A stretch of 59,625 nucleotides of DNA from a virus (IMGVR_UViG_3300020044_004496:1-59625); one strand, 5' to 3'; numbered from the stretch's first letter, positions 1-59,625 are shown. Made by a program: numbers and translations. The notes: generated by a model not told the origin, from the sequence alone.

Positions 1-1
1 A

Positions 2-232
2 AAGGCGCTATATGCGGCACTACGCGCAGTAGATCCCGACTGGATCGCGATATGGTGGCATGTCGATGATGTTATTGCCAGAGACGGAGACGAAGACTCC
101 GACCTTACGCCTGACGAATGTCGCAAAGTACTGGAATTTGCCGATGATGCCCATGATGCGGAGGAGGGCATCAACTGGTCGGTGTTGGGGTATTGGATTG
201 ATGAAATTAAATCAGAGCGCAATGCCGAATGA
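2..232 (+). CDS. 5'-truncated acidic hypothetical phage protein (..IAIWWHVDDV..LTPDECRKVL..HDAEEGINW..)
   Basis: Open frame 2 from the window edge to TGA 230-232; not in the ORF track; translated by hand. Confidence 0.6.
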   Translation, partial: KALYAALRAVDPDWIAIWWHVDDVIARDGDEDSDLTPDECRKVLEFADDAHDAEEGINWSVLGYWIDEIKSERNAE

Positions 233-324
233 CGGAGCGCAAACGCGAGGCTGCCCCTTCTGCGTTGGCTTGGTTCGCAATTCTGTTTTGGTTGGGGCTG
301 ATTTTTCTTTTTCTTTTTTTGTGA
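229..324 (+). CDS. Small membrane peptide (31 aa)
   Basis: ATGA overlap with the previous stop; hydrophobic WFAILFWLGLIFLFLFL explains the T-rich tract. Confidence 0.4.
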   Translation: MTERKREAAPSALAWFAILFWLGLIFLFLFL

Positions 325-333
325 GGTGATTAC

Positions 334-498
334 ATGACCCAGGTCGAAGCACTAACCGCCGCCCTGCTATTGGCAATAGCCGCGCCAACTTCGGAGCAGT
401 CAAATCGCAACTTAGATTTAGCCGAGGAATTGGTGGATGGCTTAACGCCTCAGCAGATCGAGGATTGCAAATATGCAGCGATAGCCTTATGGATATAA
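334..498 (+). CDS. Hypothetical protein (54 aa, MTQVEALTAALLLAIAAP..)
   Basis: GAGGTG RBS before ATG 334; hand-translated. Confidence 0.6.
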   Translation: MTQVEALTAALLLAIAAPTSEQSNRNLDLAEELVDGLTPQQIEDCKYAAIALWI

Positions 499-587
499 GG
501 GAGCGGATTGTTTTGTTCGCGCTGGCGCTGTTCGGTGCCAGCATTTTTTATGTGTTTGTCCTACTTATTTTTTCCTTGGACTTATAG
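489..587 (+). CDS. Small membrane peptide (32 aa)
   Basis: Single hydrophobic stretch; fills the gap between flanking ORFs. Confidence 0.35.
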   Translation: MDIRERIVLFALALFGASIFYVFVLLIFSLDL

Positions 588-596
588 GAGTTATCC

Positions 597-767
597 ATGA
601 ACACTACTTACTGGTTTGCGCGGGGTTATTACGACGGCAGAGACAAGGGCGTTTCTGACGATGCTCTGCAAGAATTGATCGAGGATGATGTTTGGCACTT
701 TTACAAAAACGGATACGACTGTGGCGTGTCTGACTATTGCATCCATGACCTTCACGAAGAGGCATGA
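597..767 (+). CDS. Hypothetical protein (56 aa, MNTTYWFARGYYDG..)
   Basis: AGGAG RBS; hand-translated. Confidence 0.6.
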   Translation: MNTTYWFARGYYDGRDKGVSDDALQELIEDDVWHFYKNGYDCGVSDYCIHDLHEEA

Positions 768-768
768 A

Positions 769-924
769 ATGAAAACTTACACGGGCATGGTAACCGCCAC
801 CTATTGGCAAATGGTGACGGTGGAGGCGGAGAACGCGGACGAGGCAGAGGAGAAGATGCAGGAGGAATTCTCTATCGTGTCAGCGCATGGCGAAATGGAA
901 GTCACAGGCATAAGTGAGGCATGA
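769..924 (+). CDS. Small acidic hypothetical protein (V.VEAENADEAEEK)
   Basis: GAGG RBS; internal ATG of track ORF 685..924. Confidence 0.6.
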   Translation: MKTYTGMVTATYWQMVTVEAENADEAEEKMQEEFSIVSAHGEMEVTGISEA

Positions 925-925
925 A

Positions 926-1279
926 ATGAAACCCGAAGACTTAGTAATTCAAATTCGCAACCCTCATTTTAGTGAGCGCGAAACTATTGACGAAGCTTTC
1001 GATTATTTGTGTGAAGTGGCGCGGCATGTAAATAACGCAGATGCTGCTGCGATGGTAGCCGCTACGGGCGTGCTGCTTAATACGATTGCCAACGAGATCG
1101 ACAAACTGGAGACGAGTGAGATGAACAACTGGAGATTGTCATTCGCAGGGCAGACGCTGTGGTTCGCCACGGAGCGCAAAGCGCTGGACTTTGTGAACAC
1201 ACAACTGACAGACGACACCGACTGGGAGATCACCGAGGGGCGGATGGTCGTGGGCGATGAAGAAAAAGGGGGTGAATGA
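926..1279 (+). CDS. Hypothetical protein
   Basis: GAGG RBS, ATG 926. Confidence 0.6.
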   Translation: MKPEDLVIQIRNPHFSERETIDEAFDYLCEVARHVNNADAAAMVAATGVLLNTIANEIDKLETSEMNNWRLSFAGQTLWFATERKALDFVNTQLTDDTDWEITEGRMVVGDEEKGGE

Positions 1280-1485
1280 TGAAGAGAAGTGGAGATACCG
1301 GAGCGGCTGAAATGAGATACCGCGTCGAAGCAATACCCAGGCGCCTAGGCTTTGATCGATCCTTTGCCACACGCATGGGTGCCGAGGCTTACTGTGCTGC
1401 CCTGTTCTACAACCACAAGATAGGCACGAAGATCATCGATACCAAGAAGCCCAAACAACCCGAGCCGGAAGCTGCACCATTCTAA
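1276..1485 (+). CDS. Hypothetical protein
   Basis: ATGA overlap with the upstream gene. Confidence 0.55.
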   Translation: MMKRSGDTGAAEMRYRVEAIPRRLGFDRSFATRMGAEAYCAALFYNHKIGTKIIDTKKPKQPEPEAAPF

Positions 1486-1495
1486 GGAGCATGAC

Positions 1496-1696
1496 ATGAC
1501 ACCATTAGATAAAAAACTTGGCGAAGCATTGGCAAACGAGGAGATATCCGAAGTTGTGCCAACGCTTATAGGGTATGCCGCTGGCGTTGCTTTATTGTCA
1601 GGCATGGATCAATCTAAATTTCAATACATCGCACGGGAAATTATTGCGTCGGTGTATGCCGGCGGAATTGTTCCGCCAAAAGACAAAAGGAACTGA
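1496..1696 (+). CDS. Hypothetical protein
   Basis: AAGGAG RBS. Confidence 0.6.
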   Translation: MTPLDKKLGEALANEEISEVVPTLIGYAAGVALLSGMDQSKFQYIAREIIASVYAGGIVPPKDKRN

Positions 1697-1697
1697 C

Positions 1698-1997
1698 ATG
1701 CAATTAAAAGAATGCGGCGGCAGGGTGCCGCTGCGCAATACACGCGATGACATCCCCTATCTGTTGGTTGATTTTCCAACGCAAAAGGAATTCAATGATC
1801 TGTGGGGCAAGCGGGTATCGGCGGAAAATAAACGCCGATATTGGATTCTGCTAAACAAGCGAGCAGAGGGTTCGACTTTGATAGCAGCCGGACGCCTCTG
1901 CGGCATTACGAGGGAACGAGTGCGTCAAATCGAAGCAAAGTTCCTGCGCCTGATGACTAAGCGCTGGCAAACATCACTTGCTTCAAAGACTGACTAG
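1698..1997 (+). CDS. Sigma-70 region-4-like HTH protein
   Basis: TLIAAGRLCGITRERVRQIEAKFLR matches the sigma-70 4.2 HTH pattern; AAGGA RBS. Confidence 0.75.
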   Translation: MQLKECGGRVPLRNTRDDIPYLLVDFPTQKEFNDLWGKRVSAENKRRYWILLNKRAEGSTLIAAGRLCGITRERVRQIEAKFLRLMTKRWQTSLASKTD

Positions 1998-2775
1998 CTT
2001 TAAAGAGGCCGACTCGAACATGAAAGTCATTAAAGTCTTCCCCGACTGTGTCGGACAGCCAGTATGGCTTACCTGTAGCCCGAGCGGCCTCTTCCCCGGT
2101 GCGACTGAGGTCGTTATCTGCGATGACGATCCCGCCCTGGATGCCATTCGCTATGAGTTGCATGTTCGATGCACTAAAGCAGACATGAATCGTATAGCGA
2201 ACCTTCATTGCTTTCATGACGGTGCGGATGCTCAGCCCAGTAGCATATCCTTCGCAAAAAATCGGCAGACCTTTTGCATCAATCACAAAGGTTGCCCCTT
2301 TGCTGCGCTGACCATAGAGAAACTTCTTTTCCCCTTGGTCATTGATGAGCTGGCACCCGACCAGCCTCCCATCGATCCGCATAGGGACAACTAGCAGCTG
2401 CTTCCCGTTGTCATCCCAAACATTGCCGGATTCATCCTTAAAGCCTTTGCGATCAAGGTAGGGATGCGGCGCCAAGTATGTTTGGTGCATGATCCAACCG
2501 GCTTTTGTTGCAGCCTTTTGCTGCGCCTCCATGCGGTCACGATCCGCCGCCTGTCGCATCCTTTGGTTGTTGATGCTGGGCACCCGGACATCCGACTTCC
2601 ACATGCTAGGGGCGTCCATAGTTGCCCAGTTCTGCACCCAACCAACATCCCCGAGGAATTTGTAGCGTCCGTTTCTTTTGTGCGGATGGTCTTCTGTGGG
2701 CGTGGCAACCCAGCGATTTGGAATCAAGCCGCGCATGATTAGCCCATGAGCCCGAGCGAAGTCTTCAAAAGTCAT
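1957..2775 (-). CDS. TOPRIM-domain DNA primase
   Basis: HPYL..KG, LVVPM, FCEGYATGLS, IIADND, DFND motifs. Confidence 0.88.
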   Translation of the reverse strand: MTFEDFARAHGLIMRGLIPNRWVATPTEDHPHKRNGRYKFLGDVGWVQNWATMDAPSMWKSDVRVPSINNQRMRQAADRDRMEAQQKAATKAGWIMHQTYLAPHPYLDRKGFKDESGNVWDDNGKQLLVVPMRIDGRLVGCQLINDQGEKKFLYGQRSKGATFVIDAKGLPIFCEGYATGLSIRTVMKAMKVRYTIHVCFSASNMQLIANGIQGGIVIADNDLSRTGEEAARATGKPYWLSDTVGEDFNDFHVRVGLFKASQSLKQVMFASA

Positions 2776-4265
2776 CGCAGCACCCCGGATGCTTTGCGCT
2801 TAGCCTTTGCCCACGCGATATTGCGGCTCTTGATCCAGCCGGCAGTCACAGCGCTGGTGGTTACGGGGTGCTCAATCAATCCTCGAGGCCACATGCCAAA
2901 CTTCTCCCGGTATTTGTGTGCCGCCCACTTTGGGTTGTAGTTTCTGCTGGTTGCCCAGAAGAGAAGCTCAGAATAAAACTGCTGCCGATCCACTTGCTTT
3001 GCATTGCTGCCGGAGGTCAGCTCTTGCAGCTCGCCGGCAACAGCCTCGATGGCGCTGCGCTTTTGCCGGACATAGCCGCACGATGGGCATGAGTCAGACC
3101 CTTTCGGCCATAGGTGCCCGCATGCGGGGCACTTGGATTCCTTTTTGTCCTTCTCTGAGGGCTCTTTCTTGGCCTTCTCCTGCTTGTTGTCCAGGTCTTC
3201 AACGCCTACGGTATAGAGCTCGTCCCAGTCATCGCGGAAACGCAGATAATTGCCGCTGTGGTCAAGCCATAAGGCGTATTCCTTGCCTTCATGGGCTCGC
3301 ATGATGCGCCCCATCTGCTGGACATGGCTGGAGAACGACTTGCTGAACGGGCGGGCTGATACGCCGATCATTACATCGGAAACATCGAAGCCACGGGTCA
3401 GGATGTCCGTTGCTATCAGGCCATGTATTTGTGTGTCCGGCTTGGCAAAGTCTTCGATGGCTTCTTTTTTGAACTCGTCATTGTCCTTGTAGCTGATCGA
3501 GACAAAGTTGTAACCCTTCTCGGCAAACTGTTGGACTAGATCAGCACCATGAGCAACGCCCGCGCAGAACACGATGGTCTTGCGGGGTCTGCCGTATATC
3601 TCATGGGTCTTTTTGATCCACTCCTCGACAATGTCACCGGTAATCTGCATGCCGCGCTGAGTCACAACATCCTGCGACCACTCGCCCGCCACCTTTTTGG
3701 CGCCCGACATATCGATCTCTTTTGCAATGTAGACCCGCAGCGGCGTGAGCCAGCGGTTATCCACCAACCAGCCATTGGTTGAGCCGCACACGACGCGCTG
3801 ATACAGCTCGCCCAGCCCTTTTGTGAAAGGCGTGGCGGTCAAGCCTATAACTCTGATATCGGGGTTGTTGCGGATGAAGTCGGAGGTTTGTTTGCGTGCG
3901 ATGTGGCACTCGTCCACGATCAGCAAATCCACCTTGGGAAAGTCTTCCCTAGCCTCCAGCGTCTGCGCCGAACAAACTTGCAGCCGTGCGCCAGGGTTGT
4001 ATTTCCAATGCCCTGATTGGTAGACGCCGTGATCCAGGCCGTACTTGGACAAGCGCAGGCTGGTTTGATCTACCAGTACCAGCCTGTCGAGTACGATTGC
4101 CGCCCTCTTGTGGTTCTCAGATGTGGCTTTCATGAGATAGATCGCCACCTCTGTCTTACCAAATCCAGTCGGCGCGTACAGCAGTTGCGACCGATGGCCT
4201 TTTTTGAATCCCTCCCGAAGGTCATCAATGACCTTCATCTGATGCTCGCGCAATACCAGTTCCAT
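2772..4265 (-). CDS. Superfamily 2 DNA helicase with C-terminal Zn ribbon
   Basis: APTGFGKT, DECH, TATP, TRGFD, QQMGRIMR; CPACG..CPSCG. Confidence 0.93.
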   Translation of the reverse strand: MELVLREHQMKVIDDLREGFKKGHRSQLLYAPTGFGKTEVAIYLMKATSENHKRAAIVLDRLVLVDQTSLRLSKYGLDHGVYQSGHWKYNPGARLQVCSAQTLEAREDFPKVDLLIVDECHIARKQTSDFIRNNPDIRVIGLTATPFTKGLGELYQRVVCGSTNGWLVDNRWLTPLRVYIAKEIDMSGAKKVAGEWSQDVVTQRGMQITGDIVEEWIKKTHEIYGRPRKTIVFCAGVAHGADLVQQFAEKGYNFVSISYKDNDEFKKEAIEDFAKPDTQIHGLIATDILTRGFDVSDVMIGVSARPFSKSFSSHVQQMGRIMRAHEGKEYALWLDHSGNYLRFRDDWDELYTVGVEDLDNKQEKAKKEPSEKDKKESKCPACGHLWPKGSDSCPSCGYVRQKRSAIEAVAGELQELTSGSNAKQVDRQQFYSELLFWATSRNYNPKWAAHKYREKFGMWPRGLIEHPVTTSAVTAGWIKSRNIAWAKAKRKASGVLR

Positions 4266-4315
4266 ACCTGCTCCTTAGATGCCGGGATCCGCCCGGTGTC
4301 GGCTGGGCTTGCGCC

Positions 4316-5167
4316 CTACTTCTGTTCGTACTTTTTCAGCTTTGCCTTCAGTGAATTGATGGTGCGAATCATCTCTGCGTTGCGAGTCTGGAACATGTCC
4401 CGGCTCTCGCGCAGCGCTTTGTTGTCGATCTCAAGAACGCGAATCTGTTCGCGCAAATCCTTCACCACTTCCTCGATGTCGATCTTCTCAATGTCTGAGG
4501 CATCCCATTGACCGATGGCGATGCGATCCTTCAGCACCTGTATTTCGCCCGCCATAGACAGGATCGTGTCGGTTAGCTCGTCCATCTGCTCGGTGGCCGG
4601 ATCAACCTCCGGCTCAGCCTCAGCTTCCGGCTCAGGCCTGGGCTCTGCTTTCTTGCGACCAAGGTTTTTGGTTTCGATCTGCGATTCTTTGCCGTGCTTG
4701 TTGGTGTAGGTCTTCTTGGTTGGCTCGCCCTCGGCCGGCGCCAAGGCCTGCTTCACGCGCCCCACCGTCATCTTGGATACGCCCACATGACGGGCGATCT
4801 CGGCGTTAGTCCACTTGCCCCAAGTCTCGTGCTTGAGCATCTTCAGGATGATGTTTCGACTGTCCTCTGAGGACAGGCTCAATCCACGCCGGCTGTTGGC
4901 GCCATAGGCGAACAGCTGCGCATCCTCCAGCGTGCCGGTCTTGACATCGGCCTCGATGTCTTCTTGCCCGTTGCCCTTGGTGGCAAAGTACCGGTGGAAT
5001 CCGTCGGCCAACCAGTAGTCTGACCCGTCATGAAAGACCGTGATGGGCGGGAACTGATCACCATCACGCATATGCTCGGCGTATTGCTCGACAACAGACT
5101 GGTCGAGCGCCATACGCGCCTGTGTCTCTCCGTCAGTCCTGATGGACGACAGCTTGATGGTTTTCAT
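4316..5167 (-). CDS. ParB/Srx-like N-terminal domain protein with HTH and coiled coil
   Basis: FPPITVF..LADGFHRY; TNAEIARHVGVSKMTVGRVK HTH; GCTAGGAG RBS. Confidence 0.8.
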   Translation of the reverse strand: MKTIKLSSIRTDGETQARMALDQSVVEQYAEHMRDGDQFPPITVFHDGSDYWLADGFHRYFATKGNGQEDIEADVKTGTLEDAQLFAYGANSRRGLSLSSEDSRNIILKMLKHETWGKWTNAEIARHVGVSKMTVGRVKQALAPAEGEPTKKTYTNKHGKESQIETKNLGRKKAEPRPEPEAEAEPEVDPATEQMDELTDTILSMAGEIQVLKDRIAIGQWDASDIEKIDIEEVVKDLREQIRVLEIDNKALRESRDMFQTRNAEMIRTINSLKAKLKKYEQK

Positions 5168-5208
5168 TTTTGTTCTCCTAGCGTGGTTAAAAACGGCATC
5201 CTAGCACC

Positions 5209-5221
5209 TGTTACCGTAACA
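5209..5221. promoter_or_regulatory. 13-bp palindrome TGTTAC-C-GTAACA upstream of the ParB-like gene (candidate operator)
   Basis: Perfect inverted hexamers; same TGTTAC/GTAACA hexamer as in the 23-bp palindrome. Confidence 0.35.
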
Positions 5222-5276
5222 TGCAACACATGACATGCGCTGTATGTCACCTCATGACATTATTGCCAACAGTCGC

Positions 5277-5647
5277 CAAGGGGTGGAAAGTAGCCCACAC
5301 CTGACCCAGCAGCCCCACTACAGGGAGCGCCCAGTCGCCCATGGCGGCAACGATTCATTCATCAGGAGCCTTGATTCCACCCTTGTACTCCTGACTACTC
5401 CAGTCCCTCGTTGACAGGCTGGAACCACAGCCGGGGGTGTAGCGGCGTGGTGTCTTTTCTTCCGAGCCACCGAGTCAGGTGCACTGCTAACGGGCGGAGT
5501 CCGACCCATGAAAAAACCCCGACGGCTGGGCTTCGAGCTGCGGTGGAAGGGAGTAGACAAGCAGAACTCTCGACAACCGAAGCCCATGCGTCGGGGCTTT
5601 TCTCTTGTCTACTCGCGCTTCCAACGCGGCCCGTCTTTTTCACGGAC
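5277..5647 (-). ncRNA. Structured leader RNA of the replication operon (attenuator/antisense-type)
   Basis: Inverted-repeat pairs 5513-5535/5578-5601, 5537-5561/5604-5630 and 5277-5288/5375-5385; U6 tract after 5517 on the - strand; no credible ORF. Confidence 0.55.
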
Positions 5648-5653
5648 ACTGGC

Positions 5654-5682
5654 AGACTACACAAAAACCAGACCCGAGTCAA
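5654..5682 (-). promoter_or_regulatory. Leftward sigma-70-type promoter
   Basis: TTGACT-17 nt-TAGTCT on the - strand. Confidence 0.6.
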
Positions 5683-5696
5683 CTTCTTTTCATCGG

Positions 5697-5722
5697 GTCA
5701 GTGTAACAGTGTTACACTGAGA
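5697..5722. repeat. 26-bp site containing the perfect 23-bp palindrome TCAGTGTAACA-G-TGTTACACTGA, copy 1
   Basis: Identical to 18327-18352; lies between the divergent promoters. Confidence 0.9.
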
Positions 5723-5755
5723 ATGCACCACATGACAATAGATGGGTACAACCTG

Positions 5756-5784
5756 TTGACAGCAGATTTAATCTGTGCCATGAT
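5756..5784 (+). promoter_or_regulatory. Rightward sigma-70-type promoter with palindromic spacer
   Basis: TTGACA-17 nt-CATGAT with extended TGn; spacer holds the palindrome CAGATT-T-AATCTG (5763-5775). Confidence 0.65.
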
Positions 5785-5813
5785 GGCTTCTCATCAACTG
5801 CTAGGAGTGAAAA

Positions 5814-5984
5814 ATGATAGACGCGCCTGTGACTTGGTTGGATGCCGCAGCCCTGTCCCTTGCTAACGGCATGCTCTCTCACGAACAGAACGGCCAGATC
5901 AGCAAATATGACCTGGCTCGCTGGTCGTACGACATGGCAGAAGCCATGCTGTATGAGAAGCTCAAGCGGGAGCAAGGCGAGTGA
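5814..5984 (+). CDS. First gene of the rightward operon, 56-aa hypothetical (..ARWSYDMAEAML..)
   Basis: CTAGGAG RBS, GTGA overlap with the nuclease gene; not in the ORF track; motif resembles 17345..17608. Confidence 0.7.
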   Translation: MIDAPVTWLDAAALSLANGMLSHEQNGQISKYDLARWSYDMAEAMLYEKLKREQGE

Positions 5985-6859
5985 AGCTGACCAACAAGTA
6001 CAACATCCCGCAGACCTTCGTCAATGTCTTGCAGCGCCCGACCTACAGCAAAGGCAAGGCGCACCTGTCTGTGACCCAGCTGATCAACAGCCCGAAGATC
6101 GTGGCGCTGACCAGCCTGTTCGCGGACGAGCTGGAGCAGGATGTCTCGGAGATGGTCTGGTCGATCTTTGGCTCGGCTGTCCACGGCGTGTTGGAGCACG
6201 GCAAAGACGCCAACCACAAGATCGAGGAGCGGCTTCATGCTGAGATCGATGGCTGGCATATCAGCGGCGCCATCGACCTGCAAATCGTGGGCGAGCACGG
6301 GATTGCCATCCGCGACTACAAGACCACCTCGGCGTGGGCTGTAATGAACGAGAAGATCGAGTGGGAGCAGCAGCTCAACATCTACGCCTGGCTGGTCGAG
6401 AAGGTAAAGCTGACGCCGGTCACCGACATAGGAATTGTGGCCATCATCCGCGACTGGAACCGGCGGGATGCCGGCAACCGCGAAGGCTACCCCGAGGCGC
6501 CCATCAAGGAATTGCCGATCAAGCTGTGGCCGTTTAACGAGCGCGAGCGGTTTGTTTCGGAGCGCATCTCCAAGCATTCAGCCTGTGAGTTTGCCATCGA
6601 AACTGACCAAGCTTTGCCGCCTTGCACCCCCGAGGAAATGTGGGAAAAGCCCACGACTTGGGCTGTCAAGAAGACCGGCGGCGTCCGCGCTAAGTCTGTA
6701 CATCAAACGCAACAGGAGGCTGTTGATGCCCTAGAGAAAGCGGGCAAAGGTTACGAAATGGAAGTACGTCCAGGTGAGCGCACCCGCTGCGCAAACTTTT
6801 GTCAGGTCAACCACCGCTGCGCTCAGTGGCGGGATTATCAAGAGAAGGAATCAGCATGA
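5981..6859 (+). CDS. PD-(D/E)XK exonuclease (RecB/Cas4-like recombination nuclease)
   Basis: GSAVH..LE, ISGAIDL, IRDYKTT, QLNIY, C-terminal C..FC....C. Confidence 0.85.
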   Translation: MKLTNKYNIPQTFVNVLQRPTYSKGKAHLSVTQLINSPKIVALTSLFADELEQDVSEMVWSIFGSAVHGVLEHGKDANHKIEERLHAEIDGWHISGAIDLQIVGEHGIAIRDYKTTSAWAVMNEKIEWEQQLNIYAWLVEKVKLTPVTDIGIVAIIRDWNRRDAGNREGYPEAPIKELPIKLWPFNERERFVSERISKHSACEFAIETDQALPPCTPEEMWEKPTTWAVKKTGGVRAKSVHQTQQEAVDALEKAGKGYEMEVRPGERTRCANFCQVNHRCAQWRDYQEKESA

Positions 6860-7548
6860 TTCAGGTTTATGCAAAGCTTCAAAAGGCACGGCTAATGCTT
6901 CAGGCCATGCCGCTTTCCAAGTCCGGCAAGAACAAATTCGCAGGATACGACTACTTTGAATTGTCGGATTTCATGCCCGCCATTCAAGAGATTTGCGGCA
7001 AAGTTGGTCTGTGCGGGATGGTCAGCTACACCCACGACAACGCCTATCTGGTCATCCAAGACACCGAGGCTGAAGGCCAGATCACCTTCACTTCCCCGAT
7101 GTCTACGGCTGCCTTGAAGGGCTGCCACGAGGTTCAGAATTTGGGCGCTGTACAGAGTTACCTTCGTCGGTACCTGTGGAGTACCGCCTTTGAGCTGGTT
7201 GAGCACGACGCCCTCGATGCCACCACCGGATCTGATGCTGGGAAGCCTGAGCCCAAGCCAAAGGTCGAACCAAAATCTGAGCCCAAGCCGCCGGCCAAAG
7301 TGGAAGGCAAGGCCGGAGACTGGCAGATCGTCGCATCTCTGAAGCCCGAGGGCGATCCGCAAGAATGGCTGAACGCCGTTGGCGCGGCTAGTGCTATGGC
7401 ACTGGAGATGGCAACGAAAGAAGACGATGTCATGCAGATCTTCAAGAAGAACAAGCAGCTGTTCGACGCCGTCAAGGCGCAGGACGCTGACTACTTCAAA
7501 GACCTGATGGCTCTGTTCACGGCAGCTAAAAATAAATTCGCGGAGTAA
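6856..7548 (+). CDS. erf: ERF-family ssDNA annealing protein
   Basis: KSGKNKF.GYDYFELSD, QNLGAVQSYLRRYL..D.D; sits next to the exonuclease. Confidence 0.85.
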   Translation: MIQVYAKLQKARLMLQAMPLSKSGKNKFAGYDYFELSDFMPAIQEICGKVGLCGMVSYTHDNAYLVIQDTEAEGQITFTSPMSTAALKGCHEVQNLGAVQSYLRRYLWSTAFELVEHDALDATTGSDAGKPEPKPKVEPKSEPKPPAKVEGKAGDWQIVASLKPEGDPQEWLNAVGAASAMALEMATKEDDVMQIFKKNKQLFDAVKAQDADYFKDLMALFTAAKNKFAE

Positions 7549-7550
7549 GC

Positions 7551-7835
7551 ATGGCATTCATACCAAAACCAAATACCGGAACCCTGTGGCCGAACAAGTT
7601 CAAGAGTTCAGCCAGCCATCCGGACAAGAAGGGCGACCTCGTTCTGAGTCGCAGCTTCTTGAAGGACATGATGAGCAAGTCTGATGACGACCTGATCAAG
7701 ATCTCGATTGCTGGGTGGGAGAAGGACATCAACGGCCAAGACTGTTTGTCCATCTCCGCCTCTGAACCGTACGTCAAGAAGGAAGAGTCCAAGCCGGCCA
7801 AGCAGGAAGAGCCGGACGAGGACGTGCCTTTCTGA
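7551..7835 (+). CDS. Probable ssDNA-binding protein
   Basis: G.LW.NK....HPD..G pattern, acidic DEDVPF tail, recombination-module context. Confidence 0.65.
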   Translation: MAFIPKPNTGTLWPNKFKSSASHPDKKGDLVLSRSFLKDMMSKSDDDLIKISIAGWEKDINGQDCLSISASEPYVKKEESKPAKQEEPDEDVPF

Positions 7836-8257
7836 TGAAGACCATGCAATTTGAAGCGCTGAAGGTTGCGCTTAAACAAGACAAGACCGGCTATGTGCTG
7901 ACCTTGTGCATGCACCCCGATGAAATCCCAATGGATCTTCTGCGGGATTTTGTTGGGGCGCGGTACCAGGTTGTCATGGTTCGGATTGATGGCCACGAGC
8001 GGCCAATGGATCGCAAGGATGAGTTTGACGGAGAGCGGTACGTCAAGATCGCAGGGATCATTTGCCGTGAGCCCAAGTTCTGGAAGTACCTGCAAGATGA
8101 CAACCAAATCCTGACCGCTACTGAGAAAGAGGCTACAGAATGGTTGCGCGAATACCTTGGCATACAGTCACGCGCCGAGTTGAAAGACAACCAAGAAGCC
8201 AGAGCTCGACTGGATTCAATTAACAAGGAGTACAACGCATGGAAAGAACAAACTTAG
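7835..8257 (+). CDS. Conserved-looking hypothetical phage protein
   Basis: TGATG overlap; LGIQSRAEL motif. Confidence 0.7.
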   Translation: MKTMQFEALKVALKQDKTGYVLTLCMHPDEIPMDLLRDFVGARYQVVMVRIDGHERPMDRKDEFDGERYVKIAGIICREPKFWKYLQDDNQILTATEKEATEWLREYLGIQSRAELKDNQEARARLDSINKEYNAWKEQT

Positions 8258-8520
8258 TTCCGTATTCCGTGTACCTGCCAGTCGAGTATCACAAGCGACT
8301 GCGGGTGCTGGCCAAGGAACGAAAGGCATCAAGCTTGGTGCGCGACGCCGTGCTGATGCTGTTGGACGGCGGCGATGTCTACAAGAGCGGCTATAACAAA
8401 GGCGTCAAAGATGCTGCCCAAGTTGTGTATGACTGCAAGGAGGCGCAAATGGTTGCGGTGAATCGCCGTGACCTTGGCTCCATCCTAACGGAGCGCATTG
8501 CATTGCTAGAGTTGAAATAA
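8239..8520 (+). CDS. Putative ribbon-helix-helix DNA-binding protein
   Basis: YSVYLPVEYHKRLRVLAKERKASSLVRDAV fits an RHH pattern; AAGGAG RBS. Confidence 0.55.
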   Translation: MERTNLVPYSVYLPVEYHKRLRVLAKERKASSLVRDAVLMLLDGGDVYKSGYNKGVKDAAQVVYDCKEAQMVAVNRRDLGSILTERIALLELK

Positions 8521-8535
8521 ACAAGGAGAAGCAAA

Positions 8536-9408
8536 ATGATTGGTCTTATCGCTGGTTTGATTGCATGTTTGGCAGTTGGATTTGCTGGGGTGTTTGTTAT
8601 CGACAACCTGTTTGGTGACAAAACAGATTACAACTTCACAAAGGGCGGCTTGTTCAGTGCGTTGCTCACGTTGGGTTGGTTAGTCTTTGAGTGCATCACT
8701 GTCGTGCCAGCAGGTAATGTCGGGGTGCAAGTGACATTCGGCGAGGTCAGTAAGAACACGTTGCCAGAGGGTCTGCATCTGATCAATCCGTTGTCAGATG
8801 TTCGCAACGTCAATGTGCGAATGGTGTCCACCACGCTTGAGAACAGCCAAGCCGGAACCAAGGACTTGCAGCAGGTGCATACCAACATCGTGGTGAACTA
8901 CCGATTGCAGGGTGACAAGGCTGCGCACATCTACAAGGAGTTTGGTATTGATTTGAACGACCGAGTGGTGCTGCCAATCCTGAACGAGTCGTTTAAAGCT
9001 GTCACCGCCCACTACACCAGCGAGGAGTTGATCACCAAGCGTGACGAGGTGTCAGAGCGTATCCGGGTAGAGGCCGCAACAAAGATGGCGCAGTATGACA
9101 TCAGCGTGTCCAGCATCAGTCTGGTGAACTTCGGGTTCTCTGCCGAGTATCAGAAGGCGATTGAGGCCAAGGTGATTGCCACGCAGAGCAAGCTCAAAGC
9201 CGATGCTGATTTGGAGCGGATCAAGGTCGAGGCACAGCAAGCGATTGCCAAAGCGAAAGGCGAAGCCGAAGCCATTGCCATCCAAGCGCAAGCGATCAAC
9301 AGTCAAGGTGGTGCAAGCTTTGTGCAGTTGAAGGCAATCGAGAAGTGGGACGGTAAGCTGCCCACGACAAGCGCAGGTGGCGCTGTGCCTTTCATCAACC
9401 TGCGATGA
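8536..9408 (+). CDS. SPFH/band-7 (prohibitin/HflC-like) membrane protein
   Basis: N-terminal TMs, VPAGNVGV..FG, AIEAK, AKGEAEAI, IEKWDGKLP. Confidence 0.92.
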   Translation: MIGLIAGLIACLAVGFAGVFVIDNLFGDKTDYNFTKGGLFSALLTLGWLVFECITVVPAGNVGVQVTFGEVSKNTLPEGLHLINPLSDVRNVNVRMVSTTLENSQAGTKDLQQVHTNIVVNYRLQGDKAAHIYKEFGIDLNDRVVLPILNESFKAVTAHYTSEELITKRDEVSERIRVEAATKMAQYDISVSSISLVNFGFSAEYQKAIEAKVIATQSKLKADADLERIKVEAQQAIAKAKGEAEAIAIQAQAINSQGGASFVQLKAIEKWDGKLPTTSAGGAVPFINLR

Positions 9409-9628
9409 TCAACGGGGGAAAGCGGATGCTGCTGCGTAGACTGATGCGCGAATCGTGAGAGCGAGACTAAACCCGGTGTAGCGATACGGCGCGGGTGTAG
9501 ATGGCGAGATGAGTATGGTTAGCCATCAGGGTAAAGGGTAAAACGAGGCGTCGTCACCAACACGCCTATCGCCTCAAAGCCGGAGATCAGTACCGGCAAA
9601 GTAGTTGCAGTGCAGCGAGTACCCCACC
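9405..9628 (+). ncRNA. Structured intergenic RNA element, copy 1 (loop-E basal stem, multibranch)
   Basis: GGGG-GAAA..GAGUA-CCCC closure; inner hairpins ACCCG/CGGGT, GATGGC/GCCATC, AGGCGT/ACGCCT, GCCGG/CCGGC; ends identical to copy 2. Confidence 0.6.
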
Positions 9629-9649
9629 TTTTTATATACGGAGAATGGA

Positions 9650-9892
9650 ATGAATAGATGTGTTGTAGTAGTGGATCGCGGTTGGATTTTCGCTGGCGAT
9701 GTTGTTCGTGAAAACGGGCGCATCAAACTCAGTCGGGCGCTGTGGGTGTTCAAGTGGGAGTCCGTGGGCTTTGATGGCGTACTTGCAGAACCCAAAAATC
9801 CAAAGGTCACTTTGAAGCCAATCAGCGATGTAGACATTCCCGAACGCGCTGAGATTTTCTGTGTGCCGGTCAAGGATGATTGGGGGCTGTGA
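9650..9892 (+). CDS. Small beta-rich hypothetical protein (DUF6948-like)
   Basis: VVVVDRGWIFAG..L..A..V.KW..G pattern; GGAG RBS. Confidence 0.6.
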   Translation: MNRCVVVVDRGWIFAGDVVRENGRIKLSRALWVFKWESVGFDGVLAEPKNPKVTLKPISDVDIPERAEIFCVPVKDDWGL

Positions 9893-10101
9893 TGTTTCCG
9901 GGGTTCTACCAAGACCGCTACAGCACTTACGTTGACTACGGCAACTATGGCTACAAAGACGGTTGCGAAGACGGTAAAGGAGACGGCAAAGGAGACGGCA
10001 GCGGAGACGGAGACGGTCACGGCTATGGCTACGGTCCAGGTCACGGCTATGGCTATGGCTTACTACGGATCAATGGAGGTGTTGATGTTTCCAGTTGGTG
10101 A
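9892..10101 (+). CDS. Gly/Asp/Tyr-rich low-complexity protein
   Basis: TGATG overlap; GDG/GYG repeats. Confidence 0.55.
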   Translation: MFPGFYQDRYSTYVDYGNYGYKDGCEDGKGDGKGDGSGDGDGHGYGYGPGHGYGYGLLRINGGVDVSSW

Positions 10102-10354
10102 CGGTAATGGCTGCGGTGATGGTCAAGGCGACCGCTACAGATTTGTTTGGAAGGACGGCGCTGGCAGCGGCGATAACGAGGGTAGCGGCTTTGGCTACGG
10201 CGTAGGTTACGGCTACGGCTATGGTTACGGTAACGCCTATGCTGACGACTACAGCACACACGGTTACTACGGCAACGTCAACGGCTACTACAACGGAGGC
10301 GCTTACGATAAAGATTACGGCAACGGCTACGGCTTACTAACAATTTTGTCGTAA
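10085..10354 (+). CDS. Gly/Tyr-rich low-complexity protein, paralog of the previous ORF
   Basis: GGAGG RBS; both begin MFP and carry GYGLL near the C-terminus. Confidence 0.6.
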   Translation: MFPVGDGNGCGDGQGDRYRFVWKDGAGSGDNEGSGFGYGVGYGYGYGYGNAYADDYSTHGYYGNVNGYYNGGAYDKDYGNGYGLLTILS

Positions 10355-10450
10355 TGATCAACGGGGGAAAGTTGGTTAGCCATCCCGGCAGTCGGACAAG
10401 GTCTGCAAACTTGCCTTGCAAGACCGGGCTAACACAACGAGTACCCCACC
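10354..10450 (+). ncRNA. Structured intergenic RNA element, copy 2
   Basis: GGGG/CCCC, GAAA/GAGUA internal loop, GUUG/CAAC, GUUAGCC/GGCUAAC. Confidence 0.6.
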
Positions 10451-10466
10451 AATTTGAGGAGCAACA

Positions 10467-10781
10467 ATGGACTACGATTATTTTGGAAAAATTCGTGAAT
10501 GGGCAAATGATCGAAACCTGGTCAAAGGTAGCACCCTGCAAGCGCAAGTGGTTAAGCTGCTCGAAGAATCCGGCGAGCTTGCTGCTGGCGTGGCTCGAAA
10601 TGACATCGAACGCATCGTCGATTCAATCGGCGACATCATGGTGGTGCTCACCATCATCGCCGCCCAAGTTGACATGCCGGTCGAAGAATGCCTTGATCTC
10701 GCATGGCAGGAAATACGCTACCGCAAAGGCAAGATGGTAAACGGCATATTTGTAAAGGAGAGTGATGATGCGACTAGCTGA
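10467..10781 (+). CDS. MazG-like nucleotide pyrophosphohydrolase
   Basis: KLLEESGELA..DSIGDIMVVL..AWQEI..RKG. Confidence 0.88.
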   Translation: MDYDYFGKIREWANDRNLVKGSTLQAQVVKLLEESGELAAGVARNDIERIVDSIGDIMVVLTIIAAQVDMPVEECLDLAWQEIRYRKGKMVNGIFVKESDDATS

Positions 10782-11031
10782 CCTGATCAATTCATTGTTT
10801 GTGTATGACGCACTACAGCCGGAGCTGATTGACGTCTCAAACTGGCGGCCAACAGATCCTCGTAGATATGACGAACGGCGCAAAGCATGTATCAAGTATC
10901 TGCGTGAGCGCAACATCTTTATCTTAGATGGCCACTTCACACCAACCAAAGCCAGTCATACAGACGTCACCGTCGTGTTCAATCGTGAGCGCAGCAAGAT
11001 TGGTGAGACTCTCATACAGGTGGCCAAATGA
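10765..11031 (+). CDS. Hypothetical protein
   Basis: AAGGAG RBS. Confidence 0.6.
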   Translation: MMRLADLINSLFVYDALQPELIDVSNWRPTDPRRYDERRKACIKYLRERNIFILDGHFTPTKASHTDVTVVFNRERSKIGETLIQVAK

Positions 11032-11270
11032 AGACCGCGCTTTGTTTGCTTGCAATACTCTTTGGCGGATGCACAGGTCTTCAGGATGCCACGTCCTCCT
11101 TGTCTGTTGAGGACAAGGTCCAAGCCATGACCAGGGCAGAGGTCATTGCCGGCATAAGCGAATGCGAAAAGGCTGGCATGCGACCGATCATCATCAACGC
11201 CAAACGCAAGATCAACAACCAGACCGTGCCAGCTGTTGTGGAGGTCACTTGTTTGCCGGGGTTCAAATGA
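11028..11270 (+). CDS. Putative lipoprotein
   Basis: MKTALCLLAILFGG-C signal/lipobox. Confidence 0.6.
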   Translation: MKTALCLLAILFGGCTGLQDATSSLSVEDKVQAMTRAEVIAGISECEKAGMRPIIINAKRKINNQTVPAVVEVTCLPGFK

Positions 11271-11614
11271 TTGAAATCCTTGCGCTGGTATGGACGCACT
11301 TCATTGCCGACTTCATCTTGCAGACGGACAGGGTCGCCTTAAACAAAAGCCGCAATACTGGCATTTTGTTTGAGCATGTAGCGATCTACTCTTTAGCGTT
11401 CATCCCTGTTTGCGCCGTGTGGCTGTCCCTGTATCAAGGGGTCCAGTTCTGTGTGCTGACCGCGATGCTGCACTTCATCACAGACTTTTTTTCAAGCCGC
11501 GCATGTTCGGCGCTGTGGAAGAAGAACGAGCGGCACTGGTTCTTTGTGGTCATCGGTTTGGATCAAGCGATCCATATGACCTGTTTGATATTGACATGGG
11601 AGTTGTATAGATGA
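11267..11614 (+). CDS. DUF3307-like membrane protein
   Basis: HFIADFILQT, HFITD, GLDQAIH. Confidence 0.8.
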   Translation: MIEILALVWTHFIADFILQTDRVALNKSRNTGILFEHVAIYSLAFIPVCAVWLSLYQGVQFCVLTAMLHFITDFFSSRACSALWKKNERHWFFVVIGLDQAIHMTCLILTWELYR

Positions 11615-11889
11615 TTACGGACAAAGAAATAGTGGCACGAGTGGGCGAGATTGGAAGCACGGTGTGGCAGCTTGAGAACAAAGTAGCAATGCTACAACGT
11701 GCGGTAGACCTGCTGTTGGTCAATGATCCTGACTGTGAGGTCAAGAAACACTTTGTGGAGCGCGCCAAGTTCAACCTTGAACGACAAGAAGCTTCAGCTA
11801 AAGCGCAGAAAAAGATACGAGATATGCGCTATGAGATTGATGAATTGCTCAGCCAACATCCTGAATTGAGAGAAGCCAATGAACGGTAA
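11611..11889 (+). CDS. Hypothetical coiled-coil protein
   Basis: ATGA overlap. Confidence 0.6.
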   Translation: MITDKEIVARVGEIGSTVWQLENKVAMLQRAVDLLLVNDPDCEVKKHFVERAKFNLERQEASAKAQKKIRDMRYEIDELLSQHPELREANER

Positions 11890-12085
11890 GACAGAATGGT
11901 TCAGCCCAAGGCAGAAGCCAGTGCGCCCCGGTGTGTATGAGTGCGTTGTGGATATATTGGAGGGTTACTGGATTATGAAGATCAGATGGCATCCATACCG
12001 AGGCTGGCTTATTGAACCTGCATCAAAAATAAAAATGTGGCGTGGTTTGACGGTGGAGGAATTTATGAAAAGGGGAGGCAGATGA
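11879..12085 (+). CDS. Hypothetical protein (TEWF....KPVRPGVYE..WRGL)
   Basis: Common small phage ORF pattern. Confidence 0.6.
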   Translation: MNGKTEWFSPRQKPVRPGVYECVVDILEGYWIMKIRWHPYRGWLIEPASKIKMWRGLTVEEFMKRGGR

Positions 12086-12453
12086 GATCGTCAGTTAAGC
12101 GTGTCATCGAAGCCATGCGGTTAGTGCGTCACCTGAACAAAGAAATCACCACGCGCAACATCGCAGAGATACTGGGGATCAAGGTGCAGACAGCGGGTGC
12201 GCACCTGCAAAAGATGGCGAAGGAAGGATTGATTCGTCGTCACGGCATGATCTTGCAGTTCGACGGACAGAACAGAGCGAAGAATGTGCTGTGGCGTATC
12301 AACACACTGGTAGTGCGCAAACTGGAGGCAGCAGCGAATGTCACAAACAACGAGAACAAAAAGACCAGCAGATCAACCCGCACGATGCACGATGTGCAAA
12401 GTCGTAAAGCAACCAAGCGAGTATCACAAGACGCGGTACAACACGCTCAATAG
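12082..12453 (+). CDS. Winged-helix DNA-binding protein
   Basis: TTRNIAEILGIKVQTAGAHLQKMAKEGLI; GGAGG RBS. Confidence 0.7.
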   Translation: MRSSVKRVIEAMRLVRHLNKEITTRNIAEILGIKVQTAGAHLQKMAKEGLIRRHGMILQFDGQNRAKNVLWRINTLVVRKLEAAANVTNNENKKTSRSTRTMHDVQSRKATKRVSQDAVQHAQ

Positions 12454-12523
12454 CTGGTGTAAGGAATGTGTGAAGGAAGACAACAGGTTTCGATACCACG
12501 CATACAAGGAGAGGAAAGCATGA
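12338..12523 (+). CDS. Small Zn-finger protein (CxxC..WCxxC)
   Basis: GGAGG RBS; CTMC..WCKEC; overlaps the wHTH C-terminus. Confidence 0.6.
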   Translation: MSQTTRTKRPADQPARCTMCKVVKQPSEYHKTRYNTLNSWCKECVKEDNRFRYHAYKERKA

Positions 12524-12666
12524 AGTGGATTGCGTGGGTTGACTGGTTGTGTGAAAGAACGGGGCATTTAATTCGTACCGACTGGCCTGAAAAAAGTGAA
12601 GGTTCATATGAACATTGTCAAATTTGCGGAACCCTAATTAAAAAACGGGAGAAGAACAATGGCTAA
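12520..12666 (+). CDS. Small hypothetical protein
   Basis: GGAGAGG RBS, ATGA overlap. Confidence 0.5.
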   Translation: MKWIAWVDWLCERTGHLIRTDWPEKSEGSYEHCQICGTLIKKREKNNG

Positions 12667-12865
12667 GTTGCCTTACACATACACGATCTGCCCCCCAAAT
12701 GATCCACCAAAACAATACACAGCCATGACGCCGTGGATGGTCAAAGCCTTGCGCCACGGCAACGATCTGACGATTGACCAAAGGGCGGCGGTTTACCCGG
12801 CGCATTCGGATGACTTTGAAGGGAAGCTGGCACGGTTGCTGGCAAACGCAAAGGAGAAGAAATGA
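12659..12865 (+). CDS. Hypothetical protein
   Basis: GGAG RBS. Confidence 0.6.
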   Translation: MAKLPYTYTICPPNDPPKQYTAMTPWMVKALRHGNDLTIDQRAAVYPAHSDDFEGKLARLLANAKEKK

Positions 12866-13041
12866 TTTTCTTTGGTGGCTTGTTCATGGTGGTTCTGTCG
12901 TTTGCGGTGTTCATCATGTTTGCCGATCCGATCAACGACAAGCGCGTGTGGCTGGAAGACACCTGCGCAGCAGTGATGATGCTTGGGTTTGGTGTGATGG
13001 TGATTGGCTTGTGTGTTTGGATTGCGAGGGTACTGGGATGA
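12862..13041 (+). CDS. Two-TM membrane protein (59 aa)
   Basis: Hand-translated; AAGGAG RBS; ATGA overlaps at both ends. Confidence 0.6.
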   Translation: MIFFGGLFMVVLSFAVFIMFADPINDKRVWLEDTCAAVMMLGFGVMVIGLCVWIARVLG

Positions 13042-13229
13042 CTTATAAAATCTACACAGAATCCACAGGTGTTGGAGGCGGGGGTGGAAACGATATGAGA
13101 CAAGTATCAGAAACTGAAGTGATGATTGCGTACCTGATGCTCAAGGTGAAGCAGCGTGACTGGCACGGCGTGGCTGATGCTGCGATGGACATTCGGGAGA
13201 TGGAAGCGCGAGGAGGAAAAAGTGAATGA
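13038..13229 (+). CDS. Hypothetical protein (..DWHGVADAAMDIREME)
   Basis: ATGA overlap; may start at a later ATG. Confidence 0.55.
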   Translation: MTYKIYTESTGVGGGGGNDMRQVSETEVMIAYLMLKVKQRDWHGVADAAMDIREMEARGGKSE

Positions 13230-13539
13230 GCCTGTAAAAATGCACTATGACATTGATGCATTCTTTGAAGGCGCGATGCGCCTAACCACAGAGAGACTGA
13301 AAAAGAGGCGCATATGGGAGAGGGCGAACAAAGGGTTTGAACTGAGGATGCTGGACATCGTTCGTCTTGAGTGTGGAACTGTTGGAGTAGTGACTGAACT
13401 AACCGAAAGGAAAGACGCAGCACTTGCATTTTCTGGTGATAGCACAGGTCTTAAAGTTGCGTGGTGGCATCCGTCAGAACTGCAAGTGATTGGTAACGTG
13501 CAAGACTGGGTTGATACTTTGGAGAAGAAAGATGCCTGA
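13222..13539 (+). CDS. Hypothetical protein, possible SH3/KOW-like C-terminus
   Basis: GAGGAGG RBS, GTG start. Confidence 0.55.
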   Translation: MNEPVKMHYDIDAFFEGAMRLTTERLKKRRIWERANKGFELRMLDIVRLECGTVGVVTELTERKDAALAFSGDSTGLKVAWWHPSELQVIGNVQDWVDTLEKKDA

Positions 13540-13717
13540 CATCACGATGTGCCCCGGCAATGGGTGCGACAAGAAAGATACGTGCTACCGCCACACCGCA
13601 ACAGTGCATACGCCATATCAAAGCTGGACGCAGTTTGGACCGGAGGACTGCAAGCAATACTGGCCGATTGATGGGCGGCGCGGTGAGGACGGCAAGTGGC
13701 AACAAAATGCCAGCTAA
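13532..13717 (+). CDS. Cys-rich hypothetical protein (MPDITMC....C.....CYR)
   Basis: GGAG RBS. Confidence 0.6.
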   Translation: MPDITMCPGNGCDKKDTCYRHTATVHTPYQSWTQFGPEDCKQYWPIDGRRGEDGKWQQNAS

Positions 13718-13739
13718 CGGATGGAGAAAGAGACAGATC

Positions 13740-14003
13740 ATGCAATGGATACCGAATGATGAGAACAAACGGCGAGACGAAGCCTTCGCAGACTTCATCG
13801 GCGGGGTTGCTTATGAAGAGGACAGGGGCTGGTCGAAAGAGGTCTGGGACGCGGCGTGGAGCGCGAGACGAGAATGGGTTGGGCTGACAGAGGAGGAAAT
13901 CGATCAGATTTATTGCGATTGCCATAGTGATGATGGTTACCCTTTATCGCTAGGGAAATATGAACGCGCTCTTGAAGCCAAGCTGCGGGAGAAGAACACA
14001 TGA
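13740..14003 (+). CDS. Hypothetical mosaic protein (..EWVGLTEEEI..EAKLREKNT)
   Basis: GGAG RBS; shares modules with neighbours. Confidence 0.6.
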   Translation: MQWIPNDENKRRDEAFADFIGGVAYEEDRGWSKEVWDAAWSARREWVGLTEEEIDQIYCDCHSDDGYPLSLGKYERALEAKLREKNT

Positions 14004-14557
14004 ACCTAGAAGGATTGGAAGCGATTATTGATCTAATTGAAATGGGCGCTATGTCTAGTAATAAAGACATAGCAAAGAATCTGCGCAGTGCGGTTGCAGC
14101 AATAAAAGAACGAATGAGCACAGAGGACGCCCATTCAATGAAGTTGGCGCTGGATGCGCTGGAAACAGAAGGTCTTAATGCAGCTATCAATGCAGCAGAG
14201 GTCTGCCCGAGAAATTTACGTCTGTTCGCTGTTCGGTGCGCTCGTGAGGTACAGCATTTGATGAAAGACCAGCGCAGTATTGACGCACTGGATGTGGCAG
14301 AGCGACATGCGCGTGGTGAAGCAACGGATGAGGAGTTGGATGCTGCTGCGGCTGCTGCAATGGCTGCTGCAAGGGCTGCGGTTGCTGGGGATGCGTCTAC
14401 TTGGGATGCTGCAAGGGCGGCTGCTTGGGCGGCTGCTGGGGATGCTATGGAGGCTGCGGAGGCGGCTGCTTGCGCTGCTCGGTATGCTCGAGATGCTGCC
14501 ATTGAGCGTCAGAAAGAAATCTTTCGAGAGGTATTTAATAACGCGGGGGAAGCATGA
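14000..14557 (+). CDS. Ala-rich helical protein (Imm-5-like phage family)
   Basis: RLFAVRCAR.V.HL..D.RS..ALDVAE..A.G.AT..EL.AA. Confidence 0.6.
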   Translation: MNLEGLEAIIDLIEMGAMSSNKDIAKNLRSAVAAIKERMSTEDAHSMKLALDALETEGLNAAINAAEVCPRNLRLFAVRCAREVQHLMKDQRSIDALDVAERHARGEATDEELDAAAAAAMAAARAAVAGDASTWDAARAAAWAAAGDAMEAAEAAACAARYARDAAIERQKEIFREVFNNAGEA

Positions 14558-14955
14558 GCATCGAAGCCATGAAGCAGGTGTTGGATGCGCTGGAAAGTAG
14601 CCGCGTATTCGTGACCACGCGGGAGAAGATCAAACACCCAGAGGGAACCGAATGGTACGACAATTGCATAACTGTCCTGCGCCAAGCCATTGAGGCCGCA
14701 AAGACAGAGAAACAAGAGCCGGTTGCGTGGGTTCAAGATGTTGAATTTGAACAGTTGCCAGAATTTGCTTTCAGTTGGGTTAAAACAAGATTGCATGACA
14801 AGCCTCTCTACACCCACCCACCCAAGCGCGAATGGGTGTCGCTGACCGATGATCAGATCAAAGAAATCGTTGGGCCATACGAAGGGCAGATCAAAGGTTA
14901 CACACGCGCACTGTTTGACAAGATCGACGCGAAGTTGAGGGAGAACAACGGATGA
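14554..14955 (+). CDS. Hypothetical mosaic protein (MSIEAMKQ..EPVAW..LYTHPP..)
   Basis: ATGA overlap. Confidence 0.65.
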   Translation: MSIEAMKQVLDALESSRVFVTTREKIKHPEGTEWYDNCITVLRQAIEAAKTEKQEPVAWVQDVEFEQLPEFAFSWVKTRLHDKPLYTHPPKREWVSLTDDQIKEIVGPYEGQIKGYTRALFDKIDAKLRENNG

Positions 14956-15215
14956 GCATCGAAACAACAAAGAAACAAGAGCCTTACGGGTATTTCAAAT
15001 ACGACTTGAGATTGGATGCTTGGGTTAAAAGCCGCGATACGAATAGCGGCGTTGCGTTTTACACCCACCCACCAAAGCGTGATCCGTTGACGGATGAGGA
15101 AATGCGCCAAGCAGCAAACGCAATGGATGCAGAACCATTAGCAGAAGGGTGGAAGGAGTTGATTAAATTTGCCCGAGCAATTGAAGCCGCCCACGGCATC
15201 GAGGAGGAGGCATGA
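14952..15215 (+). CDS. Hypothetical mosaic protein
   Basis: ATGA overlap. Confidence 0.6.
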   Translation: MSIETTKKQEPYGYFKYDLRLDAWVKSRDTNSGVAFYTHPPKRDPLTDEEMRQAANAMDAEPLAEGWKELIKFARAIEAAHGIEEEA

Positions 15216-15490
15216 ATATCAATGATTCACACATGGCGGCAAACGCCATTTGCCATGCGGCGCAAATGGTGCAAGTCTCGTGGCAAGAGGCAGCAGCCAT
15301 GCACACCTATCCGCACATTCTCTACAAGCCAAAACTGTTTCGTGATGGGAGCCAATGGTGTGCTCTTCTTGGTGAGGACATTCAAATTGGTGTGTGCGGT
15401 TTTGGTGATTCACCAGCCGCCGCCATGAAAGCATTTGATGCAGAGTGGTACAAACCTATCGCCGCCCACGGCATCAAGGGGGAAGCATGA
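15212..15490 (+). CDS. Hypothetical protein (DGSQWCALLGEDIQIGVCGFGDSP)
   Basis: GAGGAGG RBS. Confidence 0.65.
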   Translation: MNINDSHMAANAICHAAQMVQVSWQEAAAMHTYPHILYKPKLFRDGSQWCALLGEDIQIGVCGFGDSPAAAMKAFDAEWYKPIAAHGIKGEA

Positions 15491-15864
15491 GCATCGAAGC
15501 AATGAAACAGGCTCTTGAGGCGTTAGAGCTACTGCGTTCAGGATTGATCCAAATGCGAAGGCACTCTGAGGAATACGGACGAGCGTGGGCTGGGGCTTAT
15601 GTTGAAGAGTATCAAAAACTTCTCTCAGGCTCCGCATTGGAACAATTTAAAATTTTGAACGCATTGCAAGACCGACTGGCTGATGTTGATGAAGCTGTTG
15701 TCGATGGATACCAAGCCATTGCATCCCTACGCCTAGCCATCGCAGAAGCAGAGAGGCAATCGGCATCCACCAATGGCGAGGCCGGAACAGAGAAGTGCCC
15801 TCCCGGTGGTGGCGGGTATCCCGGTATCAAAAGCAGTCGCTTGATTGTGGAGAAGAACACATGA
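15487..15864 (+). CDS. Hypothetical mosaic protein (MSIEAMKQALEAL..)
   Basis: ATGA overlap. Confidence 0.6.
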   Translation: MSIEAMKQALEALELLRSGLIQMRRHSEEYGRAWAGAYVEEYQKLLSGSALEQFKILNALQDRLADVDEAVVDGYQAIASLRLAIAEAERQSASTNGEAGTEKCPPGGGGYPGIKSSRLIVEKNT

Positions 15865-16064
15865 TCGTGCGTAAAGCTCGTGGGAAAAACAAGTTCGGCA
15901 AAATAATTTTATCCCCTGCTGAAATCATTCTTGCTCAAAGGCTTGGAATACCGGTTGAGGACTATGTAAAAGAGATGTTGGTGCGCATAGCCAAGGAACG
16001 CAAGTGGAAATGGTTTTTTAAAACAAGGAGAACAACAAATGCTAGTCCAACTACAAAAACCTGA
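15861..16064 (+). CDS. Hypothetical protein
   Basis: GGAG RBS. Confidence 0.55.
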   Translation: MIVRKARGKNKFGKIILSPAEIILAQRLGIPVEDYVKEMLVRIAKERKWKWFFKTRRTTNASPTTKT

Positions 16065-16461
16065 CCCTATCTTGCTGGAAGACCCGGTGCGCCCAAACAT
16101 CAAGCCCGAAGACCGACTGGGGTACACGCGGGATGTGTGGGCGTTGATCGAAGACAAGCAGCTGGGGGCGATCCTGTGCATCGCATTCCACAAAACAATC
16201 CCCACCACGGAGGAGGAACTGATGGAGCCGCCAAGCTGGATATGCCTTGACAACGCGATCCTGTACAGCGTTTGGTCGTACAGACCGGGGTGCGGCAGCA
16301 AGCTGGTCCGCGAGTACTTGGAGATGGCGCGTATGCTAGGTTCCCCTATCAAACGCATCGTCACGATGAGTCCGAAGACCGAGATGGCAAGGAACTTCCA
16401 CTACAAGAACGGCGCACGACTTTTGCAGACCAACGAGGAGACGGTGAATTATGAATACTAA
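16039..16461 (+). CDS. Conserved phage protein with possible GNAT-like fold
   Basis: YSVWSYRPGCGSKLV, TMSPKTEMARNFHYKNGA; AAGGAG RBS. Confidence 0.55.
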   Translation: MLVQLQKPDPILLEDPVRPNIKPEDRLGYTRDVWALIEDKQLGAILCIAFHKTIPTTEEELMEPPSWICLDNAILYSVWSYRPGCGSKLVREYLEMARMLGSPIKRIVTMSPKTEMARNFHYKNGARLLQTNEETVNYEY

Positions 16462-16481
16462 ATACAAGGAGAAGGTAAAGA

Positions 16482-16715
16482 ATGGACCCATTACTTAAAG
16501 CACAGCAGGAAGCCAAGCTGCCGGTGATCTACTGCGACCCGACCGAACTGCAAGGCTTTATCTTTGGGGTGTACGACACGGTGACGATGGGCAAAAAGTC
16601 TGACACGCGAACCTTTGCCCTGTACGCCGAGCCGCCACAGTTGCAGCAGAATCAGATGCTGATCGAACCCGCGTTGCTGGAGAAGCTGGGCTATGTGCCG
16701 AAGGGGAAAGAATGA
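16482..16715 (+). CDS. Hypothetical protein
   Basis: AAGGAG RBS. Confidence 0.6.
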   Translation: MDPLLKAQQEAKLPVIYCDPTELQGFIFGVYDTVTMGKKSDTRTFALYAEPPQLQQNQMLIEPALLEKLGYVPKGKE

Positions 16716-16888
16716 ATATATTGATGAGAGTATTACATATTTTACCGTTTGCTCATTTTTATGATAAATGGTCTGGTGTTGAAAAATGTATTGGATATGC
16801 AGGTGCTGAACGTCAGCAACGATTTTGTCTTATCTGTAATAAAAAACAATATCGTACCGTGAACAATTATACTTGGTTTGACAAATGA
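16712..16888 (+). CDS. AT-rich hypothetical protein (58 aa)
   Basis: Hand-translated; ATGA overlaps at both ends. Confidence 0.5.
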   Translation: MNILMRVLHILPFAHFYDKWSGVEKCIGYAGAERQQRFCLICNKKQYRTVNNYTWFDK

Positions 16889-17121
16889 ATGAACGAATTA
16901 AAGAACTTGCTATTAAAGCAGGCGATGATTGGGAACATACTTTAAAAGAAGATCGTGAGTTTCTTGAAAAGTTTGCAGAGTTTATTGTTCGGGAATGTAT
17001 CTCAATTAATAGACAACGAATGTTTTCAGATTATGAAGGTGACAGTCTCCGAGTGGCTCACAACAATGCGTTATTGTGTGCTACCAGCGATATGTTTGAA
17101 CATTTCGGAGTTGAAGAATGA
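16885..17121 (+). CDS. Hypothetical protein (MNERIKEL..EKFAEFIVREC..EHFGVEE)
   Basis: ATGA overlaps. Confidence 0.65.
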   Translation: MNERIKELAIKAGDDWEHTLKEDREFLEKFAEFIVRECISINRQRMFSDYEGDSLRVAHNNALLCATSDMFEHFGVEE

Positions 17122-17348
17122 TAAGAGTGACATACACAAAAGTCTGCGACATCTGCAATAAAGAGTGCAGCACGGAATCGTTTGATTGCACAAATCAGCT
17201 TGGGGGTAAAGGCTTTCCTACCCCACATCCTAGATTCACCTACCAATTCAATGGCGTGATCGAGTTGTGCGATGAGTGCGCTTTACCGATGTTCAAGGCC
17301 AAGGAAGAGATCATGGACAAATACATTCAAGCGAGGGAAGAAGAATGA
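17118..17348 (+). CDS. Small Zn-binding protein (CxxC..CxxC)
   Basis: CDIC..CDEC. Confidence 0.6.
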   Translation: MIRVTYTKVCDICNKECSTESFDCTNQLGGKGFPTPHPRFTYQFNGVIELCDECALPMFKAKEEIMDKYIQAREEE

Positions 17349-17608
17349 ACGAACGAATCAAAAAGCATCTTCACAGCATCCCGCGATACGCGCCGCACGA
17401 AGCGGGATACATGGAATTTCGAGAATCAGGTAATTGGGTGCAATTTGGAGAGGTTGAAAAGTTGGCGGAGTTGCTTGTCAAAGACTTGCGCGACCACTTC
17501 GCAGCCAAAGCAATGCAAACGATGTTGCATGGAACAACAAACCGCGAAAACGTCGCCAAGTACGCATATTCGATGGCAGATGAAATGCTCGCAGTGAGGG
17601 GAAAGTGA
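17345..17608 (+). CDS. Hypothetical protein (LRDHFAAKAM..AYSMADEML)
   Basis: ATGA overlap. Confidence 0.6.
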   Translation: MNERIKKHLHSIPRYAPHEAGYMEFRESGNWVQFGEVEKLAELLVKDLRDHFAAKAMQTMLHGTTNRENVAKYAYSMADEMLAVRGK

Positions 17609-17766
17609 TGCAGTGGATTCCTGACTTCCACCGCAAGAACGAGATACGGTTGCGCTACACTGAGAAGGCGTACAAGCGTGGCATGAGCATGGGGATTGCG
17701 CTAGGTGTGTTCATGTGCATCAGCCTGTTCATGATCTTCAACATACTTAAATTGGTACTCACATGA
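17608..17766 (+). CDS. Small membrane protein (52 aa)
   Basis: Hand-translated; TGATG overlap. Confidence 0.5.
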   Translation: MQWIPDFHRKNEIRLRYTEKAYKRGMSMGIALGVFMCISLFMIFNILKLVLT

Positions 17767-17927
17767 TCGACTACGGCGAAAACATCATCAAAGTAAAGCA
17801 GCTGGAAAAAGCATTGCATGAACAGCTGTTGAAGCGCGATTACCCAGAGGCATTCAAGCTGGCCACGGACTTGAAAGAAGCCGCAGAGGACCTGCAAAAG
17901 TTTTGCTTGAACGCGGTCAAGGCATGA
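17763..17927 (+). CDS. Hypothetical protein (54 aa)
   Basis: Hand-translated; ATGA overlaps. Confidence 0.55.
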   Translation: MIDYGENIIKVKQLEKALHEQLLKRDYPEAFKLATDLKEAAEDLQKFCLNAVKA

Positions 17928-18190
17928 ACAACAAACTGACGGCAGCTGAGCGCAAGTATCTGGCTGCGGTCAAAGAGTTGTCCTGCGGCGTCTGCGGCAA
18001 GCATGGACCCAGCGACGCCCACCACATCGAGCAAGGGCTTCAGTACACCTGCATTCCCTTGTGTCGAGATTGTCACCAGGGTGGGCACAACGGCATCCAC
18101 GGGCGCCGCTCGATCTGGAACACACTCAAGAAGACTGAGTTGAACGTGCTGAATGACACCGTCAAACGGCTGTTTGACAGGCCGCAATAG
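17924..18190 (+). CDS. Ref/DUF968-like HNH-type nuclease
   Basis: CGVCG..DAHHI..IPLCRDCH..GIH. Confidence 0.75.
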   Translation: MNNKLTAAERKYLAAVKELSCGVCGKHGPSDAHHIEQGLQYTCIPLCRDCHQGGHNGIHGRRSIWNTLKKTELNVLNDTVKRLFDRPQ

Positions 18191-18201
18191 CGTGGTATAG
18201 T
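18174..18201 (+). promoter_or_regulatory. Strong sigma-70-type promoter for the sRNA
   Basis: TTGACA (18174-79), 16 nt spacer, TGn-TATAGT (18196-201). Confidence 0.7.
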
Positions 18202-18205
18202 TCGT

Positions 18206-18299
18206 CCTGACCAACCTCCTAGCAGTGGTCCAGGTCGCCATTCAGGCGCTCCCTCCTCGCGCCAGTGAACCCCCGGCTCAAAAGGCTGGGGGTTTTTTT
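18206..18299 (+). ncRNA. Putative ~93-nt trans-acting sRNA with two anti-Shine-Dalgarno loops
   Basis: Bounded by promoter and terminator; hairpins CCUGACCA/UGGUCCAGG (loop ACCUCCUAGCAG) and GGCGC/GCGCC (loop UCCCUCCUC). Confidence 0.7.
18268..18299 (+). terminator. Rho-independent terminator
   Basis: AACCCCCGGC..GCTGGGGGTT stem followed by a T tract. Confidence 0.85.
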
Positions 18300-18326
18300 C
18301 AACTGGTGCAAGTATATTTGTACCTA

Positions 18327-18352
18327 GTCAGTGTAACAGTGTTACACTGAGA
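18327..18352. repeat. 26-bp palindromic site, copy 2
   Basis: Identical to 5697-5722. Confidence 0.9.
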
Positions 18353-18354
18353 TC

Positions 18355-18708
18355 ATGACTCACATCGAGCTCGATCTGCCTTGGCCACCAAGCGTCAACC
18401 ATTACTGGGGACAGTTTGGGAAGCGCCGGTTCATTGCCAAGAAGGGCGTGGACTTCCGCGCAGCGGTGCTTCAGGCCTGCCAAGAACAGGCCGTAGAGCC
18501 CCTAGAAGGACGGCTGGCTGTCCATGTAACCCTGTTCCCGCCGGACAAGCGCAAGCGCGATATAGACAACATCCTGAAGAGCTTGCTGGATGCTTGCGAA
18601 CACGCCGGCTGCTACGCCTCAGACTCCCAGATTGATGAGCTGCACATCATCAGGCAGGGCAACCGCCAAGGCGGCGGCTGCTCCATTCTGATCCTGGCTC
18701 TGAGTTAA
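18355..18708 (+). CDS. rusA: RusA-family Holliday junction resolvase
   Basis: LPWPPSVNHYW, PPDKRKRDIDNILKSLLDA, DSQID. Confidence 0.9.
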   Translation: MTHIELDLPWPPSVNHYWGQFGKRRFIAKKGVDFRAAVLQACQEQAVEPLEGRLAVHVTLFPPDKRKRDIDNILKSLLDACEHAGCYASDSQIDELHIIRQGNRQGGGCSILILALS

Positions 18709-21700
18709 GGCTGCTGCGAGAAGCTACGGATCCGCTCTACGCCGGTCAATATCTTCTGCTTTGCAGCCGTCAGCTGGTCAATCTTTTCGCGCCGCTCTTC
18801 AGGCGAGAACCGCTTGCTTTCGCTTTCCCCAATCTGCTGGATCAAGCTGTTGAGCTCTTTGAGCTGGTCATCCATCTGGCTGACGTAATCATGCAGACCA
18901 ATCAGCTTTTTGTTTTCCGGCGTCAGAGCTTGTAACTTCTGGATTTTCTCGCGCTTTATCTGCGTCTGCATGGTGTTGTATTCCTTGTCCACCTGTTCTT
19001 TGAGGTCATAGAACAAGCGCTCACGCCCGGTGGCTACGGTGGGCAACATGAATCGACCAACCAACGGATACTGTTTTGGCGTCATCGCCGCTCTGTTGCT
19101 GGAAGCCTCGCCAAGCACGTTAGACGCCCACTGCACGGAAACTCCAGCCGATCCAAACAGCCCGCGAATCAAGTGGTCTGCCTCGATGGGGTTGAGCAAT
19201 CGCTTCTCATCTGTGCCGGTCAGTCCACTCAAAATCTTCCCAGCTTCAGAAGTGGTGGAGTTGTATTGCTCAGCCGCCTTCACGTTCTTAAGTCTGGATG
19301 GGGTGATGTTGCGACCGGTAAAAAAGTCGTGATCAAGGGTCAGCTCAATGATCGGACGCGCACCAGTCGGCACCGGCGTCGGCCCCAGCAGCATGTCCAT
19401 AGCAGCATGCTGCAAGGAATCTACCAGCCGCTTCCTGTCCACCGGCGTGTCTGTGCCGCGCTTGGTAACGTAGTTGTAGATTGACTCTGGAATCGCCTTG
19501 TAGAAATAGGCCGCCGAGGTGTGCATCGGCATGGCAATCTTGGTGCCAGGTATGACGTAGTTCTTGAGCTTGGTTTGGTCATCCAGCTTGTCGTACTCAT
19601 CATCCCCGCCAACCAGCATGCAGTACAGCAGCGTGGTGGAGGCCAGCAATCCGCCGGTGATGGCAATCCGTTGCAGCGCCTTGGCTCTGGCCATTCCCTT
19701 GAGGCCGCCACCAGACAGAGCTTGGAATAGCACCTCAATGGTCTGGGCATAGGCATTGGCAAACGCCACGGTCTTGACAATCGCCTGCGCCAGAGCTCCT
19801 GAGCCATGCCGGTTGAAGTTCAGTACGTTGGCCGCCTGATACAAGGCCTGCATCTCATCGCCGGTTTCAGCCATCACGCGCTTGTAGACTGCCACGCGCT
19901 GAGCCATGTCTGAAGCATCGCCAATGTGATCCAGCGCTTGCATGACAAAGCTGTAGGCGTTCTTGTTCATCACGCCCAAGCGCTGCTTGATCTCTGCCTC
20001 TGGCGTACGGGCGAGCGACTTAAACCCGCCAATGCCAGCCGCCTTCAGGATGTCCACTACGGGATCCGTGTTGGTCAAGGAGGTGACAAACCCCTTGTAC
20101 ACGCCACCAAACAACGCGACCGGATTTTTGACGCCTGTCACCCAGGCTGCGGTCGGGGCGTCTTGGAACAGCTGCGAGATCTGGAACGCACCAGATAGGG
20201 TCAGCGTCCTGCGCACAAAGTTGGATGCCATAGACAGCGGCTTGAGCATGGTCAGATTCAGGGTTTCCATGCCAAACACAGACTCAGCAACCAAGGGATC
20301 CGATATCTCTACGACGATCTTCTTGCCGTTGGCAATGAAGTTGAACCGCCCCTTGTTGCGATCCGCTGACGGGAAGACCATGATCTTGTCGTTCTCGTCC
20401 CGCGTAGCATACTCATTCACAATCCTTTGAGCTGCGTACTGGCGGATGCCGTTCATGGTCATGCGCATGACGTTGCGCGTCATGTTGTCAATCATGTTCT
20501 CAATCTCGCGGCTGGTCTGGAACACCACCAGATCGCCCTCGCTGATCGGCACATTCAGACGCACATCACCCCTTGGCGTCGCTTCAATCTTGGATGACGG
20601 AACGGACTTGCCATTGATCGATGCCGAGACTATGGAGGCGGGCTGAATCTTGAATACCTTTTGCCCAGCCTTTGCCTTGAAGTCTGTAATCACCGCCGGC
20701 TTGCCAGCCTTGAACAGCTTCTCTTTGCCAATGTTGGTCATGGACCGGGTGGTGGTTTGGACTGGAGAATGAATGTCCTCCTCGTCATCCATGATCCGGT
20801 TCCACGGCACATAGTCCTTGATTGCTGACAAAACTTCATATCTACCCTGACTCAGCAATCCAACTTGGCGCCAGAAGCGCAGCATGTTTTGATTGACGGC
20901 AGTCCAGTTGTCCATGATTTCGCGCAGCTCAGGATGCGCTTTTTCGCGGGCAATAAAGTCGTCAATCTCTTCATCCGACATCTTGATCTTGTTGAAAGCG
21001 ATCTTGATGCGGGACACATCCTCTTTGGCTTCTTCCACCAGCGCAGCCAACTCTTTGAGCTTGGCCACATCCTTGGGATCTGCGGATTTTTTCGCCCGCA
21101 TTTCCTTCAGCATTTCATTTAAACTTTCGTACTCAGCCTCGCGGTCAAACATCTCATTCTGGATGCTGCGCGAGCGCTTGGCTTCCAAGTAGCCTTGGAT
21201 GATGTCCGTGCCGACCTGATCACCCAGTTTTGCTTTGAGCTTTGCCTCGGCCTTGTACACGCCAGCCATGCCCTTGGCGCGATTGACGGCGACAAACACC
21301 CCGGCCTTGGGGTTAAACTTGATGCCGCCACGAAAGATTACCTCGGTGGCAATGCTGCCAGACCGGATGGCGTTATCCAAAGCAACCGACGCCGTTGCCA
21401 ATGCATCAGCAGTCCGCATCGATCCGCTGTATCGAGCGAAGTCCGCGCCGCCCAACCCCGTGCCATACCAAGTGTTTTTGTTGCGCAAGTAGGTAATGCC
21501 GGCATCAATCTTGTTGAATGCCAAACCTACGGCTGCACGCGGGTCGGTGACTGAGTCTTTCAGCAGCTGTTTGCCAAGGCGTCCAGACTTCAGCAGCATG
21601 TTCTTGACCGGCGCCGTATCGATCATGGGCGTGTGTGGGCGGCTGTACTTCTTGAGCAGACGCTCGTCGTCTAGAGCTTCTCCAGCTCCTTCACTGACCT

Positions 21701-24700
21701 TGCGCCCTGTATCTTCTTCAGCACCCCCGCGTAGATCTTCGCTCCTTGCAGATCTCGCTCCTGTTTGTACAACAGGTAATGAGTCCGGGCCGCCGCCTCC
21801 ATCTCCTCTAGACGATGCTGCTCCGGGCTGTTTGCCGTAATCCTCAAGAGACTTTGCAGTGTTTTGTGTTGTTGATTTTCCATATGCCTCTCTCATTGCG
21901 GTGAAAGCAGATTCATGCCGAGACAAAATGTCCAGCAATGCGTCGCGGAAATAATCCAGCAGACCTTCATCAGCCAGGTATTGCTCAACCTTGATCATCT
22001 GCGAGTTGTGCGCAACGCCGTGATCCATTGATCCGGTGTGGGCAATCTCATGGATCATGGTGTTCAGGAAGTTTTGACGCACACCAAACAAGCTCTTTGC
22101 GCCCCAATCGTAGAACGGGTTCAGCAGCACAGCCTTGTACGGAACTTTGATATGGACGCCGCCGTACTTTTTATCGACCGACACGCCAGCAAAGAACAGG
22201 TTTTCCGGGGTCAGTACGTCGTATCCCCAAATTCCGCTCTTGGCCAACGCCTCCTTCATCTCAACCATGAGGGTGCCAAGCTCAGCAAAGAATTTCTCTG
22301 GCTCTCCGTACTGGCGACCAACTTCCAAAAAGTCTACGTTGGTGTTGTTGTGATAGATCGGCAAGCTCGGGTCTTGCTTCATATCAAGCATGAACTGCGA
22401 CCGATCTGGCGCTGCTTTCTCTGCCTGTAGCGATGCCTCTTTCTTTTTCTCTTCTTGTTTTTTTGTATCAACCAAAACTGTGCCAAGCTGATCCAGCACC
22501 TGCTGGCCAGTTACGGTTACTTCTTTTGGCAATGGAGGAAGCTGCGTCAGCTCTTGAGTTGCACCACGCTGGTCAAATACTTTTTTCAGTTTCTTTGCCG
22601 TGTCAGCAAGCTCTTGTCCAGCCTCAACACGCGGCATGGACACAATGCCCTTGAAGCTCTCTTGCAGATCGGCCATTTCATTGCCGCGAGCAAGTTGAGC
22701 TAAGTATGCCTGCAATGCATTGACATCGTTATCAAGACGACCCTTGAAGCGTTCTCGACTATTTTCAAACGGATAGTCAGGATGCTTTGCCTCAACATTA
22801 GGCTTCACGTTGACAATGATGTCGCACGGAATTACTTCAGTTTGATTCAGTGCAAATCTATGGTCGAACTGATATACGCCGCTTGATAAGACTTGATGCT
22901 TTGGACGTTCTTTGCGGTTCACGCCAAAGTAAATGTCCGCACTACCCCAATCAAAATTTACTTTGAATTGTTGGTAGTCAGCTACGGGGAAATTTACGCC
23001 CGCAGCTAGTTGCGTTGTAGATTTAGAACCATACGAATTGAATTCCAAATTCACTTCAACCGGACCAATGAGAGGGTGGTTCAACGGCTCAACAGCATCA
23101 GACGCCCAAGGGAACCAAATCATCCTTTCGTCGCCAGTTTTTGGATCAATATAGTTCTCTGGTATTGTCACCGTGACTGTGGTGCCGTGCTCGTCTTTTG
23201 GCGCCGGAGACTTTTTGATCTCAAACTTGCTGTTTGCAATGTCCTTGGATGTGGTGTCAACGGTTACGCGAACACCATCGCGCACGGTGTTCAGTTGCAA
23301 ACGCTCAGAGCCAAGCATGAAGCCCATCTTGGCAAGACCAAGTCCACCGCTTCGCTCTTCCGGAGCAAGGTCTGACTTGTTGGAGCCGGCAACAGTAAAG
23401 AACGCCTCGCGCACAATCTCCGGCGTCATGCCACGGGCATTGTCGGTAATGGAAATAGTGCGAGCATCACGATCTATTTTGATGTCGATCTTCCCAACCT
23501 TGTACAGCGACGGACCTTTCAAGCTTGACACTGCACCTTTGACGGCATCAAAAGAGTTTTGCAACAACTCTTTGACCGCGACGTCAGCCAGGTTAGATGC
23601 GTACATGTTGGCGCCAAGCAGCTGGATCAGGCCGCCCATGTCGGCATTAAGATGCCCAGCTTCTGTGCCAAACTTTTTCTCTTGGTCTGGCGTCTTGGAT
23701 GCAGCAGAGTCCGGCACTTGATCAGGACGCGCAACCATAGTCAGCTGCTTGGATTGCACTCGCTGATATGCCTTTGGACTCTTGGCGCTGTCAGGACGGA
23801 AGCGAACATAGTCACCCTCTACGCCAACAACAACTCCGGGCGTATTGCCAAGCCGAACAATGTCGCCAATCAAAAAGCCTTCAGCAATCTTTTCCAGATC
23901 GCCCTTGACTTTGTTTTCGACAAACTTTGCTTCAGCTGCGTCATCCTTCTTTCTTTCGGCAATCAGCTCGCGCACTGCGCTTTCGGCGGCTTTGTCGTCA
24001 AGATCCATGTAGTAATGGTCTTCAACAGCCTCATCAATCTCTTTTGGCGACACTCCAGCACTGATGGCATCTTCAATGACATGCCTGTCCAGCCGGTCAT
24101 ACTTGTTGGCGACAGCCAAGATGGGATTGTCAACGGCGTTGTTGGCCATGAAGAACGAATAGGCAAATCCTTCCGGCGTAACGCTGCGAGCATTCTTGGT
24201 GGCTTGTGACTTGCCGCCATACATCTTGTGCATTTTCGAGCCTTCACTTGGCTCGACAGGGCTGATTGGAAGATCGGCGTTGAAGCGCCCCCACAGCAGG
24301 GTCTTTTTGGTGTACGGATCGCCAAAGTGATTGGGGTTGAATGCCAGGCGCCACGGCGGCAGACCGGTCAGTTTCTCAATCCTGCCTACCGGGTTTTCAA
24401 TCGCCCATACGGCCGGCTTGAAATACTCGACCGTAGCCAGCGTCTGCTGCACCAGCTCTATAGATTGACGGGTGCGACCATCTGCATCTTTGGCTGCAAA
24501 GTGCCGTGCGCCACTAACCGCAAAGTCTGTGCATGGGCAGGCAGCAAGGATGGCGTATACATCCTGTCCCTCAAATGAACCAAAGTAGTCGTTAAAAAAC
24601 TCGGTCGAGAATTTTTGAACGTCACCAACTTCAGGGTCATTTTGTATATCAAACCTGAACACCTGATAGCCGGCATCTTCCCAAGGCTGGGACCACTGAC

Positions 24701-27700
24701 CCGTCAGGTCAAACAATGACAGAACAATTTTGTCGCTGTTCTCGCCAGTTTTTCCCTGTGCTTCAGCGTGTTCTTTCCACTTGTTGATCTGTTCTTTGGC
24801 CTGATCAAGAGTCATCCAGCCAAATTCTTTGTGATAGATCTTTGACTTGTCTTCTGTGCGTACGATTTCTGACTTGGCCGGCGCATCAAATACATGCGTG
24901 ACTTGCCCGCCATCAGCGTCTAAGGAATGTCCTTCGTATTCAGCAAAGACATCAGCAATGTCAGCAACTTCTTGATCCGTCGCGCCCTTGGGCGGAGCCT
25001 CTGAGATCACTTCCTTGGCGTCTTCTAGCGGCGGCGCAAACTCTCGCGTGGGTGGGGTTTCGCCACGGCCAGCTTCTTTTTCGTGGGCTTTGTCAAACTC
25101 TGCCTGAGCTGCATCAAAACGTCTGCGTCCAGCCAAAAATTCTTCATCGCCAATTTCTTGATCGCGATACGCCTGTTGCAATTTGTTGAACTCTTGAGTT
25201 GCCTTCCTGGATTTCTCAAGAGCAATCTGGTATTCGGTGGACAGCTCGGCTTCACCGCCAAACAGATCCTCTGTGGGCGGCTCCTCGCGTTCCTGTGTTT
25301 GCGGCTGAAGACCAAACAGGTCTACTTCCCTGTCAGCAATCGCCTTCTCTTCTGCCTTGCGCTGCTCCTCGGGCGCGGCCTCTTCGCGCTTGCGGATCTC
25401 TTCTTCCGTCTCGCCACGCAGGGTCAGCTCGGGCGCAGCAACGCCACGCTCAGCCCGGATCTCGGCCACCAAATTAGGATTGGTAGACCATGAATCCCAT
25501 GCCGACTTGGCTTGGCGCAGCTCTTCCACGCGCTTTTGAACGGCCGCCGGGTCTTTGATGTCGATGCCCTCTGCCTTAGCTAGGGCAGGATTTTTGGATG
25601 CGCCGGTCATCACCGACAGGCGCTGGGCGATTTCCCGCTGTTTGCGGGCTGCGATCTTGGCCATCTCTTCGGCTTCGCGCATGGCGCTGTCGTCGAACCC
25701 GAACATGTCCGTGGTCGTGTCACGCTCACCGGCCAAAGCTTTGACCGCCTGCATCATGTTGACGGCGTTGGATGCGCTCTTGCCGTCCTGTACGGCCTTG
25801 ATTCCTACGGCTTGGAGCCTGCTGTCATTTGGGGCATTTTGGGCGATGAGGTAGGCTGCTTCATCTCCGACGACATCGGCACGATGGGCGGCAATGAGTT
25901 CCTCACTTCCTTCATTTGCGATGGCGAAGCTCCGCTTGCCGATAGCTCTTGCCAGTAGTCCGCGTGCGTCTGCCTCTTCCTTGGAGATGTTTGCGCCTTT
26001 GAAGTAGCTGACATAGTCTTTGACCTTCCCTTGTCCGTCTCGGATGTTTAGTTCTGCGTCCAGTGTGGCTGCGCGTTGCTTGTCAAACCCAGCCGCCTCA
26101 TCATGGATCTGAGCCGGGATGGTTTGCTCCCCGCTACGGCGAGCCAAGTCCAGCCGGTGCCGGCCAGAGATGACCTCAAGGTCGCCATTGGTGCGGCGCC
26201 ACAATTGGATTGGGGCTACGCCAGTGCGCTCAAACTTCCCGCCAAGCGGCTCAACCACTCCCTTGACGTTTGCCTCCGCTTTGAATTGCGGAACGTCTTC
26301 AGATAGCTTGAGCTGATCTACCGGGGCTTCGACTATAGGCAGGCCTGCAACGGTATGCGGCGGCGCCGGCTGCTCTATTGCAGGTGGTTCTGGCCGTGCT
26401 TCAGGTGCCGCTGCCTCAACTGGCGGAGCAACCACCTGTTCTTCTTGCACCATGCCGGGAACTTGCTGGCCGATCTTATTAAGATAATCGTCTGCCAACA
26501 AGCCCATGTCTTCTTGCGGAGCTGGCGGCTCAACTGGGGCGGCAGCTTGGGGAGCTGGGGCTGCTGGCGGCGTAACAGGCGCGGCGGCCCTTTGTGCCGG
26601 CAAAAACCCAGCCTGCTCAATCATCCTTTGAGCTAGGCCTTCGTATGACGTGTCTCGTTTGTAAGGCTGACGGCCACCTTTGGCTAGGTCTTTGGCTGCC
26701 TGCGTTGCCTTTACTACGCCGGTTGTGACGCCTGCCGTGGCGCCAGCCTGTAGCACGGTCTGACGCAGCGTTTCTTCCAGTTCGTTATACAAACCAACCA
26801 AGCTGGGCTTTTTAAGACCAACGGTTGGCAAGATATCAATGCCGTATTGTGTTGCTGTCGTGGCCAACTCTGAAGGAATTTCAGTGGCTATTGACTTCGC
26901 CACATAGGCCGGGACGCTTTCCAGCCCATTGGCCGCGACGTGCGCACGCAGCCCAGCCAAAGCTTTGGTCATGCCAAAACGCTCAAAGAAAACTTCTGCC
27001 GCAGCCATTGGCGCGGCTCTGGCAGATGCCTGTTGCCCAGTCAGGCCGGAAGCCCGTCCGTCCGCATATTCTTGGCCAAACGTCTGTATGGCAGCTTGAG
27101 CCAGCACTGGTGCAGCAGAACCAGTCAACACGCCCAGAATCATGGTTGGAGCTTGACCTGCCAAGCTGGTCATTGCGCCTTGGGCAGACTTTTGGAAAAT
27201 AGATTCGCCTTCCGGCACAGCTTCGCCTCGAGCGCTTTCCACCCGAATAGCATTCAACAGATTCTTGGAGGCCTGATCCTTGTTGCCAAAAACACCAGAA
27301 TCAGCAGCCGCAAGCATAACCCCCATGCCGCTTTTACGCATGGCGGAAGCAGTTCCAGCTCCAACCCGCTCCCAGAATCCAGCGTCTTTCAAGGCCTCGG
27401 CTTGTGCTGCCGCCGCCTCGCCGGCCTGTTCGCCAACAATGTCTCTTGTAGCTTGTTGCAGGCTCGATGGTTGGTTACGCAGCGCATCTATTTGCGCCTG
27501 CTGCTCCGCATATTCTGGTCGCAAACCTTGTTCTATAAGCTGCGCAGTTCTAGCCTCAAGTCTTTGGTCTGCTGCACGACGCATTGTAGAGGGAGCTTTT
27601 TCCAGCTCTGCATACCGGCGCTCCACCTCTTGCACTGCCGCGCCATACTGCGGATCGTTGCGCAGTCGGGCAATGGCTTCCTGGCGTTGCGCGGCGGGCA

Positions 27701-28076
27701 TAGCATTGAGCTGTGCCTCAACAGCACGCACAGGATCTGGCAGCCTGACAACTGATGGCACGGGGGCTGCGGCGGGCTGTTCAAATGACAGCGGCTGCGG
27801 AACCTCGGCCATGACGGATTGACCGGGTCTTGCAACGGCGCGACCCTGCGCACCCTGTCTAGCAAAACGCGGGTTGAAAGTTACTGGGCTACTGGCCGCA
27901 GCCAATTCCGCGTCAGTAACGGGCGGCTCTGCTGGGCCGGCCGGCGCGGCAGCTGGGGCGGCGGGCTTCTGACGCTCCAGTGTGATGCGTTTGGCTGTTT
28001 GTTGAATTACAGACGGGTCAGTGTCGTCAGGAAATTCAAGAATAGTCCCATCAAAAAGCTGGGCTTCAATTGCCAT
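18705..28076 (-). CDS. 3123-aa polyvalent (DarB-like) injected virion protein: ParB-like, C5-DNA methyltransferase-like, GHKL ATPase, HExxH peptidase-like, LPD38-like C-terminus
   Basis: VISGRHR; LSLFD..ACPCTDF..IENPVG; ELLQNSFDA..DNARGM..GGLGL..GTTVTV; HEIAH; last gene of the ejection-protein cluster. Confidence 0.8.
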   Translation of the reverse strand: MAIEAQLFDGTILEFPDDTDPSVIQQTAKRITLERQKPAAPAAAPAGPAEPPVTDAELAAASSPVTFNPRFARQGAQGRAVARPGQSVMAEVPQPLSFEQPAAAPVPSVVRLPDPVRAVEAQLNAMPAAQRQEAIARLRNDPQYGAAVQEVERRYAELEKAPSTMRRAADQRLEARTAQLIEQGLRPEYAEQQAQIDALRNQPSSLQQATRDIVGEQAGEAAAAQAEALKDAGFWERVGAGTASAMRKSGMGVMLAAADSGVFGNKDQASKNLLNAIRVESARGEAVPEGESIFQKSAQGAMTSLAGQAPTMILGVLTGSAAPVLAQAAIQTFGQEYADGRASGLTGQQASARAAPMAAAEVFFERFGMTKALAGLRAHVAANGLESVPAYVAKSIATEIPSELATTATQYGIDILPTVGLKKPSLVGLYNELEETLRQTVLQAGATAGVTTGVVKATQAAKDLAKGGRQPYKRDTSYEGLAQRMIEQAGFLPAQRAAAPVTPPAAPAPQAAAPVEPPAPQEDMGLLADDYLNKIGQQVPGMVQEEQVVAPPVEAAAPEARPEPPAIEQPAPPHTVAGLPIVEAPVDQLKLSEDVPQFKAEANVKGVVEPLGGKFERTGVAPIQLWRRTNGDLEVISGRHRLDLARRSGEQTIPAQIHDEAAGFDKQRAATLDAELNIRDGQGKVKDYVSYFKGANISKEEADARGLLARAIGKRSFAIANEGSEELIAAHRADVVGDEAAYLIAQNAPNDSRLQAVGIKAVQDGKSASNAVNMMQAVKALAGERDTTTDMFGFDDSAMREAEEMAKIAARKQREIAQRLSVMTGASKNPALAKAEGIDIKDPAAVQKRVEELRQAKSAWDSWSTNPNLVAEIRAERGVAAPELTLRGETEEEIRKREEAAPEEQRKAEEKAIADREVDLFGLQPQTQEREEPPTEDLFGGEAELSTEYQIALEKSRKATQEFNKLQQAYRDQEIGDEEFLAGRRRFDAAQAEFDKAHEKEAGRGETPPTREFAPPLEDAKEVISEAPPKGATDQEVADIADVFAEYEGHSLDADGGQVTHVFDAPAKSEIVRTEDKSKIYHKEFGWMTLDQAKEQINKWKEHAEAQGKTGENSDKIVLSLFDLTGQWSQPWEDAGYQVFRFDIQNDPEVGDVQKFSTEFFNDYFGSFEGQDVYAILAACPCTDFAVSGARHFAAKDADGRTRQSIELVQQTLATVEYFKPAVWAIENPVGRIEKLTGLPPWRLAFNPNHFGDPYTKKTLLWGRFNADLPISPVEPSEGSKMHKMYGGKSQATKNARSVTPEGFAYSFFMANNAVDNPILAVANKYDRLDRHVIEDAISAGVSPKEIDEAVEDHYYMDLDDKAAESAVRELIAERKKDDAAEAKFVENKVKGDLEKIAEGFLIGDIVRLGNTPGVVVGVEGDYVRFRPDSAKSPKAYQRVQSKQLTMVARPDQVPDSAASKTPDQEKKFGTEAGHLNADMGGLIQLLGANMYASNLADVAVKELLQNSFDAVKGAVSSLKGPSLYKVGKIDIKIDRDARTISITDNARGMTPEIVREAFFTVAGSNKSDLAPEERSGGLGLAKMGFMLGSERLQLNTVRDGVRVTVDTTSKDIANSKFEIKKSPAPKDEHGTTVTVTIPENYIDPKTGDERMIWFPWASDAVEPLNHPLIGPVEVNLEFNSYGSKSTTQLAAGVNFPVADYQQFKVNFDWGSADIYFGVNRKERPKHQVLSSGVYQFDHRFALNQTEVIPCDIIVNVKPNVEAKHPDYPFENSRERFKGRLDNDVNALQAYLAQLARGNEMADLQESFKGIVSMPRVEAGQELADTAKKLKKVFDQRGATQELTQLPPLPKEVTVTGQQVLDQLGTVLVDTKKQEEKKKEASLQAEKAAPDRSQFMLDMKQDPSLPIYHNNTNVDFLEVGRQYGEPEKFFAELGTLMVEMKEALAKSGIWGYDVLTPENLFFAGVSVDKKYGGVHIKVPYKAVLLNPFYDWGAKSLFGVRQNFLNTMIHEIAHTGSMDHGVAHNSQMIKVEQYLADEGLLDYFRDALLDILSRHESAFTAMREAYGKSTTQNTAKSLEDYGKQPGAASSRGDGGGGPDSLPVVQTGARSARSEDLRGGAEEDTGRKVSEGAGEALDDERLLKKYSRPHTPMIDTAPVKNMLLKSGRLGKQLLKDSVTDPRAAVGLAFNKIDAGITYLRNKNTWYGTGLGGADFARYSGSMRTADALATASVALDNAIRSGSIATEVIFRGGIKFNPKAGVFVAVNRAKGMAGVYKAEAKLKAKLGDQVGTDIIQGYLEAKRSRSIQNEMFDREAEYESLNEMLKEMRAKKSADPKDVAKLKELAALVEEAKEDVSRIKIAFNKIKMSDEEIDDFIAREKAHPELREIMDNWTAVNQNMLRFWRQVGLLSQGRYEVLSAIKDYVPWNRIMDDEEDIHSPVQTTTRSMTNIGKEKLFKAGKPAVITDFKAKAGQKVFKIQPASIVSASINGKSVPSSKIEATPRGDVRLNVPISEGDLVVFQTSREIENMIDNMTRNVMRMTMNGIRQYAAQRIVNEYATRDENDKIMVFPSADRNKGRFNFIANGKKIVVEISDPLVAESVFGMETLNLTMLKPLSMASNFVRRTLTLSGAFQISQLFQDAPTAAWVTGVKNPVALFGGVYKGFVTSLTNTDPVVDILKAAGIGGFKSLARTPEAEIKQRLGVMNKNAYSFVMQALDHIGDASDMAQRVAVYKRVMAETGDEMQALYQAANVLNFNRHGSGALAQAIVKTVAFANAYAQTIEVLFQALSGGGLKGMARAKALQRIAITGGLLASTTLLYCMLVGGDDEYDKLDDQTKLKNYVIPGTKIAMPMHTSAAYFYKAIPESIYNYVTKRGTDTPVDRKRLVDSLQHAAMDMLLGPTPVPTGARPIIELTLDHDFFTGRNITPSRLKNVKAAEQYNSTTSEAGKILSGLTGTDEKRLLNPIEADHLIRGLFGSAGVSVQWASNVLGEASSNRAAMTPKQYPLVGRFMLPTVATGRERLFYDLKEQVDKEYNTMQTQIKREKIQKLQALTPENKKLIGLHDYVSQMDDQLKELNSLIQQIGESESKRFSPEERREKIDQLTAAKQKILTGVERIRSFSQQP

Positions 28077-28103
28077 AATTTCGCCTTAAAAATGCTGTGA
28101 CAA

Positions 28104-29630
28104 TTATTCAGTTACTAGCTCGCCCTTGGCATTAAATTTCATTCTTTTCATAGGCGCTGCGGCTGGGGCTGCGGGCGCAACAGCCGGAGCAGCAGCTGGG
28201 ACGGCAGAGCCAGGGCTTTGGCGAACGCGCCTTAGTGCCGCAGCATACAACTTATCTTCATATTCTTGCGCAAGAGCTGTCGGCCTTCCTTGCTCGGCAT
28301 TTTTCCTGTCCTGCTCTTGCAGCGTCATGATTTGCAAGTTATGCGGATACTTTTGGATTTGTGCTTGCACAAAATCACTGGCCTCTCGACGCAACTGCAC
28401 ATCTTGGCCACTGGCTGCGGTTGAGGCCGTGGAAGCTATACCTGCATAGCGCGGATCATATGCCGCCTTGTCTCGGACGTAATTGGTAATTCCTTCGCGT
28501 TTTATTACAGCGTCTGGACGCTTGTCTCCCTGAGCTCTTTGCGCCTCAAGGTGAGTATTTGCAACAATACTCAAGTCAGTTGGCTGTCTGCCAGCGCGTG
28601 CCGCTTCTTGTTGGCCCAGCGCAGATGCCATAGAGCCCCTGACGCTGATGATTTTTTCATCCAAGCGCTCAAGTCTGGCTTCTTTCTTGTCCTTAAACTC
28701 TTGGTTGACGCGAACATCGCCGCGAGCCTCGGCGCGACGCTGATTCTCAAGCTCGGCCAGCTCTTTGTCCCGCTGGGTCATGAGGTTGCGCAGTTCCTTT
28801 TGCTCAGCCAGATACCCAGGAGCGGCTTGTGCAGCACCCACTGACAGCGGCTGTGTCAATGCACCCAGAATTCCTCCAGAGCGCGGCACCCCAGGCTGTG
28901 CTGCGGCAGCGGCCATGCCAAAGCCAGTGGTCATCAGGAAGTTGCGCAAAGCATCTTGTCTGCGCTCAGGCTCCTGCGCCTTAAGAGCTTCCAATTGTTT
29001 TTGACGGGTGGCGCCAAGCTCGCCGGCGATTCCGGCCTTGGCATACAAGTCCCTGATATCTACGTCCGGCTGATTGGCATATTGGCTGCGGATGTTTTCC
29101 AGTTCATTTTGCATTGCCCGAAAACGGCCAAGGCTGGTAGTGTCGTCGGGCTCAGAATATTGATTTACAGGGGATGCCGCCATGATTGCAGCCCGAGCCT
29201 CTTCGTCCGTCAGGCCACCCTTTTCAAACGCCACAATCCCGCCGCCCGCGTAGTTGGCCGGATCAAAGTTGTAGACAGGCAGACTGGTCAAGCCACCCTC
29301 AGCCATAGGCTGCTGCGGAGCTTGCTGGGGCGCTTGCGGCATCTGCGGCGCCTGCTGCATTTGCGGCTGACCAAGCATTCCACCGGAAGCTTGTTGCAGA
29401 GCAGCATTCTTCAGCTCATCGTAGACCGTCATGGTCTGTGGCTTGGGCATAGGCGTAGCCATGCGCTCCAGCATCTTTTGCAGCTGGAAGATCTCAGCCA
29501 GCGATGCGCCGTACCTTGGAGCATCTGCTGGGTTGGCGGATACATGCCGCACCATCTGCTGCGTGGCAGGATTGGCCAAGTCAAACCGACCGCCGGGGCC
29601 GGCCAAGAACATTGGGTTATTTCGTTGCAT
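28104..29630 (-). CDS. Putative internal virion/ejection protein
   Basis: Ala/Gln-rich helical; position between tail genes and the giant gene; start moved to ATG 29630. Confidence 0.6.
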   Translation of the reverse strand: MQRNNPMFLAGPGGRFDLANPATQQMVRHVSANPADAPRYGASLAEIFQLQKMLERMATPMPKPQTMTVYDELKNAALQQASGGMLGQPQMQQAPQMPQAPQQAPQQPMAEGGLTSLPVYNFDPANYAGGGIVAFEKGGLTDEEARAAIMAASPVNQYSEPDDTTSLGRFRAMQNELENIRSQYANQPDVDIRDLYAKAGIAGELGATRQKQLEALKAQEPERRQDALRNFLMTTGFGMAAAAAQPGVPRSGGILGALTQPLSVGAAQAAPGYLAEQKELRNLMTQRDKELAELENQRRAEARGDVRVNQEFKDKKEARLERLDEKIISVRGSMASALGQQEAARAGRQPTDLSIVANTHLEAQRAQGDKRPDAVIKREGITNYVRDKAAYDPRYAGIASTASTAASGQDVQLRREASDFVQAQIQKYPHNLQIMTLQEQDRKNAEQGRPTALAQEYEDKLYAAALRRVRQSPGSAVPAAAPAVAPAAPAAAPMKRMKFNAKGELVTE

Positions 29631-29631
29631 G

Positions 29632-30657
29632 TTAGGACACCTTTCCAACGCCACTGAGCAGACTGCCTAGGCCTAGTCCAAGACCAGCCACCTGACCAAG
29701 GTAGTTTGGCGGAGCCTGATAGATCGACTGAGCCTGCTGGGTAAGGGGCATGCCGCGCAGAATATCTGACATGAAGCTGAGTTGCTTGTACGGGTAGTTC
29801 TGCTGGTTCAGGAAGTCCTGATAGGCCGTGGCCAGCTGCTGCTGGTTCAGCGCTTGCTGTTGCTGTCCAGCCTGTTGCTGTGCACCCAGAATTCCCATCT
29901 GCTGACCGTATTGGCCTTGACCCAGCTGACCCAGTGTGGCCGCCTGTTGCCCAGCCAAACCCAGCCCTTGCAGACCAAGGTTGGCGCCAAACTGCTGCGC
30001 CTGTTGCGCCTGTTGAAACGCATTTTGGTAACCCTGACCAATCGCTTGGTTCATGGCTATGTTTTTGTTGCGCTCGTTTTCAGCTTGCATCAGCGCTTGA
30101 CGGGTTCCGCCGAATGCGCCGGCTGCGGTAGCGCGAGCTTTTTCCTGCTGGCCGGTAATCCCGTACTGGCGCTGCATCTCCTCCAACTGTGGCTGAAGCG
30201 CATTCTGAATGTATGGAGACATGTACGCCTGTTGTGCGTACGGATCAGTCGCCATTTGTGCATAGTTGCGTCCAGCTGCCAAGCCGCCAAGACCAGCTAT
30301 GCCGGACAGTTGAGTTCCTTGCGCCAGCTGTTGAGCCGGCTGAAGATTTGCAATCCCCTGAAAAGCTTGCTGCTGCATGGGGGTAAACCCAGCAACCCGC
30401 TCGCCTTGATATTGCTGGTACGGATTCTGGCTAATGTCGGTTACCGCCTGGGCTTTGCCAAGCAAAGTCTCAACGTACGGTTTGGCGTAGTCGGGGATGC
30501 TGGTCTGCGTAACCGTTTGAGTAGTTGGTGCGGCTGGAGCAGGGGCGGGAGACGGATTGCCACCAAAGCCATAGACAATACGACCACCCTCTTTTCGGGT
30601 AACGCATTCGCCAAGGGGCTCACCCAAGGCATACAGTTGTCGGCGGGAATGGCTCAT
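29632..30657 (-). CDS. Putative internal virion/DNA-ejection protein
   Basis: Gln/Gly-rich, YMSPY..AGAFGG.R, hydrophobic Gly-rich C-terminus. Confidence 0.65.
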   Translation of the reverse strand: MSHSRRQLYALGEPLGECVTRKEGGRIVYGFGGNPSPAPAPAAPTTQTVTQTSIPDYAKPYVETLLGKAQAVTDISQNPYQQYQGERVAGFTPMQQQAFQGIANLQPAQQLAQGTQLSGIAGLGGLAAGRNYAQMATDPYAQQAYMSPYIQNALQPQLEEMQRQYGITGQQEKARATAAGAFGGTRQALMQAENERNKNIAMNQAIGQGYQNAFQQAQQAQQFGANLGLQGLGLAGQQAATLGQLGQGQYGQQMGILGAQQQAGQQQQALNQQQLATAYQDFLNQQNYPYKQLSFMSDILRGMPLTQQAQSIYQAPPNYLGQVAGLGLGLGSLLSGVGKVS

Positions 30658-30665
30658 TTTGTCTC

Positions 30666-31118
30666 CTACAGCAATTTGGTAAACACTTTGTCTGTCTGTT
30701 TGTAGCCAAGGTACTCAAACAATCTTGAGTTATCCAAATGCACCTTGGTCCCGTAAATAATCCTGTTGACGCCTCGTTCCTTTAGCACCTTCTCTGCGTA
30801 TTGGAACAACTTGATTCCAATCCGTCCACGCCGATATTCCTTCTTGATGAAGTAAATATCCTCAAATGCCGTTAAACACGTCTTGTAGTGCAAGTGTGGT
30901 TGGATAATAAATATAATGTATCCAACCGCCTCTCCATCAATCCTGCAAGTAATGAACCGCAGCATCCCTGCTTTTGCAAGTCGCTCGTACGCCTCGTAGT
31001 CAGGGTCAAGCGGAAACTCTTTAGTAACAGACAACTCTTCATAGTGATCTGGGTAAAGAGCTTGCAATTCATACAGCGCCTTCAGCCCATCTTCGTCGTG
31101 ATACGAAAGAGTACTCAT
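30666..31118 (-). CDS. GNAT acetyltransferase
   Basis: YFIKKEYRRGRIGIKLF..RLFEYLGY. Confidence 0.85.
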   Translation of the reverse strand: MSTLSYHDEDGLKALYELQALYPDHYEELSVTKEFPLDPDYEAYERLAKAGMLRFITCRIDGEAVGYIIFIIQPHLHYKTCLTAFEDIYFIKKEYRRGRIGIKLFQYAEKVLKERGVNRIIYGTKVHLDNSRLFEYLGYKQTDKVFTKLL

Positions 31119-32671
31119 GCCGGGATGTATTTCTCCGCATTGATTTGACGACCCTGAGCTTTACGCCCAGTCCGAGCTTGCCGTACTTTGTCCATCATGC
31201 CGTACAGACGTTTTGCGCCTGCGTCGGTTGATCCATTGCCAAGGTGAGAAACCACGTCCGCTGGTATCACAAACTCTCCATCAGCCAACGCAGCCCGTTG
31301 GGGTTTTGCCCCCTTGATTACGGCAGGAATGTCGTCGGACATACCATCTCCCGGACCGCGCAGCAGCTTACCACCAGCCGCATATTCAGGCAGAGAGGCG
31401 ATACCGCCGGCCGCCATTTCCGTATACTGCTGATCGTCTGGCTCGTAGGCGTATTGCATCATATTGGCTCTAGGATTTTCTAGAGCTTTTGCTGCATTTA
31501 TCTGCTCAATTAACCTGCTTATTGCGCCACCACCAGCCATGCCCTCCGCGCCTGTAAACGGATTGATTTTTGGGCCATAGCCGTCCACTACCTCTTGGGA
31601 TTCTGTGGCTGGCAGGGTGGCGTAGGAGGACTTGCTGATGTTGGAGCCGGGGTAGTTCTGACTCAGGTCGAGCGGCAACGACGGCGACGGCACCTGTCCG
31701 CCGGCCGCAGCGCGGTATGGGGTCTGCTCTGTGTAACCTTGATCCAAAAAGTACGGGCTCTTGGAGTAGCCGGCCGATGTTATGTCTTTCGTATACGCGG
31801 GATTAACTGCGCCGGGTCGGTATGTATAGGGACGAATCATGGCCGGCGTGCCAACAGGAACAGTTCCTGGGGCCAGCGTGTTTTGTTGGGCTAATGAACC
31901 AAGCCCAGCTGTAATCAAGGGCGAGGCTACAGTCAGTGCGCCACGCATGCCAATTCGGTCATACACATCCCCAGCAACTTGAGCTGGGTTTGTCATAAAT
32001 TGATTTGCTGCGCTGGCGGCAGTTTTGTAGCTAGGAGACAGCAAGCTTGCTTCTGCTCCGCCCTTTAATGAGCCAAGCGATTCAGCTATTGCATTTGGAT
32101 CTGTTACGCCCATTCGTGTCAGCTGAGCCAATTGAGCTTCTTGCGCAGCATTCATGCCAGGCATAGCGCCTTTAACCATTTGTTCTGGCGTTAACATAGA
32201 TTCCGGCGGCAAGGTTTGCATATAATTTGCAAGTTGACCTCTTGCGGCCTCACTTCCTTCAGACGCAGCTTTTTCCAGCAGCGCCGTATTGGCAGTCTGG
32301 GCGCCGGTTTCTGCCAAAGCATTCCCAAGCCCAGCCCCGCCGTATGCCCCAAGGCCGGCCATCAAACCTTTGGATAGGCTCTTGTTCATCAACGCTGATG
32401 CGCCGCCAACCAAGGCCGCTGTTTGCCACGCGCTAGTCAGCCCAAGAGAAGCTCCGCCAGTCTCTGGCGCCAACGCCAAACCAATAACCGTTGGCAGCAA
32501 AGAGCTCAGGAAACCCGCCTCCGGCAGGCCTGTCTGGGGGTTGATGGTCAAGGAGCCGCCGTGGGCCATCGCCAAACGCTGAAGACCCTGTACTTCGCCA
32601 GGCGTCATGTGGACGAGCATCTTGTCTTCGCCCCGCCCGAGCGAGGCCAAACCTTGGGCTACTTGGTGCAT
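31115..32671 (-). CDS. Putative internal virion protein
   Basis: GRGEDKMLVHMTPGE..INPQTGLPEA N-terminus; GPGDGMSDDIPA..LADGEFVIPAD C-terminus; GGAGG RBS before ATG 32671. Confidence 0.65.
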   Translation of the reverse strand: MHQVAQGLASLGRGEDKMLVHMTPGEVQGLQRLAMAHGGSLTINPQTGLPEAGFLSSLLPTVIGLALAPETGGASLGLTSAWQTAALVGGASALMNKSLSKGLMAGLGAYGGAGLGNALAETGAQTANTALLEKAASEGSEAARGQLANYMQTLPPESMLTPEQMVKGAMPGMNAAQEAQLAQLTRMGVTDPNAIAESLGSLKGGAEASLLSPSYKTAASAANQFMTNPAQVAGDVYDRIGMRGALTVASPLITAGLGSLAQQNTLAPGTVPVGTPAMIRPYTYRPGAVNPAYTKDITSAGYSKSPYFLDQGYTEQTPYRAAAGGQVPSPSLPLDLSQNYPGSNISKSSYATLPATESQEVVDGYGPKINPFTGAEGMAGGGAISRLIEQINAAKALENPRANMMQYAYEPDDQQYTEMAAGGIASLPEYAAGGKLLRGPGDGMSDDIPAVIKGAKPQRAALADGEFVIPADVVSHLGNGSTDAGAKRLYGMMDKVRQARTGRKAQGRQINAEKYIPA

Positions 32672-32705
32672 AACAGCCTCCAAAAGGCGAATTTTGTCAA
32701 TAATA

Positions 32706-33620
32706 TCATGTGGGTAGGGCCGACACAAAGGACATCGTAGCTATGACAGACGCCGTAGCCGGACGGGTCGGACTGGTTGCGGCGGCGTAATACTGAAGCG
32801 AAACTGAGTCCAAAGTTGCCGACCACCACAGTTCCACAAACTCATTTGCCTGTAGCTCTACAAAGTAGTTCCAACCAACAATTTCATGCGCCTCTTCCCC
32901 CGCTGCCGCGCTCTTTCGGGCTGGTATGGAAACGAAGCCTGTTGACCCGTCGACATCAACACCAGCACCTGATGCGTCTTTGCGCAGCCACACGCTAATG
33001 TCTTGGATTTGGTTGTCTGTATTTTGGAACTGCCCAGACCATTGCAGGTTGTAGATGCCGGGGTTGTCCACCACAATTTTGGACTGAATGGTTCCAGTAA
33101 TGGTCAGGCTAGTTCTTTCTTGCGAGACGCTGACAACGTATGCGCCAACACCGCCAGCCGTGCCGGATGTCTGCGAGACAACTTTTGTTCCAGCCGTAAT
33201 CGACCCACCGGTTAGCGTCATGCCAAGGTAGATCGTGCCGGAAGTAACGGCGGTGACAGTCAATACAGTTCCAGCGCCGGGGGGCGTGCCGTCATCAATT
33301 CTGCCCGTGAACACCGCTGTGTGTGAACCAAGACTTACCCCGTTTGCATAATCAGTGATATCAAAGCGCATGACTTGCGCAGTGTTTGATGGAATAGTCT
33401 GGTCGGTCTGATCTTGAAACGCTCCGTACGGAAACCGGATGAACTTGCCTCCACCGGCCCCGGACCCAAGCAGAGTCTGCATGGCGTTATCCAGCTCGTT
33501 GAAGTAGATACGCAGCTGGTTATTGAGCTGATCCTGATAGCGTTGCTCGTACTCAACCGTTGCCACCGCAAGGTTGGGAGCCTTTGGCGGACGAAGATAG
33601 TTGGTGATGATCGTGGCCAT
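32706..33620 (-). CDS. Putative tail protein
   Basis: Beta-rich; GIYNLQWSGQF C-terminal domain; structural module. Confidence 0.55.
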   Translation of the reverse strand: MATIITNYLRPPKAPNLAVATVEYEQRYQDQLNNQLRIYFNELDNAMQTLLGSGAGGGKFIRFPYGAFQDQTDQTIPSNTAQVMRFDITDYANGVSLGSHTAVFTGRIDDGTPPGAGTVLTVTAVTSGTIYLGMTLTGGSITAGTKVVSQTSGTAGGVGAYVVSVSQERTSLTITGTIQSKIVVDNPGIYNLQWSGQFQNTDNQIQDISVWLRKDASGAGVDVDGSTGFVSIPARKSAAAGEEAHEIVGWNYFVELQANEFVELWWSATLDSVSLQYYAAATSPTRPATASVIATMSFVSALPT

Positions 33621-35716
33621 CAGCGGCGTCCATCCGGGCGGATATCAATCCGTGGCGTACCTAACTGCCACGTTACGTCCAGATCAGTTGAGTCAATCTT
33701 GAATGACATCTGTCGTCCACGCAGTCTGGTGTAGACCTGACCCGTGTACTGATCAACCGTGTAGGACGATGCTTGTACCGTGGTTGGGTCTGGCGTTCCA
33801 TAAGCAGAGCCTGAGTTTTGGCGCGGTCGCACCGTCATGGTTAGTTGGCTACCCACCGCAGACTGCGCAAAGTTCACGTCAGGGATGATCCGCCACACGA
33901 AACCAAAGTTGTGACCATCGCCAATATCAAAGTCAGACGATCCGACGTATGCCTCAATTGGCAAGGCGGTCGGCAACGATCCGTCGTTTACCCCTACCTC
34001 GTGGTACATCACTTGGTTCGGTACAAGGTAGGAGACGGTGTCGTATTGAGAATGCGAGGCCGCAGTTGTTCCAGCCACACCACGGGTGCAGCCAGTCAGC
34101 GTGTTTGAACCGCTGCCGGTGTAGGTAATGATCTCCGAGCCGATCTGTATCGTTCCCGCGTACGGGTAGGACGTAGCATCAACCAGTGTAATGTTGGTTG
34201 CCGTTGCAGTAATGCTGGTATCTAAATACGACGTCTTGACGCTAAATGCACCCATTGGCCGCTGACGAAGAGCACTGTCTAGCCAAGCCGTACGGTTTAT
34301 CGTACCGTAGTACCAGATACGCTCAAGGTGATTGAAGATGACGTAGCTATCGTTGACAGGACTATTGGCTGACGGATAGAACCACCAGACCTCGTTGTAC
34401 CCTTCATTGCTACCGGACACAACTTGATATGCTTGATCATAGTTAAAGTTGTTGAATACATACTGTCGCAAGGTGCATGGCAACGTTTCAACGCGACCGG
34501 TGTAGGTGTAGAACTTATCCACGCCCATCCAGTACGTCACGTTGTTCACCGAAGTTACTGCGCCGGGTGACATGATTGAGATATTGTCAGCAATGAGGTT
34601 AAAGCCCCAGACATACGGCGGTCCAAGGTACTGCATCACAAACAATGCCGTATCAGTGTAGATCAGATTTTCTTGGCGGCTATGCACACCAGCCACAATT
34701 GTGGAACCATTTGACAATTTTAGCTCACCCGATTGGTTTGTGGCGGTTGGAACCCAATCGTAAATATTTTCTTGATCAGACCAACGCACCAGCATTGGAT
34801 CAAATGTGGTGTTGGCATCCGTTGGATCGTATGGGTTGGAACCAAATGCAATACCAAAACGTTGAGTGTCAGAAGCAAAAATTTGAAGGGTTGTGTGCGG
34901 CACGAAAGAACCGGAATATCCAGCCGTAGTTGCCGCCGAAGAAAGGGTGATGGCACGGGCGTAACTGCTAGTATCCGCCGCCCAGTAGTAAATAGTGCCG
35001 CCACGAATTGCCATGACCAAATCTTGGCCAAAATTGTCAAACGACCACAGACGAAGCTGTTGACCAATACCAACGGTTGTAGCTGAACCCCACGTCCCAC
35101 GACTCCAAGTACCAGCACCCCATCCATTACCCGTGGCGTAAACCGCCAAACCTGCCGGTATGTCATAAGTTGCTGTTACCGATGCCCCGCCCCCAGTAGT
35201 TGTAGAAGATGCGGCAGAGGCAGCGATAATGGTGTAGCTGTTGCCATCAGGCACGGTAACAATTTCATACTCACCACTAATTGTCAGGCCAGCAACCGCA
35301 GTAGCTCCGGCAAAAGTTACATACGTTCCCGATGTTGTACCGTGACCAGACGCCGTTACAGTGACTAGCTTTGATCCAGAGGTCGTGGCAAAAGGATTAT
35401 TGGCAAGCGATACAGGCGAAGCAGATGTGCGAGGAGTGATGTCGTTGTAGTTGCCACCGTTCTCGATGTAGACCTTGCAGCTTGTACCCAGCGCCATGAG
35501 GTTGCTGTAGTTCAGCGTCACCCAGTTCCATAGCGACCGCACCACACCCTTGAAGGTGTAGGTGTTTGGGTTGGACAGGCTTTGCCAGCCGCCCAGTTTC
35601 TCAGGGTAGCCTGAGCGGAAACGAATCTTGTCGCACTCGTACCAGCCACCCTCGTTGGAGTAGTTCGTACCCTCGCGGTTGACGCCCGGTCGAAACTGAA
35701 GTTTTTGTAACGGCAT
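33620..35716 (-). CDS. Tail nozzle/stabilization protein (P22 gp10 / T7 gp12-like)
   Basis: 698 aa, beta-propeller-like, VRWSDQE, EVWWFYP, C-terminal R.DIRPDGRR. Confidence 0.6.
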   Translation of the reverse strand: MPLQKLQFRPGVNREGTNYSNEGGWYECDKIRFRSGYPEKLGGWQSLSNPNTYTFKGVVRSLWNWVTLNYSNLMALGTSCKVYIENGGNYNDITPRTSASPVSLANNPFATTSGSKLVTVTASGHGTTSGTYVTFAGATAVAGLTISGEYEIVTVPDGNSYTIIAASAASSTTTGGGASVTATYDIPAGLAVYATGNGWGAGTWSRGTWGSATTVGIGQQLRLWSFDNFGQDLVMAIRGGTIYYWAADTSSYARAITLSSAATTAGYSGSFVPHTTLQIFASDTQRFGIAFGSNPYDPTDANTTFDPMLVRWSDQENIYDWVPTATNQSGELKLSNGSTIVAGVHSRQENLIYTDTALFVMQYLGPPYVWGFNLIADNISIMSPGAVTSVNNVTYWMGVDKFYTYTGRVETLPCTLRQYVFNNFNYDQAYQVVSGSNEGYNEVWWFYPSANSPVNDSYVIFNHLERIWYYGTINRTAWLDSALRQRPMGAFSVKTSYLDTSITATATNITLVDATSYPYAGTIQIGSEIITYTGSGSNTLTGCTRGVAGTTAASHSQYDTVSYLVPNQVMYHEVGVNDGSLPTALPIEAYVGSSDFDIGDGHNFGFVWRIIPDVNFAQSAVGSQLTMTVRPRQNSGSAYGTPDPTTVQASSYTVDQYTGQVYTRLRGRQMSFKIDSTDLDVTWQLGTPRIDIRPDGRR

Positions 35717-35725
35717 AACTTTTCC

Positions 35726-36238
35726 TTACGCCAGCATGGTTTCTGCGGCCTTCTCTACTTCAAGCACACGACGCTCCCACCCCTTACCAAAGTCAGCCCA
35801 AGTGTTCAGCGCTTTCAAGAACTGGAGCCGCTTGGCTTGGTACAGATCGACGATTTCGGCTGGATTGTGCGCTGCAACAGCTTGCAGGGTTGCGTGGCCG
35901 ATTGCGCCGTCTGGGTGTGCCCCGACACATTCTTGAAGCCACTTCGCAGCCCGACCGGGACCGGAATTAATGGATGCGTCAAATACAGCATAGTCTACTC
36001 CAGCAGGAAGATCGTCGCCCTTGATTTTGTCCCAGTACTTTGCTTTGTACAACGGAGCCACATCCGCCGGGGTCAGCGCCCGCATTGCTTTCTCATCCAC
36101 CGGATGCCCCACCCACTCCTCCCAAACCTGCTTGGTGCAGCCAAGGTTGGTCATGCCACCCGGATCGTGCGGATGGTTCACAAAGCCGCCTTCATGGTGC
36201 AGGACTGCGGCCAGCGCTTTGTCGAAGTTCTCTTTCAT
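35726..36238 (-). CDS. Endolysin, glycoside hydrolase family 108 with peptidoglycan-binding domain
   Basis: HEGGFVNHPHDPGGMTNLG, FDASINSG, FGKGWERR. Confidence 0.93.
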   Translation of the reverse strand: MKENFDKALAAVLHHEGGFVNHPHDPGGMTNLGCTKQVWEEWVGHPVDEKAMRALTPADVAPLYKAKYWDKIKGDDLPAGVDYAVFDASINSGPGRAAKWLQECVGAHPDGAIGHATLQAVAAHNPAEIVDLYQAKRLQFLKALNTWADFGKGWERRVLEVEKAAETMLA

Positions 36239-36462
36239 TTTTCAAGGTGCTCCGTCACTTTGACTGCTGCAAGGATGCCAATAAAGCCGCCTACGATGGT
36301 GTTGAAGGCTGGGCCAATGATAGGAAAAACATCATCGTTGTTGATGACGCTGTTGGGCATAAACAGGCCGTACAGAAAGACCCCAACCATCGATACCATA
36401 ACCAGCGACAGCGTGATGCTGACAAGGATGGTTACGAAGCAGATTGTGTTCTCACGGTTCAT
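36235..36462 (-). CDS. Two-TM membrane protein (lysis cassette)
   Basis: Two hydrophobic helices; PAFNTIVGGFIG. Confidence 0.6.
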   Translation of the reverse strand: MNRENTICFVTILVSITLSLVMVSMVGVFLYGLFMPNSVINNDDVFPIIGPAFNTIVGGFIGILAAVKVTEHLEK

Positions 36463-36857
36463 TTCTTGACCCCCATGATTTTCTCAAGCGTCCTTCCGCC
36501 AAAATAAAAACTCATGATGAGCATGCCCCATTGCCCAAGCAGCTGCACATATTCCTTGTTCACTTCCACGTCCCATGCCGACATCAAACCAAACACGGTG
36601 TAGGTGACAAGGATAAAGATCAAAGTCATGGGACGGATGTTCTTCGACAACCAAGAGTCAGAACCCATATCGGCTTTTAGCCGGTCTGTCAGTTCGTGCT
36701 GCTCCGATACGTCAGCATTCAACTGTGCCAATTCGCCGTTTTGCTGCATCTCCAGCAACTTCAACTTGGCTGCTTCAGCAGCAGCCGGGTCTGGGAACAC
36801 TTTGTCCAGAATCTTGCTACCAATATCTAGCACCGCACCGAGTGGAAACATGATCAA
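36459..36857 (-). CDS. Holin (3TM, GTA-type)
   Basis: KILDKVFPDP..SWLSKNIRP..YFGGRTLEK. Confidence 0.78.
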   Translation of the reverse strand: MIMFPLGAVLDIGSKILDKVFPDPAAAEAAKLKLLEMQQNGELAQLNADVSEQHELTDRLKADMGSDSWLSKNIRPMTLIFILVTYTVFGLMSAWDVEVNKEYVQLLGQWGMLIMSFYFGGRTLEKIMGVKK

Positions 36858-37387
36858 CCCCTGAAATAAATGGCGACGAAGATGATGATGCCGCCGATAC
36901 CCAAGAACACGAAGATGCCAGCCGTCATCAGCAACTCTTCCTGCTCCTGTTTCTTCCTTGCCGCCCTATCCTTTGCCAGCCTTGCCTTGCGTATTGCTTC
37001 TCTGTGCGCTTCATCCTGCTCACCTGCTATGCGGTTACGTTCAGCGCATAGTTCGTGGTACAAATCCAACTCGCCCTTGAGGGTAAACATGTCGCGCAGT
37101 TCGGTTTCAAACTGCTTCAACTGTTTGCGCTGCATCACAATCGTGAATGCTTGTGACAGGGCGCTTTCCTGCTTTTCAGCTTCTTTCGGGTCTTCTGGCT
37201 TAGGTTGAGCTTTTGCTATCTCAACTTCTTTGGCCGCTTTCTCAATTTCACCTTGAGCGTTGAAGAACTTTTGCAGGTCTTCGTAGCAATCTTTGATCTC
37301 ATGACCAAGCTCGATTGCTTGTTTAACTCCGGCTACGGCCCCCTTTGCGACGGCAAACGCCGCACCTATGGTGATTGGGTCGATCAT
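36854..37387 (-). CDS. Coiled-coil protein with C-terminal TM
   Basis: MIDPITI..; lysis-region context. Confidence 0.65.
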   Translation of the reverse strand: MIDPITIGAAFAVAKGAVAGVKQAIELGHEIKDCYEDLQKFFNAQGEIEKAAKEVEIAKAQPKPEDPKEAEKQESALSQAFTIVMQRKQLKQFETELRDMFTLKGELDLYHELCAERNRIAGEQDEAHREAIRKARLAKDRAARKKQEQEELLMTAGIFVFLGIGGIIIFVAIYFRG

Positions 37388-37402
37388 TTCGCATAAATCC
37401 TC

Positions 37403-37567
37403 TCATGACTTGGTGATCAGATGAATGAGCAGGAGGATGATGGCTCCGGCAGAACTGATCATGATGGCTTCAATGCGCTTGATGCGCAGAATGGTTTCCT
37501 TCCACCGAAGCTCGCAAACTGCCTCATGTGTAGTCAACCGTTTATCCAGTTCAACGTGGTCGTCCAT
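37403..37567 (-). CDS. Small membrane protein (HEAVCELRW..RIKRIE + TM), XhlA-like
   Basis: Hand-translated 54 aa; not in the ORF track. Confidence 0.6.
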   Translation of the reverse strand: MDDHVELDKRLTTHEAVCELRWKETILRIKRIEAIMISSAGAIILLLIHLITKS

Positions 37568-37575
37568 GACGTGCC

Positions 37576-38892
37576 TTAGTATTCAAAGATGATGACCCCA
37601 CCGGAGCCGTGCCCGTTACTTCCTGCACCGCCGCCGCCATACCCAGTAGCATTTCCAGAGGAGTACCCATAAATACCACCCCAACCAAACAAAGAATTGC
37701 CGCCCGGCCCGCCGTTATCCCCACCTCTTTGGCCCGGTATGTTGATGTCTCCGCCTGATGCAGTACCTCCAGCGCCACCACTAGATGAACTGTCTCCGGG
37801 GCGAATACCAACCCCACCAGAAATTGTGGTTATAGATTGTGTTCCTGAAGATACCGTTGATTCATTGTTTTCAGTGTTGGTTTGTCCATAACCAACGTAG
37901 TAGGCCAAAGTATTCCCCGGAGTCAATCCGGTGAGGGTTTTGATTGCCACACCCCCACCACCACCGCCACCATCAGAAGACCGCGCCCCACCTGCACCGC
38001 CACTGACAACGGTTACTTTGACCACAGTAACGCCAGAAGGAATGGTGAACGTGCCGGAGCCAGCCGTTGTTTTGTAAACGGTGGTGGCAATAGGGGATGT
38101 GGTAAATGTTTGAAATGTGGGAAGCGCACCAGCGCCGTTGCTGGTCAGCACTTGGCCAGAAGTGCCAACGCTTGCTATTGATTGAATCGCGCCGGTTGAA
38201 GTCGTGCCGCCAGCCAGCAGTGCATAGGCAGTGTTGGAAGCGACGCCTGTTCCGCCAAGGTTGACCGGGATGGTGCTGCCAATCGACAGCGTTGGGGTGT
38301 TGCCACCAGACGATGCAAGGGGTGAAGTTGCGCTGACGCTGGAGACGAACGTGGCGGCAGCGGATGATTGCCAGCCTGTGCCGGTTGAAGTCAGAATGTT
38401 GCCAGCAGTGCCGGGAGAAGTCAGGCCAGTGCCGCCATAGGCAGCGCCAAGAGCGTTGGTCAAGGTCAGCGTACCAGCAGCCAACGATGTGACGTAGTTC
38501 GTGGCATCTACGATGTCAGTGCCGTTCGACACCAAGATCATCTTTTTGCCAGCCGGAACAGAAACGCCAGTTTGCCCACTGACCTTGACCGTCACTGCGG
38601 CAGCAGAAGCTGAAGTGTTGTTGTAAACGAAGTACAGCTTCTTGTTGGATGGCACAACCAGATTTCCGCCGCCAGCACCTGTCAACTCAATGTACATGTT
38701 CCGAGCGGTTCCTGTTGCGCCGTTCGGAATGGTGATGGTGTCAGTGCCGCCAGTGCAAGAGTAGGTGACATAACCACTGATCGCTTGTTCAATCAGCGTA
38801 CCGAGGTTGGTGTTGGTTGTAGTACCCCAAGTGCCGGATTGTTCACCAGTACCGATGAGTTCTAGCGCAAGATTGGTCGAGTATGTAGACAT
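37576..38892 (-). CDS. Tail fibre protein with C-terminal Gly-rich domain
   Basis: Anchor-like N-terminus (L.L.L..TGE.SGTWG..TN.N), GGTG repeats, Gly-rich tip. Confidence 0.7.
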   Translation of the reverse strand: MSTYSTNLALELIGTGEQSGTWGTTTNTNLGTLIEQAISGYVTYSCTGGTDTITIPNGATGTARNMYIELTGAGGGNLVVPSNKKLYFVYNNTSASAAAVTVKVSGQTGVSVPAGKKMILVSNGTDIVDATNYVTSLAAGTLTLTNALGAAYGGTGLTSPGTAGNILTSTGTGWQSSAAATFVSSVSATSPLASSGGNTPTLSIGSTIPVNLGGTGVASNTAYALLAGGTTSTGAIQSIASVGTSGQVLTSNGAGALPTFQTFTTSPIATTVYKTTAGSGTFTIPSGVTVVKVTVVSGGAGGARSSDGGGGGGGVAIKTLTGLTPGNTLAYYVGYGQTNTENNESTVSSGTQSITTISGGVGIRPGDSSSSGGAGGTASGGDINIPGQRGGDNGGPGGNSLFGWGGIYGYSSGNATGYGGGGAGSNGHGSGGVIIFEY

Positions 38893-38901
38893 GGTTTTCC
38901 T

Positions 38902-39240
38902 TTATACGGCAACCCAAGAAACAGTTTTTTCATCCCAAACATAAGCTCCAGCATTTGGGCGCGGAATAGGCGGTTCCCACAGCCATGTTGCATTATTCAA
39001 AGTCCAAGACGGGTACGGCTGCGGAGCGTAAAACACGTCGTTTGTATGATCGTAAACAAACCCGACTCCAGCGTAATTTCCACGCAACGGACGACCTTCT
39101 GGATGCTGATTACCAAAAGTGTTGTATGAAGTTTGAATCCAAACCCCCGGGGATGAGTCAACAAAGGAGTTGAAAAAATCAGCCTCGGCAACAATGACTT
39201 GCGTGACTTTTCCATCCACAACTTTTGCGTAATGACTCAT
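38902..39240 (-). CDS. Small partner of Gly-rich fibre proteins
   Basis: HYAK..V.QVIV..WIQTSYNT..RGNYAG.G..YD...D.F..PQPYPSW; paralog of 40423..40782. Confidence 0.7.
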   Translation of the reverse strand: MSHYAKVVDGKVTQVIVAEADFFNSFVDSSPGVWIQTSYNTFGNQHPEGRPLRGNYAGVGFVYDHTNDVFYAPQPYPSWTLNNATWLWEPPIPRPNAGAYVWDEKTVSWVAV

Positions 39241-40217
39241 GCTGTGTACGTCCCTGACGCGGTAAATTTAATAATCGTGTTTGATCCAGATGTGGTAACA
39301 GTAGGCGACCCGGTAGTTGTGCCTGTGTAATTTGCAGTGGGTACAGAAAGGATTACCACTCCTGATCCACCTGAACCTCCAGCAGCCGCACCCCCTTGCC
39401 CTCCGCCACCACCACCACCTGTGTTTGCAGAGCCAGCCGTTGCGCCGGTCGATGCATAACCTCCTGCGCCTCCCCCACCAGTACCGCCGGTTCCTCCACC
39501 AGCCGTATTACTGCCGCCACCTCCACCTCCGGCGTATGTAACAGAAGAACCGGTGATTGAAGATGCCGTTCCGTTACCTCCTAAACCACCAGATGTTCCG
39601 GAGTTTGCGCCACCAGCAGCACCTGCCCCACCACCACCACCGCCGGGGCCGCTACCATTTGCTGTTGGCGTTCCTCCAGCATTTCCTTGCCCACTTGTGC
39701 CAGCACCTCCAGTTCCAACAGCAGAGCCGTTGTTTCCGCCTCCGCCGCCCGAACCACCAGCCACACCGTTTCCAGCAATTGTTCCACCGCCACCACCGCC
39801 AATTGCAGTTATGGTGCTTATCAACCCGCCGGATAAAACAGAATTATTTCCACTTGCTCCAGTACCAGCAGCTGCTGTACCTCCAGCGCCAACTGTTGCT
39901 GTGTAAACCGTTCCGGGCAACAGACTAACGGTGCCAGACAAAAGTCCGCCAGCGCCGCCACCGCCAGCGTTTTTATCTCCACCAGCACCGCCTCCCGCAA
40001 CTACTAGATATGAAGCAGTGTAAACAGAAAGCAAAGTCCCAGTAGTAGTGGGTAGTGTAAGCGTTCCAGTATTGACAATTGTGGATATGACGGGGCTGGT
40101 AAGTGTTTTGTTGGTCAGGGTTTGTGTGTCGGTTGTACCCACGACAGCACCTGCCGGGTTGCCTGTACCCCCAGCAGGAAACGTGACTCCAGTGCTACCA
40201 TCAATCGTTGTTGCCAT
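39237..40217 (-). CDS. Gly-rich (polyglycine) fibre/adhesin-like protein
   Basis: YLVVAGGGAGG..YTATVGAGG..GGSGGSGVVIL. Confidence 0.7.
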   Translation of the reverse strand: MATTIDGSTGVTFPAGGTGNPAGAVVGTTDTQTLTNKTLTSPVISTIVNTGTLTLPTTTGTLLSVYTASYLVVAGGGAGGDKNAGGGGAGGLLSGTVSLLPGTVYTATVGAGGTAAAGTGASGNNSVLSGGLISTITAIGGGGGGTIAGNGVAGGSGGGGGNNGSAVGTGGAGTSGQGNAGGTPTANGSGPGGGGGGAGAAGGANSGTSGGLGGNGTASSITGSSVTYAGGGGGGSNTAGGGTGGTGGGGAGGYASTGATAGSANTGGGGGGGQGGAAAGGSGGSGVVILSVPTANYTGTTTGSPTVTTSGSNTIIKFTASGTYTA

Positions 40218-40225
40218 GCTTACCC

Positions 40226-40426
40226 CTATTTAACGCCAATCATGGTCATGATTTCGTCAATTGTTTCTTTCACTTCCCAAGAGTTGCCATTCATTCCAAA
40301 AGCCACGGTCACTTTTGTACCATCCTCTTGCGTGTTCTCGAAGAACGACATCATCGCCTCGGTGTTGAGGATCAAACCTTCACCGATGCGCCCCTTGGTA
40401 GCATTGGTCAACCTGATCAGCTTCAT
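40226..40426 (-). CDS. Small FlbD/SwrD-like protein
   Basis: MKLIRLT..LILN...M..F....T......G..WEVKETIDEI; GGAG RBS. Confidence 0.5.
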   Translation of the reverse strand: MKLIRLTNATKGRIGEGLILNTEAMMSFFENTQEDGTKVTVAFGMNGNSWEVKETIDEIMTMIGVK

Positions 40427-40782
40427 GCTTGCTCCACCCACGAGGTCGTGGCTTCATCCCACGAATACCGCTTGTCATCAGTCGGCATAGGCACGGGCGC
40501 ATTCCACAGGCAAGTGTCCTCATTCAACACCCAAGATGGATACGGCTGCGGAGGAATGAAAGCATCACGCTGCGCATCATAGGTGTAGCCCAATCCCGCG
40601 TAGTTCTTGCGAAATGGCGTACCGCCGAGAGCGTGAACCCCGCCATGCGTGTTGTACGAGGTCTGCCTGTAGACATCGCCGGTACGAGCAGTCAGCTCAT
40701 CTTCCTTGCCCTCATCTTCATCACGACCTACGGTGACGAAAACAACGACATTATTTACATCAAGTTTTGCAAAATGTGCCAT
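40423..40782 (-). CDS. Small partner of Gly-rich fibre proteins (paralog 2)
   Basis: MAHFAK..QTSYNT..RKNYAG.GYTYD...DAFIPPQPYPSW. Confidence 0.7.
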   Translation of the reverse strand: MAHFAKLDVNNVVVFVTVGRDEDEGKEDELTARTGDVYRQTSYNTHGGVHALGGTPFRKNYAGLGYTYDAQRDAFIPPQPYPSWVLNEDTCLWNAPVPMPTDDKRYSWDEATTSWVEQA

Positions 40783-40790
40783 GACTTTTC

Positions 40791-42548
40791 CTATGAGAAT
40801 GTTACAGTTTCGCTCGTCGTGCTAGTCGCAGTCACAGTATAAATCTTGAATCCGTTGCTAGTGGTAGATGTTTGCGTCACGCCGCCAGAGAATGTTGCGG
40901 TAAGTCTGTCAATTACTCTGAGGATGACTACGCCGCTGCCGCCAGCATTACTTGTGCCGTTGCCGCCATAGCCACCGCCACCGCCGCCGCGATTAGCTGT
41001 GCCAGCAGTGCCTTGCGTGGAGCCGTTGCCCGAACCGCCATTGCCGCCGCCGCCTGACCCCCCCGTTCCTCCGCCACCAAATCCACCTCCCGCACCACCA
41101 CCGGCATAGGTAACGCTGGAGCCAGAAATACTCGATGCTGTTCCTGCACCACCTGCGCCGCTAGAAACATCGCCCGCACTACCTGCGGCGCTTGCGCCAC
41201 CACCGCCACCGCCAATCATGGTCACATCGTTTTGGCCTTTACCGCCACCGCCATTGGTTCCCTGCGCTGGTGTCGTGCTTGGGGTATTGCCTGTGCCACC
41301 ATTGCCGTTTCGGTTGACCGATGAGCCACCATCGGCTGCACCGCCGCCACCGCCCGAGCCACCATTTTGTCCATCTTGGTTGTACGGAGACGCCAAGCTG
41401 CTGGAGCCGTAGGAGCCACCGCCACCACCACCTGTTGAAGTGATTGTGCTGTATACAGAATTGGAACCGTTTGATCCCAAGGCCGTTAAGCCTGTTGCTC
41501 CAGCGCCGCCCGCACCAACAGTCACTGTGTAGCTTGTGCCAAGCGTTATAGCAGACCCATTAGCAGTTCTAAAACCACCTGCGCCACCACCGCCCGCAGT
41601 GAAGTATGAACCACCACCACCGCCACCGGCAACAACCAAGTAATCAACCGAAGGCGAAGCGGAAAACGTCACAGTCTCCGAAGTGGTCGAAGTCGCTGTG
41701 ACTGTGTAGATGTTGTAACCGCTGACTGCGCTGCTAAAGGTGTACGTTACGCCGCTTGAAAATGCAGCGTATGCAGTCGATGGCACTTTGATGATGACGA
41801 TGCCAGAGCCACCGCTACCGCCGTTGTTGAATGATCCGTTGTAGGAGCCGCCACCACCCCCGCCGCCCGTATTTGCAGTTCCAGCCGATCCAGTTGAGGT
41901 TGAGGTTGCTCCGCCACCACCCGTTCCCGCCGTTCCGGGGCTGTAATTTCTCGTGTCTGAACCGCCAGCGCCGCCTCCAGCATAGGTTACAGACGAACCG
42001 GAAATGCTTGATGCAGTTCCGTTGCCGCCGTTACCCGCACCACCCGAACCGCCCGATGTGCCAACAGCAGACGCACCGCCGCCGCCGCCTTGCTGAATCG
42101 TGCCGCTTTTCAGTCCAGTATTTGCGCCACCGTTGTTGCCTTGACTTGGGCTAGTTGAAGGCGTGTTTCCTGAACCGCCAGCGCCGTTAGTCGTCGGGTT
42201 ATCGCCGTATGCGCCACCACCGCCTGATCCCCCATCTGCGCCGTTTGCGATAGCTGAACTTGTTGGATTTGCATAAGAACCACCACCACCGCCGCCCGCC
42301 GATGTGATGGTATTAAATACGGAATTTGAGCCTGATCCGGCGCGAAGACTTGCGCCGTTCGTCGTGCCGCCAGCGCCAACTGTAACTGTGTATGCTACTC
42401 CATAGGACAAAGATTGGGAGGTGAGTTCTCTGTACCCCCCTGCACCTCCTCCACCACCAGCATTGCCGCCAGCGCCGCCACCCGCTACCACAAGATAGTC
42501 AGCAGTGATGCCAGCGCCAGTAAAGAAAAAGTTCTTAGCGGCAAACAT
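40791..42548 (-). CDS. Gly-rich protein with two tandem polyglycine domains
   Basis: Two DYLVVAGGG..IYTVTATSTTSETVTFS units. Confidence 0.72.
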   Translation of the reverse strand: MFAAKNFFFTGAGITADYLVVAGGGAGGNAGGGGGAGGYRELTSQSLSYGVAYTVTVGAGGTTNGASLRAGSGSNSVFNTITSAGGGGGGSYANPTSSAIANGADGGSGGGGAYGDNPTTNGAGGSGNTPSTSPSQGNNGGANTGLKSGTIQQGGGGGASAVGTSGGSGGAGNGGNGTASSISGSSVTYAGGGAGGSDTRNYSPGTAGTGGGGATSTSTGSAGTANTGGGGGGGSYNGSFNNGGSGGSGIVIIKVPSTAYAAFSSGVTYTFSSAVSGYNIYTVTATSTTSETVTFSASPSVDYLVVAGGGGGGSYFTAGGGGAGGFRTANGSAITLGTSYTVTVGAGGAGATGLTALGSNGSNSVYSTITSTGGGGGGSYGSSSLASPYNQDGQNGGSGGGGGAADGGSSVNRNGNGGTGNTPSTTPAQGTNGGGGKGQNDVTMIGGGGGGASAAGSAGDVSSGAGGAGTASSISGSSVTYAGGGAGGGFGGGGTGGSGGGGNGGSGNGSTQGTAGTANRGGGGGGYGGNGTSNAGGSGVVILRVIDRLTATFSGGVTQTSTTSNGFKIYTVTATSTTSETVTFS

Positions 42549-43027
42549 TATGGGGTGTATCCCTGCGCAATCGAACCGTACCAGTTCGTTCCGTCACTGA
42601 CAAAAGACAAAATGTCCATTTTTCCGGCTGTTGCGGTAATCGTCGGAGCGCCCGCAGTGCCCCACTTGACGCTGGTGAATGTTGCCGTTCCGTTGCCGGT
42701 TGAGGCTGCTTGTTTGAGCAGCAGAATGAAAGATTTGCCAGCGGTTGCCGTAGGCATCGTAAACGTACAAGCGGTTGATGCTGTCAATGTCGCGGTCTGA
42801 ACAGTGCCAGAAGCCAAGGACAGTGTATTGGAAGACGTAACAGTCCCAATTGTCACAACACCTTCTGTGTAGCTACCAGACAGGTTCAAACTCTGCGCAG
42901 TATCAATCGTAACGGCAGTTGTGCCACCCGACCCAGTGTCATTAGTTTTGAGTGTGAGACTGCCAGCCGTATCGCCAGTGATGACAATAGGGTTTGATGC
43001 CCCAGTTCCTGCGGTAATCACGCTCAT
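42548..43027 (-). CDS. Tail fibre-associated protein
   Basis: VKWGTAGAPTITATAGKMDILSFVSDGTNWYG motif typical of fibre modules. Confidence 0.65.
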   Translation of the reverse strand: MSVITAGTGASNPIVITGDTAGSLTLKTNDTGSGGTTAVTIDTAQSLNLSGSYTEGVVTIGTVTSSNTLSLASGTVQTATLTASTACTFTMPTATAGKSFILLLKQAASTGNGTATFTSVKWGTAGAPTITATAGKMDILSFVSDGTNWYGSIAQGYTP

Positions 43028-43497
43028 AATACAACCCACCTTTGTCCAGAAGCGACAGTCACTGCGACGCCGCTGTTAATCGTTATTGCTCCAACAGAAA
43101 GACCATTTGTCCCGGTTCCAATTGTGCAACTTACTGTTACGGTAGTTGAGTTGATCTGTATCGCACCTTGCCCACCACCCAAACCTGTAATCGTGCGCTC
43201 TGCCGGGTAAGTGACAAATACATCTTTAGTTCCGGCGCTGAAGTTGACCAAGCTGCCGCTATTGCTGGAAGCCAGAACCGTGGTACGAGCAAGCGTAGTT
43301 CCAGACGATGTGTACGTCCCGATACCAACTTCCCATTCGTTGGCTGTCTGATGTGCGATGGTGTAATAGGTAGTGTTGCCGTTACCAATGACGGAAAAGT
43401 TCTGGTATCCAGTCGGCGCGGTTCCACTGAGCGTGACTGTCCCCGTACTCGACGTGGTAGTCGTGTCCTTTACTCGATCTGCAAGAATCAGAGCCAT
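43024..43497 (-). CDS. Putative tail protein
   Basis: LADRVKDTTTT..WEVGIGTY..VNFSAGTKDVFVTYPA. Confidence 0.65.
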   Translation of the reverse strand: MALILADRVKDTTTTSSTGTVTLSGTAPTGYQNFSVIGNGNTTYYTIAHQTANEWEVGIGTYTSSGTTLARTTVLASSNSGSLVNFSAGTKDVFVTYPAERTITGLGGGQGAIQINSTTVTVSCTIGTGTNGLSVGAITINSGVAVTVASGQRWVVL

Positions 43498-44339
43498 CAG
43501 TTCACCGTATCAATAAGCTGCCAACCGGCAGAAATATCACTGTCTATCTCAGCCCAGCTTGCGCTTTCGGCGCTGTCAATCAACTGCCAGTTGACGCTCT
43601 GAGAGTCATCAATCAGCTTCCAATACACCGCCACCGGAGTGCCAACCAAACCTGCTGCATTGACTCCTGTCAAGATACCAACCCTACTATGTCCTACCGA
43701 TCCAACCAATCCAGATGCCACATCGCCAGTCAGGGCAAACGAAGCATCTCGCGCAACCGTACCAACCAACCCACTTCCAACCGCGCCAGTCAGGGCAATT
43801 GCCAGTACCGGCCCAACAGTTCCAACTTCACCAACTGCAAAATCACTACCAAGCGATATGACTACTATGAACCCACCGGTAAAACCACTGGCGTTTACGC
43901 CAGTCAAACCCGCAGAGCGGCTTACCGATAGATTTCCAACTGCCCCTGATGCTACATCGCCCGTAAGGGCAAAAGACGGATTTGCCGTTACAGAACCCGT
44001 TATCCCGCTTCCAACAGTCCCAGTCAGAGCGACGGTTTTAGTAGCCGCAACCGTGCCAACCAACCCTGACGCAATAACACTAGTCAGGGCGATACTGTTA
44101 ACAGTCAATACCGTACCAATACCACCCGACGCAGTATCGCCGGTTATTGCAATAGAAGGTGCTGCTGTTAAAGAGCCAACTACACCACTTGCTACAACAC
44201 CCGTCAGTGCAACCGATGAACTGGCCGCAACCGTACCTACAGCACCACTGGCCGCATTTCCTGTTAGTGCAACTGAAACTACCTGACCGCCACCTAATGA
44301 CGCAAACGGTACTTCAGCAAATGCGGATGTCCCGAACAT
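43497..44339 (-). CDS. Repetitive Val/Gly/Thr structural protein
   Basis: ~20-aa (ALTG..ASG.VG.V) repeats; MFG...FAEVPFASL N-terminus. Confidence 0.65.
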   Translation of the reverse strand: MFGTSAFAEVPFASLGGGQVVSVALTGNAASGAVGTVAASSSVALTGVVASGVVGSLTAAPSIAITGDTASGGIGTVLTVNSIALTSVIASGLVGTVAATKTVALTGTVGSGITGSVTANPSFALTGDVASGAVGNLSVSRSAGLTGVNASGFTGGFIVVISLGSDFAVGEVGTVGPVLAIALTGAVGSGLVGTVARDASFALTGDVASGLVGSVGHSRVGILTGVNAAGLVGTPVAVYWKLIDDSQSVNWQLIDSAESASWAEIDSDISAGWQLIDTVN

Positions 44340-44365
44340 AAGCTACGCGGCTATGCCGCGCCCGG

Positions 44366-44866
44366 TTAGGTGGTAGACAAGCGCAGCAGCGCGTTCGTGG
44401 TGTCGTTGGTCGGCATGGTCAGCGTAAAAGTGCCAGAGGTAATCGTCTGCGATCCAAACGTGTGAACGCTTACAGCCTTGTTGCTCTGTGTTGAGTTGTA
44501 GACCAGCACAGCATCAAACGCCGTGGTTACGGTCAGAGCAGACCAGCTAAAACTAGCACTCGGGGTCCAGTACGCCACACCGGCCGTCGAAGACGAGTTA
44601 GTTGAGTTTGGCGCGGTTGCATTAGTCACCGTTACACCACCAGCCGTATAACCGGAGCCAGAGCTGTTAGTCACCTCACCCGTCGTGCTGTAAGCCGTGG
44701 TAGAAGCGTTGATCGTTGCCGAAGCAAAGTACAACGCAGCCTTGAAAGTATCCGTGGTCGGCGCAGTCAAGCTACCACGCGAAGTCAACGTGGACGAGCC
44801 AAACTGGTGCTGGCCGAGCATCAGCTCCTTCATGAAGCTGGTACACATAGATTGGGTGTTAGCCAT
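44366..44866 (-). CDS. Structural protein, paralog A
   Basis: FKAALY..TTAYSTTGEV..GYTAGG. Confidence 0.7.
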   Translation of the reverse strand: MANTQSMCTSFMKELMLGQHQFGSSTLTSRGSLTAPTTDTFKAALYFASATINASTTAYSTTGEVTNSSGSGYTAGGVTVTNATAPNSTNSSSTAGVAYWTPSASFSWSALTVTTAFDAVLVYNSTQSNKAVSVHTFGSQTITSGTFTLTMPTNDTTNALLRLSTT

Positions 44867-44875
44867 GATCTTCCT

Positions 44876-45067
44876 TTATGCAAAAGCGGCGGCTTCACCG
44901 CCAAAATTAACAGGTTGCTTCAGCCTGACATGCGCGGAACGATGCACCAACTCACCATCGAGCCAATACTCAACCCAAGTGGTCATTTCAATTTCATTGT
45001 CGATAGAGCCTTCCCGCTTCTCCAGCAGGGAATCATCCATGTCACCTTTGGTGGTTGTTACGATCAC
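44876..45067 (-). CDS. Hypothetical protein
   Basis: GAGG RBS; WVEYWLDGELVHRS. Confidence 0.65.
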   Translation of the reverse strand: MIVTTTKGDMDDSLLEKREGSIDNEIEMTTWVEYWLDGELVHRSAHVRLKQPVNFGGEAAAFA

Positions 45068-45501
45068 GATATCCTCACGATTGCGTTGGTATTGTCTGCG
45101 GTTGGGAATTGCACTTGGAACGTGCCGGTTGAAGTCTTGTCACTGCCAAAATCCAGCACAATCATGGCTGGATTGGCAGAGCCGTCGTACTTGTAAATCA
45201 ACGCGCCGCGTGCCGTGAATGAGCCGGACCAAGTGACATCGGCAAACGAGTAGTACGAAGTCGTGCCAGATGAGCCAACAGTCGGCACTTGCGTAATGGT
45301 CAGCGTCTCTCCGCCAGCCGTGTACCCTGTGGCAGACACTTCGCCCGTCGTGGTGTAGGCAGTCGTTTGGTAATCCAACGTGGCCGTGTTGGTGTACAGC
45401 GCAATCTTGAAGACTTGCGTCGTGCCCGTACCCAGATTGAATGTGCCGGTGTTCAGCCCATTCTTGTAGGTGTTGGTTGCGTAATTGCCGGTAAAAGCCA
45501 T
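45064..45501 (-). CDS. Structural protein, paralog B
   Basis: FKIALY..TTAYTTTGEV..GYTAGG. Confidence 0.7.
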   Translation of the reverse strand: MAFTGNYATNTYKNGLNTGTFNLGTGTTQVFKIALYTNTATLDYQTTAYTTTGEVSATGYTAGGETLTITQVPTVGSSGTTSYYSFADVTWSGSFTARGALIYKYDGSANPAMIVLDFGSDKTSTGTFQVQFPTADNTNAIVRIS

Positions 45502-46217
45502 CAGGTCACCTTCTGGCGGTACTGACCGCTGCGGTACGCATCTTGACGCTCCATGCCATCACCCAGACGCTTGGCCATAGCCAACGCTTCCATGTATTTG
45601 GTGTTGTAGGCGGTGATCAAGTCAGATTCACCCTTCATGAAGGTATAGCCTTCTACGAGCGAGCCATAAAGTAACACGCTGTCAAAATTATCGCCCAGCC
45701 AAGTTTGGCCGCTAGCCGCAGTTGTGATGCTCTCTGGATAGTAGTAATAATGAAGCTCAACGGTGTACGTAGCATCTGGGGTAGGGCCAAGCAGGAAAGA
45801 CAGTTCGTTGCTGATGGTTGAGCCGGAAACGGTTGGACCAAACAAGGCGTAGTACGCGGGCAAACCTGTATCGGTTGGCGTGGGATACGCCTCACGAATG
45901 AAGTTCACATCTTTGTTCAGCAGGTATGAATAGGCGTCGTTGTCGTCAACTACAGCCAACGAATAGACTGCCAAGAAGTCATCGGGAGCAGACAGGTACT
46001 TATTGTTTGCTGTAACTGACCCCGTGACGTTCTTTCGGATCGACGGAAACTGAACCGTGTTGAAAATACGCTGTTCCGCTTGAGTAATGAACGTATTGAT
46101 CTGTTCAGTGCTCGTGAGCGTGGTCGTGCCTGTCCCTGCGCTATCCGTGAAGGTAGACGCAGGGAAGTCATTCTCAAGGTAACCTTTGATGGTTTCAAAC
46201 AGCGTACTGTAGTTCAT
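45501..46217 (-). CDS. Putative head-tail adaptor/tail tubular protein
   Basis: FITQAEQRI, G.P.YY, GPTPD..Y.VEL.Y, LLYGSL.E. Confidence 0.65.
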   Translation of the reverse strand: MNYSTLFETIKGYLENDFPASTFTDSAGTGTTTLTSTEQINTFITQAEQRIFNTVQFPSIRKNVTGSVTANNKYLSAPDDFLAVYSLAVVDDNDAYSYLLNKDVNFIREAYPTPTDTGLPAYYALFGPTVSGSTISNELSFLLGPTPDATYTVELHYYYYPESITTAASGQTWLGDNFDSVLLYGSLVEGYTFMKGESDLITAYNTKYMEALAMAKRLGDGMERQDAYRSGQYRQKVT

Positions 46218-46219
46218 GT

Positions 46220-46417
46220 TTAGCCCATCGGCCCACGGGCCATCTTGCCTTTGGTTTGCGACTGAGTGCCACGAACCACAATGCCAGAAGTCTTGGCCGT
46301 ATCAGGATAGCCAGCACCTGGCGGCATAGCATTGGTGTTTGGACGCGGCTGCGTGTACTTGCCAATCGGGTTGGCAGTATCAGCCGGGAAAAATTCAAAC
46401 TTGTCGTTGGAGTTCAT
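46220..46417 (-). CDS. Small hypothetical virion protein
   Basis: KTSGIVVRG...TKGKMARGPMG. Confidence 0.6.
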   Translation of the reverse strand: MNSNDKFEFFPADTANPIGKYTQPRPNTNAMPPGAGYPDTAKTSGIVVRGTQSQTKGKMARGPMG

Positions 46418-46569
46418 TATCGGCTCCGCTGGTTGTTCGCACGCGCCATATTGCGACCGACCTTGCGCATAGCCATGCTAGTCACGCCGCCTTTTTTCAT
46501 GCCGTGCAGACGCTTCTCATGCAGCTTGACTTCTTTGTCTGCAATCTTTTTGACCTGTTTGGTATCCAT
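46417..46569 (-). CDS. Small basic protein (50 aa)
   Basis: Hand-translated; AGGAG RBS; contains MKKGG. Confidence 0.6.
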   Translation of the reverse strand: MDTKQVKKIADKEVKLHEKRLHGMKKGGVTSMAMRKVGRNMARANNQRSR

Positions 46570-46578
46570 TTTCTACTC

Positions 46579-47004
46579 CTATGAAGTCACTACTGTTACG
46601 CTGCCAATCGCAATCGTCAGCGCCAAATTGTTCGGCGTGACCCCTGCATCAATGCCTCTTGAGCCACCCACCGGATTCCAACCCCACTGGATGATTCTAC
46701 TACCACCCTCGGGTGACCCGCTACCCAAAGGACCGGTGTTGTTCTGCAAAACCTGTAACCCGCTGTTGCCAGACGTCACATAACTTACATCCGGCCTTGG
46801 GTTACGAACTGCCTGTGGATCATTGACCGGATACAGACCCAACGACAACTGCGGCTGGTCAGGCTCCCAGCATGTAGGACAGACCAAAATGTTTACATTT
46901 TTGGTCTTGATGACCAAACCCTTTAACTGCGTCAGCTTGTACCGAAATCCACACCGGTCGCATTCCGCAATTGCATTTTTGCCAGACGAAAATCTGTTTG
47001 GCAT
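46579..47004 (-). CDS. Zn-binding hypothetical protein
   Basis: CDRCG..VCPTCWEPDQPQ..RNPRPD. Confidence 0.7.
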   Translation of the reverse strand: MPNRFSSGKNAIAECDRCGFRYKLTQLKGLVIKTKNVNILVCPTCWEPDQPQLSLGLYPVNDPQAVRNPRPDVSYVTSGNSGLQVLQNNTGPLGSGSPEGGSRIIQWGWNPVGGSRGIDAGVTPNNLALTIAIGSVTVVTS

Positions 47005-47006
47005 GA

Positions 47007-47750
47007 TTACCCAATAAACTGCTGGCGCGGAACAAACCGATCCGGCGCCTTTTCACGGTCTTCCGATGCCGCCAAGTCCCACTGCTCAGCATAATCTTGC
47101 TTGAGCATGGCAATCCTGCCAGGGTCTACATTTGGCAACTTCATGGACAGGTTATAGGCCAACCCTGCCACCATACAAGGCAGGAAACGGAACGGAATAT
47201 CCTGGCCATTGATGCCATTCCCAGCATCTTGAATGCGGCGCAGCCTCCAGTACACAAAGGTGTAGGTCTGGCTGTTGTCCGGCGTAGGCCAGACATGAAT
47301 TCTGGGCGGAACAGGATCACCAGCAGAGTCTGTCGCGCCCGAGCGACGCTGAATCCAGACCTGAATTGGCCGGCCAACAGCATTCTTGTTCGGGATCATG
47401 GCGTAGGTGGACTCGCTGATCCGGCTGATGTTGATGTCCGTCTGGTTCTGGTAGGTGCCAGTGCGGATCACATGATCCAAAAGGTCTACGGTATCAACCG
47501 GCAAATCGTAGGTAATCGTTGGCGTTGGGCTGGTGTAGGCTAGGGTAATTTGCCCTTGCTCCACCGTCCACATGTTGATCCCACGGTTTGCCCATTCCAT
47601 CGTCATTAGGTTCAACGACCGCCGCGCCGTGCGCATGTCGTAGCCCGAACGCAACTCCTGTCCGCAACGCTCAAACGCTTCCTCAATCAGATTGTTTAGA
47701 TCTAGATTGAAGCTATACGAATCAGTAGTCTTGTACGGAACGGTGGCCAT
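47007..47750 (-). CDS. Putative head-tail adaptor (tail tubular protein A-like)
   Basis: IEEAFERCG..ARRSLN..EWANRG, GRP, WPTPD, PCMVAGLAY. Confidence 0.65.
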   Translation of the reverse strand: MATVPYKTTDSYSFNLDLNNLIEEAFERCGQELRSGYDMRTARRSLNLMTMEWANRGINMWTVEQGQITLAYTSPTPTITYDLPVDTVDLLDHVIRTGTYQNQTDINISRISESTYAMIPNKNAVGRPIQVWIQRRSGATDSAGDPVPPRIHVWPTPDNSQTYTFVYWRLRRIQDAGNGINGQDIPFRFLPCMVAGLAYNLSMKLPNVDPGRIAMLKQDYAEQWDLAASEDREKAPDRFVPRQQFIG

Positions 47751-47753
47751 TAC

Positions 47754-48011
47754 TTATTTCCTATACGCAGCAGTTTTCTTAGCCACGTTTTTAGGTTGCG
47801 GTACAAACTGTTTTCCTGCGGCCTTGCCGGCTCGCTTGGCGCGGGTGCTGGCGGCGTACTCTTGCGGAGAGAGCGCTTTGATGGCGGCTTCGGGGAGGTA
47901 ACGCTCTCCCGTCGCTTTGCTTCCCTGCGTAGATGGCTTGCCACTTTTCGTGCGCCACTTTTGCTGGGTCCACGCTTTGAGGCTGGCTTGCGGTTTGGCG
48001 AGTCCACTCAC
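47754..48011 (-). CDS. Small basic protein (DUF5872-like)
   Basis: SLKAWTQQKWRTKSGK..GERYLP..KQFV.QP. Confidence 0.65.
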   Translation of the reverse strand: MSGLAKPQASLKAWTQQKWRTKSGKPSTQGSKATGERYLPEAAIKALSPQEYAASTRAKRAGKAAGKQFVPQPKNVAKKTAAYRK

Positions 48012-48289
48012 TTATACCCCCCGCCAGACTTCTTGTACTGCAATGCCAGCATCTGTGCTTTGCGCGCAGACCACTGACCCGGAGCACCGCCTTTGCCACC
48101 AGATTTAATGCGGTTGAACAGCGATTTGCGCATGCCCGGTTTGGTGTAGTTGCCAGCTTCATTCACGCGGCTTACCTTGCCGCCATCGGCGTACATGGTC
48201 ACATCCTGCGGGTTGTCTTTCCGCTTGATGATCCTAGCCTTTGGCATTTTGGAGGGGGCAATGGCCCCCATTCCGCGTGAGGGTCGCAT
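48008..48289 (-). CDS. Small basic protein
   Basis: NYTKP.MR..GQWSARKAQMLA..YK..GGGYK. Confidence 0.7.
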   Translation of the reverse strand: MRPSRGMGAIAPSKMPKARIIKRKDNPQDVTMYADGGKVSRVNEAGNYTKPGMRKSLFNRIKSGGKGGAPGQWSARKAQMLALQYKKSGGGYK

Positions 48290-48903
48290 TAGCAGTACCC
48301 GCCGCCCTTCATGGACACTTTCATGCCTTTGGTCTTGCCGCGCTGGGCAATACCATCAGCCGACTTGTGGCCGCCGGCCAGTCCACCAGCCGCCATTTTG
48401 ACCATAGTGCCTTTGGTCTTGCCACGGGATTCGATGCCGCCGCCACGCGCATACTTCATGGCGCCCATTTCAGCAGCTTCATGCTTGACCATTGACTTGG
48501 GAGCGCCCTTCTTTTTCATGAACTCCACTTCTTTTTTCACCATTGCCTTTGATTCTTTCATCATGCCTCCTTGTGCATATTTCATTCCGCCAGACTTCAT
48601 ACCAAGATTCCCCATTTGCTTAGAAGTGGGCAGCTTCTTTTCAATGCCTTTGTCCATAAGACCTCCAGCTTTCATTCCGGCAAACCGGTTCAGTTGACTA
48701 AATGGCATGTCCATTTTTCCATGCCGAGTGTTTTGCTTGCCTACCTTTGCAAGAGATGGGCCACCAACAGCAAACTTTTTTCCTTTGTCGGCAGCAGCAA
48801 ACTCTTTGCCAACTGACTGCGGAACGCCAACTTTCTTGGCAAATGCAGGGCTGTGTGCAATCGCCTCCATGAAGCGATGCTGCTTGGCAGATTTGCTGGG
48901 CAT
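48289..48903 (-). CDS. Basic Lys/Met/Gly-rich protein with repeated xxxGG motifs
   Basis: MPSKSAKQHRFM N-terminus; seven [MFY][AK]xGG motifs. Confidence 0.7.
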   Translation of the reverse strand: MPSKSAKQHRFMEAIAHSPAFAKKVGVPQSVGKEFAAADKGKKFAVGGPSLAKVGKQNTRHGKMDMPFSQLNRFAGMKAGGLMDKGIEKKLPTSKQMGNLGMKSGGMKYAQGGMMKESKAMVKKEVEFMKKKGAPKSMVKHEAAEMGAMKYARGGGIESRGKTKGTMVKMAAGGLAGGHKSADGIAQRGKTKGMKVSMKGGGYC

Positions 48904-49076
48904 TACTTCATGCCTTTCAGCGTTTGCGCCAGACGAGCACGTTGCCCCATTTTGCCCGGAGCCTTTGCAGCCTTGGCCAGCTTGCCGGCAGGAATCGGCT
49001 TGTTACCCTTTACGCCCAGCGCGGAACGCAGCGCACCGGGCTTCTTGATCGCTTTCTGAATCCACTTTTCAGCCAT
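48903..49076 (-). CDS. Small basic protein (WIQKAIKKPGALR..RARLAQTL)
   Basis: TGATG overlap. Confidence 0.65.
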   Translation of the reverse strand: MAEKWIQKAIKKPGALRSALGVKGNKPIPAGKLAKAAKAPGKMGQRARLAQTLKGMK

Positions 49077-49321
49077 CAGATTATCCTGCCTTTCGTTTTG
49101 CCACGTTGAGCGCAACCGTCTGCGCGAGCGGAAGCTGAACCGCCTTTAGCAAACTTGACCGGCTTTTTGCTGGCCTCGTATGCTTTGTCTTCAGCTTCCT
49201 TGCGCTTCTGTTCCGCCTGTTTATCAGCAATTTCCTTGGGCATAGGAGCAGGGCCAGTCTTATTCATCTCAGCCCATTCCTTGCGGTATTGCGCGGCTTT
49301 TGCATCGTACTGATCAGCCAT
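49076..49321 (-). CDS. Small protein ending KFAKGG..RADGCAQRGKTKG
   Basis: GAGG RBS; tail shared with 48289..48903. Confidence 0.65.
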   Translation of the reverse strand: MADQYDAKAAQYRKEWAEMNKTGPAPMPKEIADKQAEQKRKEAEDKAYEASKKPVKFAKGGSASARADGCAQRGKTKGRII

Positions 49322-49328
49322 GATTACC

Positions 49329-49583
49329 TCAGCAGTTCCAAGCCCGGAGGCTCTTGTTGATACGGCTATTCGGGTCTTTCGCTGTCTTCGATGAAGTCAG
49401 CTTCTTCTTCATACCTGTCATGCGAGCGCAGAACGATTTCTTCCTTGCCCCGCCTTCCGGCTGCGGACGCTTCAGACCCGGCTTCCCAGGGTTGGCCGCG
49501 TTGTAGGAGGCTCGCCCTTTGGCGTTCAAACCACCATTGGGATTTTTGCCTTCTTTGCGTTGCCATGCTGGAGTCTTAGCCAT
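49329..49583 (-). CDS. Small basic protein (DUF6321-like)
   Basis: GKNPNGGLNAKGR..RKKSFCARM..W.C. Confidence 0.65.
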   Translation of the reverse strand: MAKTPAWQRKEGKNPNGGLNAKGRASYNAANPGKPGLKRPQPEGGARKKSFCARMTGMKKKLTSSKTAKDPNSRINKSLRAWNC

Positions 49584-50335
49584 TACGCCGCCGTGCTCAT
49601 GGTTTTCGCTGCCTCCATTGACGGATACAGCACATCGTTTCCAAAATCGCTCTGGTACTCATGGATGCCCATGTGACCCAGCTTGATCGTCGGGTCAACC
49701 CAGATATCCGTACCAACTTCACGAGCGCGGTCACAGAACAAGAAGTCCTCACCAACGTAACCCGTCGGCGTTACCTTGAAGTCAAAGAAGCTATACAGCA
49801 TGCGGTCTTCAAGGTTGTCCGGGTGCTTCCACTCGGGGTGAGCTGCGCGAAGCTTTTCAAACACTTGCCGCTGGATCATCATGAAACCAGTTGCTACACG
49901 GTAGGCTTTGACCAAACCCCAACCATCCATCGCAATCGAGTTCTGCGCACCGTCAACACCGTTGCCGCCATCAAGCGACAGGATGTAGACCTTGCCCTCT
50001 TTACGGGCTTCGTACGCACCGGCCACGATGCCACGGGTCTGATTCCAAGCCATCAGACGCAGAACGTCTTTCGGATCAAACGTCATATCCGAGTCGATGA
50101 ACAGCAGGTGGTCACAGTCAGATTCAAGGAAATTGTGTGCGATTACATTTCGGGCGCGAGACACAACAGAACAGCCGCAGATGCTGCTGACTTGAATCTC
50201 GATGCCATGCTCCAAGACTTGTTGGCCGAGCCGCATCAGCGACACAGCCATTTTCACGCCTACCTTATGGTCATAAGCCGGTAGGCCGATCATCAGTTTC
50301 TTGCCAGCAAGGTCAAAGCCTTTTTGATTTTGCAC
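49583..50335 (-). CDS. GT-A (GT2-like) glycosyltransferase
   Basis: SRARN, LLFIDSD (DxD), TGFMMI, GEDFLFC, LGHMG. Confidence 0.78.
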   Translation of the reverse strand: MQNQKGFDLAGKKLMIGLPAYDHKVGVKMAVSLMRLGQQVLEHGIEIQVSSICGCSVVSRARNVIAHNFLESDCDHLLFIDSDMTFDPKDVLRLMAWNQTRGIVAGAYEARKEGKVYILSLDGGNGVDGAQNSIAMDGWGLVKAYRVATGFMMIQRQVFEKLRAAHPEWKHPDNLEDRMLYSFFDFKVTPTGYVGEDFLFCDRAREVGTDIWVDPTIKLGHMGIHEYQSDFGNDVLYPSMEAAKTMSTAA

Positions 50336-50338
50336 AAA

Positions 50339-50866
50339 TCACCCGTAGAAAATGGTCACACCAGTTTGATTGGAAAGTTGCCCGTAGATACCGTTGAGGC
50401 ACAGCAAGCCCTCACCCGGAATCAGCATGGCTTGGTTCTGCGGAACGCCAGAAGTGGTCAGCGCAGCCGTATCCAGCGACATCAGCCAACGGCCGCCAGC
50501 GTTGGAGAATGTGCAAGCAGTAGCGCTTGCAATGGTCCGGCTGTTGACATCCGTGATGGTGAAAGTGCTGGAGTTGGTAACGGTAACCGTGTAGTTGCCG
50601 TTGGTTGCAGACACACCAGTGGCGGTGGCAAACGTGATACCAATACGATCACCCGTCTGCAAGCCGTGTGCGGCGCTGACAACCGTCACCGTGTTACCAG
50701 ACTGCGTATAGCCAGTCGCTGCTGCCGTAGGCGCAGCCGTCACATCCCACATGTTGATCGTGCCAGCCGTCGAGGACGACGTGAACATGATCCCTTTGAG
50801 GCGGGAGCGGTAGTTGATAAAGAATCCGGAACTGTTTAGGTGTCCCGAATAGACATCTGTTTGCAT
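50339..50866 (-). CDS. Putative structural protein with an inserted beta domain
   Basis: VTVVSAAHGLQTGD..NGNYTVT insert; AGGAG RBS. Confidence 0.65.
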   Translation of the reverse strand: MQTDVYSGHLNSSGFFINYRSRLKGIMFTSSSTAGTINMWDVTAAPTAAATGYTQSGNTVTVVSAAHGLQTGDRIGITFATATGVSATNGNYTVTVTNSSTFTITDVNSRTIASATACTFSNAGGRWLMSLDTAALTTSGVPQNQAMLIPGEGLLCLNGIYGQLSNQTGVTIFYG

Positions 50867-50892
50867 GGTCAATCTCCTTGAGGTTCAATGAA

Positions 50893-50908
50893 GGGGGCCG
50901 AAGCCCCC
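50893..50908 (-). terminator. GC hairpin with UUCG tetraloop (terminator or stabiliser)
   Basis: GGGGGC-UUCG-GCCCCC on the - strand; weak U tract. Confidence 0.55.
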
Positions 50909-50920
50909 CAAGAAGATTGA

Positions 50921-51433
50921 TCAGCTGTACGGCGTGGCGACGGAACCCGAACCGACAAACGAGCCTTGCACGGACCACTTGTTCGTGGCGAACGGCATCA
51001 GCACCAGACGGCTACCCGCAGCAGCACCACCAGTGGTGGTTGCGTTCAGCGTGATGATCGTGCTGGCGGTCGAGTTGAACGACGCGGTGGTCGTACCGGC
51101 AACGGAAATCTGGCCGACATACGCATCACTACCAGAGCAGGTAATGGTTTGCGCGGTCGCACCAGCCGAAGCAGCGGTGAAGATGAACGTGAACGCCACA
51201 CCGAGGTTGCTCAAGGTGTTGGGGTCAGAACCCGGACCAGCCGAGGTCGGATCAGCCGAAGCATTGATCGCCGGGAGCGTGATCGCGCAGGTTGCCGGAA
51301 CCAACAGGATGTGTCCCGCGTGTTGCGCAACAGTAAGAGTGGCGGTAGCACCAAGGGTAATGAAGTTGCCATTGCCTTGCGTGTAGAAGCCGTTTAACGA
51401 CCGTACCGGGCCGTCAAATGTGGAGATAGCCAT
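50921..51433 (-). CDS. Putative capsid-associated protein
   Basis: MAISTFDGPVRSLNGF; follows the capsid gene; AAGGA RBS. Confidence 0.65.
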   Translation of the reverse strand: MAISTFDGPVRSLNGFYTQGNGNFITLGATATLTVAQHAGHILLVPATCAITLPAINASADPTSAGPGSDPNTLSNLGVAFTFIFTAASAGATAQTITCSGSDAYVGQISVAGTTTASFNSTASTIITLNATTTGGAAAGSRLVLMPFATNKWSVQGSFVGSGSVATPYS

Positions 51434-51457
51434 TTGATATTCCTTGTGTAGTAGCAC

Positions 51458-51520
51458 ATCCCCGTATCGTCTCTACTAAGTCTGCTGGGGCAGTCGATAC
51501 AGGTCAAAAATCCCAGATAT
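51458..51520 (-). ncRNA. Structured element downstream of the gpT-like capsid gene (candidate Mu-gpT-DE-type motif)
   Basis: CUGUAUCG/CGAUACGG stem enclosing a CUGC/GCAG hairpin; position matches that motif's described context. Confidence 0.45.
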
Positions 51521-51534
51521 TTGCAGCATACACC

Positions 51535-51568
51535 AAAAACAAAAAACGGGGGGTTTTTAGGCCCCCCG
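51535..51568 (-). terminator. Rho-independent terminator after the major capsid gene
   Basis: CGGGGGG/CCCCCCG stem followed by UUUUUUGUUUUU. Confidence 0.8.
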
Positions 51569-51574
51569 CCTGTG

Positions 51575-52483
51575 TTACGCGCCTTGTGAACCCCAAGCGC
51601 CCAACGGATCAGACCAGCCGAAGCTGTAACGCTCACGGCTCTTGTAACGGACGTTACCGGTGTCAAAGTCGCCGTCCATGCTGTTAGACAGCGGGGTGCG
51701 GACGAAGTGCTTCAGACCATTCGGAACGTCGGTCATCAGGAAGTAGCCATTGGTGTCAGTCAAGAAGTGGTTGACACTGTAGCCTTCCGGGATCGAGCCG
51801 TTGTTCTTCAGAGCGTTGATGTCGTTGTTGTTGGTGCTAACACGCAGCTCGGTTTCGAGCAGACGGGTCGCAACGAACATCAGGTTCGGCGGAACAATCA
51901 GCTTACGCGGCTTGGCAGCAATCAGCAGACCACGTTCGTCAGTCCAGCCGGCGATCTGAATAACGGCGGCTTCCAGGGAAGTCTCGTTCAAATCAGCCAT
52001 AGTGGACTGCGTGTTGCTGTTGGTGCCACCAGACACCAGCGGGTGAGCGGTCGAGAACAGAACTTGACCATCGCCACCGGTGTAACCGGAGGTGAAGCCG
52101 TTGTTCAGCACTGCGGCTGCTTTAACCTGCTTGGTGTAAGCCATAGCACGGGCCAGACCCTTGGTATAACGAGCCGACAGGCTGTCATACAGGTTGTCTT
52201 CAATCGCCTCTTCGGTGATCGAGAAACCAAGGGCAATGGTTTCGTGCTGGTAACGGGCGGTCCAAGCTTCTTGCGCATTGTCATAAGCAATGGCATTGCC
52301 TTCCGCCTTAACCGGCGCAGCAGAGAAACCGGACAGCTTGGTTTCTTCTTCAAACGAACGCTCGGAAGTCTCGGTTTCGTAGATTTCCTTGTGCTCTTCG
52401 CCGTAACGTGCATACTCCAGACCGAACAAGGCGTTCAGGCCGGGGAGCAGCTCTTTCAGTAGTTGTGCGCGTGAAATAGCCAT
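51575..52483 (-). CDS. Major capsid protein (Mu gpT-like HK97 fold)
   Basis: MAISRAQLLKELLPGLNALFG, KLIVPP.L, DFDTGNVRYK.RERYSFGWSD; followed by a terminator. Confidence 0.88.
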   Translation of the reverse strand: MAISRAQLLKELLPGLNALFGLEYARYGEEHKEIYETETSERSFEEETKLSGFSAAPVKAEGNAIAYDNAQEAWTARYQHETIALGFSITEEAIEDNLYDSLSARYTKGLARAMAYTKQVKAAAVLNNGFTSGYTGGDGQVLFSTAHPLVSGGTNSNTQSTMADLNETSLEAAVIQIAGWTDERGLLIAAKPRKLIVPPNLMFVATRLLETELRVSTNNNDINALKNNGSIPEGYSVNHFLTDTNGYFLMTDVPNGLKHFVRTPLSNSMDGDFDTGNVRYKSRERYSFGWSDPLGAWGSQGA

Positions 52484-52494
52484 GTGTTAGCCCC

Positions 52495-53109
52495 TTATAC
52501 GCCAGTCCAGCTACGATACAAATGTACGTTTTGGTTCCAAGTAACCAGAACCTCAACGAACGACCCAGCAGCCGGTGCAGTGTCGGGCACAACGTCGATA
52601 ATCTTGATAGGAAGAGTCGAAGTCGTTTGCGCCGAATTCAGCACGGCTTGCTGCGAATCACCAGTGATGGTGCTGCCGGTATTGGCAACCCATGCGATGT
52701 TTCCACCAACCAAGTTTGCACGAGTAGCTTGTGCAATCACGGTCGTGCCGGAAACAACGGCGACGCGCATTACTACATCAGGATCGTCGCAAACATACGC
52801 CGTAGTACCATTGGCAGTATCAGCCGTTTGGCTGATGGTCTGCGGGTAGTACTGCGAGTAGGTACGCTGACCCATAGTATTGATATACGAGCAACCCATG
52901 AAAACGCCAAGGAAGTCGTTGCCCGAGGTGGTGCTGGTCGCATTGTTGACGCAGCCGTTTGCGCTCATAACCACGAGGTCACCAAAGTAAATGTTGGTGG
53001 CGTGGCCAGAGGCAATAGGAATCTGACGGGTTGACCCCGCAAATACCTGACCGCCCAGCAAATTGACCGGACGAAAGCCGTAAGGCTTGTCGATAGTCGG
53101 ATATGCCAT
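52495..53109 (-). CDS. Putative capsid decoration/cement protein
   Basis: PYGFRPV, IYFGDLV, GVFMGCSY, YVCDDP; directly upstream of the MCP. Confidence 0.6.
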   Translation of the reverse strand: MAYPTIDKPYGFRPVNLLGGQVFAGSTRQIPIASGHATNIYFGDLVVMSANGCVNNATSTTSGNDFLGVFMGCSYINTMGQRTYSQYYPQTISQTADTANGTTAYVCDDPDVVMRVAVVSGTTVIAQATRANLVGGNIAWVANTGSTITGDSQQAVLNSAQTTSTLPIKIIDVVPDTAPAAGSFVEVLVTWNQNVHLYRSWTGV

Positions 53110-53126
53110 GTGGAACTCCTAAAGGG

Positions 53127-53585
53127 TTATGTTTCTTTGCGCCCAGTAGACACTTTAGAACTCCGTTCTTTGAAGATCGGCATCCTTGCATCACTTTGAC
53201 GCATCAATGTGTTGTCTACGGCCTCGGCTTGTGCTTGCGTCTGGGCTGCGTAATACGCATTCCGTTCGTCAACCATATTGCGCGGGGCTTTGCACAACAA
53301 CAATCCCCCAACTTCGATGTTGCCTTGAAAGCGGCTATTCGACGTTGGGTCACTATACATTTGCATCTCCGGGTGGTCTTCTGCTTTCACAGGAACCCAC
53401 ATCTCCCGAAGCTTGGCCGAGACGTTCATATGATCGGCTTGACCTGTGATACTTGTCCGGATCCACCTGAATTTCCAATCCTTGGATGGTGCGGGATCGG
53501 GTAGAAGACTCGGCGGAGCCCATGATTGTTTGCGCTGTGTGGTTTCTCTACTTTCCAATTCACGAGCGAGACGATTTTCAGCCAT
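53127..53585 (-). CDS. Conserved head-module protein
   Basis: WAPPSLLP..FRWIR..W.PV..GGLLLCK. Confidence 0.7.
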   Translation of the reverse strand: MAENRLARELESRETTQRKQSWAPPSLLPDPAPSKDWKFRWIRTSITGQADHMNVSAKLREMWVPVKAEDHPEMQMYSDPTSNSRFQGNIEVGGLLLCKAPRNMVDERNAYYAAQTQAQAEAVDNTLMRQSDARMPIFKERSSKVSTGRKET

Positions 53586-54528
53586 TGTTGTTCTCCAATT
53601 TCATAACTTCTTTTGCATACGCTTCAGGTGAAATGTTCATCTTTTTGGCCAGAGCCAATTGCGTCTGCGTTAGTCGCACTTTCGTAGGCGCGGTGCTTCG
53701 CGTGGCTGGAGCCACAACTTGAGCTGCTCTGCGCGGCGTCGGTTTTTCAACCGGTTCCGTCGGTTGAGTCTGCTCCTCCTCGAATTTTTCGGGGAATCGC
53801 TTCCTCATGGTTTCATCTACTCGGCGGTAATAGTCCTGACTAGTAGGATCAACACCAGACCGGACAAGCTTCTCATGCAGGCCAAGAGCAAGGGCTGTCA
53901 TTTCCTCGTCCACCCCAAACCAATCGTTTCGCCGTGCCCAGGCTTCAGCTCTGGGGTCTGGCGGCGCTTGTCGGGGTGCTTGTACCCGTTCAACTTCGTG
54001 TTCTACACCGTTTTCAGTAGATTGTAAAGATGCTTCAGATACGCCAACTTCCCAAATGGCCCGCTTGGCATCCATCAAAGCTTCTTGTGCGTCAGCAATC
54101 AAAGCTCCGTCGCCAGATTCGTACGCCTCTTTTAGGCGGTCTTTGGCGGCAGCAAGCTCAATATTGGCAGACTTGGTTTTTTCCTCAACAACCAGCTTTT
54201 GGCCGGCGCCAAGACGTTGCCGCAACTGCCGGTTTTCCTCTTCTTTGATCTGAGCAAATCGCAAAGCCTCCTCTCGCTCACGGGCGGCCGCTTCTTTTTC
54301 GCGGCGCTCGTCATGCCAGACTTTTTTCATCTGGGAAAGGCGCTTTTTGACCTTGTCGGAGTACTCCTCCAGATCATCTTTTTCCAGTTCTTCGACAATT
54401 TCCTTGGGCAAAGGCTCCCTGCCACGATCTTCCGGCGGGGTGTCATCGACCAGCTCAATTTCAATTTCCGGCGTTGCTGCCTCCGGTTTTTCCTCGATTT
54501 CATCGGGGAATTTATAGGCTTCGGCCAT
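53578..54528 (-). CDS. Putative capsid scaffolding protein
   Basis: Acidic coiled coil; AW..RN.WFG; C-terminal LTQTQLALAKKMNISPEAYAK. Confidence 0.65.
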   Translation of the reverse strand: MAEAYKFPDEIEEKPEAATPEIEIELVDDTPPEDRGREPLPKEIVEELEKDDLEEYSDKVKKRLSQMKKVWHDERREKEAAAREREEALRFAQIKEEENRQLRQRLGAGQKLVVEEKTKSANIELAAAKDRLKEAYESGDGALIADAQEALMDAKRAIWEVGVSEASLQSTENGVEHEVERVQAPRQAPPDPRAEAWARRNDWFGVDEEMTALALGLHEKLVRSGVDPTSQDYYRRVDETMRKRFPEKFEEEQTQPTEPVEKPTPRRAAQVVAPATRSTAPTKVRLTQTQLALAKKMNISPEAYAKEVMKLENNNG

Positions 54529-54538
54529 GTGTTACTCC

Positions 54539-54919
54539 TTACGCGTGGGAAAGGCCGCGCGGATCTTCAACCACGGCTTCCACGGTGTCGTCATTGATGA
54601 TGCGGAATTCCCGGTCATGAATCCTCATGCGGGTTCCGGCGTACGTCCGGGTCAAGACAAAGTCGCCTTTTTTGCACCACGGGCCGGTTGGGAACCGATC
54701 CTTGTCGCTATAAGCCATCTCACCAAGCTCAACCACAAACAACACTTGCGTGGTCAATTCCTCTCGGTTGACGGTCGTCTCTGCCTTGATCAAACCACCT
54801 TCATACTTCGCTTCAATATGAGGCACCATACAAAGGATCTTGTATCCCTTTGGTATTGGTAACTGCTTTGCCTTTTCTTCTGCGGTTTGTTGCGTTGCAT
54901 CAACATCAATATCACTCAT
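54539..54919 (-). CDS. groES: GroES-like co-chaperonin
   Basis: PKGYKIL, GGLI, VVELG, KGDFVL..YAG, RIINDD.V.AVV. Confidence 0.8.
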   Translation of the reverse strand: MSDIDVDATQQTAEEKAKQLPIPKGYKILCMVPHIEAKYEGGLIKAETTVNREELTTQVLFVVELGEMAYSDKDRFPTGPWCKKGDFVLTRTYAGTRMRIHDREFRIINDDTVEAVVEDPRGLSHA

Positions 54920-55112
54920 CGTCTTCGTGCTCCAGTCGGTTTGCAAGGTCTGAGATAACACCAAGTGCGCGATCCAGACCCTGAATGATCCCGCACAATT
55001 TTGCATACTCCGCAATGTCCTTGAGCGAACCTTGCGAGATGAACTGTTCCATTTCCTTGCGCTCTTCCAAGAGTTTGGTCTTGAGATAATCTAGAGCGGT
55101 GTCGTAATTCAC
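54912..55112 (-). CDS. Hypothetical head-module protein
   Basis: EY..LCG.IQGL; between portal and GroES. Confidence 0.65.
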   Translation of the reverse strand: MNYDTALDYLKTKLLEERKEMEQFISQGSLKDIAEYAKLCGIIQGLDRALGVISDLANRLEHEDDE

Positions 55113-57574
55113 TGAGTCACCTTCCTTTCAGGTTTGTTTTGCATACGCGCTTTGGCAATGTCTATGCCCATGCGCATCCCTTCGCGCTCGTCTTCGCGCT
55201 TGGCTGCGTCCTTGGCTTTTGCCACTTCAATGCCAAGACGTGTTCCTTCCAATTCCTGCCGGCCTTGGATTTCTTGCTCGCGCAAACGTAGCTCGTCTGC
55301 TTTTGCAGCTGCCTCGGCAGCCATTTTTTTCTCTTTGATCTCGACCTCTTTTGCCTTGATCTGAAGCTCTTGCTGCTGCATTTGAATGAGCGGATCTTGG
55401 GCTTGTTGCTGAGCCTGCATCATTTGCGCTTCAGCTTGATCTTTCTGAAGCAGTTTTGCAGCTGCCTGAGCAGCCAGTTGGGACAGTTGGACTTCAACTT
55501 CAGGCGGCAAAGTACGATCTTCGCTTTCTGTAGACATCGGAGGCAGAGCGGCGCCAAGCATCTTCTCAATTTCTTTGCGGTACTGAAATGCCACATGCTC
55601 CATGACGTGCGCTTGGGCTGCGGCCATGATTGATTGTGCTTGCGGGTTTTGGCCCATCACAGCTGCCAGCTTAGGATCTTTCATCGCAGCCATATGAACA
55701 GCCAAGTGCGCTTCGTGATCCTGATACAGGAACGCTTTGACAGGCTTGCCTTGCATGATGTTCATGTTCTCGGTCACTGGATCGACCGGCTTCATGTCTT
55801 CTTTTAAGGGAACAATCTTGGCCGCGTTCTTCACGCCAAGCGTCTCAATCATCTGGCGGTGCAGCACGGGTAGGTCGTATATCTGCGGCGCCGTTTGTGA
55901 TAGCTGGAGAACAGCTTGATACTGCACAACCCTTTGGCTCATGGTCGAGGCATTGGGATCAGACACTGGCAGCACATCAGTGTGATCGTAGTCCGACTTT
56001 TTGGCTTTCTTGCTGCCAACTTCAGGCTGATAGCTGTACTCATCCGGCGTGTTGTCTCGGATGATTCGCGCCAAAAGCTTGAACTCTTGCTTCATGGTGT
56101 AGTAAATGCGAGCCTGAACTGCGCTCATCACTTTCAACATGCGCTCAAGAACAGCGAGGGTCGTGCCAACAGGAGACTGAGCGGAGGTATCACTGATCTT
56201 CAGATCGGCAACAGCAGCAAAGCGCCGGCCGTCTTCTACAATCTTGTCCATCAGCGAAACCAAGACTTGGCTTGGGTCTTTGTACGGCAGCGGCAAGATG
56301 TTGTCGCGCATCGCACCAGAGGGGATGTCTACATCACGCCATTCACCCGGGCCAATGGGAGTATCGTCGCCTTTGATTCGCATGCCGCGAGTCTTCAATC
56401 CACCGGGCAAGTTAGACAGCGTGCCGGCATCAACCAGCTGTCGCATCAACGAGGTGGCAGCGTAGGCATGGCCACCAATCAGGTGGATCAAGCCAAAATA
56501 GTAAAAGCCAAAGCCTGGGATGTATCCATAGTGTACGAAATGCTGGCGCTTGGCTTTGAGTTTGTCGTTTTCCAACCAGTTACGACGCACAGCTAGAACC
56601 GTTTGCGTACCTTTTTCAATGGTCACCACATAGGGCAAAGCAATCCCAGTTGGGTTGCCGTCATCGTCTTTATCTTCATATCCCTCAAGATCAAGATCGA
56701 TGTGCATCTCAAGCAGCTGGAACCGGTCGTCCATCGTGGCGGACAGTCCAGTCTCTTTGTCTTTTTGCTGCTGAACTTCATCCATCGTTCTGACAGGATC
56801 GCCCAGATCCACGTCCCGATAGAACCCTGCTACTTGAAGTTTTCTAACTTCGTTTTTGGTTTTGCGCATGCGATGAGTCACACGTTCTGCTGACTCAAGA
56901 TTGGCCGCGCCGTAGGGGACGATAAGATCTTCAGCCTGAATGAACATCGCGGTTTGGCGATTAAGGCTGGGGTCGAAATAGATTTTCTTGAATGCGTTGC
57001 CAGACAAACAAAGACTGATCAACAGACGCTCATGTTCAGGGCGGTACTCTTGCATCACCTCGGTGAGTTGATAGTTCATATCATCTGCAACACGAACCGA
57101 AGCGTCTTTTTTCTCGGGCGTTTCTTTTCCAATGATCTGAGTCTTGACAGGACCCATTGCTGGAAAAGTTTCCATGATCGTTTCAGACTGGAACTTGACC
57201 GCGCTCTCCATCAGAATAGGATGGAACACACCACACGCACCTGACCACGGCTCAGTCCGTTCTTCATAGTCCAGACCCAAGAGCTTCAAACCCTTGATAT
57301 AGGTGTTCAGCCAGTCTTTGCGTGAGCTGATGTCGGTGTCGTAATCCGCAATCAGGTCAGCGGCCAAGGTCGCCAACACTCGCTCATCCATTTCTTCAGC
57401 CAAGTTGGCTTTGAAGTCTTCGCTTTTGTCTTGTGCCGGCATGAGATCAATCTCCATGCCATCAATCCCAATCTTTACGGCCTCCGGATTTTCAATTTCA
57501 ATTTCAATATCCGGCTCGTCAACCAGAGATTCCAACCCTTGCGGTGCTTGGTATAGTGCTTTATCGACTGCCAT
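55109..57574 (-). CDS. Portal protein
   Basis: 821 aa, follows terminase; P22-like long Gln-rich C-terminal helix. Confidence 0.85.
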   Translation of the reverse strand: MAVDKALYQAPQGLESLVDEPDIEIEIENPEAVKIGIDGMEIDLMPAQDKSEDFKANLAEEMDERVLATLAADLIADYDTDISSRKDWLNTYIKGLKLLGLDYEERTEPWSGACGVFHPILMESAVKFQSETIMETFPAMGPVKTQIIGKETPEKKDASVRVADDMNYQLTEVMQEYRPEHERLLISLCLSGNAFKKIYFDPSLNRQTAMFIQAEDLIVPYGAANLESAERVTHRMRKTKNEVRKLQVAGFYRDVDLGDPVRTMDEVQQQKDKETGLSATMDDRFQLLEMHIDLDLEGYEDKDDDGNPTGIALPYVVTIEKGTQTVLAVRRNWLENDKLKAKRQHFVHYGYIPGFGFYYFGLIHLIGGHAYAATSLMRQLVDAGTLSNLPGGLKTRGMRIKGDDTPIGPGEWRDVDIPSGAMRDNILPLPYKDPSQVLVSLMDKIVEDGRRFAAVADLKISDTSAQSPVGTTLAVLERMLKVMSAVQARIYYTMKQEFKLLARIIRDNTPDEYSYQPEVGSKKAKKSDYDHTDVLPVSDPNASTMSQRVVQYQAVLQLSQTAPQIYDLPVLHRQMIETLGVKNAAKIVPLKEDMKPVDPVTENMNIMQGKPVKAFLYQDHEAHLAVHMAAMKDPKLAAVMGQNPQAQSIMAAAQAHVMEHVAFQYRKEIEKMLGAALPPMSTESEDRTLPPEVEVQLSQLAAQAAAKLLQKDQAEAQMMQAQQQAQDPLIQMQQQELQIKAKEVEIKEKKMAAEAAAKADELRLREQEIQGRQELEGTRLGIEVAKAKDAAKREDEREGMRMGIDIAKARMQNKPERKVTQ

Positions 57575-57583
57575 GATATGTCC

Positions 57584-58114
57584 TTATCGAAATTTTGGGC
57601 CAGTAAGCCATAGTGTAGCTGTATACCTAATGCCTTGCATTACTGGGGCAACCCTGTGCGATATGAATGAAGGAAACGCAATCAAAGTGCCTTTGGTTAG
57701 TACGGGCGCATGAAGCTCTGACTTGAATCGCAGCTCAAACTCCCCGCCTTTGAATTCCTCTTGGTTGTTCAGCAAACAAATTACAGTGATCTTTCGGTCT
57801 AGCTGTGAATCTGAAAGCAATATCGTATCAATGTGCCAATTAAAGTGGTCGCCAACACCATAAGAAGCCAACTGTATTGGTTCATACCCACCAATAGCTA
57901 AGCCCCATCCTTCTTGGGAATTTGCCAGCATGCCAAAGTTGGCCATGATCCCAGTAAACCAATGATCTTGTGGGGCAAACCCTACATTGCAGTTCCTGTC
58001 TTCAGTATTCAAATGAAGATCTGAGTCCAATTTGCCCTTGGTCATGTTGCTGCTGTCAAACTTTGCGCAATCACACACCACGGGCGGTATTTTTGTGGAC
58101 TGATAGATGTTCAT
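57584..58114 (-). CDS. 2OG-Fe(II) oxygenase (prolyl-hydroxylase-like)
   Basis: WHID, RKIT, GGEFE, FPSF..HRVAPV..G.RY. Confidence 0.9.
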   Translation of the reverse strand: MNIYQSTKIPPVVCDCAKFDSSNMTKGKLDSDLHLNTEDRNCNVGFAPQDHWFTGIMANFGMLANSQEGWGLAIGGYEPIQLASYGVGDHFNWHIDTILLSDSQLDRKITVICLLNNQEEFKGGEFELRFKSELHAPVLTKGTLIAFPSFISHRVAPVMQGIRYTATLWLTGPKFR

Positions 58115-59619
58115 TAGTAGTAGGCGTGCCGTCTAGATTTGAATTCTCGCACAGGGTCTTCTTCGTCCATATCAACCCGAATAAACCCGCCTTTTCTGAA
58201 TCGCATCAGCGCCAGAGATACGGTATCCACATAGTCGTCGTGATCTCCAGCTGGAAAAGAGGCGACTTCATCAATCACTTCTTCTGCCCAGCTCATGTTT
58301 GGCGCCCAGACTCTACCCGAAGCGAACAAATCTGACACGGCATTTAGTCTGGTGATCTTGTCGTTACCCTTTGTGGGCGTAAAGTCTTGCACCATAATCC
58401 CCGCTGCTCTCATCTCATAGATCAACGGCGCCCCTGAAGCTTTCTTTTCAATGATGACGGAGTCCGGCTGCCATTCATCATGCTCTGCTTTGACCATTCT
58501 TTTGAGATCTGGGAACTCAACCCGATCCCGAACTGCATTCAACAAGATGATATTGGCCTGATCCCGACCTTTGTCGTCTGGGTGGTAGAACACACCCCAA
58601 GTTGTGCCGGCCGAATAGTCCGCCCTGTTATTTTTTTCAAACGCCGTATCCCAAGCCTGCAAAATGAACTCACAAACCGGGGCTGAAGCACCCTCCCAAA
58701 TCCTCCACCACTCCCTTTTCACAATCGCTGAGGACTCAGAAGTCGGGTTTTGCTGGTACTGAGCTTGCCATTTACTGTTTGGCAGCTCCTCTTTTAGCGC
58801 TTCAAGCTCTTCAAGTGACCAAAACTCAGGCCAAACCGGCTTTCCAGAAGGCAAAATAGCAGGAAATTCAATGACTTCCCACTCATCCCCGCCCCTTTGG
58901 GCTGCTGCCTTTAGCACCTGACCCGTCAAATCCCGCTTTGCCCAGCGCGTCATCACTATAACTATAGCCCCACCAGGCTGTAGACGCTGTCGAGGACCGG
59001 AAGTAAACCATTCATACGTCCGATCAAACACACTGGGATCACTTTCGGCTAATTTTGCCTCTTGTTCTGAGTGCGGGTCATCGATGATGATCAAGTCACC
59101 ACCCTTACCAGTTACTGTTCCGTCCACACCAATTGCAAAATACTCGCCGTCTTTATTTGTGGACCACCGGCCGGCAGCCGTAGAGTCGTGTCTCAGTGAT
59201 ACGTTTGGGAAGACCTTCCCATACAACGGCCCATCAATCAGGTTTCGGGTTTTCCGGCCAAAACCCACCGCCAGCTCCGACGTATTTGAGGCCTGGATTA
59301 CCTTCTTATGTGGGAACTTCCCCAAGAACCAGCTTGGAAACAAAAACGACGCAAACTCAGACTTCGTATGCCGAGGCGGCATATTGATGATCAGGCGCTT
59401 GATCTTGCCAGAAGCAATCTCTTCGAACTTCTTAGCCATAACCTTATGGTGGCGCCCGTCTACAAAGCCCGGCCACATAGCGTGAGCAAACTTCATAAAG
59501 TCCACCTGAGCCTTCTCGCGCTTCAAACTGGCCTGGTACTCGGCCAAGTCCGTCATAAACGCTTCTTGTTCGTTTATGGGAAGCTGTGAAATCGCCTCGG
59601 TTATCTTGTCAATGTTCAT
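58114..59619 (-). CDS. terL: Terminase large subunit
   Basis: MPPRHTKS, IIIDDPH, VMTRW, YQQNP, AWDTA, HDDYVD. Confidence 0.95.
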   Translation of the reverse strand: MNIDKITEAISQLPINEQEAFMTDLAEYQASLKREKAQVDFMKFAHAMWPGFVDGRHHKVMAKKFEEIASGKIKRLIINMPPRHTKSEFASFLFPSWFLGKFPHKKVIQASNTSELAVGFGRKTRNLIDGPLYGKVFPNVSLRHDSTAAGRWSTNKDGEYFAIGVDGTVTGKGGDLIIIDDPHSEQEAKLAESDPSVFDRTYEWFTSGPRQRLQPGGAIVIVMTRWAKRDLTGQVLKAAAQRGGDEWEVIEFPAILPSGKPVWPEFWSLEELEALKEELPNSKWQAQYQQNPTSESSAIVKREWWRIWEGASAPVCEFILQAWDTAFEKNNRADYSAGTTWGVFYHPDDKGRDQANIILLNAVRDRVEFPDLKRMVKAEHDEWQPDSVIIEKKASGAPLIYEMRAAGIMVQDFTPTKGNDKITRLNAVSDLFASGRVWAPNMSWAEEVIDEVASFPAGDHDDYVDTVSLALMRFRKGGFIRVDMDEEDPVREFKSRRHAYY

Positions 59620-59625
59620 CGCTAA

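Follow-up and report, generated by a model that had tools for sequence, protein, structure and literature searches.

The window, i.e. the whole stretch of DNA that was analysed, was an entire virus record of IMG/VR, linear, 59,625 bp in length and about 95% complete according to CheckV. A leftward and a rightward operon diverge from a common control region, and the structural genes occupy the minus strand, being read from the far end (Table 1). On the 3' side of the small RNA (sRNA) unit described below, RusA stands alone and is followed by convergent minus-strand genes beginning with the 3123-aa gene. The protein family scans covered 20 ORFs by PHROGs and 20 by Pfam, including a minority of the small ORFs. 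Among the scanned ORFs, no integrase or repressor family, no antiterminator family and no lysogeny genes were found. The statement of an earlier, sequence-only reading of this DNA that the phage has no recognisable CI repressor has thus been checked in part, and it held for the scanned set. The window contained no tRNA genes. In the search for cultured phage relatives, blastn of positions 17000-19500 against phages resulted in a single 85-nt match, and tblastn with the exonuclease gave no identity above 38%, so that none of the cultured phages is a close relative.

The predicted sRNA gene is situated between the DUF968-like gene and RusA. Its promoter agrees with the sigma-70 consensus at 11 of 12 positions, has TG ahead of the -10 element and was the best of nine promoter-like sites in 10000-29000, a stretch in which such sites were no commoner than in shuffled sequences. 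The -35 element falls within the 3' end of the DUF968-like ORF. The 5' end of the RNA at 18208 was placed ~7 nt past the -10. The terminator was not listed by a simple terminator scan because its stem continues into A/U pairs. Between 18190 and 18355 no credible ORF was detected, the sole plus-strand frame being a 41-aa one that starts with GTG and crosses the terminator, and no ORF of at least 60 aa was present within the predicted sRNA. The sequence-only reading had described a near-consensus promoter and a strong terminator bracketing ~93 nt without an ORF, and all of the coordinates agreed. Judged by sequence criteria, the sRNA would be an independent transcription unit with its own promoter and Rho-independent terminator.

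Positions 18207-18299 were predicted to fold into three hairpins with an energy of -37.8 kcal/mol (z = -2.75), a value equalled by 1 of 200 shuffled sequences. The two loops reported earlier to display an anti-Shine-Dalgarno (anti-SD) sequence were recovered in this fold as CCUCCUAGCAGUGG (loop 1) and UCCCUCCUC (loop 2), the third hairpin being the terminator. The mean probability of being unpaired in the predicted fold was 0.78 for the seed and 0.43 for the entire RNA of the window unit. At the gathering threshold, no Rfam family was found in the whole window, and the same was true of the control region searched separately (5100-5850) and of the unit positions in 8 related loci. With E<=10, the 18100-18400 region gave only weak sub-threshold alignments at the sRNA locus, with bit scores against the gathering cut-offs of 17.5/50 (RF02278), 22.5/49.5 (RF02837) and 22.3/50 (RF01719).

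Table 1. Positions of the genes, the predicted sRNA elements and the pairing sites in the window.
Feature	Position	Strand	Description
Leftward operon	1957-5167	-	ParB-like protein (phrog_1033), SF2 helicase (ResIII/Helicase_C), Toprim protein
ParB-like gene	4316-5167	-	First gene of the ParB-like/SF2 helicase/Toprim operon
Divergent control region	5168-5813		646 bp, between the leftward and rightward operons
Target box 2 (ACCAC-GCUAGGAG)	5175..5187	-	SD region of the ParB-like gene
Early rightward promoter	5756..5784	+	TTGACA-17-CATGAT, predicted start ~5791
Target box 1 (ACUGCUAGGAG)	5797..5807	+	SD region of the 56-aa gene that opens the exonuclease/ERF operon
Rightward operon	5814-18708	+	56-aa gene, PD-(D/E)XK exonuclease, ERF recombinase, SPFH protein, many small ORFs
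Conserved 56-aa gene	5814-5984	+	First cistron of the exonuclease/ERF operon
Possible loop-2 target (GCGCGAGGAGG)	13206..13216	+	RBS of a 105-aa ORF, GTG 13222; uncertain
Rightward operon, 3' part	17903-18190; 18355-18708	+	DUF968-like Zn protein; RusA
sRNA promoter	18174..18201	+	TTGACA-16-TGgTATAGT, near-consensus sigma-70, extended -10
Predicted sRNA	18208..18299	+	~92 nt, 3' end within the U-tract
Hairpin 1	18209..18236	+	Outer stem GACC/GGUC, apex holds the seed
Seed (CCUCCUAGCAGUGG)	18215..18228	+	Anti-SD plus specificity bases, apical loop of hairpin 1
Hairpin 2	18245..18263	+	Loop UCCCUCCUC, second anti-SD loop
Intrinsic terminator	18267..18299	+	G+C-rich 9-12 bp stem (18267-18295), then U7
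Structural block	18705-59619	-	3123-aa polyvalent protein (LPD38, HATPase), ejection, tail, head, portal, large terminase

Within loop 1, CTCCTAGCAGT (18216-18226) is the exact 11-nt complement of ACTGCTAGGAG (5797-5807), a box that constitutes the ribosome binding site (RBS) of the first rightward gene and is separated from its ATG at 5814 by 6 nt. Counted from the predicted start of the early rightward promoter, this box takes up about +6 to +16 of a ~23-nt leader. Loop 1 forms 8 bp, a 1-nt bulge and 5 bp with the RBS of the ParB-like gene, whose reverse complement reads CTCCTAGCGTGGT (5175-5187). Both pairings had been claimed by the sequence-only reading; the coordinates confirmed the exact one and the pairing pattern the bulged one. 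The distance from the sRNA is 12.4 kb to the leader of the 56-aa/exonuclease genes and 13.0 kb to that of the ParB-like gene.

When the RNA was compared with both strands of the window, 3 exact 11-nt antisense matches were observed against ~2.4 expected, so that the exact 11-mer, taken by itself, is not significant inside the window; what exceeds chance is its location. The motif CTAGGAG was found at four sites on the two strands, namely at the two first-gene RBSs, in the sRNA gene and at one site on a non-coding strand. Among the RBSs of the window, GCTAGGAG was confined to those of the two first genes. Loop 1 was also scored against the start regions of 202 candidate ORFs, a generous set including spurious frames in which each ORF was represented by its best possible start site. 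The ParB-like start ranked first (-22.7 kcal/mol), rank 2 was an internal TTG and an improbable start, and the gene at 5814 had the third-best value (-21.3 kcal/mol), tied with two other starts. The earlier expectation that the two RBSs should rank at the top was in essence borne out, with one of them in first place and the other sharing third place with two further starts. In a sliding RNAduplex scan of loop 1 over the window (~40,000 windows), the ParB-like RBS was 7th of the collapsed non-self sites and the 5797 site was among ties around the 18th place, the sites that outscored the early RBSs being mostly G·U-rich stretches internal to genes. With loop 2, the best match among the start regions was 13222, where 11 nt match the RBS at 13206-13216. 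A conserved counterpart of this pairing was looked for in the relatives and none was found, and the 105-aa ORF had no Pfam family. The proposal that loop 2 targets other mRNAs has a candidate site in the window, but not one conserved in relatives.

The case for the sRNA rests on comparison with related phages. IMG/VR was queried with RusA, the DUF968-like protein, the exonuclease and the ParB-like protein, and 80 loci were listed per query. Against the related loci, the full 211-nt region gave no match at E<=0.01 with either blastn or nhmmer. The intergenic region is without a detectable nucleotide homologue, but 12-15 nt of loop 1 recur in relatives, and an exact pattern scan was chosen because only the short seed is conserved. 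The scan with the exact 14-mer returned 81 stretches, mostly in coding or chance contexts, and the sRNA-like ones were types A, B, B', C and D. The leader- and terminator-anchored searches added types E (L264), E2 (L372), F (L306/L309), G (L317, L321, L324), H (L323, L370, L353) and I (L336/L337), as well as the units of L330, L362/L365 and L376. In total, the related IMG/VR contigs carried ~15 backbone types of the promoter-terminator unit, a count which, like the others made across relatives, is inflated by shared ancestry.

The unit is not universal. It was located directly downstream in only 5 of 78 DUF968-like loci, and many of the exonuclease loci had different leaders and no detected unit. 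A terminator-based finder, which proved to be too strict and missed the terminators of types A and D, placed a terminator after only 2 of 78 DUF968-like genes and gave many uninformative best units 5' of distant ParB-like genes. For the majority of relatives, the ParB-like gene was found on the unit's own strand, 0.4-2.7 kb downstream of it, an arrangement from which the window departs by rearrangement.

An identical 14-mer seed was present in the loop of six different backbones (the window unit and types A, B, B', C and D), and in all units the transcribed strand carried the anti-SD and never the SD. Most units had a TTGAC[AGTC]-17/18-TAnnnT promoter and a terminator; both elements were seen for types A, B, B', C, D, E, F, H and I, and the promoters of type G were weak. 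The seed was situated in an apical hairpin loop in the window unit and in types A, B, B', C, D, E, F and G. Its probability of being unpaired was 0.57-0.90 in 12 of 13 RNAs, compared with whole-RNA means of 0.39-0.54, the exception being type I, for which the CCUAG that was scored was another than the seed.

The outer stems varied with the backbone (GUCC/GGAC, CCAUGAA/UUCAUGG, GUCCUA/UAGGAC, GUCCGUG/CAUGGAC), with complementarity and loop kept. When the loop was kept open in the calculation, the flanks paired better than shuffled ones for B, B', C, E, E2 and F (at most 10 of 300 shuffles as good). The effect was weaker for the window unit (31/300), A and H, in the range of 19-31/300, and D, G and I gave no signal. 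Stem complementarity was judged for each sequence separately. The MAFFT alignments, of hairpin 1 and of whole RNAs, left the stems out of register because the stem-to-loop distances differ among the units.

In every cognate phage examined, a complementary box was found on a first-gene leader, the loop being complementary to the leader or RBS of the exonuclease/ERF operon, of the ParB-like/helicase operon, or of both. For all six canonical-loop backbones (6/6), the cognate contig had a complementary box of 11-13 nt right after an early promoter. The box coincides with the RBS of the first gene, which is the exonuclease in B, B' and D and the 56-aa gene or its homologue in the window and C. In type A the box is at a 59-aa gene, and one C-to-U change leaves a G·U pair. 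The relatives possessed a homologue of the early rightward promoter together with the conserved upstream GGGTACAACCTG, and the sequences between -10 and box and between box and start codon differed among the phages. The relatives closest to the window (L259-L261) had a ParB-like gene with the GCTAGGAG RBS, and so did types A, B', C, E and H as well as L329 and L339. The ParB-like RBS was without the box in L170 (B), L317/L324 (G), L262 and L330. In type I the box lies 6 nt past the -10 of two promoters, and a third copy follows the sRNA terminator. The ~15 backbone types with their complementary boxes support the proposal of the sequence-only reading that a putative independently transcribed sRNA is antisense to both first-gene RBSs.

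The sequence-only reading had further anticipated that the loop and the RBS flanks would covary in related phages. Seed and box did change together, and some of the changes were uncompensated. B and E are homologous RNAs with a common 5' end, a common terminator and homologous leaders, and their seeds and boxes differ in concert. The seed of B (...UAGCAGUGG) pairs with the box CUACUGCUA..., and that of E (...UAGCGGCAU) with CUAUCGCUA; between the two, one A:U pair is exchanged for G:C, one C:G for U·G, and the opposite end gains a U:A pair. The full seed of E (L264) is UCUCCUAGCGG; its box, UCGCUAGGAGA, was present on the exonuclease and ParB-like leaders alike. In G (L317, L321), seed and box are without the same 3 nt (CUCCUAG-UGG with CCA-CUAGGAG). 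In I (L336), the seed UCCUAGCAGUUGA corresponds to the box UCAACUGCUAGGA on two leaders, and seeds of this type extend into UUGA, matching the UCAA flank of the box (12-13 bp). Type F forms 13 bp, one of them G·U, with the helicase leader, H2 (L370) pairs via a different 3' extension (AGACUU with AGGUCU), the seed CUUCCUUGUUU of L362/L365 meets an SD variant, AAAUAAGGAAG, and in L376 CUUCACUCCU pairs with AGGAGUGAAG. The uncompensated changes were an A·A mismatch between F and its own exonuclease leader and the loss of one pair in G3 (L324).

For the quantitative comparison, duplexes were anchored on the common CUAG and contiguous pairs were counted. In 22 cognate sRNA-leader pairs the contiguous duplexes were 8-13 bp long. 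The mean extension beyond the core was 6.8 for the cognate pairs vs 5.5 with the leaders of other seed classes. When the classes were permuted with one representative for each of the six seed classes, 4 of 720 arrangements were as good as the cognate one, a figure uncorrected for kinship. A cruder test, with RNAduplex energies of whole sRNA bodies against leaders in 5 classes, was weak (9 of 120 permutations as good).

With this gene anatomy, complementarity, conservation and co-variation observed across related phages, the unit is best read as a new family of trans-acting anti-Shine-Dalgarno phage sRNAs which act like the P1/P7 c4 RNA. Four other explanations were weighed against it. The seed and the box are near-palindromic inverted repeats (CTSCTAGSAG), and because of this co-variation alone cannot separate RNA pairing from a DNA-level site. 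Such a site, CTSCTAGSAG plus flank, would be bound by a phage protein, for instance the ParB-like protein or an early-promoter regulator, with inverted copies at the leaders and in the unit and the RNA complementarity as a by-product. Seed and box are indeed reverse complements, with two symmetric positions being all that separates them from a perfect palindrome; a protein site present in two copies would co-vary identically, and one box is directly before the ParB-like gene. The motif is, however, in an apical hairpin loop with covarying stems inside a promoter-terminator unit, its orientation in all backbones makes the RNA antisense to the SD, and the window has no further copies except one unextended CTAGGAG. 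Furthermore, the first non-Watson-Crick position beside the perfect block was G·U in 10 of 44 cases, compared with 5.7 expected (simulated P ~0.03, the 44 positions not being phylogenetically independent). This enrichment of G·U-compatible transitions among the partner differences favours RNA pairing over DNA identity, and the DNA-level site is considered improbable.

It is also hardly probable that the unit is a cis element devoid of trans function, either the terminator region of the rightward operon or a constitutively terminated leader controlling read-through, in the latter case into RusA in the window and into the replication operon in relatives. The position at the end of the plus-strand operon, the co-orientation with the downstream genes in the window and in relatives, and the ParB-like gene 0.4-2.7 kb downstream in the latter all suit this explanation, as does the strong promoter with an immediate strong terminator, which is the architecture of lambda 6S RNA. 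A cis element gives no account of a 10-14 nt loop that is identical over six backbones despite diverging stems and spacers, nor of a loop that changes along with the leaders of operons far away. A new promoter with its box comes after the terminator in relatives (L336; L323), and no antiterminator family was seen among the scanned ORFs. Host mRNAs as the main targets, with the matches to phage RBSs reflecting generic anti-SD content, are quite improbable. The CCUCC in both loops would pair with any strong SD, and cases of phage sRNAs acting on host genes have been documented (PMC12197685; bioRxiv 10.1101/2024.10.31.621285). Against this, the specificity bases past the SD match the phage leaders and change together with them, and GCTAGGAG marks in the window only the two first-gene RBSs. 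A coincidence without function, in which an anti-SD-rich spacer happens to stand between a chance promoter-like site and a common terminator, would fit the number of 11-nt matches (3 vs ~2.4) and the shuffle-level frequency of promoter-like sites. This reading is disfavoured by the comparative data, in which the unit with its conserved loop and complementary leader recurs in ~15 backbone types, and it is regarded as exceedingly improbable.

The ~92-nt unit is likely, as far as can be judged from sequence comparison, to be a trans-acting base-pairing phage sRNA which would silence both early operons at the SD of their first genes, and it probably serves as an RNA switch for early genes. The sRNA would be transcribed by host RNA polymerase from its own strong sigma-70 promoter, and the transcript would end at the intrinsic terminator. 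Promoters and SD sequences alike conform to the enterobacterial type. The apical loop of hairpin 1 (10-14 nt; the anti-SD CUCC plus UAGCAGUGG) would make the initial contact with the leader box, which is situated at the extreme 5' end of both early-operon leaders and includes the SD. The rightward target would be the operon of the 56-aa gene, the PD-(D/E)XK exonuclease, the ERF recombinase and the subsequent genes, and the leftward one that of the ParB-like protein, the SF2 helicase and the Toprim protein. Pairing of loop and box would cover the SD, block 30S binding at the first cistron and repress translation; decay of the mRNA or polarity may be further consequences. With a rising sRNA level, the functions for replication and recombination would be down-regulated jointly. 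The purpose may be a lytic early shut-off or early-to-late timing, or else immunity against related incoming phages.

An extended form of the proposal, in which the sRNA takes the part of master repressor in a phage group lacking a protein repressor and provides a quiescent state or superinfection exclusion with RNA-defined heteroimmunity, is unlikely. If it were true, silencing of the first cistron in both operons would keep the genome quiescent, as in a carrier or pseudolysogenic state, or would exclude relatives, and the co-diversification of seed and box (B vs E, the G variants, I, L362) would define heteroimmunity groups. An anti-SD sRNA would then have recreated the c4-like immunity logic in podovirus-type phages that otherwise look lytic.

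The textbook case of a phage sRNA acting on its own programme is c4 of P1/P7. This RNA arises by processing of a transcript that it shares with its target operon, and it regulates the antirepressor of a temperate phage whose prophage is a plasmid. The sar and OOP RNAs are cis-encoded, fully complementary transcripts of the target locus. In lambda 6S a strong terminator comes directly after a strong promoter, and StxS demonstrates that such terminated transcripts can work as a trans sRNA. Lambda PreS and the prophage DicF are sRNAs that act on host mRNAs, and T4 RegA is a protein that shuts off the translation of several early messages at their initiation regions.

The proposed sRNA resembles c4 (P1/P7, immI) in the short, loop-displayed complementarity around a phage RBS and in specificity bases that vary between relatives. 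Unlike c4, the window sRNA has its own predicted promoter and terminator, its seed itself contains the anti-SD, its putative targets, at a distance of 12-13 kb, are the first cistrons of the operons for replication and recombination, and co-transcription upstream of the target operon is not seen for the window unit. The diversification of seed and box recalls heteroimmunity, yet most backbones share one seed. No c4-type Rfam model was among the E<=10 matches in 18100-18400. Like sar (P22) and OOP (lambda), the unit would produce a small antisense phage RNA, but one that is trans-encoded with a seed of 8-13 nt. The only Rfam models that aligned at all, Betaproteobacteria toxic sRNA (RF02278), anti-hemB (RF02837) and ErsA (RF01719), have likewise C/U-rich anti-SD loops followed by a terminator, and the alignment amounted essentially to the CUCC loop and the terminator; in contrast to the window unit, these families are chromosomal and act on host mRNAs. 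With lambda 6S and StxS the unit shares a strong promoter and a strong terminator within ~100 nt and a nin/rusA neighbourhood, but not the antiterminator-to-late-operon placement of lambda PR'-6S/StxS, since no late genes lie 3' of it. The logic of one factor for several early messages is that of T4 RegA, with an RNA proposed here in place of a protein.

In a review of phage small RNAs (PMC12197685), c4 is described as blocking a phage mRNA around the RBS through short complementarity displayed in a loop, with specificity bases that differ between related phages and account for heteroimmunity. The sar RNA of P22 and the OOP RNA of lambda are tabulated there as repressors of phage regulatory genes by an antisense mechanism, and StxS is cited there as well (PMC12197685). 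According to the same source, phage sRNAs that regulate their own programme in trans are few and most of the recent examples target host genes (PMC12197685). At the level of abstracts, the literature search yielded no description of a phage sRNA of the present kind, and for Betaproteobacteria-1 no relevant paper was found. The unit had neither a match in Rfam nor a description in the literature searched, and as a putative phage antisense-RNA repressor it would be without a counterpart family in Rfam.

If the proposal is borne out, the units would represent a new and fairly widespread sRNA family in uncultivated phages. The proposed wiring is clear and testable, with one seed and two early operons, and the natural variants of seed and box are ready-made compensatory mutants. 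In metagenomic phage contigs, regulatory circuits can come to light without cultivation when an sRNA loop and 5' leaders vary together. As for the host, a scan of genome contigs returned 8 loci, all in metagenome-derived or uncultured assemblies with mutually inconsistent labels; the phages bearing the sRNA family probably infect freshwater Betaproteobacteria.

An exact 26-nt repeat was detected in two copies, at 5697-5722 and 18327-18352, with a core forming a perfect 10-1-10 palindrome, CAGTGTAACA-G-TGTTACACTG. The first copy precedes the -35 element of the early rightward promoter by about 35 nt, and the second one ends 2 nt before the start codon of the RusA gene, which follows the predicted sRNA. 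In the related phages, variant palindromes that keep the TAACA-N-TGTTA core were found in the corresponding position, immediately in front of RusA; in L251/G002, the latter being a complete relative, the sequence is identical. The repeat probably serves either as the operator of some regulator or, at the RBS of RusA, as an RNA hairpin, these being its candidate roles.

The locus L372, which carries the sRNA backbone type E2, likewise has a TAACA-N-TGTTA-like palindrome (700-735), resembling in type the putative early-region operators. As this palindrome lies in the spacer that separates the two elements of the sRNA promoter (TTGACG-17-TATAAC), the sRNA of the L372 phage may be under operator control.

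The minus strand contains a strongly structured stretch in the region that separates the palindrome from the ParB-like gene, the first gene of the leftward replication operon. Its predicted fold had an energy of -68.9 kcal/mol (z = -4.2), and none of 200 shuffled sequences folded as well. The 3' end consists of a long hairpin followed by U6, and on the plus strand this hairpin has the form of a terminator. A possible promoter, TTGACT-17-TAGTCT, was read by eye just upstream, and a CU-rich run, CUACUCCCUUCCACC, was observed within the stretch. The stretch is a candidate for a second sRNA or for the leader of the replication operon.

Over 11 nt, loop 2 of the sRNA (CCUCCUCGCGC) is exactly complementary to 13206-13216, the RBS of a 105-aa ORF starting with GTG at 13222. 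A similar second anti-SD loop (CCUCCUCGC) was found in the backbone types B, B' and E of the relatives, at another hairpin position than in the window. No RBS matches of these second loops were detected in their cognate loci, where the matches lie within genes.

Features of the window and of related phage loci
Feature	Location	Strand	Match or description
140-aa ORF	1575-1997	+	weak, sub-threshold Sigma70_r4 helix-turn-helix match
Structured stretch, ~150 nt	5505-5660	-	between palindrome and ParB-like gene; fold
3123-aa ORF	18705-28076	-	LPD38 (large polyvalent protein) and HATPase_c_3 domains
RF02932 match	L323:17394-17513		Rfam
RF02932 match	L336:8999-9123		Rfam
RF02932 match	L317:14776-14891		Rfam

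The Betaproteobacteria-1 RNA (RF02932) was not found in the Rfam scan of the window. Three related phages matched it with scores of 93-98 bits (gathering score 49.4), each time at a position flanked by the sRNA unit and the ParB-like gene. The matches in these relatives hint that the host is betaproteobacterial and that this orphan motif has a phage context.

The Sigma70_r4 match of the 140-aa ORF scored 19.7 bits, below the cut-off of 24.1; among the small ORFs scanned, nothing else pointed to a DNA-binding regulator. The 3123-aa ORF is convergent with RusA, their stop regions overlapping by 4 nt.
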